Positions 1 to 64,000 of a stretch of DNA of 64,000 bases are shown one piece after another. The translations under genes and the position numbers were made by a program. The notes under the pieces are model-generated. The model was not told the origin of the DNA. It saw only the letters and a program-made list of their open reading frames with translations, and did not search any database. The number at the start of each line of letters is the position of its first letter. The first letter of the stretch is position 1. Source of the stretch: Podarcis pityusensis (lineage: Eukaryota); the NCBI GenBank assembly GCA_964106645.2, contig OZ067054.1; one strand, 5' to 3'.

Positions 1-2867
1 ACTCCATCCTTCCTCCCCCCGCCCCGGGAAGGCCCTGGGGTGACACCCGTAATTGGCCATGAAAGGGCTCATTCCTGTGGACACGTGTTCAGCGTTATTG
101 TACGCAAATTCAGCCAAAGCTAATTTCTCTACCCAATCGTTCTGTCTCTCGCTGACATAGCAGCGTAGGTACTGCTGGAGTATACCGTTCGCTCTTTCGG
201 CTTGTCCGTTGGTTTCTGGATGCCTCGCCGTCGAGAAGCTCACCTCGACCTGTAGCAAGCTCATGAGTCTCCGCCAGAACCGGGAAGTAAATTGTTTCCC
301 GCGATCCAAGATTACCCTCAATGGAGCCCCGTGCAGTCTAAAAATGTGATCCACAAACAGCCTGGCTGTCTCTTCTGCCGTTGCTGCATGTGAGCAAGCT
401 ACGAAATGGCACATTTTAGTCAGTAAATCGACCACTACCATGACCGCTGTCTTTTCCCTTGACTTGGGCAGATCTGTCATGAAATCAATGGACACCACCT
501 CCCAGGGCCTTTCCGGTGTCGGTAAGGGTTCCAGTAGCCCCGCGGGGGCAGCCCTTTCCCCCTTTGCCCTCTGGCATCGGTCGCACCCTCGTACATATTC
601 TCGTACGTCTTCCCTCACCTTTGGCCACCAGAACTGCCTGGTGACAAGTAGCATGGTCTTGTGCTGTCCAAAGTGCCCAGCTCTTGGGTTGTCATGGAGT
701 TGTCTAAGTACCTTCCCCCTCAAAGTCTCCCCTGGTACATACAGCGCCCCCTTATAGTACAGTAGTCCTTCCTTTTCCTCAAACCCTCCATTGACTTCCT
801 TTCCGTCCCTGAGTTCCCTGATTTTTGTCTGAGCAAACTCATCGTCTCTGGTGAGCCCTGCCAGTTCTCATTTCCCAACCAACGCTCCCCCACACACCCA
901 CCGGTCCTCGGGGAACACGTGCCTGGTCTCTGGTGGCCCCTCTCCTTCCATGTACTCCGGTTTCCGGGAGAGAGCATCTGCCCTTACGTTTTCCTCTCCC
1001 GGCATGTATTGGATCTCGAAGAAAAACTTGGCGAACTCCTGAGACCATCTGATCTGTCTCTGGTTGAGCACTCGCGCGGTCCGCCAGTATTCCAAGTTCT
1101 TGTGGTCAGTTTGGACCTGGATCTTGTGCCGCGCCCCTATCAATAGATGTCTCCATTGCCGAAATGCCGCATAGATCGCAAGCAGTTCTCGGTCATACAC
1201 CGTGTAGTTTTGCTCCGACTTGCTCAGCTTCCTAGAGAAAAAGGCACACGACCTCCAGTTCTGATTGGCCCCGGGCTGCAAAAGGACCGCTCCAATCGCG
1301 CGGTTGGACGCGTCCGTCTCCAGTCTCATGGGCTTCTCCGGATCAACGTGCAGGAGCTGCTCTTCCGAGGCGAACGCCTTCTTCAGTTTTTCAAAGGATT
1401 GCTGCGCATCCTCTGTCCACGCGAACTTCTTTTTGCTACTAAGACAATCCGTTATGGGCACTGTCAAGTGAGTGAAGTTCTTTATGAACTTCCTGTAGAA
1501 GTTGCTGAAGCCTAGGAACCTCTGCACATCCTTTCTGTTTTGGGGGGCTTTCCATTCCAGCACTGCCTTCACTTTGCCCGGGTCCATGGCTAGTCCTTTG
1601 TCTGACAACCTGTACCCCAGGAACTCAACCTCCCTGGCGTGGAATTGGCATTTTTCCAGCTTGACCCACAACTGATGCTTCTTCAGTCTCTGTAGCACCT
1701 CCCTGACGTCTCTGACGTGTTGCTTTTCATTGTCCGAATAGATTAAGACGTCATCCAAAAAGGCTACGCAATTCTTGTACAGCAGGGGCCCCAACACATG
1801 GTGCATGAAGGCTTGAAAGCAGGCGGACCCCGATTGTAATCCAAATGGCATGACTAAGTACTCAAAAGCCCCCAGGGGGGTGAACATGGTCATTTTCCAT
1901 TCGTCCCCTTCCCTTATCCTAATCAGATTGTATGCTCCCCTGAGGTCCAGCTTGGTAAAAATCTTCCCCTGCCTCACACGTGTCAAAATATTGTCAATCC
2001 TGGGCATTGGGAAAGTCACGGGTTCTGACACCAGGTTTAGGGCCCGGTAATCCACGACTAATCTGGGCTGATTAGTCTCTTTTTTGTCCACAAAGAACAC
2101 TGGACTGCCCCCCACCGCCTTTGATTCCCTTATGAAACCTCTCTTCAGGTTCTTGTCAATAAACTGCTGCAACTCCTGCATCTCCCGGTATGGCATACAG
2201 CTTACCCACCGGTAACTGAGCCCCTGGAAGCAGGTTGATTTGGCAGTCAAATGGCCTGTGGGGGGGGCAGTCTGTCTGCCTCCCTCTCACTGAAGACCTC
2301 CTTCAAATCAGCATATTGTGTTGGCACCTCCCTTTTTTGCTCCAGGGCCACCCCAGCCACCCTGGCCACAGTCCTTCTTGGTTCCTTCCCTCCCAGACAG
2401 TGTTCTGAGCAGTAAGCTGACCCAAAGGTGACCGACCGCTGATGCCGTGACACCACTGGGTCATGTATTGCCAGCTAGCTCATTCCCAGTATTATCGGGG
2501 GTCCTGCCAGCGTGGCCACGTGAAAGGCAATGGTTTCCGTGTGCCTGGAGACACTCATTCGCATTAGTGGTGTCTGGTGTGTCACTTCCTCTCCCAGGAG
2601 TTCCCTGCCATCGATGGTGGTCACCTGCAAGGGAAAATCTAGTGGCAACAGGTGGAGCTGGTGCTCCAGAGCGAAGTCTCTGCTGAAGAAATTACACGAG
2701 CTGCCAGAATCTAGCAGCCCCTCCACTTTGACGGGGTGCCCATTTGGGAGTTCTAGCACCACCTCTATGGCTATAGCTGCCTTGGGAGGGTCAGGCTGGG
2801 GCACTTCTATTGGTTGCTGGCCTGGCTGCTGCCCCTGCTGGTTGACAGCCAGGCGTTGTCGTTTCCC
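1..2867 (-). pseudogene. Gypsy pol (protease, RT, RNase H, integrase), disrupted
   Basis: Protease LLDSGSSCNF; RT LDLRGAYNLIRI, MPFGL, FLDD; RNase H ETDAS, RELLAI, TDHKNLEY, ADALSR; integrase LHDNPRAGHFG...CDRC and VSMDFMTDLP continue in frame past the stop at 868. Confidence 0.95.
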
Positions 2868-3826
2868 TGCACCGGCTCTTCCTCCCCCTTATCGTCGTGG
2901 CCTGCAGCCCCCATCATGCCTTGCCAGGCTTTTCGTTGAGGGCAGACCTTTGCAAAGTGTCCCGGTCGCTGACAGAGGAAACACTTCTTGGTAGTTTTCC
3001 ACTCCTTTTTCCGCCCTTCCCCAGCGTTTGAAACTTCGCGCGTGTGCGCTCCATCAATTTCCATCGGCTCCGCCGCCTGGGAAGGCTCCCTCGGCATCTC
3101 CGGAATGCGGTTGTCATGGAAACGTTACGCCCTTATCTCCCACTTCTCCTGAGCCCGCGCTTCCTGGCGTACACCGATTGCAAGCACAGCCTTTGTGAGT
3201 TCTTCCATCGACCGCGGGCGGGGCACTCGGGACAACTCGTCTTTCACTTCGGGGGACAAACCCGCTTCAAACAACATTTGTACTGGTTCAGAGTCCAGAT
3301 CCCACCCGAGCTTGTGGACTAACATCGCAAAACGCGACCAGTAGTTTCTGACGGACAGGCTCCTCTGCTTGCACCCCATCAGCTCCCTCTGTGTCACGCT
3401 TTGCTCAATCTTGCTGGAGAACATCGCGTCCATTGCGAGGTAGAATTTCTTAAGATCTTTCAAAGCGTCATTCCCCGTTGCCATCAAGGGCCTGATCCAT
3501 TCGCACGCCCCATCCTGCAGATGTCCAATAATGTAAGCCATCCTCTCCCTGTCATCCGCAAAGTCGTTTTTCTGCAATTCCAAAGCGTACTGATTTTCCG
3601 TTCGGAAGGCATTGTAGTCTTGGGGCTTTCCACCAAACTTGTGTACCAGCCCCGGGACCTTCCTCCCTATCGGGGTGGCTCTGACCTGGGCATCCTGAGC
3701 CTGTCTCTCCTCCAGCCGCGCGGACAGGGTAGCGACATGCGTCTCCAGGTCTCGGTTCCTCTCGACCAGACCTCGCACCATGGCTTCTTGCTCTGTCTCT
3801 CCGGCCGGCCCTGTTTGGCTCATCAT
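2807..3826 (-). pseudogene. Gypsy gag (capsid + CCHC zinc knuckle), premature stop at 3125-3127
   Basis: ORFs 3125-3826 and 2807-3097 are in the same frame. Motifs PMEIDG and CFLCQRPGHFAKVC; PEG10/RTL-like gag segment FGGKPQDYNAFR...HLQDGACEW. Confidence 0.9.
2820..2867 (-). promoter_or_regulatory. -1 programmed ribosomal frameshift signal (G GGA AAC + stem-loop)
   Basis: Slippery heptamer at 2867-2861, 6-nt spacer, then a 9-bp stem GCCTGGCTG/CAGCCAGGC. The -1 frame is open into the protease. Confidence 0.8.
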
Positions 3827-3855
3827 GCTGCCTCTCCTGGGCTGCGCACAAGCAA

Positions 3856-4311
3856 CGTCAGGGACTGACGGATTGCTGTAATGGTTCTAGGGGTTGCTCG
3901 TGCGTAAGCCGGTGCAAACACCCGGCTGGGTTGCCTGAGTGAACCTTTCCTGTCCGGACAGCCACTCACCCGTGGCTATCTCAGTAGCTGGCAGAATCCG
4001 TCAGTGGGCGTTTCTTAAACTTCTTCCAGCAAAGAAGCTCTTTGACGCCTAGTCTCCTCCTACTCTCTCTGCGCGAAAGCCTTCTGCGCAAGGAGGGCGT
4101 AGGCAGCGGAGGACCCCTACTCTCCCCGCTGGTCCCCGGCAAGGAGTCATGGCACCGCCTCGCCGCTTCCCCCATCTGCCCCCCTTCTCCACTGGTGCTA
4201 CGCTGATTCTCTTCCCCAGAAGATGGGCTGCCTCTCCCACTCCCGGGACGCTCTCCGGAATCCCTCTGGATTTTGCTCTCTCCCCCCGGCACTGATGGCA
4301 GTTCCCTGACA
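3856..4311 (-). repeat. 5' LTR of the Gypsy element (inner boundary 3856 or 3877)
   Basis: Starts TGTCAGGGA at the GC-rich/AT-rich boundary. Ends either TCCCTGACG (3856, inverted match to the start) or CCATTACA (3877). The 3' LTR is not visible to confirm. Confidence 0.65.
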
Positions 4312-7219
4312 CTCTGTCTAGCAGATTCAGAATGAAATGTCTCAACAACAGTTCTTTAAAATTACTTTAAATTACATCCCCCTCTGACCGTAACAACAAC
4401 AAACGTAAGCTATGAACTCTGCACCGATCTGAATTCTGAACTTGAATAAACTGAACTATATCATTGACAAAGCCTGAGGGCTTTCTGCCATATAAATAGC
4501 CTGTGAGAAACTTCCATTTGTTTCTACACAGGCCCTGCAGGTGCTTGCTTTCAGGAGAAAATGCTGGAAACTATGAGAAGCTTCCAGAACCAAACTACCT
4601 GTGATGTGACTGGTCAGTTGGCAGAAGCCACGCCCATCGCTCAGTTGAATTGCCAGTTGTGTCGCTAGAAAGCGCCACAACATACATCATCCAAATGACC
4701 TCCGCGAGAATTTCAATTTCAAATATCCTGATTATTTCTACATTTACTAAAGTATTTTTATTTATTCACTTGGGGGGGGGGGGCAGCCTGTAACTTTAAT
4801 AGTTGTGTGTAAAAGGTGGCATTTTGGAAAGTGCAGAGATGACAAAAACTCAAAACAATGAAAGATGCAGAAATTCTATTCTTTACATCTTGCCACTCTA
4901 CTCACTTATGCCAGCAAAGCATTCTGGAGGTGGCAGCAAACAGACACAAATAGACTTTGGGGTGAGGATATTAAAAAGGGATTAGACAAATTCCTGGTGA
5001 ATGGGCCTATCAGAGGCTATTAGCCATTATAGCTTAAAGGAACTTCCAGGTTCAAAAACCTGTTGCTGAAGGAAAGTGGGAGCGCTGTTGCCTGCTAGCA
5101 AATTTCTTGGAAACAGATACTTGGCTACTCTGGGAAACAGGCTGCTTGACTAGGTGGGCCCTAATCCTGACTCTTACAATGTTTGGCAGGACTCTTACAA
5201 TGTTTGGCAACTCTGTAGTCAAAGGTAGTTTATTTACTTGTTCTGTAATAATAAACTGGATGTGGGGTTGGACCAGATGACCCTCGGGGGTCCCTTCCAA
5301 CTTTCCAACTCTGTGATTCTATTGTGTCCCCATAGTTGTCCTGCTTTGGAAGAGATAGATTGTAATAGAGGGCTAAGCATATTATGTGAATAGCAGGTGA
5401 ATGCATTAGAAAGACCATTCAGAGGGAAAGTACCATTTTAAAGCAAGCCAGGTCATTGCTTGCATTTTCTTTGTAATGGAAAATTGATTTGAGTAGCTAT
5501 GATTCAAAAAACAGTGTGTGGTTGTTCCCTCACCCGCCCCCATATACCCATCAGTGGGTGGTGAAATAACTACTGAATGCCTAATAATTGGTTTAATCTC
5601 CTCCACAGCTAGTGTAGCCTAAGCTCATCAGAATTTTCCATGCCATGCATCTAAACAGCTCCTCTGCAGTGCTGGCTGAGTTTAAAGCAAAGCTTATGCT
5701 GTGCCATATTTGTAGCCTTATCAGTTACAACACTCATTGATCCAGCACCACAATCTATATTCTTTCCTCCAGCATTGTCCTGAGCACATTAAAAGAGTAA
5801 TTTAGCAGGGCTGTTTGTTTGGATACAATATCAAAACAATAAATACAATATGTGAGAATTTCAGTTGGTATGTTTGTTACTTAGACCTACTTTTAAATAT
5901 ATTTATTTCAAAGTAAGCCCTATTGGAAGCATCAGAATTAAACTTACTGTGTTTATGAAAAATGTTACTAGCTATATTTTTAACTCATTAATTACTGAAT
6001 GAAAGTAATTTCTGGTCCTCAAGCTTAAGGAATGTGTTTGACCCCAGATCTTGGTTGTGAATCAACTCCAAGTATTGTTGGTCTACAAAGTTTATATAGG
6101 CTCTTTTCTTAAAATATAGATGAAGGCATTTTAGCTCTGAACTCTTGCTGTGGTAGCAGATTCCATAGCTGGCCACCTCTCTGTGAAGAATGCTTTTGCT
6201 ATCCCTGCCCAAATTGTTTGAGGGTAGAATATTGTCAGGAGACCTGGGTTTTATTATTGGACTTGCTATTACTTTGCTGTGTGACTGGAATGTATCCTTT
6301 TTCTGTGCCCCATCAATAAAAAGTGGATGACATATTTGCAAGAAGATGTAAGGCTTCTTGAAAAGTGCAGTATGAGAAGTGCTGCATAACCTTTAGTCAA
6401 ATCTTTTGGTACTTGTGATCATTCTAGGGCTTAGAGATGATTAATGCTAGACTGCATCTGCTCAGCTTTTGCTGGGGTTGCTTTCACTTTATCAGCCGTA
6501 ATAACTCATTGCCCACTTTACTGCCAGAATCTATTTTAAATCCATCTCAAAGTTTGCCCCAGAAACTTTCCATGCTAATTCCTCTTTCCTTGTGTGCATT
6601 GCAGGTAAGGAAGTAATTAAGTCAAATATACATCCCAGCACTGACAAGATTAAAAGATGTTTTATACATGAATGTCAGACCTAGATCACTTACAGATAGC
6701 CTGTTTATTGAGGATTTGTCCTGATTTGTTTGCACATTTTCGGGGGGAGGTTAGATGAGATGGGCTGTTTATTGAGCATTCGTTTGGAATGATTGATTTG
6801 CATAGAGGTTATATGACATTGCATCAAATGATTGCTGTCCCACACTTTTCAATGCATTTTCCCATCACTTTTTTGTAGCCGCATTGTATTTTTATATTTT
6901 ATTAACAGGTAGAGTTGGTTTTTATTGGAAATAATAAACTGCTCTGTGGAGGAAGTTCCTCAATAAGCAGGATATATTAAAATAAGGTTTTTTTTAAAAC
7001 TCTTCCTGCCCTCTGTGATCCCAAGGACAGGTCACCATAGCAACTGTTATTTTTCATGTTCCAAAGATGCACATAACCACAGTCACTTAGAGACAACTAT
7101 GATTGAGTGGAATTTAATTTTCTGAAATATATAAATAACTTCCTGATCACTGAGTGAGTTTGTTGAGGCTGATAGGAGCTGGATGGGAGTTGGGAGTTCA
7201 ACAATATCTGGAGGATACT

Positions 7220-7620
7220 TGGACCCTGAGATCATACTCTGAGGTCCTTCTTTGTGTGCCTTCTCCAGGAGAGGTCTGGAGGGTGGTAACATGAGAAAGG
7301 GCCTTTTCTGCAGTGGCTCCCCATTTGTGGAATGCTCTCCTCAGGAAGGTTCAGCTGGTGCCTTATTAATTTTCCTTATTTTATTTTATTTATACCCCGC
7401 CCATTTGGGCGGCATCCAGCAGAATATACAAAACATAAGAACCCGTCAAACACCAATTTGCCTTAAAGATTATTGTTCTCATGAATTTATTTATTTATAA
7501 CATTTCATACCTGCCTTTCAATGATTGGCTTACTTTTTAAGCCATTATACACCTTTAAGCGCCAGGTGAAAATGTTCCTCTTCAACCAGACCTTTGGCTG
7601 ATTGAGATCCAATGCTCTTT
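7220..7620 (+). mobile_element. L2/CR1-group LINE 3' fragment, interrupted by another insert
   Basis: GGCCTTTTCTGCAGTGGCTCCCCATTTGTGGAATGCTCTCC (AFSAVAP..WNAL-like), later TTTAAGCGCCAGGTGAAAATGTTCCTCTTC. Confidence 0.55.
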
Positions 7621-8499
7621 TAAATGTGTTGTGGGAGGAGGGATTATTGGTTTGTTTTTGTTCTTTTTTATTATGTATTTTGCAATATACAAATTTAATA
7701 AATACTAATAATAAATAATAGGCTCCCCACTCCCATGCTATGCTTCCATACTTTCTAGTAGTGACCCTTTATAAAGGCAGCCCTGTTTCATTCTAAATCT
7801 AAATACATTGCTTGTGATTGCATGAAAAAATGTCAAATAGCCATCACTAGTGCTATTTTTCTAGAAAAAGCGGTGCTGGCACTCACCATGAATGCCTCCC
7901 TTGTTCTCTTACAATGGCAATGGCACCCACCTGAGAGGTGCTGAAGCTGAGTTCCGTTGAGTTCCATCTCAAACCCCCCCCCCCCAGCTATCACTGTAGC
8001 AACATGATCAGGACCTGGGACCACAGCACATGGGAGGGAGGGAGAATGAAATGTGTGTTCCATCCATCCTTACTTCACACACTCCAATTAATTCATTACT
8101 TCCTGATTAATTATGTCTACCTGAAAAAGTTCAGAAGGTGGTGGTGCATAGGTGGGACTTCTCTGTGGTGGCTCCATGTAATGTCTACCTCCCTACCTTC
8201 TGCCCTATCAGTCTCAGTGAGCACTAACCTCTACTGGTTTATTTATATATGTATTTATAAATAAAAGAATAAACACACACACACACCTTTCAACAAGACG
8301 CTCAAGGCAGCTTGGTTTATGGCATCTACGTAACTGGAAGGGATTGGAGAGTTGGGGGCGTGAAGTCATCAGTAAGCTAAATGTCCTTTTCTGTCAAGGA
8401 GAGCGTGTTGAGCTGGTGTGTAGGGTCAAACATCAGTTAACAAATTGGGATTTAATCCTCTTCTGGGTGGTAGCTGACTAAGTAAGATTTAATCCAGAC

Positions 8500-8700
8500 A
8501 AGATAGAGGTGTTTTTGGTTGCTAGGACTAGTAATCCTGGGATAGTGATGCAGCTAGTTTGGGATGGGATTAGACACACCATGAAAAATCAGGTCCACAG
8601 CCTGGGAATGCTCCTGGACCTGGCTTTGATTCAGGATGATCAGGTGGCAGAGTTTGCCCAGTTTAAGCTGATATGCCAATGGTGCCTCTTTTGTGGGAGG
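8500..8700 (+). mobile_element. L2-like LINE ORF2 fragment
   Basis: Translation QLVWDG...QVHSLGMLLDLAL...FAQFKLICQ resembles the reptile L2 post-RT region. Confidence 0.5.
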
Positions 8701-8859
8701 GAAACTTGGGGCTGTATTCATCTAACCTTTATATGAAGTAGGTGCAAGAAATTAATGGACCTAAGTTAGTCATGGTGGGTCTACTCTGAATGAAAATTTG
8801 TTGAATACAACCCCTGGGCGTGATCACTCATGCCTTATTTAAATTGACTGTCAGGAGCC

Positions 8860-9075
8860 ATACTGTATCTCCAGAACTACAAAATCAATTTCATGCCCTC
8901 ACCTCGGACACTGATTCTTGGCCAGAGGAGCAAGAACAGTGGTTGCAGATCTCAGAAGACACTGAGGTGGCAGTGAAAGGTACAGTGTACAGAATTCCTG
9001 CTGCTCATCAGAAAAGGAAGAGACGTGTGGTGGTGGCAGGTGACTCCCTGCGGAGGGGGACAGAGGCAGCAGTGT
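8860..9075 (+). mobile_element. CR1 LINE ORF1 fragment (GDSL esterase-like motif)
   Basis: Translation LQNQFHAL...KRKRRVVVAGDSLRRGTEAAV matches the typical CR1 ORF1 motif. Confidence 0.65.
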
Positions 9076-9775
9076 GAGGAAGAATGGCTCTCCTTGACCT
9101 GATTGTCTTCCTTTCTGAATGACTGCCATAAGTATGGGAACTGAGTGCCAGTCCATTGGAACGACTTCTTAGTGCTTCTTTCCAGCATGTGTGTGTCTTT
9201 TCAAAAGGAAATTACCTCCCTGTTGGTTGGAAATTAAATAAGAAAAAAAAAGTCACGTAGGAACAGCACGAAAGTTGCTCTCTCCTCTGAAAGCTTTAGT
9301 TAGCAGCAGCATTAACAGCTAAATGTGTAATTCTAGTGCAAGTTTGCAGCTGACCACTATGCTCACATTGTTTTTTACAATCTATTTAGCATGGAATCCT
9401 TTGCTTTCACATTTTTTTTAAAAAAAACCTCTGCCTTCTGCATAATGGCAGATTTAACTGTTTTTGGTCTTGCTAAACAGAAGTATCCAATATTGGTTCC
9501 TGTGTCTGGTAATTTTTATCCCAGAGTGAAGACTCGTTGAAATAGATGTGATATGGTTTTATGTGAAAACATTAGTTTCCTGAAGCACTTCACTGTTCTG
9601 GCGCTGTAAAATGAGAAATACAAAACAGATAAAATGATTCCTTTTATTAGATTCTCTTCTGTTGTTGAAGACACATGCATACCTTCCAGTTACTTAGAGC
9701 TCTTTATCAACAGGAAGTTGGTTCAATAAAAGATTAGATGAATTAAAAGTGTTCTGTTTTCTATTTTGCAATTTA

Positions 9776-11779
9776 CCGTATTTTTCGCTCTATAGGACGC
9801 ACTTTTTTCCCTTCAAAAATGAAGGGAAAATGTGTGTGCGTCCTATGGAGCGAAGACGCCATAGCCCCGCGACCCTCTCCCGGCTGGAGAGGTGACGGGC
9901 GGCTATGGCAAGAGCCTCAATAGCCGCCCGTCACCTCTCCAGCCGGGAGATGGTCGTGGGGGGCTGCTTTAGCCCCGCGCATGCTCTCCCAGCTGGAGAG
10001 GTGACGGGCGGCTATGGCAGGAGCTTCTATAGCCGCCCGTCACCTCTCCAGCCGGGAGAGCGCGCGCGGGCACCCCGCGACCCTCTCCCGGCTGGAGAGG
10101 TGACGGGCGGCTATTGAGCCTCTTGCCATAGCCGCCTGTCACCTCTCCAGCCGGGAGAGGGTCGCAGGGCTGTTGGCGAGGTGATGGGCGGCTATAGAAG
10201 CTCCTGCCATAGCCGCCCGTCACCTCTCCAGCCGGGAGAGGGTCGTGGGGGGCTGCTTTAGCCCCGCGCACGCTCTCCCGGCTGGAGAGGTGACGGGCGG
10301 CTATGGCAAGAGCCTCAATAGCCGCCCGTCACCTCTCCAGCCAGCAGAGGGTCGCGGGGGGCTGCTTTAGCCCTGCGCGCGCTCTCCCGGCTGGAGAGGT
10401 GACGGGCGGCTATGGCAGGAGCTTCTATAGCCGCCCGTCACCTCTCCAGCCAGGAGAGGGTCGCGGGGGGCTGCTTTAGCCCCGCGCGCGCTCTCCCGGC
10501 TGGAGAGGTGACGGGCGGCTATGGCAGGAGCTTCTATAGCCGCCCGTCACCTCTCCAGCCGGGAGAGCGCGCGCGGGCACCCCGCGACCCTCTCCCGGCT
10601 GGAGAGGTGACGGGTGGCTATTGAGGCTCTTGCCATAGCCGCCCGTCACCTCTCCAGCCGGGAGAGGGTCGCAGGGCTGCTGGAGAGGTGATGGGCGGCT
10701 ATAGAAGCTCCTGCCATAGCCGCCCGTCACCTCTCCAGCCGGGAGAGGGTTGTGGGGGGCTGCTTTAGCCCCGCGCACGCTCTCCCGGCTGGAGAGGTGA
10801 CGGGCGGCTATGGCAAGAGCCTCAATAGCTGCCCGTCACCTCTCCAGCCAGGAGAGGGTCGCGGGGGGCTGCTTTAGCCCTGCGCGCGCTCTCCCGGCTG
10901 GAGAGGTGACGGGCGGCTATGGCAGGAGCTTCTATAGCCGCCCGTCACCTCTCCAGCCGGGAGAGCGCGCGCGGGCACCCCGCGACCCTCTCCCGGCTGG
11001 AGAGGTGACGGGCGGCTATTGAGGCTCTTGCCATAGCCGCCCGTCACCTCTCCAGCCGGGAGAGCGCGCGCGGGGCTGCTGGAGAGGTGATGGGCGGCTA
11101 TAGAAGCTCCTGCCATAGCCGCCCGTCACCTCTCCAGCCGGGAGAGCGCGTGTGGGGCTGCTGGAGAGGTGACGGGCGGCTATAGAAGCTCCTGCCATAG
11201 CCGCCCGTCACCTCTCCAGCCGGGAGAGGGTCGCGGGGGGCTGCTTTAGCCCCGCGCGCGCTCTCCCGGCTGGAGAGGTGACGGGCGGCTATGGCAAGAG
11301 CCTCAATAGCCGCCCGTCACCTCTCCAGCCAGGAGAGGGTCGCAGGGGGCTGCTTTAGCCCCGCGCGCGCTCTCCCGGCTGGAGAGGTGACGGGCGGCTA
11401 TGGCAGGAGCCTCTCTGCTGCGCCTTTCCGCTGCTCCCTGACCTGCTCTTTGGGGCTGGTGGTGGGCTTCCCCCCGCCAGCCCCAAAGAGCAGGTCGAAA
11501 TGAACCTGAAGCCTGGAGAGCGAGAGGGGTCAGTGCACACCGCCCCCTCTCGCTCTCCAGGCTTCCAAGGTAGCCGCCTGAACGCACCTTAAACGGCACC
11601 TTGTTTTAGAGCGGGAAAACAAGAGGGGGAAAGTTCTCCCCCTCTCTGCGCAGCGCCTCCTGCCACTTCGCTGAAGGGGCGCTGGGCAGAGAGGGGGAGA
11701 AATTTTTTTTCTTGTTCTCCCCCCTCTAAAACAAAGTGCGTCCTATTGTCCGGTGCGTCCTATGGTGCGAAAAATACGG
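9776..11779. mobile_element. Non-autonomous Tc1/mariner-superfamily (Tc2/Kanga-like) DNA transposon with hairpin-array interior
   Basis: TIRs CCGTATTTTTCGCTCTATAGGACGCAC / GTGCGTCCTATGGTGCGAAAAATACGG; TA on both sides (9774-9775, 11780-11781); no transposase. Confidence 0.88.
9875..11410. repeat. Tandem array of 15 complete palindromic units plus one half unit (32-bp arm, 13-nt loop, 32-bp arm)
   Basis: Arm CTCTCCCGGCTGGAGAGGTGACGGGCGGCTAT and its reverse complement flank loops GGCAAGAGCCTCA or GGCAGGAGCTTCT in either orientation. Some units have a shortened left arm. Confidence 0.97.
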
Positions 11780-12744
11780 TACTTGCAATTTATGCACATT
11801 TAACTTGTGCACATTCAGCTTTACACACTGGACAAAAGAAATCAAAAAGAGGTGGAAAGAGACTTCAGCAGTCCCATCCACCACTGAATCCAATTGGAAC
11901 CCAATGTGTTTTGACTATACACAATTTTGGCTTTAGGCAATATCCCCAGAGCATAACCCCTGTGCAAGTTAAGAGTGGCTTGTATGAGAAATTGATTCAA
12001 AAAGTATATGGTCTCAAAACATGGATTCAGTAAGGGTAGATCATATAATTGTTAACAATACCAACAAGGCCATAAATTCATTATTTTACTACATTTAAAG
12101 AGATATTTGACCACATGGAATAAGGAAAGCAAATCTTTAATTTTAGAAAATGAAGATGAATGTAAGACTTTACAAGCATAAGTACCTTCTGCTTTTCATC
12201 AGTTGCCTATATGGCCCCCATCTTCCATCGCTTATATTTTTTAAGCCAGGCAAAATGTTTGCCCTTCTGCCCTCCAATATTAAGCAGCTATCAGATCTTC
12301 TGAGTGCCATTTAGACTATTGTTTATTTTGGCTTATTAAAAGGTAAGAGATTATGTTGGAACATCAGTCATTTTAAAAGGTAATCAACAAAAAGGAAACA
12401 TAGAAACTGAACTAGTCATGGAAATTGGCTTCATAGGCAGGTGATCAGCACTTAAGTAAACAGTGGCTCTTTGTCTTTGTTCCAAAGCTGTTGGAAAAGT
12501 TTTGTCTTTGCAACTGCAAAGAGTGACTGACATTGGGATGTCTTACAAAGCATCAGACACTTATGTGGAAGGAAAAGAAAGTTTGGTGACAGAGGTCTGC
12601 TTAATTCTCAGATAAGCTGGTTAAAGCAGTAGTTATCAAGAGTAGAACAATGTATGTAGCTGCTCCCTACAGATTTTAATATCTGTATGGATCGTAATTG
12701 CTGGCAGACATGGAGTGATTTATGGGAAGCTATTCTGTTGACCA

Positions 12745-13094
12745 TAAGGCACGCGGGTGGTGCTGTGGGTTAAAACACAGAGCCTGAGGCTTGCCAATCA
12801 AAAGGTCGGTGGTTCGAATCCCCGCAATGGGGCAAGCTCTCATTGCTCTGTCCCTGCTCCTGCCAACCTAGCAGTTTGAAAGCACAAAGTGCAAGTAGAT
12901 AAATAGGTACCACTCTGGCGGGAAGGTAAACAGCGTTTCCATGCCAGAAGCGTGGTTTGCCAGAAGCGGCTTAGTCATGCTGGACACATGACCTGTACGC
13001 CGGCTCCCTCAGCCAATAAAGCGAGATGAGTGCCGCAACCCCAGAGTCGTCTGCAACTGGACCTAATGGTCAGGGGTCCCTTTACCTTTACCTT
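12745..13094 (+). mobile_element. Sauria SINE
   Basis: tRNA-like head with B box GGTTCGAATCC, (ACCTTT)n tail, 14-bp TSD TATTCTGTTGACCA (12731-12744, 13095-13108). Confidence 0.88.
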
Positions 13095-15579
13095 TATTCT
13101 GTTGACCAGTCAGCCAATACAGCCAGGATTTGTGGTGCTATATGGTTACATGTGCAAAGCCACCCAGGGGTTTTCTGTTCTTAGCTTGGATTGCGTAGCT
13201 TTGCAGTAGAAAGGCTGGGCTTGATGACATAAGCCAAAACTGGCTGGCTATGTTGTAGTTTCTGTACTATTTCTTGGGACCAGCCTCTAAGAGATGATGA
13301 TGTATGAAAGAAATTGAAAGATCTGGACTGACTTCCCACTTTCTGCAGAAATCTATATTATTGTGGGTGGCATTCTTTAACCATTTGCAGCCCTTCGTTT
13401 CAACTATCTGCAAAAATTGGAGGGAAAAACTCTGTAAAACTCTTGTGAAGCTTTGTTCTGCATACTGGGGTTAGTGAGTGCTGAAAGTATATATGATTGT
13501 TTTTAGTTTCTAATGGTTAGAACCATCATGTTAATAATTATTGCACATGCTGTGTAAATGCAAACACTGATCCATGTTCCAAAGAGGTTGTAGCTCAGTG
13601 GGCTTATATAAGTGAACGAGAGACTGCTTTTGCTAAGTAAGCATATGTTTCTTTTATTGTCATGGAAAATAAAAGATGACCCTGGACAGCTAAACTTCAG
13701 AAGAGACTTTGGGATTAAAACCTACTGTAAAAAATGACAATTGCATAAGTTAAGAAAGGGAAGCATAAGACCATTACATAATTTAATAGATTTTGCATAA
13801 AACTGTCTCTAAATGGTATGAACAGATAATTTGCCATTGTAACTTGTCACCTTTTTAAAAAGAACAACAAAACAAACAAAGGCTTTAAAATCTATGCTGT
13901 TGTTAGGGAGGGAAAGAAATTAGCATATTATATAGTTCAGTGAAGCAGAAAAGTTTCCTGTTCCAGTGCCTGTTTTGCTAATGGCTTGATTTCTTGGTGG
14001 GCCAATTAACCATTTTTATGTTTATGGATGGATAAACCTGCTTAACTGCTTGCTTGGAGTGCATTAGTGGGGATATTTAGCTCATAGTGAGTAGTTTCAA
14101 CAAGGCACTTTGTTGCATGACATCCACTAACATATACACCTTTCTATAACTAAGTGAGAACATTATAGTAAGTCCAACCATCTTAAGCATAAAACATCCC
14201 CAGCTGATGCCTGCCTTAATTTCTGAGGTAGGAGACAGCATATCTTCTTTCTGTACCTCATGCCACAGGATGACTGCTCTTCAATTTGGCAAGCTGTTTC
14301 TAATATGTAACTTTATTCTACTTTACAGTAGGTTATTTCTTGTCCTGTCTTCTGGGCAGGATGAACAATTCCCTGTGTTTCATTTTTTGAGATACATTTG
14401 TAAAACACTCATATTAGCTCCCCGCCTCCTTTTCTTGAGGCCGTATATAATTAGCTGTTTCAAACTTTCTTCATGTGTGCTTTCTAACCTAAACTTACTG
14501 TTTTCTAAATTATTTCCAGCTTAAAGTTTCATGGAACAGAAATGCCCAGAACTGAACATAGCACTGCATATGAAGTCTTACTAGTGCTCAGTGGAAGGCT
14601 ACTAGCTATGTTCTACCTCCTCAGTTGGAGGCAGTATGCCCCTGAAGGCCAGTTGCTGGGAATCACAACTGGGGAATGCTATCATGCTCAGGTCTTTCTT
14701 ACAGGCTTTCCTTTGGCATCTGGTCGGTCACTGAAAACAGAATCCTGAACTAGGCAGATGTTCCGTTGGCCTGATCCAGCAGGCTGTTCTTATGTACTTT
14801 TGCAAATGATAGCCCAGATTTCACATTCTCTGACCACTAGCACAAGGGCTGTTGTGCTAGCATAAGGGTGAGAATCATGGTTTGGCAAAATGAAATCCAT
14901 CACAACTATTACACTAGCAGAAGTTGGTGAAAGTGGTTGTGCAACAGGAAGTATTTGTGCTATAGTCATCTGTTGTGCAACCAGTCACAAGAACCATGCT
15001 GGCTTCCTGCACCTTCCCATTTATTTGTTTATTTTATTTATTTGACTTCTTAGTCGCTTGTCACCTAGCAGGTCTCCATAAACATAGGCACACTATAAAA
15101 TAGAACCATTCTGCTAGTGCAACAGGGCTAAGGGACTTTCACTTAGCACCACATTGAACTTCATTGATGGTTCTGCTGATCGCATAGCCAAAAATGGCAT
15201 TTGTCTTTTGCATCCTAATTTTTGACTTATGGCTCAGTGGTTATTCTGGATAATCAGCTAACTGTTTAATCAGGAACTGATTTGTTGACAGTCAGCAATT
15301 GACCAATTAACAAAAGGTTCCATTTGAAACAAAGCTTGCTTGTTGTAAATTAACCTAGCGTGAATTTGGAGTGCAGTTCTAAGGTGGGGCCTTTGATGCC
15401 AGTTCAGTTTGTGTGAACCAAACTCATTAATGTCAATGGAAAATAAATGGCAAGTACAAATATATTCTTTCTCCTCCCCAAGCTAAACGTGCATATGTGA
15501 GTGTGGAAAATAATTTTTGAGTGCACTACATATGTCATGAGTTCAAGTTTCTGTGTCAACAGTATTTCTTTATGAAATT

Positions 15580-15750
15580 TTAGGGGGGATGCTGAAAGTC
15601 ATCTAGTCCAACCCCCCAAAGAATACAGGAATCTAAACCAAAGCATCCCTGACAGATGGCCAGCCAACCTCTGCTTTAAAATGTACAAGGAAGGAGAGTC
15701 CACCACTTTCTGAGAGAGTCCGTTCCACTGTCAAACAGCTCTTACTGCAG
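15580..15750 (-). mobile_element. CR1 LINE 3' end fragment
   Basis: GTCATCTAGTCCAACCCC...AGCATCCCTGACAGATGGCCAGCCAACCTCTGCTTTAAAA is the reverse complement of a CR1 tail. Similar tails near 5260, 19340, 31220 and 48265. Confidence 0.6.
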
Positions 15751-16295
15751 GCTGTTACGTTGCATGACTTAATTGCTTGCATTAAGTCAATAACATCAAA
15801 AACAATTACTCTATAATCAGTTGCATTTCAGCCAGCCTGAAGGAAACAATAAAATGTTTGCAGCTTTGCAAAATCACCCATCATCATTAATTTTGCAAAT
15901 TGTCACTTGCTGATCACTTGAACATAGGCACATAAAACAATTGAGTTGTTCGGAGGTCCTTGATTTGTCTTTCCTGTAGAACTGTGTTGAGCGAAGTGGC
16001 TGTTCAGAGCCCCATCAGATGTGAAGAGGCCAGCAGTGCCCACTTCTCCTTGGGCTGTTGGGGGTGGAGGGAAGACTGCATCCTCTTGGCGTCTGTCCCT
16101 TTCATTATTGCTCCTTCCCTTTCTCATTGTGTTTCCTGGCTTTGCTGCATGTATGTGCTGCCAAATTTATGCTAACTGAGCATCAGCCAAAGGAATTAAA
16201 GGGGATTGTTAACTTACAATCACTCATTTGCCGTCATGTCAAGTAGGGCTGATGCATTTTGTGGTATTTTATTTGTAAAAAGAGAGTTCTCTTAA

Positions 16296-16297
<2 letters not shown>

Positions 16298-16330
<33 letters not shown>
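16298..16330. repeat. (GT)n microsatellite
   Basis: Direct reading. Confidence 0.95.
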
Positions 16331-16332
<2 letters not shown>

Positions 16333-17123
16333 GTACATGTCTGTCCTCTTTGCCTGAATGTTTGGTTTGGGTTTAAGGCAAGTTGGAAGTTTCGGTAGCA
16401 GGAAAAAGGAAATAATTTGCCTATGTATAACTTAGGTCAGCATTCATAACTGTTTTATTTTGATTCAATACTTAGACCATAAAGGCAGAAGTAGGTTGAA
16501 ACCTAGCCCAAGGCACATCTTACACTTTTACCCTCCTCTTAAACACAGAATCCTCTGTTGAGTTAGTGTTTTGTTCTGTTGAGCTGAGTTTGCTGCATTT
16601 GTCCTTGAAGGAGGTTAGAGATCATCAGAAGCCTGGTACTGATATAAAGTGTTCTGAACTCAGCAAGTATTAAAATCATTTATTTTGACTTCCAGATGAG
16701 TGGCATCACTCATAGTTCATCCACCAAAATGACCAGCAACCTCTGTGTTAGAACAAAACAGGACTGAAATAGACCTAGATAGTCTCATCCAGGAAACTGA
16801 TTGCACAGCAACCTACCACTCAAGCACTTGGGGCAGGAAGGGAATATTTGCAACTAGGTCTAGAGGGGAATTTTTCAGGATGAGTTGCAAAACTTCTTCA
16901 TTTAGGGTGGTTGGAGAAGCCCTTCTTTGAAGGAAGTGTTGGTCCAATCTCTTCCTGCCTTGATATTATGAGCCAAGAAAAGCAAAGGGTTAAGTATATA
17001 GGTTGTATGTCCAAGGACTCTGTCCAGCAGCTGAAATTCATCCAATGAAGCAAGCTTACATGTGCTCTGGTTACCTTCCCTGGTGACCAAGTCAAGGCAA
17101 ATATGAGTGGTTTCTGTTCTCAA

Positions 17124-17162
17124 AGTGGTGGTGGTGGTGGTGATGATGATGATGATGATGAT
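17124..17162. repeat. (GTG)n(ATG)n compound microsatellite
   Basis: Direct reading. Confidence 0.9.
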
Positions 17163-17545
17163 TTATATACCTCCCTTTATCAAAAGATCCCAGGATGGTG
17201 CACAATACCAGAAATGCACTACAAAACATCAACGATAAAAACATAATAAAAACATAGTAAAAAGCATACAGACAGCCTAATCGTAAAACAATCATATTAA
17301 TAACACTCCCATTGCTTTTATCACTGGTGTTTGGTGTCTCTCTCACTGTGTGTTTAAAACAGCAGTGTGACCCATACTTGACCAACCTAGACCAGAAATA
17401 ACAGCTACACCAAAACCAAGAAAGAGTTTTATGGAACCCAATATACTAACTAACAAATTTGTTATGGCATAAGTTGAATTAGATGCATGATAATGCTTAC
17501 ACAACATAATGTAGTGATTCTTTGTACATCTTTTCTTCATTTTAG

Positions 17546-17718
17546 GACAGGAAGCTGACCAAAGCTGAGCAGCAGAGATTTAAAGAAGAAGCTGAGATGC
17601 TCAAGGGATTGCAACATCCTAACATTGTCCGATTTTATGATTCCTGGGAATCAACTGTTAAAGGAAAGAAGTGCATTGTATTGGTAACTGAGCTGATGAC
17701 ATCTGGAACACTGAAGAC
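17546..17718 (+). CDS. WNK3: WNK3 exon, kinase N-lobe
   Basis: tttag|[58 protein letters not shown]|gtacgt; 173 nt. KAEQQR is WNK3-type rather than WNK1/WNK2. Confidence 0.96.
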
Positions 17719-18899
17719 GTACGTTTTTTCTTTCACAAATTTGATATAGTGTTTTTTAAAAAATGTATATTCACACCTGCTGGGACTGTTTTCACCCACT
17801 CCCCATTATGTGGTTGTATTGTAGGCCAGCAACATCAAAGTTCAGACACTTGGCACCAGAGCTGCATTGTGGCATATATGGGATATATGTAAATATCTTG
17901 CTACCCATCTGCGGCATGGTGGTTTGCTGATTAATCTGTATGGTTGAAATCTGCTTCATGTCAGTACGGTGTACTAAACAGTGTTGAATTTGAATATGAG
18001 GCAATCAGAATCACAGACCTGTAAAGCCACAAGACTCATTGGTTGGCCTTGGGTAAACCCTTATATGATAGGTGGAATAAAGGAAACAAAAACTGAATAC
18101 AAATAAGCCTTTTAAAGTTCTATAGAAATTATAACCAGTGTAGTTAGCAATGATGGTTAAGTTTTCTTTGGGGTGGGATGGGGGTAGAAATAAGAGAGTG
18201 TACTGAGAAGTCTCTTGAGTCAGTGTTCCATGGCAGCAGTGAAGATCAACTAAATTGCAAAATTGCTGCAATTAACTGATTTTTAGGGATTACTGATTTC
18301 AAGCTGGCAGATCATATACGTTATGTGAGTTGGTTATAATCAGGAAAGAAAGAAAATGTGCTGGGATTTTTGTACTGGGGCTGAGAAAGCATTGCTGACT
18401 ATGTAGAAATTCTGTGTAAAAGAATATTATGGAATACACAGTGTAACAAGAAAGATGGAATGTATGACTGAGGGATGGAAGCCTATTCTGTAATTTTGGT
18501 CTAGTCCTTCTCTAATTTCTACTACTACTTTCCCACCCCCAGGTGTAGAAAACTGTTCAGCAAAAATTAAGGCCGTTAAGATAAATTAAAAATGTCAAAT
18601 AACTTCATTTTTACATTGATGCTATTAACTTGAATTTATAAGATCCCACCCCCAAGAGAGAACTTGTGAGATTACCTGTGTGAAGTTTCAAACTTGTGTT
18701 GCGTCTCCCTTGTGAAAAGGCCTATAGCTCATCAATAAGTTACTGTATGTGATGTATAAATCAACGGGCCTTCTGTTAAGCGCCAAGAGAACTGAATGGC
18801 TCAGGATGTAACAATCAAAGGCACAATTTGCAATAGAAGCAAAAACCAAGAATGCTGCTAATAGCTAGAGAACAAACGAAATAGAATCATGCTTAATAG

Positions 18900-19140
18900 A
18901 CATCAAAGGCATGGAAGACATTTTCAATTGGCACTGAAAATGTCATAAAGTGGGTGCTTGTCAACTACGTATAGCTGGGCAGGGAATTCCAAACTCTAGG
19001 TGCCACAGCAGAAAAGGTCCTGACTTGAGTAGCCACCCACCTTCCTTCTGAGCTGGGGTAGGAGTGAGGGGAGGGCCCTGGAAGCAGGGCCTGCAGATGA
19101 TGATCATGCAGAGGTGGATTTACATTTGAGGGAGCAGATA
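18900..19140 (-). mobile_element. L2-like LINE 3' fragment
   Basis: Minus translation RTFSAVAPRVWNSLP. Confidence 0.55.
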
Positions 19141-19727
19141 GTTCACCAAAAACTCCAGTTTTTGTTTGTAAGCACAGATTTCTGCTTGTAAGCACTGTAT
19201 TAATACACTAACATCTGCATGTCCAAATTAATAATTGGGCAGTCAAATGATGGATCACTTGAGATTTCCACAAGACAGTGGTGCCATAGGTCAGTGTCTG
19301 GTCGTTGGTGGTTCATGCCCATTCAGGGACAGCTGTGGACAGGATTCCTGCATTACAGGGGGTTGGATTAAATGACCCTTGGGGTTCCTTCGGACTCTAC
19401 AATTCTATGATTCTAAGGCCCACATATAGCACATTAGATGTGATTGTTATAAACAGTTGAGACAGATTTCCTTGTAGTATGCTGACTCCCTCTTTATCTT
19501 TTGGTATTCTAACCCAGTGATTATTTTTCATTTATGGAACCCCTGCTCATGTTGTGATATTCTGCAGAACCCAAACATCACAAAAACTTATTAATATTAT
19601 TGGAATATTACTCAGAATCACTGAAGTGTCAGTGTAAAATTCCACAAAAACTTGATTGAAAGCACTATGCAAGTGGATTAACTTGATGGTGTGGTTAACA
19701 TCTGCGGTGTGGTGTTCTCTCTCATAG

Positions 19728-19948
19728 GTACTTAAAGCGTTTCAAAGTCATGAAGCCAAAGGTGTTAAGGAGCTGGTGCCGACAGATCTTGAAAGGGCTG
19801 CATTTTCTGCACACAAGGACCCCTCCTATCATCCACCGTGATTTGAAATGTGACAACATCTTCATCACGGGGCCCACTGGTTCAGTGAAGATTGGCGATC
19901 TGGGACTGGCCACCTTAATGCGCACATCGTTCGCTAAGAGTGTCATTG
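19728..19948 (+). CDS. WNK3: WNK3 exon, catalytic loop and DLG
   Basis: catag|[12 protein letters not shown]...[40 protein letters not shown]|gtgaat; 221 nt. Confidence 0.97.
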
Positions 19949-20391
19949 GTGAATACAGTGTGTTTGTGTACTCCACTGGAGAGCCACTTGTGGTGTGTCT
20001 CTCTTTGTCCTCAGTAGAGACTGGAATCTGCAATTGTATCCAAGCAGTGCTACTGCTATAGTGCATAAAGAGTTCAAGATCAGGCTTCCTAAAGTCTGCC
20101 TCTTGACTGGTTCCAGTGTAATGTTTCTGATCCACTGGAAGATTTTGACCATGAATGAAAAACATTTCTAACACACTCCAGTGAAATTTTTTTATGTTTT
20201 AAGGTCCTAAATTCAGTACCCAAATTCTGCTGCCTCATAACTGAAATCTAGAGATTGAAGGGTGGACCCTAATACATGAGCTGCCATATTATGGTTACTC
20301 ATCTGCATGAATTCATTCATGGGCCATTTGCTAGGTTGAAGCCCCTTGGCTTCTTCACACAAATCAAAGGCAGCTAACAAAAGTTTGAATA

Positions 20392-20633
20392 CAGTGGTAC
20401 CTCGGAGTACATACGCTTCAGGTTACATACACTTCAGGTTACAGACTCTGCTAACCCAGAAATATTACCTCGGGTTAAGAACTTTGCTTCAGGATGAGAA
20501 CAGAAATTGTGCTTCGGCGGCGCAGTGGCAGCAGGAGGCCCCATTAGCTAAAGTGGTGCTTCAGGTTAAGAACAGTTTCAGGTTAAGAACGGACCTCCAG
20601 AACGAATTAAGTACTTAACCCGAGGTACCACTG
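20392..20633. mobile_element. Tigger/pogo-like MITE
   Basis: TIR CAGTGGTACCTCGG / CCGAGGTACCACTG, TA flanks. Confidence 0.85.
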
Positions 20634-20749
20634 TACATGTGAAACATAAATCCAAACAAATAACAAGACTAAGCACACTAATAACAGAGCCCTTAATCAG
20701 GATTCAAGTGGCGTAGTCCCCAAAGGTCCGTACTGTGAAACAAAGGAAG

Positions 20750-20909
20750 GAACATAGGAAGCTGCCTTATACTGAGTCAGGCCATCTTGCTCAGTGTTGT
20801 CTACACTGACTGGCAGTCGCTTTCCTGCATTTCAGAAAGAAATCTTTCCCAGGCATTCCTGGAGATACTAGGGATTGAAGGTAGGGCCTTCTGCATTCAA
20901 ACCAGATGC
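20750..20909 (-). mobile_element. Squam3-like tRNA-derived SINE, head truncated
   Basis: GAACATAGGAAGCTGCCTTATACTGAGTCAG tail; homologous to copies at 29812 and 32497. Confidence 0.65.
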
Positions 20910-22049
20910 TCTAAGGCATCTCTCCCAGCCAGCCTTCAGCCAGCTTTGATCCTTCACCATAGATGGAGCCATCTGGGCCTTGCTATGTAGGGCATTCCAA
21001 AATAAGGATGCCATGACTGAAAGAGTTCTGTTTCTGATACTTGCTCGTCAAATGCCTAATTCAAATGCTAGAGGTTCTGATAGAATAGAAGTATGATTGT
21101 TTCTTTTTATTTTCTTCTCCTTGGGGTTTTTCAGGAAGTCAGAATATGCAGAATTAGGGTGGACAGGTGGGATCTGCAGCAATTTTTTCTAGGCAGTCAT
21201 ATTGTCTTTTGGGATGTTCTATTCCATGTTTCTCCTGCAATTTTTTGGTCCCTCCTTCTAATGGTCAGTTAGCATTCTATGTCAACTGAGTACAGTGTAC
21301 CTGGTTGTTACTGAATTAATTTCACCTGCTCATATATTTTTGTTATTAGTTTTTTTTATTGTTTTCCAAACTTGCTGTTCCCCCATAGCTAGTATCTCCC
21401 TCTTTTGTGTGAAATGCAGCAGTTTGGCTATCTAAGGATCACATTCAGAGATTATGTTCGCTATTTTGTATTGTTACAAAAGTTGGGTGCCTCTCCCTCT
21501 CTCTGCTGAGCAGTAGCAAGAGTCCATAGGATTCCCGGCACTCACCTAGGGTCTGTGTTCCTTTGGAGAATTGAGACACGGCGGAGACTGTCGTAGCTTT
21601 AAAACATATCCACCTATTTACAGCTTCAGTCTGCATGGAGAGAGTCCAGATCTTACACCATGGTCATTTCAGGAGGGGCTTGTCCCCCAGAGCAGTGCAG
21701 CCATGGAATCTAAGGCATCTCTCCCAGCCAGCCTTCAGCCAGCCTGCCCAAGATGGATCCCCGTCTTTCTTCTTCCTTCTTCCTGGAACAGCTTGCTAAA
21801 GACTCCCTATTCCTGTCACTTCAGACACACACCCTGTCACCTTGGCAACATCTATCTCCCCAGGCCAACGGACCCCTCTCAGATAGCCCATCAACCCATT
21901 TTGCCATGTTAACAGATTAGCTCTTTGCCAGACTTGCCAGGCTGGTTTGCATAAGCCAGCCCAGGGATTCCTTGTCTGGCACAGTTCTGCGGCTTGTACT
22001 TTCATACATATCCCTGTTAATCAAAATCCTACCCTTTATTAATTTCTAG

Positions 22050-22382
<333 letters not shown>

Positions 22383-22892
22383 TAAACTTGTATATTGGGA
22401 GCTTAAGGCAACTAAGCCAATTATTCAGAACTAATGCTAGTCCTGTTGCCCTCAAAGCAGCTGCTAAACTTAGCCTGGACTTATCTAGACATTGCTGAGT
22501 TCTTTCTGGAGTGACTGATAGTTTCAGGTGTGTCATCTGCAGAAGAAGTTTAACTACTGTTTGGTGTTCAGATGGCACAATATGCAAGGGTAAGCTTGCT
22601 TATTTTTGGCCAAAAATTGAATGGATGGTTCCTTAACCAAACTTTGTCTATTTATTTATTTAATTTCTATACCACCCTTCACCTGAGGATCACAGGGCAG
22701 TTAACAATATGGAGCTGCATAAGTGTCAATCCCTGCATAATCTTTTCCTCCCAGCTTCATAGTCAGACTGGCAACTCAAATGATGTGTTCATTCAGACAT
22801 CAAAAATAGCTTCCATGCATTTATTCTCTGGCTAATGTGTGTGGCTTGTTCTGTAGCTGTAGTGAACTAGTTACACTGAAGGTCGGTGCATC

Positions 22893-22920
22893 GTGTGTGT
22901 GTGTGTGTGTGTGTGTGTGT
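22893..22920. repeat. (GT)n microsatellite
   Basis: Direct reading. Confidence 0.95.
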
Positions 22921-24093
22921 CAGAAAACAGATCAGAGGAGAAGGATTTTGTGGAAGTATTTAATAGCAAAATCACAAGGATTCTGTCTGTCATTGCCAAA
23001 GGTGCTCCCTCAAGTTACCAGTAGTTGCAGTTTTCACACTTTACCATATTATGGTATTTTCCCACTTGGCAATAAAAGTTGGCCAGGACTAGGTCAAAAC
23101 ACAATGGTGGGACAGAAGGAAAATCCAAATGATACTCTCTTTCTACTAATTAACATGGATGCAATTTATTGAGAAGTTGTCTTGTGCAAACTGTATTGTC
23201 ATGAACAGGAGCTACTGTGCTTTTGCACAGCTGTTTATTTCTACAGTGCTCTGCTCTTCCTGGCGAATTGTGCCCTGTGGGCCTGAGCTCTCACTTCCCA
23301 CTCTGCTGCCTGTAATGGCATCCAAAAACCAAACATTTGAAGCAGCTGCTTCACTTTGTCTCATGGTAGGGGAGCTGCTTCTGGGTATTGCCTAATGTAG
23401 TTTTTTTATATGTACATTCAGAGTACAATATTATTTTAGCATACTAGCCAGAGTACTCAGATAGTTTTGATGATATTTATGTTTCTCCATGATGAAACTG
23501 ATACTTTCCTTGATTGTACATTACATTATAATATCCAGGAGTTGAGGATGCATCCTGGAAAGACACTTTAGAGGTATAGAAGACAAAGATTCTCAGCTTT
23601 GTGACAAAAACATTTTGCAGGACACTTGTGTATTCTGTGTCCTCAAAGAAAGCAAAATTGGGGTGTAGCTTATTCTTTATTAGGTTAAGTTTCATGCACA
23701 GGAAAGAAATGTTCTTATTTCTGGCTGTGAATGGCCAGATAAGGGTAAGAAGAGATTAGTCAAATGAATTAGAATGATTTTTGACCCCTTTCACAATGCA
23801 TATTACATAAAGCCTGGATATCCAGCTTGATTTTGTTTAGAAGCAAAAGCTGGGATTTTAAGAAAAGGAATAATGGCTGCAGTTTGGAAGTTAGTTGGGT
23901 GGTATTCACTATGACTTATTTCCAAGTGAATGTCTTCAGGATAAGGGTTTATATGGTTAAGATCTACTGTACTAACTTAGGTTGCTTGGAAGAGCAGTTG
24001 GGGATTTCCCATAATTCTGTGTAGCAGCAATGGAGAGAACTCCTGCTGGGTATTATCTATTAACATCACTTCTATTCATCACTTCTCTCCTAG

Positions 24094-24182
24094 GGCATTA
24101 AACCTGCCAGTTTTAACAAGGTTATTGATCCAGAAGTGAAAGAGATCATTGAAGGTTGCATTCGACAAAACAAATCTGAAAG
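24094..24182 (+). CDS. WNK3: WNK3 exon, kinase C-lobe
   Basis: cctag|[30 protein letters not shown]|gtgagc; 89 nt. Confidence 0.96.
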
Positions 24183-25092
24183 GTGAGCAGGTCTGTTTTA
24201 TTGTGCTCTTCCTCACTCCAAGTTGTGCACCCTAAACTTAAGGGGTGGTCATTGTGAGTTTAACTAGGGAGTTTTTGGTACAGGCAACAAAAAACCTGAT
24301 TAAGCAAAGCATTCCAGCTTTGCATAGTGCTTTTAAGCACCTGCATAAGGCCTTTCGAAGTCAAAGAAACCTGGGAAGCTTTTACTGTTTCACTTTCTCT
24401 CCCCTCCCTGCAACAGCATGGAAAATTAAGGGAAGGGAAATTAAGGTGTCTGCTTGATTTCCCCTGAAATACTGCTAAGTGCTTAAACTGTAAAACAGTG
24501 CCCATGTGGTACGTATAGCAAGATGTTGATTCAATTCTGTCCCAGAGAAGCCTGTATCTGTCTTTAGTTGGATCTTTAAAACTTTTTGTTTAGTATTTTT
24601 TGGATGTGTCATAAATGCTGGCTGTCCAATTTTGTTGTTTTTAAATGCGGTTTGTCAATTTTTAAGCAATTGCTCTTGTTTTTAAATTTTGTTTGTTTTG
24701 TGTGTGCTGAATAGGTGAGTTATAAACTTATTGGATAAATAAATGTAATGCCTATCACAGAAGTCCCTCAGGGAAGTTTAATACGGGATGAAAGCACCCC
24801 ACCAGTTGTCAGTTATACCACTGGTGTGGGCAGGGCCAGATTTAGGTTTGATGAGGCCCTAAGCTACTGATGGGGCCCTTTATATGTCCAGCTGTCCTTT
24901 GCCAGCAACAAATTGTCACTGTTTTTTGTGTTGAATATATGCTATATGGTAATTTATGGACCTAATAGGTCCATACACAACACAAAACACTGTTGCTGTA
25001 TGTAAGTTTTTTTTTGTTTTTTGTTTGTTTTGGAAATGTACATCCCATCCCCCCCCTTTAAATTTCCCAAGGGAGTGGGACCTTAAGATATA

Positions 25093-25589
25093 CAGTGGTG
25101 CCCCGCAAGACGAATGCCTCGCAAGACGGAAAACCCGCTAGACAAAAGGGTTTTCCGTTTTGGAGGTGCTTCGCAAAACGAATTTCCTATGTGCTTACTT
25201 CGCAAGACGAAAATGTCTTGCGAGTTCCTGCGGGGTTTTTTTCCTTTCCCCCCCCTTTTTCCCAAGCCGCTAAGCCGCTTATCAGCTGATCCTTAAGCCG
25301 CTTAACAGCTGATCGCTAAGCCGCTTATCAGCTGATCGGCTAAGCCGCTTAACAGCTGATCGCTAAGCCGCTTATCAGCTGATCCTTAAGCCGCTTATCA
25401 GCTGATCCTTAAGCCGCTTAACAGCTGATCGCTAAGCCGCTTATCAGCTGATCCGCTAAGCCCGCTAAGCCGCTAATACTGTAGCGCTAAGCCGCTAAAC
25501 CGCTAATGGGCTTGCTTCGCAAGACGAAAAAACCCGCAAGACGAAGAGACTCGCGGAGCGGATTCTTTTCGTCTTGCGAGGCACCACTG
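25093..25589. mobile_element. Tigger/pogo-like MITE with internal minisatellite
   Basis: TIR CAGTGGTGCCCCGCAAGACGAA / TTCGTCTTGCGAGGCACCACTG, TA flanks, repeated GCAAGACGAA subterminal motifs. Confidence 0.88.
25271..25460. repeat. 23-24 bp minisatellite, 8 copies
   Basis: Unit TAAGCCGCTTA(T/A)CAGCTGATC(CT/GC). Confidence 0.95.
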
Positions 25590-25673
25590 TAGCTTGTTTA
25601 GCTTATATGTAAATCCAGCACTGGGTGTGGGTATCATGAGACACTCTGTGATTGCCCATTGTTTTGTTGCCAG

Positions 25674-25893
25674 GCTATCCATCAAAGACCTTTTGAATCA
25701 TGCCTTCTTTGCTGAGGACACTGGACTTAGAGTGGAGCTGGCAGAGGATGATGATGGACTGAATTCCTCCCTGGCTTTGAGACTTTGGGTAGAGGATCCC
25801 AAGAAGCTGAAAGGCAAGCACAAAGATAATGAAGCCCTTGAGTTCAGCTTCAACCTGGAAACAGATGTCCCAGAGGAGGTGGCTTGTGAAATG
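25674..25893 (+). CDS. WNK3: WNK3 exon, kinase end and autoinhibitory/CCT1 domain
   Basis: gccag|[24 protein letters not shown]...[40 protein letters not shown]|gtatgt; 220 nt. Confidence 0.97.
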
Positions 25894-27985
25894 GTATGTA
25901 TTACCATTGCTTCCCTTACCTTTTTTCTTTCTGAGTTGGCAGCATCTCCAGACGCTTCTTATTTGCTTCATTCCAAACATGGGGTTTACTGCACCATTTT
26001 TTTTATTCCGACTTTTACACTTTCCTTTAGAGAGTGTTGCATTTTTATTCTATATTTCTTTGCTACGCTTTTATGTTGCCCAGTCACTGATGCTCTCTGG
26101 GCAATTTATAAGAAGAATAAAACCATAAAACAAGACTATTGCCATGGGCAGCATAGGACCAAGTGTCTTCCGTGGGGGTAAATCTTGACTTCTTTGTTGC
26201 ACACAGTTCAAATATTTGGTTTACAAGGAGAAATATTTTTGCAACCCAGTCCTAAAGAGGATGACACAGAAGCAAATGTATAGGAATGTCTCCCTGAGAA
26301 CTAGGCTAGAACTTTCTCCATGGAGCCACCATTTCTTAAAAAGAAACTGCACAGGAGCAAAGGGGTATACAACCCATCTCCATTCCATGGCCTTGATCCA
26401 AAACTCTCTCTCCACCCATCTTCCCAGCTTCTTTTCAAGAAACAAAAAAAGTCTGTGGGGGGAAAGTGGGGTTCCAGTCACAGAACTCCCACTTAACTTT
26501 AGCTTAATAGTGCACTCCACCCTGCTCAGAGCTGCAAGTTTAGTTTTCTGTGTGCAGGGAGACATTTGGACAGGTAGTAGTGCATTTTACGTACAAGGAA
26601 TAAGGTCACCTAAGGACTGGTCACCTTGCCAATGGGTGAGCATGATTTCTGAAGCTGTGGTTTTATACTCATTTACAGTATGTGAATCGTAAGCCAGCCA
26701 AGAGCTGATGAAGTTTTTGCATTAGTGTAAACAAGTCTTTCTCCCTCCTTTCCTCTTACGGTTTTGTTTCATTTATTCTCCTTTGCCCAAGTTATCTGTT
26801 TAGACTGCAGATTCTTCATTCTGCCTCACTGTTGCCTTGGTTTTGTTTTCACAAAACATTTTCTACACAGCAACCTGACAAGTAACAGCTGATGGCTAAT
26901 GATACTGCAAGGAGTCATAGCAGTGCATCTGCTCATATGTATATGCGCACAATTGACTCCTGCTTAAGCATCACCCACCAGCCAGCTATGAAGTCTCCTA
27001 AATTGTTGTTTCAGGATGCTTTGTTCTGTGTCTTATGAATGGCTCTGTGATGTTGTGCTCTAAAGCTGTTGTTTGGGTCTATTTTCCCTTTATTTTTCAA
27101 CTAGGTTTGGATGTGACTTTGCTAACAGTTGGTAGCTAAGAACCTCCCCTTTGACGGTTCCATTTTAATGCAACACCTGTGCTTGAATTCCTTGTCTTTT
27201 AAACTGGATCACTACTTGAAAATGTAACTGTACGTCCCATCAGTAGAAATCTGTCATGGATAATTCAAGGATTAAGCAAGAGCCACTTGTTACGTGACTG
27301 TTTTCATAATAATTCCTTTTCTGGAGTAGGATGGACAGTATTGTGGTTATATTTATCTTGTTCTAATTAACTTGTTCTAATCAAGTAACATAAATATCAG
27401 AGGTGGGGAATATCTGGCCCATGAGCCAAATGTGGCCCACTAGGCCTCTCTCTCCATCCCTTGAGATTCCCCTAGGCCGTGCCCCTCACTGGCACGGCCT
27501 TGGACCTTACTTGAGTGTTCTTGCTTGGTTGGAATGTGTCCTTGAACTGCAATGATGTCTCTTGTTTTCTGGAGAGGTGTGGCTTTTACATGCCTAGAAC
27601 ATAGTGTACTATCCAAAGGTAAGAGACAGATCTGTTGCTCTGTCCACTTTTACTTCTGTCTCTACCCATTTTCATCACAGTATATTAATGTTGAAGACAG
27701 TCACATAAGTACTAATTAGTATTGATCCAGCCAATGTACTTGGCCTTAACCCATAGCCAAAGTATAGCAGCACTTGAATTTGTGGGTCTGTATCTTGCTT
27801 GCTGTATTGTTTGGCGCTCCATACAATAGGTCCAAGATTGATCTAGTATGTGGTCAATGCAAGTTCTGTTGTAATGGAACCCTGAGTTAATGTGAAATTA
27901 CAGAAAAGCATTGCTAAACACCGATGGATACCAGTTCAGAGGAGCAGAGTTATACTTAATAGAACCGTTCTTTTTTGATGTCCAG

Positions 27986-28274
27986 GTGAAGTCAGGATTC
28001 TTCCACGAAAGTGATTCTAAAGCTGTGGCTAAGTCCATCCGGGATCGTGTCTCCCTGATCAAGAAGACAAGGGAGCGGAGGCAGGTGGGCTACCTGGAGG
28101 AGAGAAGAGACTCTCAAAGCAAGCTGCCAAGTGGGCTGCCATTACTCCAGCCACAGGGTTCATCATTCACCACTCCTTCCCAACAGAGCAGGACGGAGTG
28201 CGAGGAAACAGAGGTGGACCAACATGTCCGACAGCAAATCCTTCAGCAAATGCAGCACAGCTCCTCCATTGCTG
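27986..28274 (+). CDS. WNK3: WNK3 exon, coiled coil and acidic KLHL2/3 degron
   Basis: tccag|[22 protein letters not shown]...[11 protein letters not shown]...SSSIA|gtaatg; 289 nt. Confidence 0.95.
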
Positions 28275-29811
28275 GTAATGAGCAACCAAAGGCAGCCTGT
28301 CCTCCCAAAATGCTATCCTGAACTAAGGTTATAAAGAGTGAATCAGAGCGTCATTTTGTTCATCCAGATGCATCACCACAAGGCATTTATTGAACTCCTG
28401 GCACTTTTCTGCTTTATTGGAGGTCAATTAGCATGTAAACTGTGACTTGTATCTGTGGCCCACAGTTTGAATTGTTGGCTAAGATCATGTACATCGGTCT
28501 TTACCAATCTGATGCCCTCCAGATGTTTTGGACTAGAACTCCCATTAGATGTTTTGGGCTGACTCTCCAATCAGCCTCAGCCAGCAGAGCCATGATAATC
28601 TGATGGGAGTTTTCTAATGGCCAATCCTTTCGCTCACAACCATTTGCCTACTCAGAATTGCTGCTCAGCCCAGTTTCTTTCTCCTTTACTGATACAAAGA
28701 CTTGTACCATTTTTTTTTCTCAGAGGGGAAAGGCAGCTTGGGGGTAGCCAAGTTGTGTGGCCGTTTTGAGCCTTTTCCTCCTCTTCTACACTGCAACCCT
28801 TCACACAATATAGAGCCACCTCCTTGCAACCACTTTGCCCAATAAAAGAACATCTGAGGTCAGCAGATACCCAAGATGTTGCTCCCTGTTCAATTGGTAG
28901 ACGTGCCGCACTGGAGTAGTGAAATTAGAACAGCAGGTTGATCGTACCTCCATGGCACTGTTGGCCAGGCAGAGCCTCAAGTGAAGCAACTGATTAAAAA
29001 AGTGTAGAATATGAATACCATTTGCTGGGTATCCTAAGTGGGGAGAGTTCTCTTGAACTCAGGTCCTGCTTGCAAACTTCCCATAGGCCTGATCCAGCAG
29101 GGTTTTTAAAAAATATTTTTTTCAAATATTGTAGTAGTAGTAGTTGTTGTTGTTGCTTACCCACCCTTTACCTTAAGGTCCCAGGCAGGTTACAACAATT
29201 AAAGCATAACATTAAAACAAGAGGGTCAAAACTAAGTACAATTCCAGTTACTGTACAATAAGACATTTGATTATTCCCAACCCAGAGTAATGTTCCATTA
29301 CAAATCAGATCTTATTTGGTGTTCTGTTTCCTCGTCACCATTTGTTTGGCATAAACATGTGATAATATTGCTTGGTTCCTTCACAAACCTCTCCATAAGT
29401 GTTGAATATTTTTGATAAGGATGCTGGCTTAAAGGTCAGGAGTTTGTCCTTGCCAAAGAGCATATAGTTCCCAAAACAAGGCATGGTCATGGGTTGGTGT
29501 CATTGGCAGAGCTGAGAAGAATTAAATGAAAAAGGCTTTGTTGCCTGATTTCAGAATTTACATGGAATGCAAGTTTGTCATGTTTATGTCTGCATAGGAT
29601 TATGTTCTGATAAGTAGCTTTATCCTCTCTTGTTTTCACAACCATCTTGTGATGTAGGTTAGGTCATGGGAGCCTAAACCACTGAAGCTCATGGGCTTTG
29701 TAGGTCTGTGAACCCTAGTTTAAGCTCAGCGCTCTATCCACTGCTCCAGACTAGCTCCTAGTAGAAGCAGGAGATAATATTCCAAAGAGGTTTGGGGCTT
29801 ATGTACCTGAA

Positions 29812-30012
29812 GCATACAGTTCAGTGGCAGAGTACCTGGTTTGCATGCGTAATGTTCCGGGTTCAAGCCATGACATCTCCACATAGACCTGAATTCTCAT
29901 TCTTGTCTGAAATTCTGGAGAGTTTCTGCTAGCAAGTATAGACAACATAGACCAAACTGAATGCGGTGGACCAGTGTTCTTGCTTGATTTAAAGCAGCTT
30001 CCTGTGTTCCAT
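29812..30012 (+). mobile_element. Squam3-like tRNA-derived SINE
   Basis: Head AGTTCAGTGGCAGAG...TTTGCATG...GGTTCAAGCC; tail AAGCAGCTTCCTGTGTTCC. Confidence 0.6.
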
Positions 30013-30517
30013 GTAGAAAACTTACTGATGTCAGCTTAAAAGTATAGGGTTGATTTTTATTTTTTTTAAAGATTGGATCACCCTTCCTTCCCCTCAACTA
30101 GAATGCAGGCTTGCATTTTCTTGTATTCTTTTCTCAAGTAAATATTTGATCCTTGTAGATGAGGCAGATGAGGCATTTCTAGACAGCTCCTGTCATGCCC
30201 CTTGAATTTAGTGTAGCACTATAGCAGTTGTTCCATCAGCACAAGCTTTTCATCTTACCAGACAGAAAGATGTCTCCTCTCCTAGCCCCATGCAGTGTTC
30301 CCAATTTTGGGAGGTGGGGTAAGGAGGGAGGAGAAGAGTGGGGAAGCTTCATTGCACTAGTAGACATTGTTTTGTAGGATTCCACCAGTGGGGCCAGTTC
30401 ATTAAGTCCCAGTGGTTTGTCTTCATGAGGCAGTGATAGGGAGAAGGATGGGAATTGTTATGGATTCCTCTGAAACAGCTTATCTTTTGTTCTTTCCCTC
30501 CTCTTACACTGACGCAG

Positions 30518-30711
30518 CTGACAGTTTATCTGAGAGAGGAGCAGGTTCAGTTATACTTTCGGATGCCTCTAGCCAACATAGCCTGGCTTTCTCCTCGGAA
30601 CAGATTATGGGCCCCCAGCAGGCCCCCAATCTCTCACAAGCTGAAAACAGTGTTCAAGGACACATCTACGCTTCCCAGCAGCTGGTGGGACATTACCAGT
30701 CGATGGCAGGG
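30518..30711 (+). CDS. WNK3: WNK3 exon
   Basis: cgcag|[20 protein letters not shown]...[13 protein letters not shown]|gtaagt; 194 nt, phase 1 to 0. Confidence 0.9.
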
Positions 30712-31578
30712 GTAAGTGACCTATCATTTTCTTAAATATGGTAAGAGAACTACTTGTATCGAGTTTCTGGAAATGTTGTCGTGACTGTGCTAGTCTTAGA
30801 GAAGGAATAAAATAAGATAGCTAAGGCAGTATCTTTTATTCAGTCGGCCTCTGTTGATTCAGGATACACAGAATTGAGATCTATGCAGAATTCTCTGATA
30901 ATTATAAAACTTCCTGAGCTTAATGGTAGGATATAAGTTAAAAGGATATAAACAACATTTACTTGTATGGATTTTTCAGATAGAGAGGCATTAAACAAAA
31001 TGGTGATTTCCCACCATTCTACCTTCCTTTTGCTCTCTGTGTATAGACCAGGCCTTTGTCTTTTTTCAAAAATATAGAAGTCAACCGTTTAAAGGTCCTA
31101 GGTTTCTCTAGTCTATGCATGTAGTAGAATTAAGATAGCCTAGAATGGGAGGAGTCCTGAACTTGTTCCACCATGTGTATCCAGAGGCACCCTTTATCAT
31201 CCATTGAGTTTGCCTTTTCGTAGAATTATAGAATTGTAGAGTTGGAAGGGATCCCAAGGGATGCCTTGGAGGAGGAATGTTTTCCTAAGAATGGTAGTGA
31301 AAGGTGTGAGAGATGCATGGGGGCCCTTCCATACATTCGCTTAAGCTGTTGGATTCTGCAGTAATGTAAGTAATGTTACAACAGTGTTTTGTGTGGCTCA
31401 CCAATGGTATAGGTTCACAATCTCTGCTGTGGGTAACATGTCTCAGGATGATGTATCATTTCCCCAGGAGAATATGTTGCCGGAGAATGCAGGCAGGGCA
31501 GCTGAGACCAGGAGAGCTGAAGCACAGGCAATCAATTAGTTTTTCTATGAACGGTCCATTTAATTATCTTTTTGTTAG

Positions 31579-31731
31579 GTGCAACAACAGCCAGCAAATG
31601 TGGCCCACCCCAGCGCTTTACCACTAATCCAGAGTCAGCCTTCAACCCTACCCACCCACAGCTTGGCCCCCCCTGTGGTTCCTCAAGCCCAGGCGTCTCC
31701 TGTTGCACTTCAGCAGTTCACACCGAGGCTG
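31579..31731 (+). CDS. WNK3: WNK3 exon, Pro/Gln-rich
   Basis: gttag|VQQQPANVAHPSALPLIQSQPSTLP...QQFTPRL|gtaagg; 153 nt, phase 0/0. Confidence 0.88.
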
Positions 31732-32496
31732 GTAAGGGCTTCCAGGGATAGTCCGACTGACCTGATGGTCTTTTCAAACCGTCATTAAAATAGCATGTCA
31801 CAAGGGCATCTTGGACTCTGAGCCATATGCCTACAAGGGACTACGCCGTGACGAGAGCAGGCAGTCACGTAAAGTGGGAGATAGCGTAGCAGACGTTCTT
31901 GTTGTTGAAAAAGAAATCTGTCCGGATGATGTGTGCCGCTATGGAGAAGTTGCATGGGGCACGTTCGCAGCCTCTGGGTTGTGGTGGGGGGGAACACCCC
32001 CCCAAATGACATCAAATGTTGAACAGGTGATGGAGTTTGCTTCACAAGTTGAAGTTAAACTGCACATTGCAACATGTCCGTATGTAACACAAGCCTGATG
32101 GTCATTTCTTCACTGCAAAGGATTCTCAAGAGGGGGCAATTTGCAATGAAGAAATGACAGAGGAGAAAGAGTGTCACTTTTTTTCTGAAACTTTTACTTC
32201 AATCTGCTCCCCCCCCCCCAGGGGATTTCACAGACATTTTTCTGAAATAAACTTGGTCTGAAAAACTGGCAGAAGAAAAGTGCTTGGTGAGGGAAGGGTT
32301 AAACATCCCCCACCCTGCTGCTTCTGTTCATAAACTGTCTTGTCTTATGAACACTGTGCAGTGGAAGAGGAGACACTGATCTCATGTTTCACCTGCTTGC
32401 ATTTTAACAGGGGGTTTGGTCTTAAGTGCATCACAAAATGATACCTAGTAGGTGCCATGGCACTCCGGCACCCATACCCCATTCAGTGGTCACAAT

Positions 32497-32690
32497 AACA
32501 AGAACATAGGAACATATGGAAGCTGCCTTATGCAGAGTCAGATCATTGTTCCCTCCATCTCAGTAGTGTACACGGCGGCTCTCCAGAGTTTCAGGTGGGT
32601 GTCTCTCTTAGCTCTACCTGGAGATGACAGAGATTGAACTGAGGACCTTCTTCTGTATGCAGAGGAGATGCTCTGCCCCTGGGTTGCGGC
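32497..32690 (-). mobile_element. Squam3-like SINE
   Basis: AACATAGGAACATATGGAAGCTGCCTTATGCAGAGTCAGA tail; head ATTGAACTGAGGACCTTC...TGCTCTGCCCCTG. Confidence 0.6.
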
Positions 32691-33940
32691 CCTGTTCTGT
32701 CAGCATCAGGAGCAGTGGTGGTGGTGCAAACATTTTCATGTACAGAGTATTGCTCTTTTATCTCAAAAGTATGCATCATTACATGCAAATGTGTGCAATG
32801 GTACGCTGAACTAACTGCTTTAGGAGGGATAAGCGGCAGAAGAAAGACATTGCTCAACCCTTTCTCTACCCATTGCTTTCATACATTTGTAGGTAAAGGT
32901 AGCTTAGCTTTGAACGCTCGGAAACTGATATCTCTGCAACAAGTTGTGTGCAGCAAGTGGAGAAACGCACGTTGCATAAAAATTAATTGTGCAGAAAGGC
33001 TCTTGCGCAAGGCTGAGGAATCAGCTTGATAGGTGGGGCTGTGCTGGTTGGGTCATGGTGGACCTCACAAGGTGCTATACTTTATTTACAAAAGTTCTGC
33101 TTTGGGAGAGGATGGAAGAACTCCACATTCCAGCAACAAGAAGTGACTCTTGCCTCTGAGGAGTTCTCACACTTGAGATACATTAGTCACAATTAACCCC
33201 AAAATGGTCGCTTTTGTAAATAAATTATACCATTTACTTTACCATCTTGTGGGAAAAACCACTTTGTAATTTTTGTGTGTGTGTGGAATTGATGCTGTCC
33301 TCCTTTTCTTAAGGCAGCTGCCTGAGCAGGCGTGCTTTACTCTGAATATCTGATCCCATGACAGAGTTGTAGGAGTTTTTATATGATGCAGTGGAGGCTG
33401 AAGCTTGAATGATAAATTATGAGCTCTGTTTTAAGCCGAACTGAATGCACGCTAGGAAATGCTTGTAGAATGAAGCAGTGGCAGTCGGCTCCCTGTAGAA
33501 TGTATTCATGGAATGGACCAACCTTCATGAAAAATAGTTCTTCCTCAGGGACCCTAAACATAAGAATTCAATCCATCATCCCACTCCTTCATTCTAGTTG
33601 GAACATAGCTAAGTTAAATACTGGCTGTCCAGCTACTGAAATACTTTTGAAATTGCAAAGAAGTGCTAGTGGTTCTTTGCTACCCTTCATATAGCTTACA
33701 GATAAGGTGGTTATTTTGGAGCACTGAAAGTGTATTGCCAAGGTGATGGAATTTTACAAGCTGCTGTTTATTAACTTATACAAAATCCCTTGAATCTTGA
33801 TGTTCCTTCTACAAGTTCTTTTTGTTATAGTCTTCTCAGAGTGATTCATCTGTTGGTGGTAATGATGAGGTTCCTTATAGTAAGATTTGGAGAAAGGACG
33901 ATCAGTTTAACCACTTTTTAAAATACCTTCTTCTCACCAG

Positions 33941-36808
33941 GCTCCAGATGCACAGGTGTCCTACAGTGCAGAAGGGCAGACATTGGATGGATCCATCATG
34001 GGAGTCCCTCAGCAGATCTTGACAGCCACCTCCCCTCAGACTATCCCTGCTCCACAGATGGTGAACCAACATCTGCCAGCTAACATACCGTTAACCTCTG
34101 CTGCTAGAATCGGTAGTCAGGCTCCAGCTGCTGCAGGATCAATGGAACTGGAGCATGCTTCTGCCAGCTTTGTGCCTGCTGGTCATTCACCTGTGCTACA
34201 GGGGCAGCCTTCAGTTCAGTTTGTCAACAATATGCCAAGTTTAGCACAGGCTCTTCCTAACCCTTCAGCTCTGCCGTCAGTTCCACAGGGAGTTACCTCC
34301 ATTCAACAACCCCAGCAAGTTCCCCAGCAGGTATCAGCTGCACAGCAGCCCCAGCAGGTGGTGTCAGTTCAACAGATGCCCCAGCAAGTTCCCCAGCAGG
34401 TGGCACCCATGCAGCAGCCCCAGCAAACTGTTCAGCAGGTGGCATCTACACAGCAGGCTCCTCAACACATGGTGTCAATGCAGCAGGTTCCACAGCAGAT
34501 GGCATCCATGCAGCAGCCCCAGCAAATTCCCCAGCAGGTGGCACCCATGCAGCAGCCCCAGCAAACTGTTCAGCAGGTGGCATCTACACAGCAGGCTCCT
34601 CAACACATGGTGTCAATGCAGCAGGTTCCACAGCAGATGGCATCCATGCAGCAGCCCCAGCAAGTTCCCCAGCAGGTGGCACCCTTGCAGCAGCCCCAGC
34701 AAGTTCCCCAGCAGGTGGGATCCATGCAGCAGCCCCAGCAAGTTCCCCAGCAGGTGGCACCCATGCAGCAGCCCCAGCAAGTTCCCCAGCAGGTGGCACC
34801 CATGCAGCAGCCCCAGCAAGTTCCCCAGCAGGTGGCACCCATGCAGCAGACCCAGCAAGTTCCCCAGCAGGTGGCACCCATGCAGCAGACCCAGCAAGTT
34901 CCCCAGCAGGTGACAGTGCAGCAAGTTCCCCAGCAGGTGGCACCCATGCAGCAGCCCCAGCAAATTGCCCAGCAAGTGGCACCCATGCAACAGCCCCAAC
35001 AAGTTCCCCAGCAGGTGGCACCCATGCATCAGCCCCAGCAAATTGCCCAGCAAGTGGCACCCATGCAACAGCCCCAACAAGTTCCCCAGCAGGCAATGTC
35101 CATGCAGCAGCCCCAGCATGTTCCTCAGCAAGCAACATCCATGCAGTCCCAGCACGTTCCTCAGCAGTTGGTGGCTATGCAACAGCCCCAGCAAGTTCCC
35201 CAGCAGGTGGCACCTGTGCAGCAGCCCCAGCAAGTTCCATCCATGCAGCAGCCCCAGCAAATGGCCTCTATTCAACAGCTTCAGCAGGCAGCAGTAATGC
35301 AGCAGTCTCAGCATATTCCCCCACAAGTGGGCTCCATTCAGCAATCTCCACAAATTCCCCAGCAGGTTGGTTCCATTCAGCAGTCCCAGCAGGTTGTGCC
35401 AGTACATCAGGTCTCTGCCGTGCCACAGCCGATTCAACTTCCACAGTGCCCACAGTATCCCACGCTGCCCCTCAATGCTTCGGCGCAGCCTTCCCTGGTG
35501 CAGCAAGAGCAGCAAGCTATTCAGATGCACCAATCCACAGATCAACATCCTTGTGTAAGGCAACAGATGTTATACCACCTGCCCCTACAGCAGCAGAAAC
35601 AAGAACAGTTTCTTTTCCAGGGCAGCTCTACGGAGCAGCTGGCAGCTGTCACTCAACAAGTTGTAGAAAAGCCGCAGCAGGCCGAGCTCTCGGGTTCAAC
35701 TCCAGAGCAGGTGGCTTATCCCATCCAGTACCACCTGCAAGCCCCAGAACAGCTAATATATCAAACGCAGCCCCCCCACCAGCTCCCAGCTTCAGAGCAG
35801 CTGACACCTCAAGTGCAACCCACCAACCAGCTCCAGGCACCAGAGCAAGCACCATGTCAGATGCGTGTCGCTTACACAATGCAAGGCTCCGATCAGCCTC
35901 CGTGCACAGAGCAACTGGTCTATGCAGTCCCTGGAGTGTATCCAGGACAGCCCTTGGACCAACCGACATATCCAATGCAGTCTTTTTACCAAGGACAGGC
36001 AGCTTTCGTAAACCAGCCAGCGCCATATCTAATTCCGCCTCCAGAGATCCAGCAGGCTCACTTAGCAGTACAGGTTGCAGATCAACGGAGTTTTGCCATG
36101 CGCTCTCCTGAGAAATCGTTATATACGGTGCAGGATAGTGGCACTGGCTGCATGGAGCAGCAAGTTTGCCTAGGGCAACCAGTGGAGGCCCATGCTTATC
36201 CCTCTGAGCAGCTCCAGCCTGAGCAATCAACATATCTGATCCAGCAGGATTCCGGCATGGGGCACCAGCAACTGCAGCCTCCTCAGGCGGGACACAAGTT
36301 TGCAGAAGGCCAACACCCAGGATCGCAGGCCCCTTTTGTCCCATCTCAGCCATCTTTTATCCCACAAATGCAGCCACAGGCTCCCTATCAAGAGTTCAAC
36401 CAGCATGCTATTCCTCAGCCCCTCAACGCCACAGTCCCACAGTCTGCCCCAAACGCACCACAGACGGTGTCTTCCATGCCAGAACAGTCAGAGCCAGCTT
36501 ATGCAAGGCAACAGCCGCCAGAACTGCCCGGGCACCTGCATGGTCCTAGCCTCCTCCAGCAACCTCCAGCATTTCAGCCAGCTGATAATAACCAACCATT
36601 TACAGCTTCCTCAGTACAGTCAGCATATGTGCAGCAGCAGCAGCTGCCAATGTGCCAGGGGTCCGTGTTGCCTGCAGAGCCAGTGGTCCAGAAGCAGGTC
36701 CCTTCAACGAGTTCTGGAGCAGCATCAGCAGCCCTGAACCAGCAAGCATCACTTAGCGCAGGGACACAGCCACACCAAGAACACGTTCAAGGACAAGACA
36801 TTTCACAG
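33941..36808 (+). CDS. WNK3: WNK3 giant Gln/Pro-rich exon (956 codons)
   Basis: ttcttctcaccag|APDAQVSYS...QGQDISQ|gtatat; 2868 nt without a stop, phase 0/0, in frame with both neighbours. Composition switches to intron-like after 36808. Confidence 0.85.
34305..35395 (+). repeat. Coding tandem repeat, 39-bp unit (QQPQQVPQQVAPM), with a 138-bp duplication
   Basis: Unit CCCCAGCAAGTTCCCCAGCAGGTGGCACCCATGCAGCAG; a 46-aa block is repeated at 34391 and 34529. Confidence 0.95.
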
Positions 36809-37066
36809 GTATATCATTTGTTTTTTTTAAAAAAAATCCTGTTTCCCAGGATTCCCGCCCCCTTCAAAAGAAAAGAGAGTCACAACAAAATGGCTAAGTA
36901 TTTTGACTTTGTAATGGTGATTGCATACTTTAGGGCCAAATTGGATGAGGTGTTCCATGCTTCTGTATCTGGCTGTCAGGGCTCTCCCCAGGTCATGCCC
37001 CTCCACACTGGCCTGGCTTGCTTGAGTGTGTTTGCGGGGCTGCAAAGCGCCTTTGAGCTGTGGTAC

Positions 37067-37622
37067 GATCATGGATTGGCTGGATGCAGAGGAATGGTGG
37101 GAGGCACCAGCCGAGGAACCCCCCCCTCCAAGGGAAGAGGATTCAGAGCCAGGAGCTTGGTGGTGGGTGGCCAGAGAGAGAAGAGGGTGAAGCAGAAGAG
37201 GTAACAGGGTTTAGTGAGAAGGGAGAGACTGTGGCAGAGAGCAGTCCAGAGGTAGAGATAGAAATGGGATGGGGAGGAATGGGGCCAGAAGGCAGAGGGG
37301 CTGGCTGCAGAAGAAGCCAGACAGTCTCCCCATTCTGGTGTGACCAGCTCCTCTCCCTGCTGGTCTCCTTAGAACACGCAGAGAAATCAAGAGGGCAGGG
37401 CAGAGCTGGGTTGTGCGCAGACGCCACCTGAGACTGAGTGGGAAAGACCCTGGAGAGGAGGAGTCCCAGTGGACACTGGGAAGGCAGGCATCTTCAGCCC
37501 TCACAACTGCTTCATTGGGGCAAGACCTTGAAAGAGTTGCTGAGACCACAGGCCAGACTTGTGGTTTGTTTCCATTGATTTATTGTTTTGTTGCTGCCCT
37601 ATGCCTGACTCCAGCCCTGACA
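37067..37622 (+). mobile_element. Probable solo LTR (left boundary uncertain)
   Basis: Purine-rich body ending CCCTGACA, organised like the LTR at 3856-4311; no clear TSD. Confidence 0.4.
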
Positions 37623-38170
37623 GATGTGCCCCTTGCTTCCTGAATGAAGAGTAGAGAGGTGTGGGTTGAAACCCAGAGTGTAGCCTTCCTGTGTACCAAG
37701 GCAAGAGTTGCATCTGTTGGTCTGCCCGCTTTTGCCCATCCCGCTTTTGGCACACAGGCCCTGGAAGGCAGCCCAGGAGGAAATGCTGCTCTCCGGCAGA
37801 AAAAGCTTTCTCTCCCCTACACAGTCCCCACAGCTTGGGTTTGTTTAGCATGGGATGGTGGTGACATTTTCTTCAGCGCAAACAAGACTCAACCAGAAAC
37901 TCTTGTTCTTTCGAGAGGGTGCAGAGTTAACCAAAAGTGTTTCCTGTTTTGTGTTTAATTTCTTGCTAATCAGATTTGTGTGCTTCTAATCTGCTTCACA
38001 AGTGGTGTTTTTGACAACTGGCAGGCATAGCCTTCCATGAGTGCTACGTGCAAGACTGGGTTTAAACAATGGAAAAATTGTTCTAATCCAGTAGCCCTGT
38101 CAGGAAAAAGAGGTCAACCCTAGTCCCTCCTTTCTTTGTCTATGGTCACACCTCTGCCAACCTGATGGTT

Positions 38171-38296
38171 GCCTTGTAGCTCAGTCAGCAGAGCATGAGA
38201 CTCTTAATCCCGGGGTTGTGCCCCACATTTGGCAAAAGATTCCTGCATTGCAGGGGGTTGGACTAGATGACCCTTGTGGTCCCAATTCTATGATTT
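38171..38296 (+). mobile_element. tRNA-Lys(CTT)-derived SINE with CR1 3' tail
   Basis: TAGCTCAGTCAGCAGAGCATGAGACTCTTAATCCCGGGGTTGTG (T-arm deleted), followed by AAGATTCCTGCATTGCAGGGGGTTGGACTAGATGACCC. Confidence 0.75.
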
Positions 38297-40017
38297 TCTT
38301 CCTGCTTCATCTTAGCTTGCCCTGCTTTGTCCAGCCACACTGTCTTTCAACCAGCAGTGTTCATCCAGCATTTTTCTCCACCCCTTTCTGCCCCATTTAA
38401 TACAGCTTCGACTGCCTTGTTTCAATAGTCCTCTCCTTTTGCTGGTCACTTTCTTCCTTAATTCCCTGTCTCTTTTCCTCTGCTTCTACCATCTGCTGTT
38501 CTTTTAGGTTTCTGTGACTGCTTCCACACTGGACATGTACTGCTTCCTTACTCATGCAAGATGGCATGAACAAAACATTTTCCTCTCACTTTTTCCCTGT
38601 TCCACTTCCTTTTTTATGAGCTTAGAAAACGCAACTTTTTCTCAACTTTTTTCGTAGCTGCATACAGTACATTCCCTGGGCATTGGTGGGCTACTGTGCT
38701 GTTATTCTGGCCTATAGTGACCTGTATAGATTGTCCCACCCCTTTCCTAGATTGCTGTAGCTACTTTTTCTCTCTCTGGTTTGTTTCTCCTCTCTAGGAA
38801 TTAGTTCTATCAGTCTGACCTTTCTCTTTCCAAAAAGTGTTGCACTCTTTCTCCCACTCCTCCTTACATTGCAGCAATGGGGTGACATGATAAGGAGTAC
38901 CGTGAAGGAGGAGGTAGTCTTCCCTCCCCCCTGGTCCCAATGACCCCCCTCTCAGTAACTGGAGTTGGGAAAAGAGGGACTCAGAACAAAGTGTTAGGGT
39001 CTGCCTTCAAGAAGTGTGGAGGCTGAGTTGCTCTTCAACTTTCAGCTGAAAGCAGTACCAAAATGATGAGGGATTGCTAAATCATCCATACCTGGAAGCA
39101 CCTTTTATCTCTGTTCATTGCAGACTCTTTCCCGTTCTTTTGGCTACCTGAGCCTCTTGTTCCTTAGCTTCATCATCTCCCGAGACCTCTTCTTGCTCAT
39201 CTTGCCTACTGTGACAAGATAGCTCTTAGGGTTAGCACACAGTTTCAGTTCTAGACAACCTGATTTCTCATTTCTGAGGAGAAACTATCTGAACATCCCC
39301 TGTTGCCTATTTTGTGTTCTCAGCACTTTCCTTGTTGCAGTTGTGTCTGTGGATAAAGGTCTCTCCATTCTCCTGCATATCTAATCATGCCACCAATGTC
39401 ATTTGTAGCTATTTGTGACACCTTCAAACTGCGTACTGGATTATAGACTGTAATCTAGTGATCTAGCACAATGCTGTGTCTATTCCATAAAAAGGAAAAA
39501 TGTTGTGGATAAACTAGGTTTAACCTCCTTAGAATGTTTTATCCTTTCCGTTATGCATACAAGAGGTGGTCATTCTAATGATCTTTAGAGATTGTATGTC
39601 TTTAACTGTAGAGTAACTTGCCTCAGCTTTCCACTTTAATAACTTTTATTTTCACTTTTTCTCCTGGGATTGCAAATAGCAAGCATACATTTCTGAGACT
39701 GTAAATATTTTCCTAACCATGGATGGGAAATATTTTCAAAGCAAATGCAAAGCTTGGAATAGAATCTCGAGAGCTAGATATTGTTCAAGGTTATCTTTAG
39801 AACTGGTGCTGAATGTTACTAGAAGAAGAAGAAGGGGGGGGGGAGCAGATCCAGGTCCTGAGGATGTCAGCCTGGAAAAGTACGATTGTGTTTCATTTCA
39901 AGCACACAAATTGTTTGCATTTTGTGTAATTACTTAATTTGCTTAGTATCGCTGCATCCAAGTGAGGATGGCAAATGCAGAACCAACATAATTAATTTTC
40001 TCCCTCCCTATTTCTAG

Positions 40018-40076
40018 GCTTCCATCTTGGTACCAGAACAACAGCCATCAGTTCAAAAGCAGGATTTTGTTCAAGG
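40018..40076 (+). CDS. WNK3: WNK3 small exon
   Basis: ttctag|ASILVPEQQPSVQKQDFVQG|gtgagt; 59 nt. Phase 0 to 2 is required to join the 41525 exon. Confidence 0.85.
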
Positions 40077-41524
40077 GTGAGTCTGCTCCAAGGTTAATTT
40101 TTTTGGCCTGGTGGAAGGCAGGAATGCTAAGTGCATGGAGATCAAAACTAGTGAACATCTCCATTTTCCATACAGAGAAGACAAGCTCAAGGCTTGCAGA
40201 GGGGTGGGAAGGGGGGAGTTCACTTCAGCCAGAAGAAAGCTGGCAGAGTTGTGGTAGGAAGAAACATTATTGAAGCATATGTACCCAAAGATAGGAACTC
40301 TCATCATTCTCCCCCTGCTAAGAACTTCAGTTAAATTTAGGGAAGTAAATACTTAGGATAACTGTTAGGAATTTTCTGATCAAAGCAGTAGTGTGCTAGA
40401 AAGTTAATTTATGGATTTCACTGGAAGACTTTAGGTTTGGGATTCCCAGAATTTGCTAATCCTCAATGCCAGTGCCAAACCTTTTGCTAAATGAGATGTG
40501 AACTAAATGACACCTTCCCTAGCCCCCCCTCACAGCCTAAGGTCACCAGTTGAAAAGCTTTCCCCACATCCATCTCTCCCTCCTCCCCAGTCATGTTACC
40601 AGCCGCTTGCTGCAGGGTCCAGCCCTGTGCCTTATTACCCTAAGGTAAGGACTAGTCCTGGTCTCCCCATAACTCCCCCTTCTGTACATCTGCAAAGGTG
40701 CCATCTATCCATTAGCTTGCTCTGCATGCCACCCCAAGCACCACTAAGACAAAGTAAAGAGAACAATAGTAAGAAAATGTTTGTGAAGTGCTTTTCCTGA
40801 GTGTTTGCAGTACTTGAGAAGACACTTCGTACACAACTACGAAGTTGTGTGGGAGCCAGTTCTCCATAGCTTTGCTACTTCCATTTTGTTGCAGTAACCT
40901 TTAGTGCAGTAATCTGGGCCTTTCTCACCTGATCATTGCCTAGAGGACAGTGGATGGAAGGGTGGGCATTGTTGGTCCCATCTATGTGGCACTGGGATGT
41001 TGAACATGATCACAGTGGCCTAGAAAGAAGTCAGGGAAATCCCGCTGCCCCACAGATAGAGTAATGTATACAATAGGGGGACCATCAACAGCCCTGTAAG
41101 TTAAGCTAATATTCTCCCCATTACAGATGTAGTGTGTCTGTCTCTCTCTGTGTAGCTGAGACTGAGAGAAATGTGGTTTGTCCATGTAAATTTCACCCAT
41201 TTGAATTTAAGTGTTTAACCATCAATGGTAGTGTGACAAAATAAATGCATATACCATAGACAGCAATGTCTGCCTATGGTACCTAGCCACCTTCAACTCA
41301 CTTAAAAAGTAGTGTTTGTCACCAGCCCTACTTTGATCTACGGTATTTCCCTATTCAAATATTGAAGCTGCTGTGAGGTAATGCAAGCCCTCATTTGGGC
41401 TAGTTGATAAAAGGAAAACAAAGATTTACTTAATGTTCAGAAGTTACAGAGAGCAAGGCTTCCCCTCAGAAGTGTCTCGGTGTGCTCCTTCTAAGAGTGC
41501 TCACCAATTTTCCTATCTTTTAAG

Positions 41525-41672
41525 ACCGATTCCTGATGTAGCCATTCAGAAGGAAGGTGCCAATGGATGTGACCTTCCAAGTGGAAATGGCAAACAAGAC
41601 AAAAGCAAGCAACGGAGAGCTTCATGTGCCCGAACAGAGAAGGGAACCAAATTTCAGCTCACTGTACTGCAG
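41525..41672 (+). CDS. WNK3: WNK3 exon
   Basis: ttaag|PIPDVA...[31 protein letters not shown]|gtatgt; 148 nt. Confidence 0.92.
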
Positions 41673-43018
41673 GTATGTATGTTTTAACAATCAAGGCTAA
41701 ACCATGCATAGCTCCAGAACAGAATTCAATGGAATAATATCTGTCTGGAAAATAGATTTGAGGTTGTTTATCTGGGCTCTACTACCACCGTTGTACAAAT
41801 TCCCATTTGCAAGCAATGCTTTAATGACTATAAATTCTGCAACTATGTGTGGAATTCAATTGGAGTATGTGTCCAGAGAATGAGATCCACTAATGCAATG
41901 AGACTTTTCCACCCTCTCCTTACCCTGAATGACCCCAAACCTTTTCTGGGTTTCCCCCCAACCCCCCCCAGCAGATTTAAATGGTGCAGGAGGGTGCACA
42001 GGGGTAGGAGAGGATGGAAAGTTCCATTGTACGGGGACTCCTCATTCTGCACATGCAACAACTTAGTTGAATCCTGCCCTTGGACTCCAGATAATCTGGT
42101 TAATATATGTTAAGAAGAAGCCCTTTGGCTCAGTCAATTCTTATATTCACAGATCATATTTCAGGGGGCACCTCAATATGGGGAAACAGAGTTTCCCCAT
42201 ATTGCTAGTTGTTCTTTTAACACCATCTTTGAGCAGAAGAGCACTTTTATGACTTCTATAATCTCAGATTTGCCTAGAATCAGTCTTTGTGGATGGTAAA
42301 TTGTGGGATGAATTTTGAGACTTGCAAAATGGACTGATTAAAACAATTGATTTATCCAATGTTGTACACAATTAATGTTTCTACCCTGGTTTGTGTGCCC
42401 GGTGTCAGAGATAGCAGATGACTTCACAGTTTTTTGTGTATCTTTTTAGCTTAAGTTTATTCTTGCAGCTTCACAAGATCAGAAAGGAATGGGTTCAGGT
42501 CAGTTGCTTTTAAAACAACATAATGTGTGAACAGGATCTAGAATCCATTCCAAATGTTATTGAAGGCAAGTATTTGGAATCAGGTCATAACTGGAGGGAA
42601 AAATTTGAATATAGTCTTTGGGTGAAGAAGTATATTTTCAAGCCTCCAGCAAATGCTTATTAAGTCTTTGGATGGAATATTTGAAACTGAGGTCACTGAA
42701 TCCCAAAGACCATCAAGTGCTGGCATTTTCAACAGATGCCGGATTCTACAGAAATGAATCCTATCTATATTCATTATCATACTATAGGACAACATATAAT
42801 GTCTACATAATTATCTATTCAAAACAACAACAAAGATAATAGGTAGTGTTAAACCTTTTTAGTTATTGGTGCTTTGCCACTTCAGCCTTTGGACAAGTGC
42901 TGTCATTTTACAGGATTGGTGTCACACCAGTCAGGTAGAGGTGATCTTTGTTTGCCAAGAATTGAAGAAGAAGCAGGTTCTGACTCTGTCTAATTACTCA
43001 ACCCCCACCTTCAATCAG

Positions 43019-43135
43019 GTGTCAACATCGGGGGACAACACGGTGGAGTGCCAGCTTGAGACTCATAACAACAAGATGGTCACATTTAAATTTGATGTTG
43101 ATGGAGATGCTCCGGAAGACATTGCTGACTACATG
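43019..43135 (+). CDS. WNK3: WNK3 exon, CCT2 domain; GC donor
   Basis: atcag|[39 protein letters not shown]|gcaagt; 117 nt. Confidence 0.93.
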
Positions 43136-44511
43136 GCAAGTTTCATAGAGCCTGCTTTCCACTAGAGATTTCTTGTTCAAATGCTTGGGTTGCTCAGGAC
43201 AATGTGCAATAGCCTTGTGTCTTGTTCATAGCATTTCTCAAGATATGGAAACCCCTGAGGTCTAACCTTAGTCTTCCACTTGACATGCCCTTGACTTGCA
43301 CAGATTATTTTGAGAACTAGCTTTGAGAGGCTTTGGGGCAAGATCCTAAAAATGGGGCTGCTGAAGGAATCAATGAAAACTGGGTTTGGAAGTTTGACTA
43401 AACTCAGCCTCCCAGGCACTGTCACCTTTGGAAACGTTGCGTGTAAGGACTTAAAGACAAACATTTTAAAAATCCTTAAACCATTTGAACTAACCTTCTA
43501 AGTTATTATTTCAGGTTTGCTGCAGACTCCTGCAGGACCATCTGTTGTTCCTTGGGTTAATAAGATTCAAAATGGTGTTTTAGCCCTAAACATTAGAAAC
43601 TCGGGGTGGGGGGGGAGTGCAGGTTGGATAAATTCATTTAATTCAATGGAAGAAGGTCTTGCCTCCTTATAGACACTCCCCCCCTTTTCCTATTTCCTTC
43701 ATTGCACAAGTTGTGTTTTTATATCTCGTTTATAATTTTATCCATTTCATTCACTTCTGAATTTTTTACTTTTCTTTGACTTTATCATCAAAAGCTCCTT
43801 GTATTATACTTACATTATTTTGTTGTTAATGTTTGTTTTTCTCTCGTGTGTATTGTCTGCTTTTGTTGTTCAGTAAAAATTAACTTTTTAAAAAATAAGC
43901 GTCCAAAGACTTTGACAATAGTACACATTTCTTCTTTAGACATAAAATTTGCTGCCTGATCCTATACATCTTTTAACTGGGGTAGGGGGTTTGTATAGCC
44001 CCGCTCAAGGTGTTGTGGATTACAAATCCCATCAACCCTGATCCTTTGTCACTGGCCATGCTATCTTGCAGGCATCACTCAGGTAATGGATTCCATTGGA
44101 TGCACTGAGGCTAAACCCCACCCAGGGAGCCATTGGGTGCTTCTGGGGGTGGGGCCAGGACCTGTGAGCAGATTTTGAGGGAAACTTTCTTCCTGTGGTC
44201 GGCTTCTGGATTATAATTAGGTCTGGCGCCTGATTTTGGCATTTTGCAAAATAATATGTTTAGAAAAAGGAATACTTAAGTATAGTAATACCATTTTAGA
44301 ATGAGTATGTTCCTCCCCTATTACTGGGGAAACTTGAGATGGCTTCTTGCTACATAGACACTGGCACAATTTCAATTGTTTTGGCTATATATGAGTTTTC
44401 CTTCAGCCAAACAATATTATTCGTTTGGAAAGCTAAGATTTCTCTGATTGTATAAAATGTAATAGAAGATGCACTTACATCTTCTACCCTGTTTTTTCCT
44501 TCCCATGTTAG

Positions 44512-44661
44512 GTTGAAGATGACTTTGTGTTGGAAAATGAGAAAGAGAAATTTGTTGATGAACTGAAGGCTATTGTTTGCCAGGCCCAGGACATCATCCG
44601 CAGTCTTCCGGTTGAAGAGCGAACTACTGGCACAGAGTCTACACCTTCTGATCTTACCCAA
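44512..44661 (+). CDS. WNK3: WNK3 exon, CCT2 C-terminal half
   Basis: gttag|VEDDFVLENEKEKFVDELKAIV...SDLTQ|gtaagt; 150 nt. Confidence 0.93.
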
Positions 44662-44759
44662 GTAAGTTATGTTTGTTTAGTGATACCACTTTTCTGGGAA
44701 AGTGTGTGCTTGTATTGGGAAATTCCCTTTTTATATTTATCTATTCATTTTTAATTCAG

Positions 44760-44811
44760 ACAGGATCTTCTGAACAAGTTCAGATAAACCCAGCATCTAC
44801 TCAAACTGGCA
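44760..44811 (+). CDS. WNK3: WNK3 small exon
   Basis: ttcag|TGSSEQVQINPASTQTG|gtaagt; 52 nt after a 98-nt intron. Confidence 0.9.
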
Positions 44812-46131
44812 GTAAGTAACTATTTTAAAACATTTAACATTGAAGGTCAAACAAAAAAACAAAACAAAACCACCCTCCTTAAAGGTGAAAGTGATGAAAA
44901 TAGTGGATATTTTGGCAGGAACTAAAGCAGATTTGTTCCTTGTCAGTTAGGCTGCCTTTTGTCTCTCAAATCTTCTTATGGTAGTTCACGTCTTAGGTGG
45001 AGTCATCTTGGCACATATAATTGATTCTCTGCAATGGTCCTGATAACTGTATGGGAAGATTGTAAAGATTTTGAGTGACATTATTCAAGGCTGAAAGAAG
45101 ACATTTAGAAATCTTCTATCAATTAAGCAGTATATACATTTAAAATAAATAAATAAACAAGTTCTTAATGAGTATAGCCAAATTGGCATCAATTCTGGGG
45201 GTGGTTTGATGTAGCTGAGCAAAGAAAAAGGTCTGGATTTTACCTTTAGGAAACTAGAATCCAAATTCCTTCATTGTGTTTGGTAGTGACTCCTTACATT
45301 ATCCTAAAGCAGGTGAAGTTACAAGCCAGCTTCCATACTTATAGAAGGATAGCCAATTAGGTGCCCTCCAGATGCCATTGGACTACATGACCAAGTTGCC
45401 TGGGGCTGATGGGACTGGAGTAGGATCATAACTAGAGGGCATCATGCTGTCTACCGCTAACTTACAGTTGGTGATGTGGTTTGAAGTGTCTGGAAATCTA
45501 GCCAGTTCAAAATTTCCTTTTTGAGGTTGACTACAAAAATACCCCTATGTTTATGTAGCAAATATCACGTGTGGTGTCATCAGTTGTGAAATGTGGCGTG
45601 CACATTTAAATGGCTGAGTTTTCATTTAAGAAATACAGAAGCAATGGTTGAAAGAGGGAAAGATGCTCTCTCTTGTGTATGGGATTTTTCGTAGTGGAAA
45701 GTGAAATGCACACAGTCAACTGTGTTCCTTTATGTGATACGAAGGCAGCTACTTACCATGATGGACTACTTTTCAAGCACATCAGAAGAGTCCAACATTT
45801 TACTTGGCTACTCTTTGTTCCATTAACACTGAATGATCTCTTTTTCTCTGATTCTGGTATGACCTTTGTATCAACAGAACAATGCCAGTGGTATGTTTGT
45901 TTTTTCCCCACAAGTTGAGCATCTGTCTGCTCTTGATTTGTTATTTCTTCCTGCTCCTGGAGGACTGGAACACTTTGGCCAGGATCCAACAAACCATAGT
46001 TCCGTGCAATTAAGGGGAACTTTGGGTGTGTTTCTGAAAGAGGAGTCTTCCTTACCACATGTCAGAGCAATTCTGAAACTGAGGAGAACCTTTCAAAAGC
46101 AGACTGTGATATAGCATAGGGATCAGCTGTT

Positions 46132-46134
<3 letters not shown>

Positions 46135-46184
<50 letters not shown>
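46135..46184. repeat. (TA)n microsatellite
   Basis: Direct reading. Confidence 0.95.
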
Positions 46185-46186
<2 letters not shown>

Positions 46187-46793
46187 AGCATGTTTAAACC
46201 CTGGGTAAGCCTGAAGCTGTTGTGCTGAACACTTTGATAAATGTTTATTCGGACTACTAATAAGAGGTACATATTACAGTTACTTGTTTGTTCAATTTGT
46301 ATCTCACCAAATGGTGTTCAAGGCAGCAAACGGTGCTCAAGTGATAAATGTAGATACTGTTCCCAATGGCAGAGTGTTACAGGTTTTTGTCTCAAACCAG
46401 CAAGTGTTCTTAATACAGTATGGTATAAGCGGGGTAAGCACTATGATAAAAATGAGATGTACAATGCCATCCAGGTCCAAATTAGAGAGCCCTCTCTTCT
46501 TGAGCCAGAAGGAAATACTGGATTAAAAGTACATCTACTGAAACTGGATAATGGCCCTATTATTTTATGGATAATTATTTTAATCATATGTTCTTGTTAA
46601 ATGATTTGAGCTTCTTAACTTGCGGCCTAGAGTCACGGGCTAGTTTCTTGTAATTTGGTGGGACTGTTTGTGAGAAATAGTAGTGTAACAGAATATTCCT
46701 GTTGTTATCTGAGCAATGTGATATGGGAAAACCCGCAACAAGTGCACCAACACATGTCTGATCCTGACTTTATTTATTGATTGATTGTATTTA

Positions 46794-46963
46794 CCGTATT
46801 TTTCCGTCTATAAGACTAATTAGGTTTTTTCCCTAAAAAATAATGTAAATAATTAAGGGGCATTTTATACACAGGGCCATCTCCCCCCATTTTCTTAAGT
46901 CTGAGTCCCCCAAAATAGGGGGCGTCTTATGCATGGGGGTGTTTTATAGATGGAAAAATATGG
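46794..46963. mobile_element. Short degenerate Tc2-type MITE nested in an older repeat
   Basis: CCGTATTTTTCCGTCTATAAGAC / GTTTTATAGATGGAAAAATATGG with TA flanks. Confidence 0.75.
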
Positions 46964-47227
46964 TATATCCCAGCTTTTCTCCAAGGAGCTCAACATGGCT
47001 TACATAGCTCTCCCCCTCCTCATTTAACCCCCACACCAACCCTGTGAGGTAGGTTAGGCTGAGAGGCAGTGACTGGCCCAAGGCCACCCAGTGATCTTCA
47101 TGGCCATGTGGGGATTTGAGGCCTGGTCTCTCAGGCTTTAGCCTGACATTCTAACCACCACACTGGCTTTAGTAAAGACAGGGGTGGGAAAGGAGGTACA
47201 TGCATGGCACAGTGCATTACTCTAAAG

Positions 47228-47446
47228 CAGAGCTTTCCAAACTGTGTGTCATGACACGTTAGTGTGTTGGCTGCAGTGTGTCGGTGTGTCGCACAAATGC
47301 TCCTCGCACTCCTCCCAGGCCTGCAAAGGGGTTAATTTAACTTCTGGTTTGCTAATAAAACTGAATTAATGTGTTGCGAAACCGTGCATGTCAAGAAAAG
47401 AAAAGAAAAAAAAGTGTCATCAACATGAAAAGTTGGGAAAGCTCTG
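47228..47446. mobile_element. hAT-like MITE
   Basis: CAGAGCTTTCCAAACT / AGTTGGGAAAGCTCTG; TSD not evident. Confidence 0.55.
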
Positions 47447-47833
47447 GTAGTCCCTAGAAATAAAGGGGCAAGCTGCAGAACTCAGGCAAAGCCAAGGAAG
47501 GATAGCTTCACCAGCAGCATTCATTTTTTTCTGTGCAAGTACACTGATCCAAGGAAACTGGTGAAAGTCAGATCACATGGGTTCATGGCAACAATCCCAC
47601 TCTGATCAATTGAGTTTACTCCTCCTTAAGTCTATTAGAATTGCAGCCTTGGTGCCTTAAGGCCAATTCCAGAATCCCGACTGCTAGGCCTTGTTGTTCC
47701 TAAGGCTTCTGCTCACAGCAGCAGTGATGTTCTCATAGTCCTGTTTGAGCACATCTTGATTTTGTTTTCTTGTTATGCACATGAAAGATGGTAGAGGAAT
47801 GATCATCTCCTGTACTTCTTTCTTTCCTCACAG

Positions 47834-47968
47834 GTGAATCCGCTCCTCAGTCATCCCCTGTTGGCCGCTGGAGATTTTGCATCAATCAAACAATAAGGAA
47901 CAGAGAAACCCAGACACCTTGCACTCTTCTACAGTCAACTACAGCTGCCCCGGGGTGTCAGATAACAG
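47834..47968 (+). CDS. WNK3: WNK3 exon with RFxI motif
   Basis: cacag|[27 protein letters not shown]...CQIT|gtgaac; 135 nt. Confidence 0.93.
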
Positions 47969-50599
47969 GTGAACATGTGATGCTGTAGAAAGCCTGACTC
48001 AATTTTGACTTGTTTGTGGTAAAGTGTAGCATCCGTACAGTTTTGGAACTGTAGCCAGCACTGAGTTCAGGCTTTGTGTCTCAAGTAAGAATGGCTCAGA
48101 GTTTCAGAGTGGAAGTTTCCAGGTTTAAGTCTTTAATGCTGCTGAAGATCAGAAATCTCTTTGTGGGGAAGAATTCCCTCCCCTTCAACATTTTCCTGAT
48201 GAAGGCAAGAAGTCATTCTCTATCCCTTGGCATAGCAACTCCTGTCTAGTACAGAAAGCATGTTCATAGAATAATAGAATCACAGAATGGCAGAGTTGGA
48301 AGGGACCAAAAATACCAGTTGCTGGGGAACACAAGAGTAAAAGTGCTATTGCACTCATGTTCTACTTGTGGACTTCCCATCGACATCTCATTAGCTACTG
48401 TGAGAACAAGATGCTGGAACAGGATGCCTTTGGTCCTGATCCAGTAGGGTTGTTCTTATGTGTAACATATGACAAACTTCCTTACGGCATCCGATGCTCC
48501 AGACTCCTCCCCAGTTGATTCCCTGCCTTCACCCAGCATAGAACATTGCTTCATTGTTCCCTTCTCATAATCTCAACTCCATACCTTTATACTTCGTGCT
48601 CCTCCCAAACAGATGTTCCTGTGCTATCCACTTCCTCTTTCTTTTTCTTCTTCTTTTAAAAAAATCTTTATCAATCTCTTTTTCTTGACTTTCCCTTCAT
48701 CCTTTATGGCTCCTTCAGGTGGGCAGAAAGCCAACAAGAAAGAAAGAAAAAAATGCAACATATTAGGCTAGTTAAGGAAGCAAAAATTAAAAAGAAGCCC
48801 ACTGCAGCTACTATGGAGCCTCCCACTGAGAACTTTATTAGCAAGAGCTAAATCACCTGTAGATTTGCAACTCTCACCTCCTGAGCCAGCTCAGCCGACA
48901 TCCCAGGCAGCGTTTGTCTCCTTGGAGACCAGATCAGCCTCCAAAGAAGTACCCTTTCCATCCGCTTTGTAAAAAAAAAAATAATTAGTTGAAATGAACA
49001 CCAAGCCAACCAAACAAAAAGCCACTAGACTAGCTCAGAGGATTGTATACTGTTTCCCCTCAGGCAATGGAACAGTTAAAAGTCCCAGTTGTGGTTGCTG
49101 CAGTGGAAGTCCTTTTATTGGACTCAATCCCCCCTAGGCGCAATGACACATTTTCCCGATAAAGAAGTAGAAAGAAGGCATACCACATTTCTTTTAAAAG
49201 TCCCATGAGGCTCCTGCCCTGGCTGCTGTCTTTACCTCTTTAAATGCTGCTATAGCTACGGTTCTTTGGCTGGAGGATATATTGCAAAATAAGGATCGGG
49301 ACAACAATACCCATCAGAGGGTATTGGTCAGACTTACCACGGCATCAGCATTCACTCCAATGTCAACCTAGGTGCTGTTTAGCCTTCTTCAAGGATCATT
49401 GTAGCATTCACAGTAGCTAGAAGGTCTTGAATTTCCTGGTCAAATCAGTGAGCAGCCCACTTCAGAGGGACTTGTCTATTTAGTGAAGAGCTGCTCAAAG
49501 TGCACCTTGTAGATAAAAAAGAGACCCTTGGCACTCATACGAAAAGGAAGCAACCTTACTCTTTTCAGCCCAATAGGACCTCCTTTGACCAAGGCTGTAT
49601 AGAATTCCTAAGCTAGTGTAGTCTAGTTCCCATTTCTCCACTAGACCTCACAGTTCCTCCATCAGACAGCCCTGGCACCAGCTACAAAAAGCAAGACAAC
49701 AGTTCTGGTGGTTAGGAGGCCTTGGCTACAAATAGCTCGGTTCTCAGCTTCTGTCAGTGTAAGGACTTTTGACTGCACAATGAAACTTCTCTCCCTGCAT
49801 GCCCTGGACCTCCTAAATCTGTTATGGGGTTTCTTTCAATCCCCTGGAGCTGATTTGGGAAGAGCGCAGGCTACACACAGGGAGAGAAGAGTAGGTAAAG
49901 CTAGGTACAAGTGCACTGACATGCTGGTGGATTTTTCAGTAGATCCCATCATATCAGTAGTAGCACACCTCCTGCTTCAGGGCTTACATATATAGCCTAG
50001 GATTGCCATATTTCAAAAAGTGAACATCCAGACAAAAAGCTGTTGAGCTTCTTGGGGGTGGGCATCAGAGTTATTGAGCTTTTCTTGCAAAATAGCAAAA
50101 ATAATTGCCATTTTTGAGCTATTTTGAACAATTATTTATGAAAATTGGCAAAAATGGCACTGCCAACATGGCTTGCCATATGTCCGGATTTTCTGGGAGA
50201 TCTTGCTGGTTTCTGTACAGACACTGCTTTCGCCCACAGTATTATGGACATATGGCATCCCTAAGATAGCCTTTTCTCAGCTCTTCACCCCAAGACGGGG
50301 CTCATCTACACTTCCTAGTTACTCTAGCCTTTACAGAACTACAGCTCCATAGTTAAGCTCCCCAAAAGCCATCTGACCCGTCCGGAAGACTTTACTGCTT
50401 AGTAACACAGTGGAACACCCACTTTACTGCTTAGGGACCCAGTGGAAAGGCTAATCTTCCTCCCAGCAATGACAGACCTCACCCCTGTCATCCAGCCTCT
50501 CTGGGAAGAACTTCAGAACCCTGGCAAACATCCACACAAGCACTGATTTCTCAGAGGCCTGTTTCTTCATGGCCACAGGAGCACACAAGTTCTCTTCCT

Positions 50600-51200
50600 T
50601 GAGTTGAAAGGCAGTCCTCCAGACCACCACATTTTTATCATTGTTATCCCAAAGTGTGTCCTTCCTAGTGGCCATAATCTTAGTCCATGAGGTTTCAGAG
50701 CTGGGAGCCCTGGCACATCTGTGTGACCTTTTCACAAGGGTAGAATAAATCTGTGCACAGCCTTCTTTCCAAAAACGAACTCTGCTTTCCACCGAACAGA
50801 ACAACTGACCTTGCCCTTCTTTTGCCCCAGCCCCCCATCCCCTGTCACAGGCTTAGTCTTTACAGGATTCTAAAGACTTGTCCCAGACTCACTCAAGCCT
50901 TCCATCAAACAGACTCCCCATTTGTATTCTTTAACCCTCAGGTCCCTAGGGGAAAAAGACTTCACCCACCATATTAGTGAGATGGCCTAAAGCCTCCATG
51001 GTCTTGACCTATCTGGCTCAGCACCTCCCTACATCACAAAAATGTCATGGCACACACTCCACAAGAGCAGCACCAGTAGCCGTGCTTCCCCCTTCAGTTG
51101 CTGATGGCATGTAAGTGGCCATGTGGGAGCCTCCTCCTCCCTTTCCCTTTGCCTCCGTAGAGGTGACATTTGACAGCACGTTCCAGCATATTCTTCATCA
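50600..51200 (+). mobile_element. Degenerate DIRS-type tyrosine-recombinase retrotransposon remnant
   Basis: FLVAIILVHEVSELGAL at 50662 (cf. FLVAITSARRVSEL) and HSTRA at 51055, broken by frameshifts. Confidence 0.55.
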
Positions 51201-51253
51201 TTGTTACTCCCACTGGTTTATCTTAAATTCCCTCCCTAGAATCAGAGTAGCTT

Positions 51254-51630
51254 GAAAAGGTAAAGGTGAAGGACCCCTGACAGTTAAGTCCAGTCGCAGA
51301 CGACTCTGGGGTTGCGGCTCTCATCTCGCTTTACTGGCCAAGGGAGCCGCTGTTTGTCTGCAGACAGTTTTTCCGGGTCATGTGGCCAGCATGACTTTAG
51401 CTGCTTCTGGCGCAAGGGAACACTGAAACCAGAGCAGCGCATGGAAACGCCATTTACCTTCCCACCGGAGTGGGAAGCACATTTTTTGGCGTGCTTTTGA
51501 ACTGCTAGGTTGGCAGGAGCTGGGACCAAACAATGGGAGCTCACCCCGTCGTGGGGATTCGAACCGCTGACCTTCTGATTGGTAAGCCCAAGAGGCTCAG
51601 TGGTTTGGACCACAGCGCCACCCACGTCCC
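51254..51630 (-). mobile_element. Sauria SINE
   Basis: Reverse homologue of 12745-13094; 12-bp TSD TCAGAGTAGCTT (51242-51253, 51631-51642). Confidence 0.9.
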
Positions 51631-52016
51631 TCAGAGTAGCTTATGCATATCCCATTCCTATTGGATGCTTCTTCAGGTTGAGAAAGGAACATGGAGCTCC
51701 TGTTGACCAGTGAGCTAAACAATTTCTCTTGGCACACACATTCATCTGCAGATACCTCCAATCTGTGCTGAGTCATCTCTTACTAGGAGGGACCTCTCTC
51801 TTCCTGTGTTTTGCCTTTTCCTTCTTTGACTCTGTCTCAAGCTTGGCCATGGGATGCAACTGGAGCAAGCATCATTTTAATAGATTATATATGATATGAA
51901 TATAATTTTATTTCTTACGATGTTTGTTTTTTATTTTAATGATAGTTTTTTCTATGGTTTTAGCAAGTCTCGTTTTTATATGTAAGCCACCTTGAGTCCC
52001 ATCAGGGAAAAGGTAG

Positions 52017-52018
<2 letters not shown>

Positions 52019-52052
<34 letters not shown>
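52019..52052. repeat. (TAA)n microsatellite, probably a retroposon tail
   Basis: Direct reading. Confidence 0.9.
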
Positions 52053-53384
52053 CAGCATCCAATGCAGCAACAAAGTTAGTCATGTGCTCCCTGCCTCATA
52101 GAAGGATGCATTGTTTACCCCAAACAAGAAAGAACCTTCACAGTAAGCACTGAAAAAGCACTATCCTTTTCTAACCAGAAATCAGGTTTCTTTCTTTTCT
52201 TTTTTAAAAATCTGTTTTTCAGGGCAAGTTCCCCCACAAAGCAGTATGTAAAGACAGTTGTATAAAACATAAAGGAATAATTTAAAATCTACATTACACT
52301 TCTAAAAAATAGCAGCAAACTATCACTAAAATAAAATGATATAGACTGAAATAAAAAAAATACCTTTAAAGTTCCTTCAAAATCATTAATGAAAGACCCA
52401 TGCATACTTCATGGGGGAGAGCAGTGCATGGATCAGATCAGGTTTAAACAGAGATAAGAAATAATGTGTGGAATGAAGTATGCTCACAGTTATTGTGGTC
52501 ATGGCTGATGATGCAGTTGTCTTCTTTTTTATTATTAAAAATTACAGTCTTACTGTGCCAGGTGAAGACTTTTTTAATTGACTGAGGGTTTTAGTTGCCC
52601 CAATGTTTTTGTTTTGTCTTGATTGGTAATTTTATCTTGTGCTCACTTTTTTCCTGCTGCTTTCACAACTTTACTGTGTTTCTATATTTATGAAATTATT
52701 ATGAGGCTTTTGTAAAAAGTGTTCAAGATGAATACAAAATTACAATAGTGACTGGCCCTCATAGGACACATACATCACCTTGAGCTTGTTTTATCTATAT
52801 ACATTACACTCCTTTATAAAAATGCTATGTGAATTTATTTTATAATAGCCTAAAAGCTTGTTCTGCTGCAAATATGTTGGGCTTGTTTTTCTGAGCTGTT
52901 TCTGAAGCAGAGGTGGGAAACCTTTCAGATCAAGGCATTTCCTCGTGAGCAACCTTCCCGGTGCCATATGGTGGGTGCGGGCAAAGAGAGGAGGCAGGGA
53001 AGTGAGAGGCGAAAGTGGGCAGAGCAACAGATGTGATTCTTACAGTAGGCTGCATTCCAGCCGGGCAAAAAGCATAGGTTTCTGCACACATGTGTACACA
53101 CCTCTCTCCTTCCAGGCAAGCAATAGGCATTATCACAATTCCAAGGACATAATCCAGCCAAGCAAAAGCATTCAAGGAAGGCACCATTGAGGTGGAAAGG
53201 GGTGTGACCTGTAGAGAACCCCATGGGCTGAATAGGAGGGCCAAATTTGCCCCCTGGCATAAGTTACACACCCCTTCTCCAAAGCCAGCAACCCTGGTTT
53301 TTAAAGTCATAATTTTGAGAACTATCCCATCTTGAATTGCAAGGGACACTCTCTGCAGTTAACAGGGGTTTTGTCCTTCTAAAG

Positions 53385-53521
53385 CAGGCTTCCTCAACCT
53401 CGGCCCTCCAGATGTTTTGAGACTACAATTTCCCATCATCCCTGACCACTGGTCCTGCTAGCTAGGGATCATGGGAGTTGTAGGCCAAAAACATCTGGAG
53501 GGCCGAGGTTGAGGAAGCCTG
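53385..53521. mobile_element. hAT MITE, near-palindromic
   Basis: TIR CAGGCTTCCTCAACCTCGGCCCTCCAGATGTTTT; 8-bp TSD TTCTAAAG (53377-53384, 53522-53529). Confidence 0.9.
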
Positions 53522-53597
53522 TTCTAAAGGGCCATACTGCAACATAGCTTTCCCTAGGGTGTTATTTGTCAACAGTTTTATCTCTTTGTGTTTTCAG

Positions 53598-54442
53598 ACC
53601 ATATAAAGGAGAGTACCAAAGAAGATCACCCCCAGGATTGTCCACAGGCTGTGGAAAATCTCAGCAGCCAGCACAGAACGATCCCCTCTTCCAGCTCAAA
53701 TGAGCTAAGTGACAGTATGGTATCTGAACCCCAAACATCGGAAACTGAGCAGTCAGCAATTCCTCACCAAGTGGAAGGCAGCATGGATAAGCTGCTGTCT
53801 GCCACTGCTGGTGACAATTATGATGTTACTGCTTCCGATTCTTCTGCTTGGCCAGAGTCTTTAGAGGCAGAGACCCAGGCTGACGAAACTCACTTATCTT
53901 CATATACACCCCACCCAACATCTGGCATTGCGGAGCAAAGTATGCCCACTGAGGCCTTTGTGCCCAGACCAACCACCTGCCACATCCCGACCACTGAGGA
54001 AGCAGATAACACGATGAGCACAGAACAGGCCAGTGCTTTGGCTCAGACCCCTGGACAAGAAGGCGCCCCCTTCGCATCCAATCTGGAGTCAGACAGTGAG
54101 GGCCCCCCTAAGATGGACTTTGTCGACAACAACATCAAAACTCTGGATGAGAAGCTGCGGACGCTTCTGTATCAGGAACACAGCTTGTCGGGCACTTCCC
54201 CTGAGAGCCAGAAAGACACACAAAGTGCCGTGGAGTCTCCATTTTCCTCGTCTGCTGAAGAAACTCTTCCTGGCCCAGTTCTTGATGCACCAGACTCCCC
54301 CCAAGAGACCCAGCAAAGCCCCACCAAGCTTTCAGACCCCCAGGCTATGCTGATCCCATCCGCAAGTCATCCAGACAGTTTGCCAGTGCTGAGGAGGGAG
54401 CCCAGTGCTATCACCTCTGCTCCCAGTGATCTCTGTACGCAT
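53598..54442 (+). CDS. WNK3: WNK3 large Ser/Thr/Glu-rich exon
   Basis: ttcag|DHIKES...[33 protein letters not shown]...DLCTH|gtgagt; 845 nt. Confidence 0.93.
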
Positions 54443-55170
54443 GTGAGTACTGACAGGGAGATTGGCTGGGGTTGAAATCTTTTCTTCCTGCAACAAGAAA
54501 TCTATAGCTATGCTAGATGGCTGTACAAACCCATTTGCTAGCTTAATGGGTGCTGGCAAGTGAGAGGTAAGTTTCCTTTTCAGGCATACTATCCCAACAT
54601 TTTGTCCTGGATCAGTTTTATTAGAGTGCTTGATGAATATCTGGTATCTGGGAGTTACCAGTGCTGGGAGAGGCACAGGGTGGGAGTTAGATGATATTTT
54701 TACAGCAACAGTTTGCCTATATTAATACAGAACTGAACTTTACTAGGCCCTACTTGGGCTAAGAATTGGAAATGTCCTATTTGGAGAAAGGCATTGTAAA
54801 ATTGTTGAGCAGTTACATATAACCTCCTAACCTGTCATTGACTATTTTAACCTGACAAATTGATCTTTTTTTAAAATAGGCACTTCATTGAGCTTGGAGA
54901 TTTGAATGTGCAACCCTCAGCAAGAAAGCAATCTCTAAAACAGAGATAGCTAACCAGGAGCCCTGCAGATGTTGTTGGACTCCCAGCTCCCACCAACCCC
55001 AGCCAGGATGGCCAGTGGTCCAGATGATGGGCGTTGGTAGTCCAACAATACGTTGGCTACCCCTGCTCTTAAAATATTTAAGGTTCGACTTGTATAGTGC
55101 AAGACTCCCCCTTGCCATTATTCAGACACCACTTTCTTCTGTCCCTTCCCCACCCACTTCTTTTGTTCAG

Positions 55171-55399
55171 GAGATGTCCCCGGAGGCTTCATTTCCTGAG
55201 AACCCTGTGGCCTGTCCTGCTTCAGCATCAAGTGGTGGAGCTGTGCACCTGCATGCAGGAGGTGGATATTTTGGCCTAAGCTTTACTTGCCCTAGTCTCA
55301 AAAACCCTATTAGCAAGAAATCCTGGACTCGCAAATTAAAAAGCTGGGCATACAGGCTACGGCAGACCAGCTTTTTCAAGAAATCAAAAGTCCGGCAAG
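55171..55399 (+). CDS. WNK3: WNK3 exon, long (18b-like) form; probable short form ends at 55261
   Basis: ttcag|EMSPEASF...[47 protein letters not shown]|gtagtg; 229 nt. Confidence 0.88.
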
Positions 55400-55781
55400 G
55401 TAGTGTGCTTACAGTCAGGGATCTAGACTAGGTAACATCTGTTTTGATTTATTTAAGTATGGTTGTTTTATTTTCTCTCTCCCCCCTTTTTTAGCATTTC
55501 CTGCCTCTTCCATTTATACATTTTTGCTCCTTTACTCATTTGTGTAACATTTCACCCACCACCACTTTGTTTTCCAGTTTGATTAACCAGTTTTTTCATT
55601 CCACATAGAAGTGTAGGTCTTTAGATACAAAAAATAAAATAAAAAGCCTACATGTATAATAGAATCATTCTTTTTATAATGCAATGTTGCTTTTTAGTAT
55701 TATCAGGGTCCCAGCTTTGCCTGACTGTGTTCTTTTTCTTTGTGTTCGTTTTCGACAAAAATAAAATAAATTACACAACAG

Positions 55782-55897
55782 AGGAGATGACTGGCGATGT
55801 TGCTCCTGATTGGATTTCTCTCTCTGAGCATGCAACAGTGCAGAATAAAGCACCCGGTCAATCTGTGGCTGGATCATTCCAGCGAGGCCGATTTCAG
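55782..55897 (+). CDS. WNK3: WNK3 exon ending in RFQ (acceptor position less certain)
   Basis: aacag|EEMTGDVAPD...GSFQRGRFQ|gtgcgt; phase 1 to 0. Confidence 0.82.
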
Positions 55898-58800
55898 GTG
55901 CGTATAATGTAATCCACAAAACCATGTAAATCCAAATATGCATGCAATGATTGTCTTACTTCCGCTGTTTGTTTTCATTACTACCTTGCTTTGCTCAAAA
56001 GAGCTCAAGGGTGGGGGACTGTCTTCAGGCTAATGGCCACATTCCCATCTGGACAACCTTCTGGGAGAGTGTGTGACAGTGACAGAGGCAAAATGAAGGC
56101 AAAATTTACCATTGCCCCACCAACTCTTTTGATATGTTGACTATTAGGCATACCTCCTGGACCAGGTTTTGCTGGCATTTCCCCATATTTGGATTTTTAT
56201 TTTATTTTTTGCAGCTGGTGTAGGTTTGAGCCATCTTATTTTAACTAGATAAAGCATTTGATTTAATCTGAAGTTTGAACTACGGCTTTGTTGGAGATTT
56301 GCATTCTGGCTGTGGCTTGTTCGTTGCATTAAAGCAGTAAAGGGCTTGGATAATTGGTCTAAAGTTATGATGCGCCAATTATGAGTTATATAATGCATGT
56401 TCAGTCCACTATTTCATTTATTGTGAAAATCACAATTTCAGCTTTTGCCAAGTTTATCTATAGTTCGCATTTATGAAACAAATCTTTGTCACAGCTTCAT
56501 ATTGTGACTCAACTCTGACTCTTGGAGGTATAAAACTTCAGGGAATGGGAGGTATCAAATTGGAGCCACCTAGTGGCAAGAAACAAATACTAGAATAAGG
56601 AGAGATCATTTTTACTGAACTTTCCAGGGACATAGTTGGTCGCTGCTCAGAGCTAATCTTTTGCTGTAAACCCTCCAGATGTGAGAGCTTTTAAAGGACT
56701 GTGAGCTGACTCTTCTGAAAGGAAGAGGCTGGTACTATTGCAAGCTTTGCTAATCTGATTCATGAAGAGTAAAGAAGCTGTTGTCATCTTAGTTTTTATC
56801 ACTGCTTTGAGCTGAGCTAAGTGAGCTAAAATCCCTACTTGACATGGGTCTTTCTTTCCATCTACTCTTGTTCAGTTTGCTGAGTGGATATGAGAAACAT
56901 CTCCCCACCCACAAACCCACACATCAGTCAGAGCATCACTGTGGAGCAAGCCATGTATTTTACAAAGAACAATGTTTTCCATTGAAGGTCACCCCATAAA
57001 CAGAGTGCACAGGCTATTTGACAAAGCAGCCAGTTTTTCATGCTGTTGTTTCTTTCTTTTTTCTTTTTTGTAATTGGATTAAATACTTTTATTTTTACTA
57101 CATCTCAGATCTGTGAGGGGGGAAGCCTTTACCCAAACAGACAAATTGAGGTCCAGATTTTCCTGAGTTGCAGCTTGAACCAAAAGTTGTGTAAATGAAG
57201 ATAACTCCTACAACTTTCTAGCAGGGAGGAAAGAATGGCAGATTGCCTAAGCCAGTCAGGACCCTGGGAAATCCCCAATAGCCCTGCTGGCTGAGTTTTG
57301 GAAAGCGGTGTCTCAGCAGAGAGCTAGGACCATCTGAAGCCTAAAGTAGGCTGGCAAGGTAGTTGGCCTCAACTACCTTGATGACCTAAAGGGCCTCGTC
57401 CTATTCTGCAAGCATTGATTCCTGTGCCATGGAAGGGATATCAATATTATTGGAGGCTCATTGTTTGAGGAAGGTTGAGAGCTCCGTTGTTGGGCCAGAA
57501 GAGCCCAGGGAGAGATGCTGAGGGCCCCTCTAAGTAGAGCAGCATGTATTATTTCCTCATCAGTATCTTTCTCAGTGTAGTGCAAGAGCCTGGGATTGGG
57601 GTCATGATACCAAGAAAGCATTGGGTCATATAGACATTGGTCAACAGAGATCTGAAGACTTTGATGAGGATGTAGGGGGGGAAATTATGCAAGGTTGAGT
57701 TGGTTGCTCTTTAGGTGGGAAGGCACATTGCCTGAATGACACACCCTGCAGGACAATTGTGTATACACCAAACTGAGTCTGGACACTTAGCAGTCATAAA
57801 AAGTATATTCAATACAAAATGCAGTTACTGGGCGGAAAAACCTTGTATACTTTCTAGAGCAACAGGAGAATACCTTTGCAGCTATGGTCTGGCAGTTTTT
57901 ACTTTGAAACCAGTGCTCCCAGTGCTACAATGATGCATATTGTGGGGAAGATATTGGGGAGGATGCTAAAACCTTCCTGAAGCTATTCCTTACTGAAAAC
58001 TGAGGGTCCTCTGTGTACATGTTACCCAGGGATTGGGGAGGAACAATCTTCACGCATGAATCAAGCATGTTACAGCACTGTACTAGAGATTAAAAAAGGA
58101 GGTGTTCTTCACATTCTCTGGCCTCAGTCACCCTTAGGCTCAAAGGAAGTCATAAAGGAGGTGGAGGCACTGCTTGGGGTGGGATCATTTCCCACTCTAC
58201 AACCTTTCAGCCTGCAAGGTCTTGCCAGACTCCTTGGACTCAGATGACACATGCCCAGTACAGTCCTCACAGTTGCACAATGTAGGAGGCAAAGACTGCA
58301 GAATTGGGCAGTGGCCTTTTGAGAACACTGGCTGTTCCTCAGAGGGAGTGTGAACAATACCAGATCAGCCAGCCTCTGCACTCTGCTGAGGCAACAGTTC
58401 TCCTTGTGTGTAAATGTGAGCACATGAGCCAGCACCATCTGTGGTGCTCTGTCCAGGGTCCTGAAAAACCCCTGACTTGCCTGTTGTGACTCTCTGCTAC
58501 CAGTAAGTGTGTCTGCTACAGTCAGCTTCCCCTGAGCCTTGAGCTGTGTTCTTGCAATACGTGTGGCTTGCAACAGGTATCATACTCAGCCTACCAGAGA
58601 GGTAACCTCCCAAATCAGGGTACATGAATATTTAGAAGCTTTGGAACCTACATTTGGGAGTATGAAAAGTGCTGAGGAACTTATCTATAGATTTCATAGC
58701 AACATGCAAAGGTGATGAGAGGAACTGTCTGCCTACCTGCAGTGACTAAAGAAAATCCTGCAACAAGCGGTCTCAGAGGTGGCATGATGCTTGACCAGAT

Positions 58801-59957
58801 GCGTCAAGGGAGTGTTGTCCTAATACTAGAGGGGACTCTCTATGATAAACAGTTCTTAGTAAAAAATTGTCTGAAAGAGGAGTTACCAGTGCCTATGGGT
58901 TCTTTTCAGATAATGAAAAGGGCTGTGTCTGTTGCTCCATCTCTCTGCAGTAATTCTTCATGCACTATAAGTATTTTGCATTCTTATAGTGTATCTTAAC
59001 TGGTGAACCGTATGCAGGTCTGTATCATGTAGCTCCCTGTGCTTTAAATTGCTGTACGTTTTCCCCCTGTCTGTCTCTCACTCTCTCTGTTCCCCCATCA
59101 ATGTATTGCAGTCCTTATAAAACCACTCAGTTTTGTCTTGACTGTGGATAGTTTTGCTGCAGTTGCTATAGGATCTCCTAGCAGGCCTTTGCAAGGCATA
59201 TTAATGCATATTAATTCAAAGTAGTTTTTAAAGAAATCTATGAAGCTGATTATTGACAGTTTTCTTAGAGTATCTGGTATTTTCTCTTTAAAGTCCTCTC
59301 TTCATAGATATTTAATACATGGGGTGAGGGGAGTTTATTCTTTGTTTGGTGTGGTCTTTTTAGCAGTAGGGTCAGCTGACATTTATGTCCCTGTAGTCCA
59401 GGTCTCTCTTGGCATGACATGATACACTGTTTTCCCCTTTTTCTGAATGGAAGATAAGAATTTGCTCTCCTATTTAGGTCATGTAAGTCAAAGCTTTTGT
59501 GTGCATTTAGTAGCTAACATACATAAAACCTTTTTATTTGTGCAAGGTGTGGTTGAACATTTTTAAAAAATGCAATATTTTTAATATTTCATATTTTAAA
59601 TCTATTTTAAATGATATTGTTATAAATGTATCTTGTTCCTGGGTTAAGCATTTGGAGATAAAGTAGGTTAAAAATCCAACTAAGGAAATGAAACCCCAGG
59701 AATACTGGCTCTTTGCGACCCCTGCTCATTCCTCGTCGACTCTTAACTACAATCTGAGGCCCAGTAGTACAAGTGTGTCGTGTTGAAGACACCAAAGTGG
59801 GAGCTGCCGCCTGGGCTTGCAGTTGTAAAAAAAATATTCCTTGGGGACCAAATCCTGCCCATTTTTCTGCCCCACACTAGGTCAACTTTTCTATAAAAGG
59901 GGACCTACTCAGCTGACGTTCTTTCTCTGCCTCTCTCTTTCTCTGTGTGTGCTTCAG

Positions 59958-60418
59958 GTCATCACAGTGCCACAGGCTTCAGGTGGTTCAGAAAGTGAAC
60001 CCTGTGAGATGCCTCCTTCCTCAGAACCTGGTCCAGAAGAAGAGTCTCCCAGAAAAGGAGAAATTGCTATGTTGGCTGGTGCCATGGGTGAAACAGACGC
60101 ATCCCCTACCACCCCTGAGCAGCGGGACCTGGAGGAGAAGTCTGCTATCGCTAGCAGGATGCAGTCCTTCTCAGAGCCATGGGCCAAAGGGAGTTTTGTG
60201 CGGAAGCAGCCTAGCTCTGACAGTGAACTTTCTGCCCCCATGGGTGGTAGCCTGGAGGGCTGGGAGCGAAGCCAGCAGTCACAAGAGGAGAGGGATGGCA
60301 CCCACGTAAAGAGGCGCAGTTCACTCTTTTACTCCCCCTCTTCCCCAATGAGCAGCGATGATGAGTCTGAGATTGAAGATGAGGACCTGAAGGTGGAGCT
60401 GCAGCGTTTGCGGGAGAA
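59958..60418 (+). CDS. WNK3: WNK3 exon
   Basis: ttcag|VITVPQ...SLFYSPSSPMSSDDESEIEDEDLKVELQRLREK|gtaagg; 461 nt. Confidence 0.95.
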
Positions 60419-62492
60419 GTAAGGGCACTAAAATGGGGCCTTGTAACATATTCGTCAAGGTTCTCATTATAACGAGGGACCGAAATGTGGAAAGGGTGGA
60501 GCAGAGTAAGACTTTCTTTGTGCTCCATTACATTCATTTTTTGATTTTGAAGTTAGATAATATCACAAAGCTTCGGTAAGTCTGGGTCTGCTACTTCCAG
60601 ATGATTCTGCCACTATTTAGCAAGCCAGATTGGATGGCTATTTGATGAAGGAATTCTCAGGTGATCTGTCATACAACCAATCAATGTAACTGAATCTACA
60701 TAAATTTTCATATGAAGGAAACTTATTCTGAAGGGGGGGGGAATCGTTATTTCTTCTTCTTTTTCGATTATGTATAATTGCATCATAGTAGTCTTAATCT
60801 TAGAAGTGGCCTTCCCTTCTGGGTGAGAGAAGGAGCAATGCCTCTTCTAAGAAGGAACTTTCAGCCACAGAGTTGTAAGTACTTACCTTACAAATAATTA
60901 CCTTACAAAATATTTTGCCTGGTTAGCAAAGGGCAGCTTTTTAATCAAGCAAAAAAGTTAATTAATACATCAGTCTAGGTGACTATTAAACACTGCAGCC
61001 CTTACTATAGATGTGTGATATATTAAGTAGAAGTAGGGCAGAGCAACCTTATCCTCTAGTACCCTAGGGAGACAGGGAAGCTGCCACTATACTGGCACAA
61101 CATTTGCCATATCCAACCCTTGCTCATCACAGAAGGTGGGTGGGGGACACATGGCTCTGAAAAGAGTAGGGTGGAGCAGCAGCAGCTCCACCCCCAGCAG
61201 CCATGGCAACGCCACCTGCACTTGAACATTTAATTGTGGCCAATGTGGCGAAGTCACGGAAATGCCCTATGGCCACCAGACAGAGCCAACTGACTCATGC
61301 TGACATAGGGGCACCCCTGCTACACCCCTGCCCCACCCGCAACATGCAATCTGCCAAATATACAATGATGCTCCAGCACCTTCTGCTGTGTGAGTGGCCA
61401 AGAGCCGCAGGCATCCCTGAACAGAGGAGTCCATTTCCTCTTACACTGCACACTGCTGACAAGTACTGTTTTTCTTCACAACACAAAAGAAAGGAAAGGA
61501 AAGAGAAGCCATATAACACAACACCCGAACTGCTGCCTTGGGAGAATGCCTGCAAAGGGATGAGAATTCCAGGCCACCAAAGGGGAAAAAGAGCATTTTG
61601 CCACTTGGGGAAAGGGAAGGAGCAGGATAGGCCCAAGAGGGGCCATAGCCACACATTGACAGCAGCAGCCTCCAGTAACTCAAGTGTAGGAAACATGGTT
61701 GGGAAACGAGAGATGCAAGAGCAAGCCCCAACAAGGGGAATATGAGCCCCATGCACTTTTAGTATGCCTGAGCCAGCAATAGTCATCGCAGAGGCAAAAG
61801 ACAGGGAGCTCGTGCACATGAACCCACACTGGAGACGCCACAGAACAGTTCCCTAACTATTTAGCCATAGTAGCAAACAGGAAGCAGATACCTTATGGAA
61901 CATTTGCTTCCCTCAGTTTCAAGACATGCTGGATTGAGACACGTCAAAGAAGCGATGCAAACTCATACAGGGAAATCCGGTAGGGAAAGTCAGGACTCCA
62001 CAGCGCCATCTGGTGTCACAGTGTCAGATTGCATATACAACGCATATAAAATGCTTTTTCTTTAGCAGTCTATCTGAGTCCATAGTCATATATACCAGGA
62101 ACACATGGGCTGCAGGAAAACCCCTCGCCTGTGGAGCAGCTTAAGTTTCACATGCTGTGTGTCCCAGGTCTCAATAAAGAGTACAATCCAATGCTACAAA
62201 TGGGGGGGGGGCAGACTTAGGAACTGCTGAGCCAATCAGGAGGAGCACTGCATGGGCCAAGAAGTCCTTTTGGCCCACCCCTCCCAGAGCAACCCATGTG
62301 AGTGAGGAGAAAGTAAAGGAGCTCCTAACCCTGAGCCTTAGCACAATCAAAGTCTCTGCCTGTTCCCTGGGCTGAAAGTCTCACAGCTGGTCCATCACCC
62401 TTTGCCTGCATCTAGTGGCTGCTGAGGTGGGTATAGAGTAAGCCAGGGCTTGGCTTTGTCCTAAGGCTTTGTCCTCTTCCTCTTCTGTGTAG

Positions 62493-62704
62493 ACACATTC
62501 AGGAGGTAGTGAGCCTTCAGGCTCAACAGAACAGGGAGCTGCAGGAGTTGTATGAGCGGCTGCGTTCCATCAAAGATAGCAGGTCAGAATCCTCTGACAT
62601 CTCCCTGCAACTGTCGTCTCCACGCCGGCCCAAGTCTTTCAAAAGCAAGCTGCGTAGCAGGCCACAGTCTCTGTCGCATGTTGACAATGGCATTGTTGCT
62701 CCCG
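62493..62704 (+). CDS. WNK3: WNK3 exon, C-terminal coiled coil (HQ motif)
   Basis: tgtag|[28 protein letters not shown]...[23 protein letters not shown]|gtaaga; 212 nt. Confidence 0.95.
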
Positions 62705-63438
62705 GTAAGAGATGGGAGTGGGAGGTGGTTCAGAATATGGGTGTAGGGAATTGTTAAAACTGAAGGTGTTCCTTAATGTAGAAGAAAAGTCCCAAGTTCA
62801 CAAATGCATGAAAGAGTCCGGTTCACAAGATAAGTTTTCCTTTCCACTTTGCATTCTTTGCCATGGGAATTCTATATTATTTCGTTGTTGGCTCATTACA
62901 TGTGATGCAGCAAAAGTCTAGAGAGCTTCCCCATTGCCACTTTCCTTTGTTATGTTTTGCCCTGGTGAGCTGAACTTTTCAAAAATCTCTTGACAATAGT
63001 CGCTAGTTGGGTGCCCAAATCCCTGAGACAACTTTATAAATATTACCCTTGGATACAGATCCATTCATTTGTCATCTTCTCCATTCCCACCCCATAGTTT
63101 TGTTACCTCTAATCATGTGCCTCCCCCCCAACTTTCCTTCGCCTTACAGAATGCTGTTGTGCTACCACTGCTGCCTCTGTGATAGACTATCAGTTGAGTA
63201 TTGAGGCCCATTTGCTGCGCCAGAGCTGTTCACAAGCAGAGACTAGCCAAGGTATTTGCACATTCCATTCTTCTCTTCTGAAATGCCAATGCTTTATATT
63301 TAATATCTTCCTGTTGGTAGATGACACCACCACTCCATTGTAGGTCTGTGGATTGCAGGTGTATATTTTGCAGACTAATAATTTTTACATTTCTGCAACT
63401 TCACCATGCAAACACAGAATCTGATAGCTAGCATTGTG

Positions 63439-63498
<60 letters not shown>
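63439..63498. repeat. (GT)n(GA)n compound microsatellite
   Basis: Direct reading. Confidence 0.95.
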
Positions 63499-63502
<4 letters not shown>

Positions 63503-64000
63503 CAGTGTGTGTAAAAATAAGTTTCTAGCTGCCATGACTGAGAGGCAATTCATATTTTATACAGTGCTTTTGGTACACCAGTGTTTGCCGTAAACATCTA
63601 GGGTTTGAAAAGGGGATACATACTTCAGTACATGTTATAGAGGCATTGCAGGAGATCGCAAACTTCTGTGGCTTCCAATCTTCGCATGTTTGGGGGATGC
63701 ACCTCTTCCCACTTCACTTGTTTCTGCTCATCCTGTCAAACAATATAGTGTTGATGCTGTGTAAATGGTGAAGCTGAGAATCTGGAAAATAAGAAGGCAG
63801 TAACACAGGCTAAACCTTTAAAACACATTTTTCTTCTCAAAAAAATCTCAGCTTGTTTAATGGCTGCTGTCAATTGTAACTGTCAGCGGTAAACTACAGT
63901 GTCAGAATTATTTGAGGGGGGGAAATGTGCTTTAAAGGTTTAATGTATTCAGAAGCCCTGAAACTGGAGCCTGTGGACAAACCTTCCCACCATTGGGTAG

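What the first reader, a model, noticed from the sequence alone, without database searches (positions are those of the whole stretch)
9875..11410. Ordered array of hairpins with orientation-flipped loops inside a DNA transposon
Seen: 15 full palindromic units plus a half unit share 32-bp arms but carry one of two 13-nt loops (A=GGCAAGAGCCTCA, B=GGCAGGAGCTTCT) in either orientation. The order is A+ B+ A- B- A+ B+ B+ A- B- A+ B+ A- B- B- A+ (B+ half), a four-unit higher-order repeat with local duplications. Linkers are state-specific: CGCGCGCGGGCACCCCGCGACC always precedes A-, a linker with a shortened left arm precedes B-, and GCTGCTTTAGCCC precedes the later + units. Inference: loop inversion by template switching between arms followed by block amplification, forming a compound palindromic minisatellite carried by a mobile element. 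It could form cruciforms and, within the WNK3 pre-mRNA, about 1.5 kb of dsRNA hairpins (possible ADAR, Drosha or Dicer substrates).
Basis: partly seen in the sequence, partly recalled or inferred. Interest (0 to 1): 0.85.

Follow-up and report, generated by a model that had tools for sequence, protein, structure and literature searches.

The report
Hairpin-stuffed jumping element in lizard WNK3
A recently inserted, non-coding jumping DNA element in an intron of a wall lizard's WNK3 gene carries a 1.5-kb stack of hairpins, most likely built by repeated copy-back errors during DNA replication; it is a neat record of how repeats arise, with no sign of a function for the host.

Summary
The array is real and ordered as described: 15 hairpins plus a half, with loops A and B in both orientations. 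It lies inside a 2,004-bp non-autonomous Passer-type (pogo, 'Tc2') element at 9776-11779, with 27-bp terminal repeats and a TA duplication, in the first coding intron of WNK3 of a Podarcis lizard. The orthologous site is empty (single TA) in P. lilfordi, P. muralis and P. raffonei and the element is absent in Zootoca, so the insertion is young. Its ends are high-copy in four related organisms.

Refinements: the arm is itself an older 53-nt hairpin; both loops derive from the 13 nt that follow the last arm (11/13, 12/13); the linker before A- is an inverted, deleted copy of the long linker, so units 1-3 form a ~305-bp palindrome. Linkers flip as well as loops. Nested fold-back template switches followed by block duplication fit best. 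Arm differences are mostly CpG transitions, arguing against an assembly artefact. No evidence for a small-RNA, editing or WNK3 role.

The scan noted this family many times elsewhere in this genome, once with the same flip-flop loops (unchecked notes). MITE-borne arrays are known (Xstir, miDNA4). Modest interest.

The parts
9774..9775 (.). Left copy of the TA target-site duplication
   Evidence: Sequence; the empty site has a single TA in L002, L003 and L004
9776..9802 (+). Left 27-bp terminal inverted repeat, Passer/pogo type
   Evidence: 25/27 match to the right TIR; 22/27 to a fish Passer TIR listed in the supplement of PMC7386202 (counted by eye)
9782..9855 (.). Left terminal hairpin, containing an internal inverted copy of the TIR motif at about 9836-9855
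9857..9909 (.). Ancestral 53-nt imperfect hairpin module; its right two thirds is the 32-nt arm of the array
   Evidence: -34.4 kcal/mol, 0 of 500 mononucleotide shuffles as stable
9863..10171 (.). Palindrome of about 305 bp made of units 1-3 (A+, long linker, B+, inverted short linker, A-), centred on the B+ loop at 10016-10028
   Evidence: (pair I9)
9875..10272 (+). Higher-order block 1 (A+ B+ A- B-), 398 bp
10273..10779 (+). Higher-order block 2, with an extra B+ unit, 507 bp
10780..11260 (+). Higher-order block 3, with an extra B- unit, 481 bp
11261..11414 (+). Partial block 4 (A+ and a half unit). The 13 nt at 11402-11414 are the likely source of both loops
   Evidence: 11/13 identical to loop A and 12/13 to loop B
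11440..11496 (.). Unamplified internal hairpin module
11508..11565 (.). Unamplified internal hairpin module
11596..11739 (.). Long unamplified internal hairpin module
11736..11746 (+). Subterminal direct repeat of the inner part of the TIR
   Evidence: Sequence; a similar doubled motif is visible near the end of the fish Passer element
11753..11779 (-). Right 27-bp terminal inverted repeat
11780..11781 (.). Right copy of the TA target-site duplication
17546..17711 (+). Next WNK3 kinase-domain exon downstream (end approximate); the element lies in the intron before it
   Evidence: the first coding exon lies upstream of the window

Best explanation
This is a young non-autonomous Passer-type (pogo superfamily) DNA transposon, a MITE, that was mobilised in trans and inserted at a TA in the first coding intron of WNK3. 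Its interior is a string of GC-rich hairpin modules, and the first module was expanded into the array. Inferred steps: (1) replication ran 13 nt past the first hairpin, switched to the opposite strand, copied the arm backwards and switched forward again, which made a hairpin of a hairpin with the loop and the long linker; (2) duplication and three substitutions split the loop into A and B; (3) a further fold-back at B gave the 305-bp palindrome (inverted linker and A-), and a loop-only switch gave B-; deletions shortened two linkers; (4) the 398-bp block was duplicated in tandem about 3.4 times, with local slippage. Insertion, identity, nesting and block duplication are shown; the order of events and the replication mechanism are inferred. 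The array is most likely methylated, neutral cargo with no host function.
For: TIRs and TA duplication with empty orthologous sites in three Podarcis assemblies, and absence in Zootoca. Single-copy-depth contigs in two other organisms begin aligning exactly at the TA (records 15 and 23). The TIR type flanks BrkDBD, HTH_Tnp_Tc5 and DDE_1 fragments in other animals' contigs, which is the Passer signature in PMC7386202. Thousands of contigs pile on the element's end in four organisms. The arm is an older hairpin and both loops match the tail. The linker before A- is an inverted long linker. Variants are shared between blocks, and 8 of 10 arm differences are CpG transitions. Loop inversion by template switching is documented (PMC8794818), as are inverted triplications at short inverted repeats (bioRxiv 10.1101/2023.09.19.558550, abstract only).
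Against: No other full copy of this family could be fetched, so the ancestral form of about 509 bp is reconstructed from this copy alone. Recombination between inverted arms could leave the same products as template switching. No Podarcis transposase with these exact TIRs was found; the lizard Passer that I fetched (Phrynocephalus) has different TIRs. Methylation is inferred from the mutation spectrum only.
Confidence: 0.7

Rival explanations
1. Same transposon, but the array began as a plain A-B tandem repeat, and loops and linkers were later flipped one at a time by inversion (recombination or switching) between inverted arms, before the block was amplified.
For: By my count it needs about as many events (a duplication plus three flips). 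B- is followed by a forward linker, as a loop-only flip predicts.
Against: Units 1-3 are symmetric out to their outer arms and include the inverted linker, which one fold-back explains directly. Both loops trace to the tail, so at least one fold-back is needed anyway.
Confidence: 0.15
2. The hairpin cargo benefits the element itself, for example by helping the ends pair, favouring excision or gap repair, or affecting silencing, so hairpin arrays are selected at the family level.
For: The whole interior consists of hairpins, and unchecked notes describe many copies with the same ends and different hairpin cargo.
Against: Related elements with the same TIR type in other animals' contigs are AT-rich, mostly 170-680 bp, so a GC-rich array is not needed. 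Hairpins are self-generating under template switching. No direct test was made.
Confidence: 0.06
3. The array acts as a functional double-stranded RNA in the WNK3 pre-mRNA (editing substrate, small-RNA source or splicing regulator) and is kept for that reason.
For: Sense-strand intronic position; the predicted fold is 91% paired with a perfect helix of 72 bp. New microRNAs can arise from template switches (PMC10710096, title and abstract start only).
Against: The element is absent from the closest relatives and lies about 5.8 kb from the next exon. CpG sites are decaying. No Rfam match reaches its threshold. No listed holder of the stretch is on record as RNA, although that does not show silence. 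Incidental editing would not amount to function.
Confidence: 0.05
4. The ordered array is an assembly or fold-back-read artefact.
For: Palindromes are hard to sequence, and no read spanning the array was examined.
Against: Differences between units are mostly CpG transitions and are shared in nested fashion between blocks, which errors would not produce. Independent runs hold up to 77% of the stretch's sampled words and show the half-unit junction in other copies. The exact unit count remains unverified.
Confidence: 0.04

Closest known systems
Passer family of pogo transposons (Gao et al. 2020, PMC7386202; 'TcMar-Tc2' in repeat annotations, from my own knowledge)
   Same: TA duplication, TIR of 40 bp or less starting CCGTA, 22/27 identity to a listed fish Passer TIR, a similar doubled subterminal motif; the family is reported in reptiles.
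   Different: No transposase gene; the interior is replaced by GC-rich hairpin modules and an expanded array.
miDNA4 of Xenopus tropicalis (described in PMC12628747 and PMC9659126)
   Same: A Tc1/mariner-type MITE carrying an internal repeat as one monomer or as a variable array.
   Different: There the repeat is described as a captured satellite monomer; here the array is built from the element's own hairpin, with alternating inverted arms and flipped loops and linkers.
Xstir/Xmix of Xenopus laevis (Hikosaka and Kawahara, as reviewed in PMC12628747)
   Same: Tandem arrays derived from internal MITE sequence through stem-loop formation during replication; composite MITE-plus-array structures.
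   Different: Different host and, as I recall, a different transposon superfamily. I recall that Xstir units occur both tandemly and invertedly but did not verify it; nested palindromes with two loop states are not mentioned in the passages read.
Short-range template-switch mutations and ODIRA inverted triplications (PMC8794818; bioRxiv 10.1101/2023.09.19.558550)
   Same: Inverted loops in perfect hairpins; inverted triplications with palindromic junctions that are later trimmed by secondary rearrangement.
   Different: Those are single events in rRNA or miRNA hairpins or at kilobase to megabase scale; here several events are stacked within 1.5 kb inside a mobile element.

Membership tests
Non-autonomous DNA transposon (MITE) | Terminal inverted repeats | tested here: met
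   27 bp, 25/27 identical
Non-autonomous DNA transposon (MITE) | Target-site duplication with an empty orthologous site | tested here: met
   Single TA in P. lilfordi, P. muralis and P. raffonei
Non-autonomous DNA transposon (MITE) | No transposase coding capacity | tested here: met
   Only short repetitive ORFs; no tblastn hit with Passer fragments; no protein relatives of the array ORF
Non-autonomous DNA transposon (MITE) | High copy number | tested here: met
   4,771-11,499 contigs per run were laid on a 1.3-kb stretch, piling on the element's end; the tool's depth is not a copy number, so no figure is claimed
Non-autonomous DNA transposon (MITE) | Short length (under about 800 bp, from my own knowledge) | tested here: not met
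   2,004 bp because of the array; about 509 bp without it. It is filed as an expanded non-autonomous element, not a typical short MITE
Passer (pogo superfamily) | TA duplication and short TIR beginning CCGTA | tested here: met
Passer (pogo superfamily) | Same TIR type linked to a BrkDBD, HTH_Tnp_Tc5 and DDE_1 transposase | tested here: met
   Indirect: 1.8-kb elements with related TIRs in metagenome contigs
Passer (pogo superfamily) | DD35D transposase falling in the Passer clade, in the same genome | tested here: inconclusive
   No Podarcis partner found; the agamid Passer has different TIRs
Xstir or miDNA4 repeat families | Sequence homology to the Xenopus repeats | not testable with these tools
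   No repeat library available; compared as a kind of structure only
Known microRNA or structured RNA family | Rfam score above the family's threshold | tested here: not met
   All listed matches are far below the gathering scores

The most novel reading that the evidence does not exclude
A lacertid Passer-derived family acts as a genome-wide generator of nested-palindrome arrays: each copy rebuilds its hairpin cargo by iterated template switching, so thousands of dispersed copies form a natural experiment on how loops and linkers flip, and some intronic copies feed double-stranded RNA into editing or small-RNA pathways with effects on host genes.
Probability: 0.12. Interest if true: 0.6.

Novelty: new variant of a known kind. 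Interest (0 to 1): 0.3.

Why it matters
The copy preserves four nested levels of duplication (hairpin, hairpin of a hairpin, 305-bp palindrome, 398-bp block) at base resolution, so it illustrates how a transposon's own hairpin can seed a minisatellite. With many sibling copies, the family could be used to measure template-switch flips in vivo and may mark fragile sites or assembly trouble spots in wall lizard genomes. For WNK3 biology it probably matters little: it is a recent intronic insertion that close relatives lack.

Tried and rejected
Other full copies of the family were sought without success: none in about 350 kb of orthologous WNK3 loci; none by exact TIR in metagenome contigs or by a relaxed TIR in viral contigs; none through spurious proteins translated from the array; the Elgaria and Sceloporus loci returned no DNA. 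The search for a Podarcis transposase found only other animals' fragments and an agamid Passer with different TIRs; that search sees only proteins of 0.55-1.75 times the query length, so the blank is weak. Rfam gave only generic hairpin matches. Paper searches for this family in lizards found nothing, but the library is incomplete and no Repbase or Dfam comparison was possible.

Rejected: coding function (short repetitive ORFs only); loop-only inversion as the full story; linker-state coupling as independent evidence.

The array itself was not sent to the read-laying tool, because that tool states that it turns away long repeats; I laid only 11415-12740, beside it.

Full report
Observation. 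The 27 full arms differ from their 32-nt consensus at 10 of 864 sites, 8 of them CpG transitions. TRF reports a 398-bp period with 3.9 copies. The blocks start at 9875, 10273, 10780 and 11261; the second has an extra B+ unit and the third an extra B- unit. The linker predicts the next loop state at all 15 junctions, but this follows from block copying. The structure is far beyond chance (z = -28.5 for the first block).

Host and position. An exon at 19729-19950 matches the WNK3 kinase domain better than WNK1. A WNK3 exon from the window is 97% identical to Podarcis muralis WNK3, and the window averages 98.35% identity to the P. lilfordi locus. The host is therefore a Podarcis wall lizard close to P. 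lilfordi; the species was not determined. The first coding exon lies upstream of the window and the next begins at 17546, so the element lies in the first coding intron, about 5.8 kb from the next exon.

The carrier. The array lies within 9776-11779 (2,004 bp), bounded by 27-bp inverted repeats (25/27 identical) with TA on both sides. In P. lilfordi, P. muralis and P. raffonei the orthologous site reads straight through with one TA, and Zootoca also lacks the element. In short-read contigs of two further coded organisms, a contig begins aligning exactly at the TA, with unrelated sequence before it (records 15 and 23), as an empty site would. The insertion therefore postdates the split from the P. 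lilfordi reference, or is polymorphic.

Family. The TIR matches a fish Passer TIR at 22 of 27 positions (supplement of PMC7386202). Elements of about 1.8 kb with the same TIR type in metagenome contigs carry BrkDBD, HTH_Tnp_Tc5 and DDE_1 fragments, the Passer domain set. I take those contigs for termite host DNA, from recollection of the sample names, and did not verify it. No transposase is encoded here, and no Podarcis partner was found. Between 4,771 and 11,499 contigs per run were laid on the 1.3-kb stretch, piling on the element's right end in four organisms, so the ends are high-copy; the tool's depth is not a copy number. Unchecked notes from other windows of this genome describe Tc2-like elements with hairpin arrays repeatedly (68 notes fitted the search words), including a 561-letter array with 32-bp arms and 13-nt loops in both orientations. 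If that note is right, the flips belong to the family and not to this locus.

How the array was built. First, the arm is the right part of an older imperfect 53-nt hairpin at 9857-9909 (0 of 500 shuffles as stable), similar in size to the unamplified hairpins at 11440-11496 and 11508-11565. Second, loops A and B match the 13 nt following the last arm at 11/13 and 12/13 positions, so both most likely descend from one fold-back junction. Third, the 22-nt linker before every A- is the reverse complement of the 32-nt long linker with 10 nt removed, so units 1-3 form a palindrome of about 305 bp centred on B+. The linker before B- reads as the forward long linker with a deletion at a short microhomology (seen directly in the sequence).

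The simplest history is a parent of about 509 bp with one module; a fold-back that created the hairpin of a hairpin; divergence into A and B; a second fold-back giving the inverted linker and A-; a loop-only flip giving B-; linker deletions; and tandem duplication of the 398-bp block. The order and mechanism are inferred from one copy. Stepwise inversion of a plain tandem array needs a similar number of events and is not excluded. Loop inversion by template switching is established (PMC8794818), and inverted triplication with later trimming of palindromic junctions is proposed at larger scale (bioRxiv 10.1101/2023.09.19.558550, abstract only).

Artefact. Block-to-block differences are mostly CpG-type (for example 11 of 17 between blocks 1 and 3) and are shared in nested fashion. 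That pattern points to a real sequence that is methylated in the germline. Other copies show the half-unit junction. I did not lay reads on the array, since the tool turns away long repeats, so the exact unit count is unverified.

Function. The transcript could fold into long duplexes (91% paired, longest perfect helix 72 bp), so incidental editing or cruciform formation is physically plausible. Nothing indicates selection: the element is absent from close relatives, its CpGs are decaying, no Rfam family reaches threshold, and no holder of the stretch is on record as RNA, which does not prove silence. Small RNAs and editing were not testable.

Comparison and verdict. Non-autonomous DNA transposons carrying internal arrays are well known (miDNA4, Xstir/Xmix, Tetris). 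A second young TA-flanked element with a 23-bp tandem cargo sits in this same window. I found no paper on this lizard family or on nested flip-flop palindrome arrays in a Passer derivative, but no repeat library could be checked. I rate it a new variant of a known kind: real, mechanistically instructive, probably neutral, interest 0.3.

Noticed in passing
window 25093-25589: A second young TA-flanked non-autonomous element (TIR beginning CAGTGGTGCC, Tigger-like from my own knowledge) with an internal 23-bp tandem repeat of 8.3 copies; the site is empty in P. lilfordi L004.
   Followed up: partly
window 46794-46963: An older 170-bp element with a related CCGTA-type TIR, shared by P. muralis, P. 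raffonei and P. lilfordi; AT-rich, with no hairpin array.
   Followed up: partly
window 1-4311: Gypsy-like LTR retrotransposon (gag-like ORF 3125-3826 and RT/RNase H ORF 868-2250, minus strand) in the same WNK3 intron; present in P. lilfordi, while alignments to P. muralis and P. raffonei begin only at 4312.
   Followed up: partly
window 33941-36808: A large Gln/Pro-rich WNK3 exon with a 39-bp coding repeat; its length varies among lacertids (about 2,847 bp in Zootoca, 2,868 here, 2,985 in P. raffonei, 3,036 in P. lilfordi, 3,156 in P. muralis). It is part of annotated squamate WNK3 proteins.
   Followed up: partly
window 11786-11830 and 11897-11940: Short stretches right of the insertion pile up many contigs with shared loose ends, suggesting remnants of another older repeat beside the target site.
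   Followed up: no
window 9766-9775 and 11784-11793: A 10-bp motif occurs on both sides of the insertion, but it is already doubled in the empty site of relatives, so it is not part of the target duplication.
   Followed up: yes
window 12747-13095 and 51256-51631: Two related interspersed repeats in opposite orientation, 73% identical; they look like Sauria SINEs, from my own knowledge.
   Followed up: no
L082:10001-11506 and L083:10001-11515: Passer-type transposase genes of the agamid Phrynocephalus forsythii with a TIR of a different subfamily.
   Followed up: partly

Follow-up and report, generated by a model that had tools for sequence, protein, structure and literature searches.

In a wall lizard, the tail of WNK3, a kinase that senses cell shrinkage, contains a Gln/Pro-rich coding exon of 956 codons that canonical human WNK3 does not possess. 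The locus, analysed here as a stretch of 64,000 nucleotides from Podarcis pityusensis (GenBank assembly GCA_964106645.2, contig OZ067054.1; hereafter, the window), raises the questions of how old this exon is, whether it is a switchable cassette or a standing part of the protein, and what so long a segment might do in a kinase of a family whose tails are known to condense.

Gene identity and architecture of the giant exon

The window carries the WNK3 gene of a wall lizard of the genus Podarcis, with most exons matching the Podarcis lilfordi model P0002 at 94-100 % and the 3' part of the giant exon matching it at 99 %. The kinase is 98 % identical to human WNK3 and approximately 90 % identical to other WNKs, and the gene has both the WNK3-type activation segment in the kinase domain and the two CCT-like domains, CCTL1 and CCTL2; Pfam recognizes Pkinase, OSR1_C and CCTL2_WNK in P0002. 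The first coding exon is located upstream of the window, and the giant exon lies between the OSR1_C (CCTL1) and CCTL2 domains (Table 1).

A first-pass annotation, made from the letters of the window, had described a stop-free phase-0/0 exon of 2868 nt that could be skipped without a frameshift, and translation confirms this: 956 codons with no stop stand between an AG and a GT, the other five frames across 33941-36808 have 13-44 stops each, and skipping preserves the frame because both neighbouring exons (31579-31731 and 40018-40076) adjoin the exon in phase 0. A shifted frame within the exon is also open, over 616 codons. The share of coding sequence, put at about 40 % in that annotation, comes to 2868 of 6660 nt (43 %) for the 19 exons placed, a sum to which two or three further short exons, at approximately 55.2 and 63.2 kb, would have to be added. 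The encoded residues are 28.1 % Gln, 14.4 % Pro and only approximately 5 % Asp, Glu, Lys and Arg together, and the C content of the DNA is 33.8 % vs 25.7 % in the other exons.

Three blocks can be distinguished. The 5' block (residues 1-120) is an ordinary low-complexity stretch; the middle block (residues 121-499) has no charged residue and no Phe, Tyr or Trp, its core being a tandem repeat with a 39-nt (13-aa) unit in approximately 16 copies, near-identical in DNA, at 34619-35238 within an array at 34378-35260; and the 3' block (residues 500-956) is 21 % Gln and 14 % Pro. No Pfam family matches the giant exon, and Rfam gives no match within the window. That the open frame is a chance product of a CAG-rich repeat was considered and rejected, since the 3' block is free of repeats, is conserved and is spliced.

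Table 1. Features of the WNK3 locus around the giant exon (positions within the window)
Feature	Position	Strand	Remarks
Giant phase-0/0 WNK3 coding exon	33941..36808	+	956 aa; 10th coding exon by count
5' block, aa 1-120, conserved exon start	33941..34300	+	Aligns with mammals and amphibians
Middle block, aa 121-499, Gln-rich array	34301..35437	+	42 % Gln
3' block, aa 500-956, Gln/Pro-rich	35438..36808	+	17 of the 18 exon tyrosines
Splice acceptor, pyrimidine-rich, AG end	33921..33940	+	Sequence
Splice donor GT, without consensus +5 G	36809..36814	+	Sequence; used in spliced contigs
Upstream WNK3 exon, 153 nt, 51 aa, phase 0/0	31579..31731	+	Present in human WNK3
Downstream WNK3 exon, 59 nt, phase-0 start	40018..40076	+	Present in human WNK3
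Two exons for CCTL1, first CCT-like domain (Pfam OSR1_C)	25674..28274	+	PF12202, P0002 residues 421-484
Two exons for the CCTL2 domain	43019..44661	+	PF24889, P0002 residues 1677-1747; spliced in contigs

Evidence for splicing in lizards

Besides its AG/GT ends and open frame, the exon has its 3' splice joint represented in transcripts. Four of 24 listed runs were mapped to the stretch 35390-45000, which begins downstream of the upstream exon, and contigs of two of them (X1 and X6, transcript assemblies from two organisms that are close relatives) join 36808 to 40018 with GT..AG ends and extend into the exons that follow. One X1 contig of 2080 nt, with a depth of 28.7, runs unbroken from within the exon across four downstream exons, which suggests that skipping, if it occurs in this sample at all, is a minor form. 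Thus, the exon was intact and spliced onward in both of the examined runs that cover WNK3 exons. Rare variants drop out of contigs, a further 271 loose ends lie beyond those listed, and the RNA status of the runs was guessed for 14 rows, none being on record as RNA. Two raw-read runs, X23 and X24, of which approximately 12 % was read, had zero reads on any WNK3 exon and are uninformative. The acceptor junction 31731-33941, which falls outside the mapped stretch, is based on sequence and public models, and the exon boundaries are the same in the WNK3 models of P. lilfordi and P. muralis. Based on the two contig sets and these annotations, the exon is probably near-constitutive in lizards.

Age and distribution outside placental mammals

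The first-pass annotation had supposed the exon to be either lineage-specific or lost by mammals, and this did not survive comparison with other vertebrates: orthologs occupy the same site in turtles, amphibians, lungfish, monotremes and one marsupial, and also occur in a squirrel and, in part, an armadillo. A search with the downstream region returned 662 proteins, the best 120 of which were analysed. Between two fixed anchors, the spacing is 735-838 aa in most turtle models and 913-915 aa in platypus and echidna vs approximately 200 aa in human models and the majority of placental ones, and the turtle, platypus and squirrel sequences align with the lizard exon from end to end. The 5' block matches squirrel in BLASTP at E=1e-9 and stands well above 200 shuffles (z=13.2 for squirrel and 17.0 for platypus), as does the 3' block (z=10.0 and 12.8, respectively). 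When an HMM was made of the exon start in 11 non-mammal tetrapods, squirrel X1/X2, armadillo, platypus and echidna scored 47-52 bits and two frogs 22-29 bits; the model matches nothing in human, squirrel X3/X4, marsupial, owl, Xenopus or lungfish, nor in any of seven long ray-finned proteins.

When the platypus exon is compared with whole linkers, the marsupial (z=20.8), caecilian (16.1), newt (11.0), turtle (9.1), lungfish (8.9) and three frogs (4.4-8.5) score above eight control linkers from other WNKs (-0.2 to 3.4), while the alligator and emu linkers are low (1.3 and 0.3) and the inserts of four ray-finned fish have no sequence likeness to it (z <=1.5). Long Gln- or Pro-rich linkers of 575-1495 aa are nonetheless found in the named WNK3 of alligator, emu, newt, frogs, caecilian and lungfish, and likewise in that of reedfish, gar, eel, catfish, pipefish and salmon, the human linker being 219 aa by the same measure. 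Given the z and HMM results, sequence orthology extends to tetrapods and lungfish, and the ray-finned fish share position and composition only. Judged by sequence, the exon is at least as old as the lobe-finned vertebrates; by position, it is probably as old as the bony vertebrates. Separately, the spotted gar model X4 (P0178) carries a long Gln-rich 10-aa repeat after CCTL2, at residues ~1120-2000, and this is a second, independent site of a Gln array.

The exon in placental mammals

In human WNK3 (P0094, 1800 aa), the equivalents of the two flanking exons are joined directly, and the giant exon has no significant match in that protein (best E=0.5); alignment thereby upholds what the first-pass annotation had stated, namely that the exon is absent from the canonical human protein and that its flanks are adjacent there. 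Among the best 120 of the 662 proteins, one of 42 placental-type models contains it. The thirteen-lined ground squirrel has a 727-aa insert that sits exactly at the lizard position with both ends alignable. In the annotation of this species, models X1 and X2 have the exon and X3 and X4, cleanly joined, do not, with an anchor spacing of 929 aa in X2 vs 202 aa in X3 and X4. The squirrel exon (residues 680-1406 of XP_040137195.2) has 727 open codons and is 44 % identical to platypus over its whole length, and given that identity an annotation artefact was judged unlikely, the long form being known from annotated models. With the squirrel exon as query, 7995 scored candidates yielded itself, platypus, echidna (43 % over the whole) and a short armadillo piece only. 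Over 67 aa, the armadillo piece shares 79 % identity with squirrel, as against 63 and 73 % for the two preceding exons; the ESM Atlas gave no usable match for this piece or for the 3' block.

That a rodent has 727 open codons here, and a xenarthran a conserved piece, would imply coding constraint deep into placental evolution. Most likely, it is the short placental WNK3 that is derived and the long form that is ancestral, the reverse of the earlier reading. The notion of an equally long exon constitutive across vertebrates, mammals included, stands as regards wide distribution but not as regards placentals, in which the exon is not constitutive. It might further be proposed that human and mouse retain, in the corresponding intron, a coding version absent from annotation, such that some cell type makes an overlooked WNK3 of approximately 2,500 residues, although we consider this very unlikely.

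Is the exon a regulated cassette?

The first-pass annotation had called the exon switchable. On this view it would be an ancient regulated cassette, in lizards too, switched by tissue or state so that the long and the short WNK3 differ in their condensation threshold. The exon is symmetric, and its donor has no +5 G; the squirrel models come with (X1 and X2) and without (X3 and X4) the exon; and the protein P0224 is the same as the coho salmon model P0228 except that 1269 aa are missing here, the two sides being cleanly joined, while P0187 and spotted gar X4 are likewise short there. Additionally, in the accessible part of PMC3365125, the same region of WNK1 has the tissue-specific exons 8b, HSN2, 9, 11 and 12. 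However, no clean skip occurs among the sauropsid and monotreme models compared, the 2080-nt X1 contig is unbroken from the exon through four downstream exons, and P0224 and P0187 may be prediction errors.

A clean skip was sought among 166 WNK3-type proteins with both anchors, and none of the 13 short non-placental models proved clean: either both exon ends were kept, or the next exon was missing too and intron was read through. As skip evidence, P0049, P0050, P0051, P0057, P0058, P0059, P0061, P0062, P0077 and P0173 were rejected, as were five short alligator models, on the grounds that the next exon was missing and intron was read, that a repeat fragment was kept or that both exon ends were kept. 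Clusters are represented in part (for the largest Podarcis cluster, by 15 of 52 members), so a skip model could be hidden in them. The squirrel has both kinds of model and ray-finned fish have skip-type proteins, but no skip form was seen in lizards among the models and contigs compared, and we regard switching in lizards as rather unlikely. About equally doubtful, though a possibility to be kept in mind, is a switch as old as bony vertebrates that sets the crowding threshold of WNK3, by default on in reptiles and amphibians, switchable in fish and near-silenced in placentals, some of which, such as the hibernating ground squirrel, would still have it intact and use it.

The neighbouring 51-aa exon (31579-31731) is itself variable, as the platypus X2 and alligator X2 models (P0056 and P0315) skip it and keep the giant exon; an Anolis carolinensis model also does without it, making it a second optional exon in the region.

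Variation and constraint among squamates

A search with the 3' block gave 47 matches among 4554 candidate proteins, all of them squamate WNK3-type models, from 24 species. In 26 models from 25 squamate species, the 3' block is 441-467 aa with 53-99 % identity, and the middle block varies between 106 and 807 aa, part of which variation may be gene-model error inside the repeat; the 5' block is 58-100 % identical in squamates. Within the exon, the X1 contig and the window differ at 23 sites, of which 13 are replacement and 10 are silent changes, and both listed insertions are 3 nt. For the 3' block, pN/pS is 0.39 (p=0.024), rising to 0.45-0.54 (p=0.05-0.11) when transitions are weighted, a weak signal of constraint. 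Two dozen isoforms are modelled for Podarcis muralis (P0003-P0026), with linkers of 909-1251 aa that apparently differ inside the repeat; these differences may reflect allelic repeat length or artefacts of spliced alignment. In an owl model (P0198), the conserved exon start is followed by a Thr/Ser/Asp/Trp repeat with 3 % Gln, which may be genuine or may stem from a frame error where GC content is high.

Such latitude would suit an inert flexible spacer between the CCT-like domains, in which only the open frame and the low charge matter and which placentals could have lost cheaply. A Gln array whose length changes by slippage (hence the 106-807 aa middle block), units near-identical at the DNA level, a different, non-Gln repeat in the owl model, the weak pN/pS signal and 41 of 42 placental models without the exon are all as a spacer would have them. 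Nevertheless, the 3' block has kept its length and 53-99 % identity in squamates and aligns with mammals, the 5' piece shared by squirrel and armadillo is more conserved than neighbouring exons, and a 727-codon frame is still open in a rodent, and we hold an inert spacer to be unlikely.

Disorder, prion-like composition and condensation

Composition is consistent with an intrinsically disordered exon region, and structure prediction gives this weak support, as AlphaFold2, run on the single sequence, predicts neither helices nor strands and assigns a pLDDT below 50 to all 956 residues. With regard to the prion-like character proposed by the first-pass annotation, the exon contains at least 60 residues that are Q/N-rich and charge-poor. 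In a PLAAC-style scan, which used approximate frequencies, its best 60-aa window reaches 32.4, and 378 of 897 windows exceed 10, nearly all in the middle block; on the same footing, the maximum for human WNK3 is 7.5, and that for squirrel is 9.6 in both its long and its short form. By these scores, the term fits the Gln repeat of the sauropsid middle block but not the mammalian version, squirrel scoring 9.6 with or without the exon. For the tail as a whole, Gln is 16.7 % with the exon and 8.4 % without it (human, 8.0 %), and charged residues are 14.6 % with it and 21.5 % without it (human WNK3, 21.2 %).

As far as the accessible part of 10.1101/2022.01.10.475707 extends, rat WNK1 residues 480-1242, which cover the region of the exon, condense weakly and the distal tail condenses strongly, while shortening of the rat WNK1 tail leads to a higher threshold and blunted SPAK/OSR1 activation. 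The expectation that a disordered-type Gln/Pro exon would fall in a part of the tail that condenses is thus borne out by comparison with rat WNK1. The same portion of that report describes human WNK3 as osmotically responsive and found in WNK1 condensates; since human WNK3 joins condensates without the exon, the exon is dispensable for condensation as such. Because it raises Gln and lowers charge in the tail, it may instead strengthen crowding-driven condensation. Additionally, CCTL1 and CCTL2 bind TSC22D adaptors, based on the available part of PMC12266122.

The reading that we favour, and consider somewhat more probable than its competitors taken together, is that the exon is an ancestral disordered part of the WNK3 tail, forms part of the usual lizard protein, would strengthen condensation and is mostly skipped by placentals. 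In mechanistic terms, it would add approximately 950 uncharged, Gln/Pro-rich, disordered residues between CCTL1 and CCTL2, thereby doubling the Gln share of the tail; the long uncharged chain and the Tyr-bearing segments of the 3' block would engage in weak multivalent contacts; and, compared with the short form, long WNK3 would need less shrinkage or a lower concentration to condense and to activate SPAK/OSR1. In reptiles, a Gln tandem repeat would have grown within the exon, its length free to change, and placentals would have come mostly to skip the exon, as may be reflected in human models that are without it, an armadillo that retains a 5' piece and a ground squirrel in which it appears optional.

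A different function can be imagined, namely a docking or degradation module of short motifs for WW or SH3 partners, comparable to the proline-rich alternative exons of WNK1. The 3' block is indeed Pro-rich and contains Tyr, and the accessible text of 10.1101/2022.01.10.475707 has proline-rich motifs of WNK1 binding SH3 and WW partners. Yet [L/P]PxY and RFxV-type motifs are both missing from the exon in the window, and [L/P]PxY is found nowhere in the squirrel or platypus proteins and is scattered and unconserved in other species, which leaves docking as a most improbable account compared with a condensation-strengthening tail.

Relation to known systems

The exon is already contained in public WNK3 models, including XP_053227395.1 of Podarcis raffonei, XP_028922817.1 of platypus and XP_040137195.2 of thirteen-lined ground squirrel, all products of automatic annotation. 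A literature search, conducted mostly outside subscription journals, found nothing on the exon or on its distribution, history or function. Nothing on it appears in the accessible part of a 2026 review (PMC13686953), WNK3 is absent from the nine supplementary files searched for a PhyloCSF study (PMC6886504), and in the available supplements of a squirrel brain study (PMC7848201) WNK3 occurs in the expression table only. The exon is thus known as annotation.

Its nearest parallels are the optional WNK1 exons 8b, HSN2, 9, 11 and 12 (PMC3365125; PMC7606576, each as far as accessible). Like the WNK1 exons of PMC3365125, it is large and in-frame, encodes a probably disordered stretch after the first CCT-like domain and appears optional in some species; however, the WNK1 exons, in the accessible part of that account, are tissue-regulated in mammals, whereas the WNK3 exon is apparently the main form in reptiles and mostly absent in placentals. 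No sequence likeness was found to the other-WNK proteins compared, which may or may not include HSN2, eight linkers giving z <=3.4. The exon-start HMM matched one of 59 proteins with other-WNK motifs, an emu model that is itself named WNK3-like.

The WNK C-terminal domain is condensation-prone and, in Drosophila WNK, has Gln-rich prion-like tracts, and the lizard exon likewise provides a Gln-rich low-complexity tract in the proximal tail. According to the same source (10.1101/2022.01.10.475707, accessible part), Gln gave way to Pro/Ser early in vertebrates, an analysis that used WNK1 where there were several paralogs. Among 12 long-form non-placental proteins, the WNK3 tail is 12-24 % Gln in 11, the emu having 7.9 % and human WNK3 8.0 %. 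A class of large internal exons is known that encode disordered regions and depend on SRSF3. The WNK3 exon resembles these in being longer than 1 kb, C-rich and low-complexity in its product, but differs in being Gln-rich and not Pro/Ser-rich.

Other features of the locus

Within the first WNK3 intron, the minus strand at 868-3886 has gag-, protease- and reverse transcriptase/RNase H-like open reading frames, recognized by eye as a Ty3/gypsy-type LTR retrotransposon. At 9774-11782, terminal inverted repeats of approximately 25 bp surround GC-rich, self-complementary tandem units of 49, 81 and 109 bp, likely a non-autonomous DNA transposon. A short, high-copy, SINE-like repeat at 38200-38290 attracted thousands of partial read fits in all four runs mapped. 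Further downstream, the exon near 55.2 kb (55170-55400) has an open in-frame extension, and squirrel X1 and X2 differ by 47 aa. Exons 18 and 22 are the known alternative exons of human WNK3, and the pattern is reminiscent of the long form of exon 18.

Implications

The published WNK3 work examined here was done with the short protein of mammals. On the premise that the long form is ancestral, human WNK3 would be a derived deletion that has lost approximately one-third of the tail, and nature would provide matched pairs, in the form of squirrel long and short proteins and lizard repeats of different length, that permit a direct test of how tail length and Gln content relate to the osmotic threshold of a crowding sensor. 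Should a coding remnant survive in human, it would have been missed by exome studies of WNK3. More broadly, the long Gln-rich tails of WNK3 qualify the published view in which Gln-richness was given up early by the WNK tails of vertebrates.
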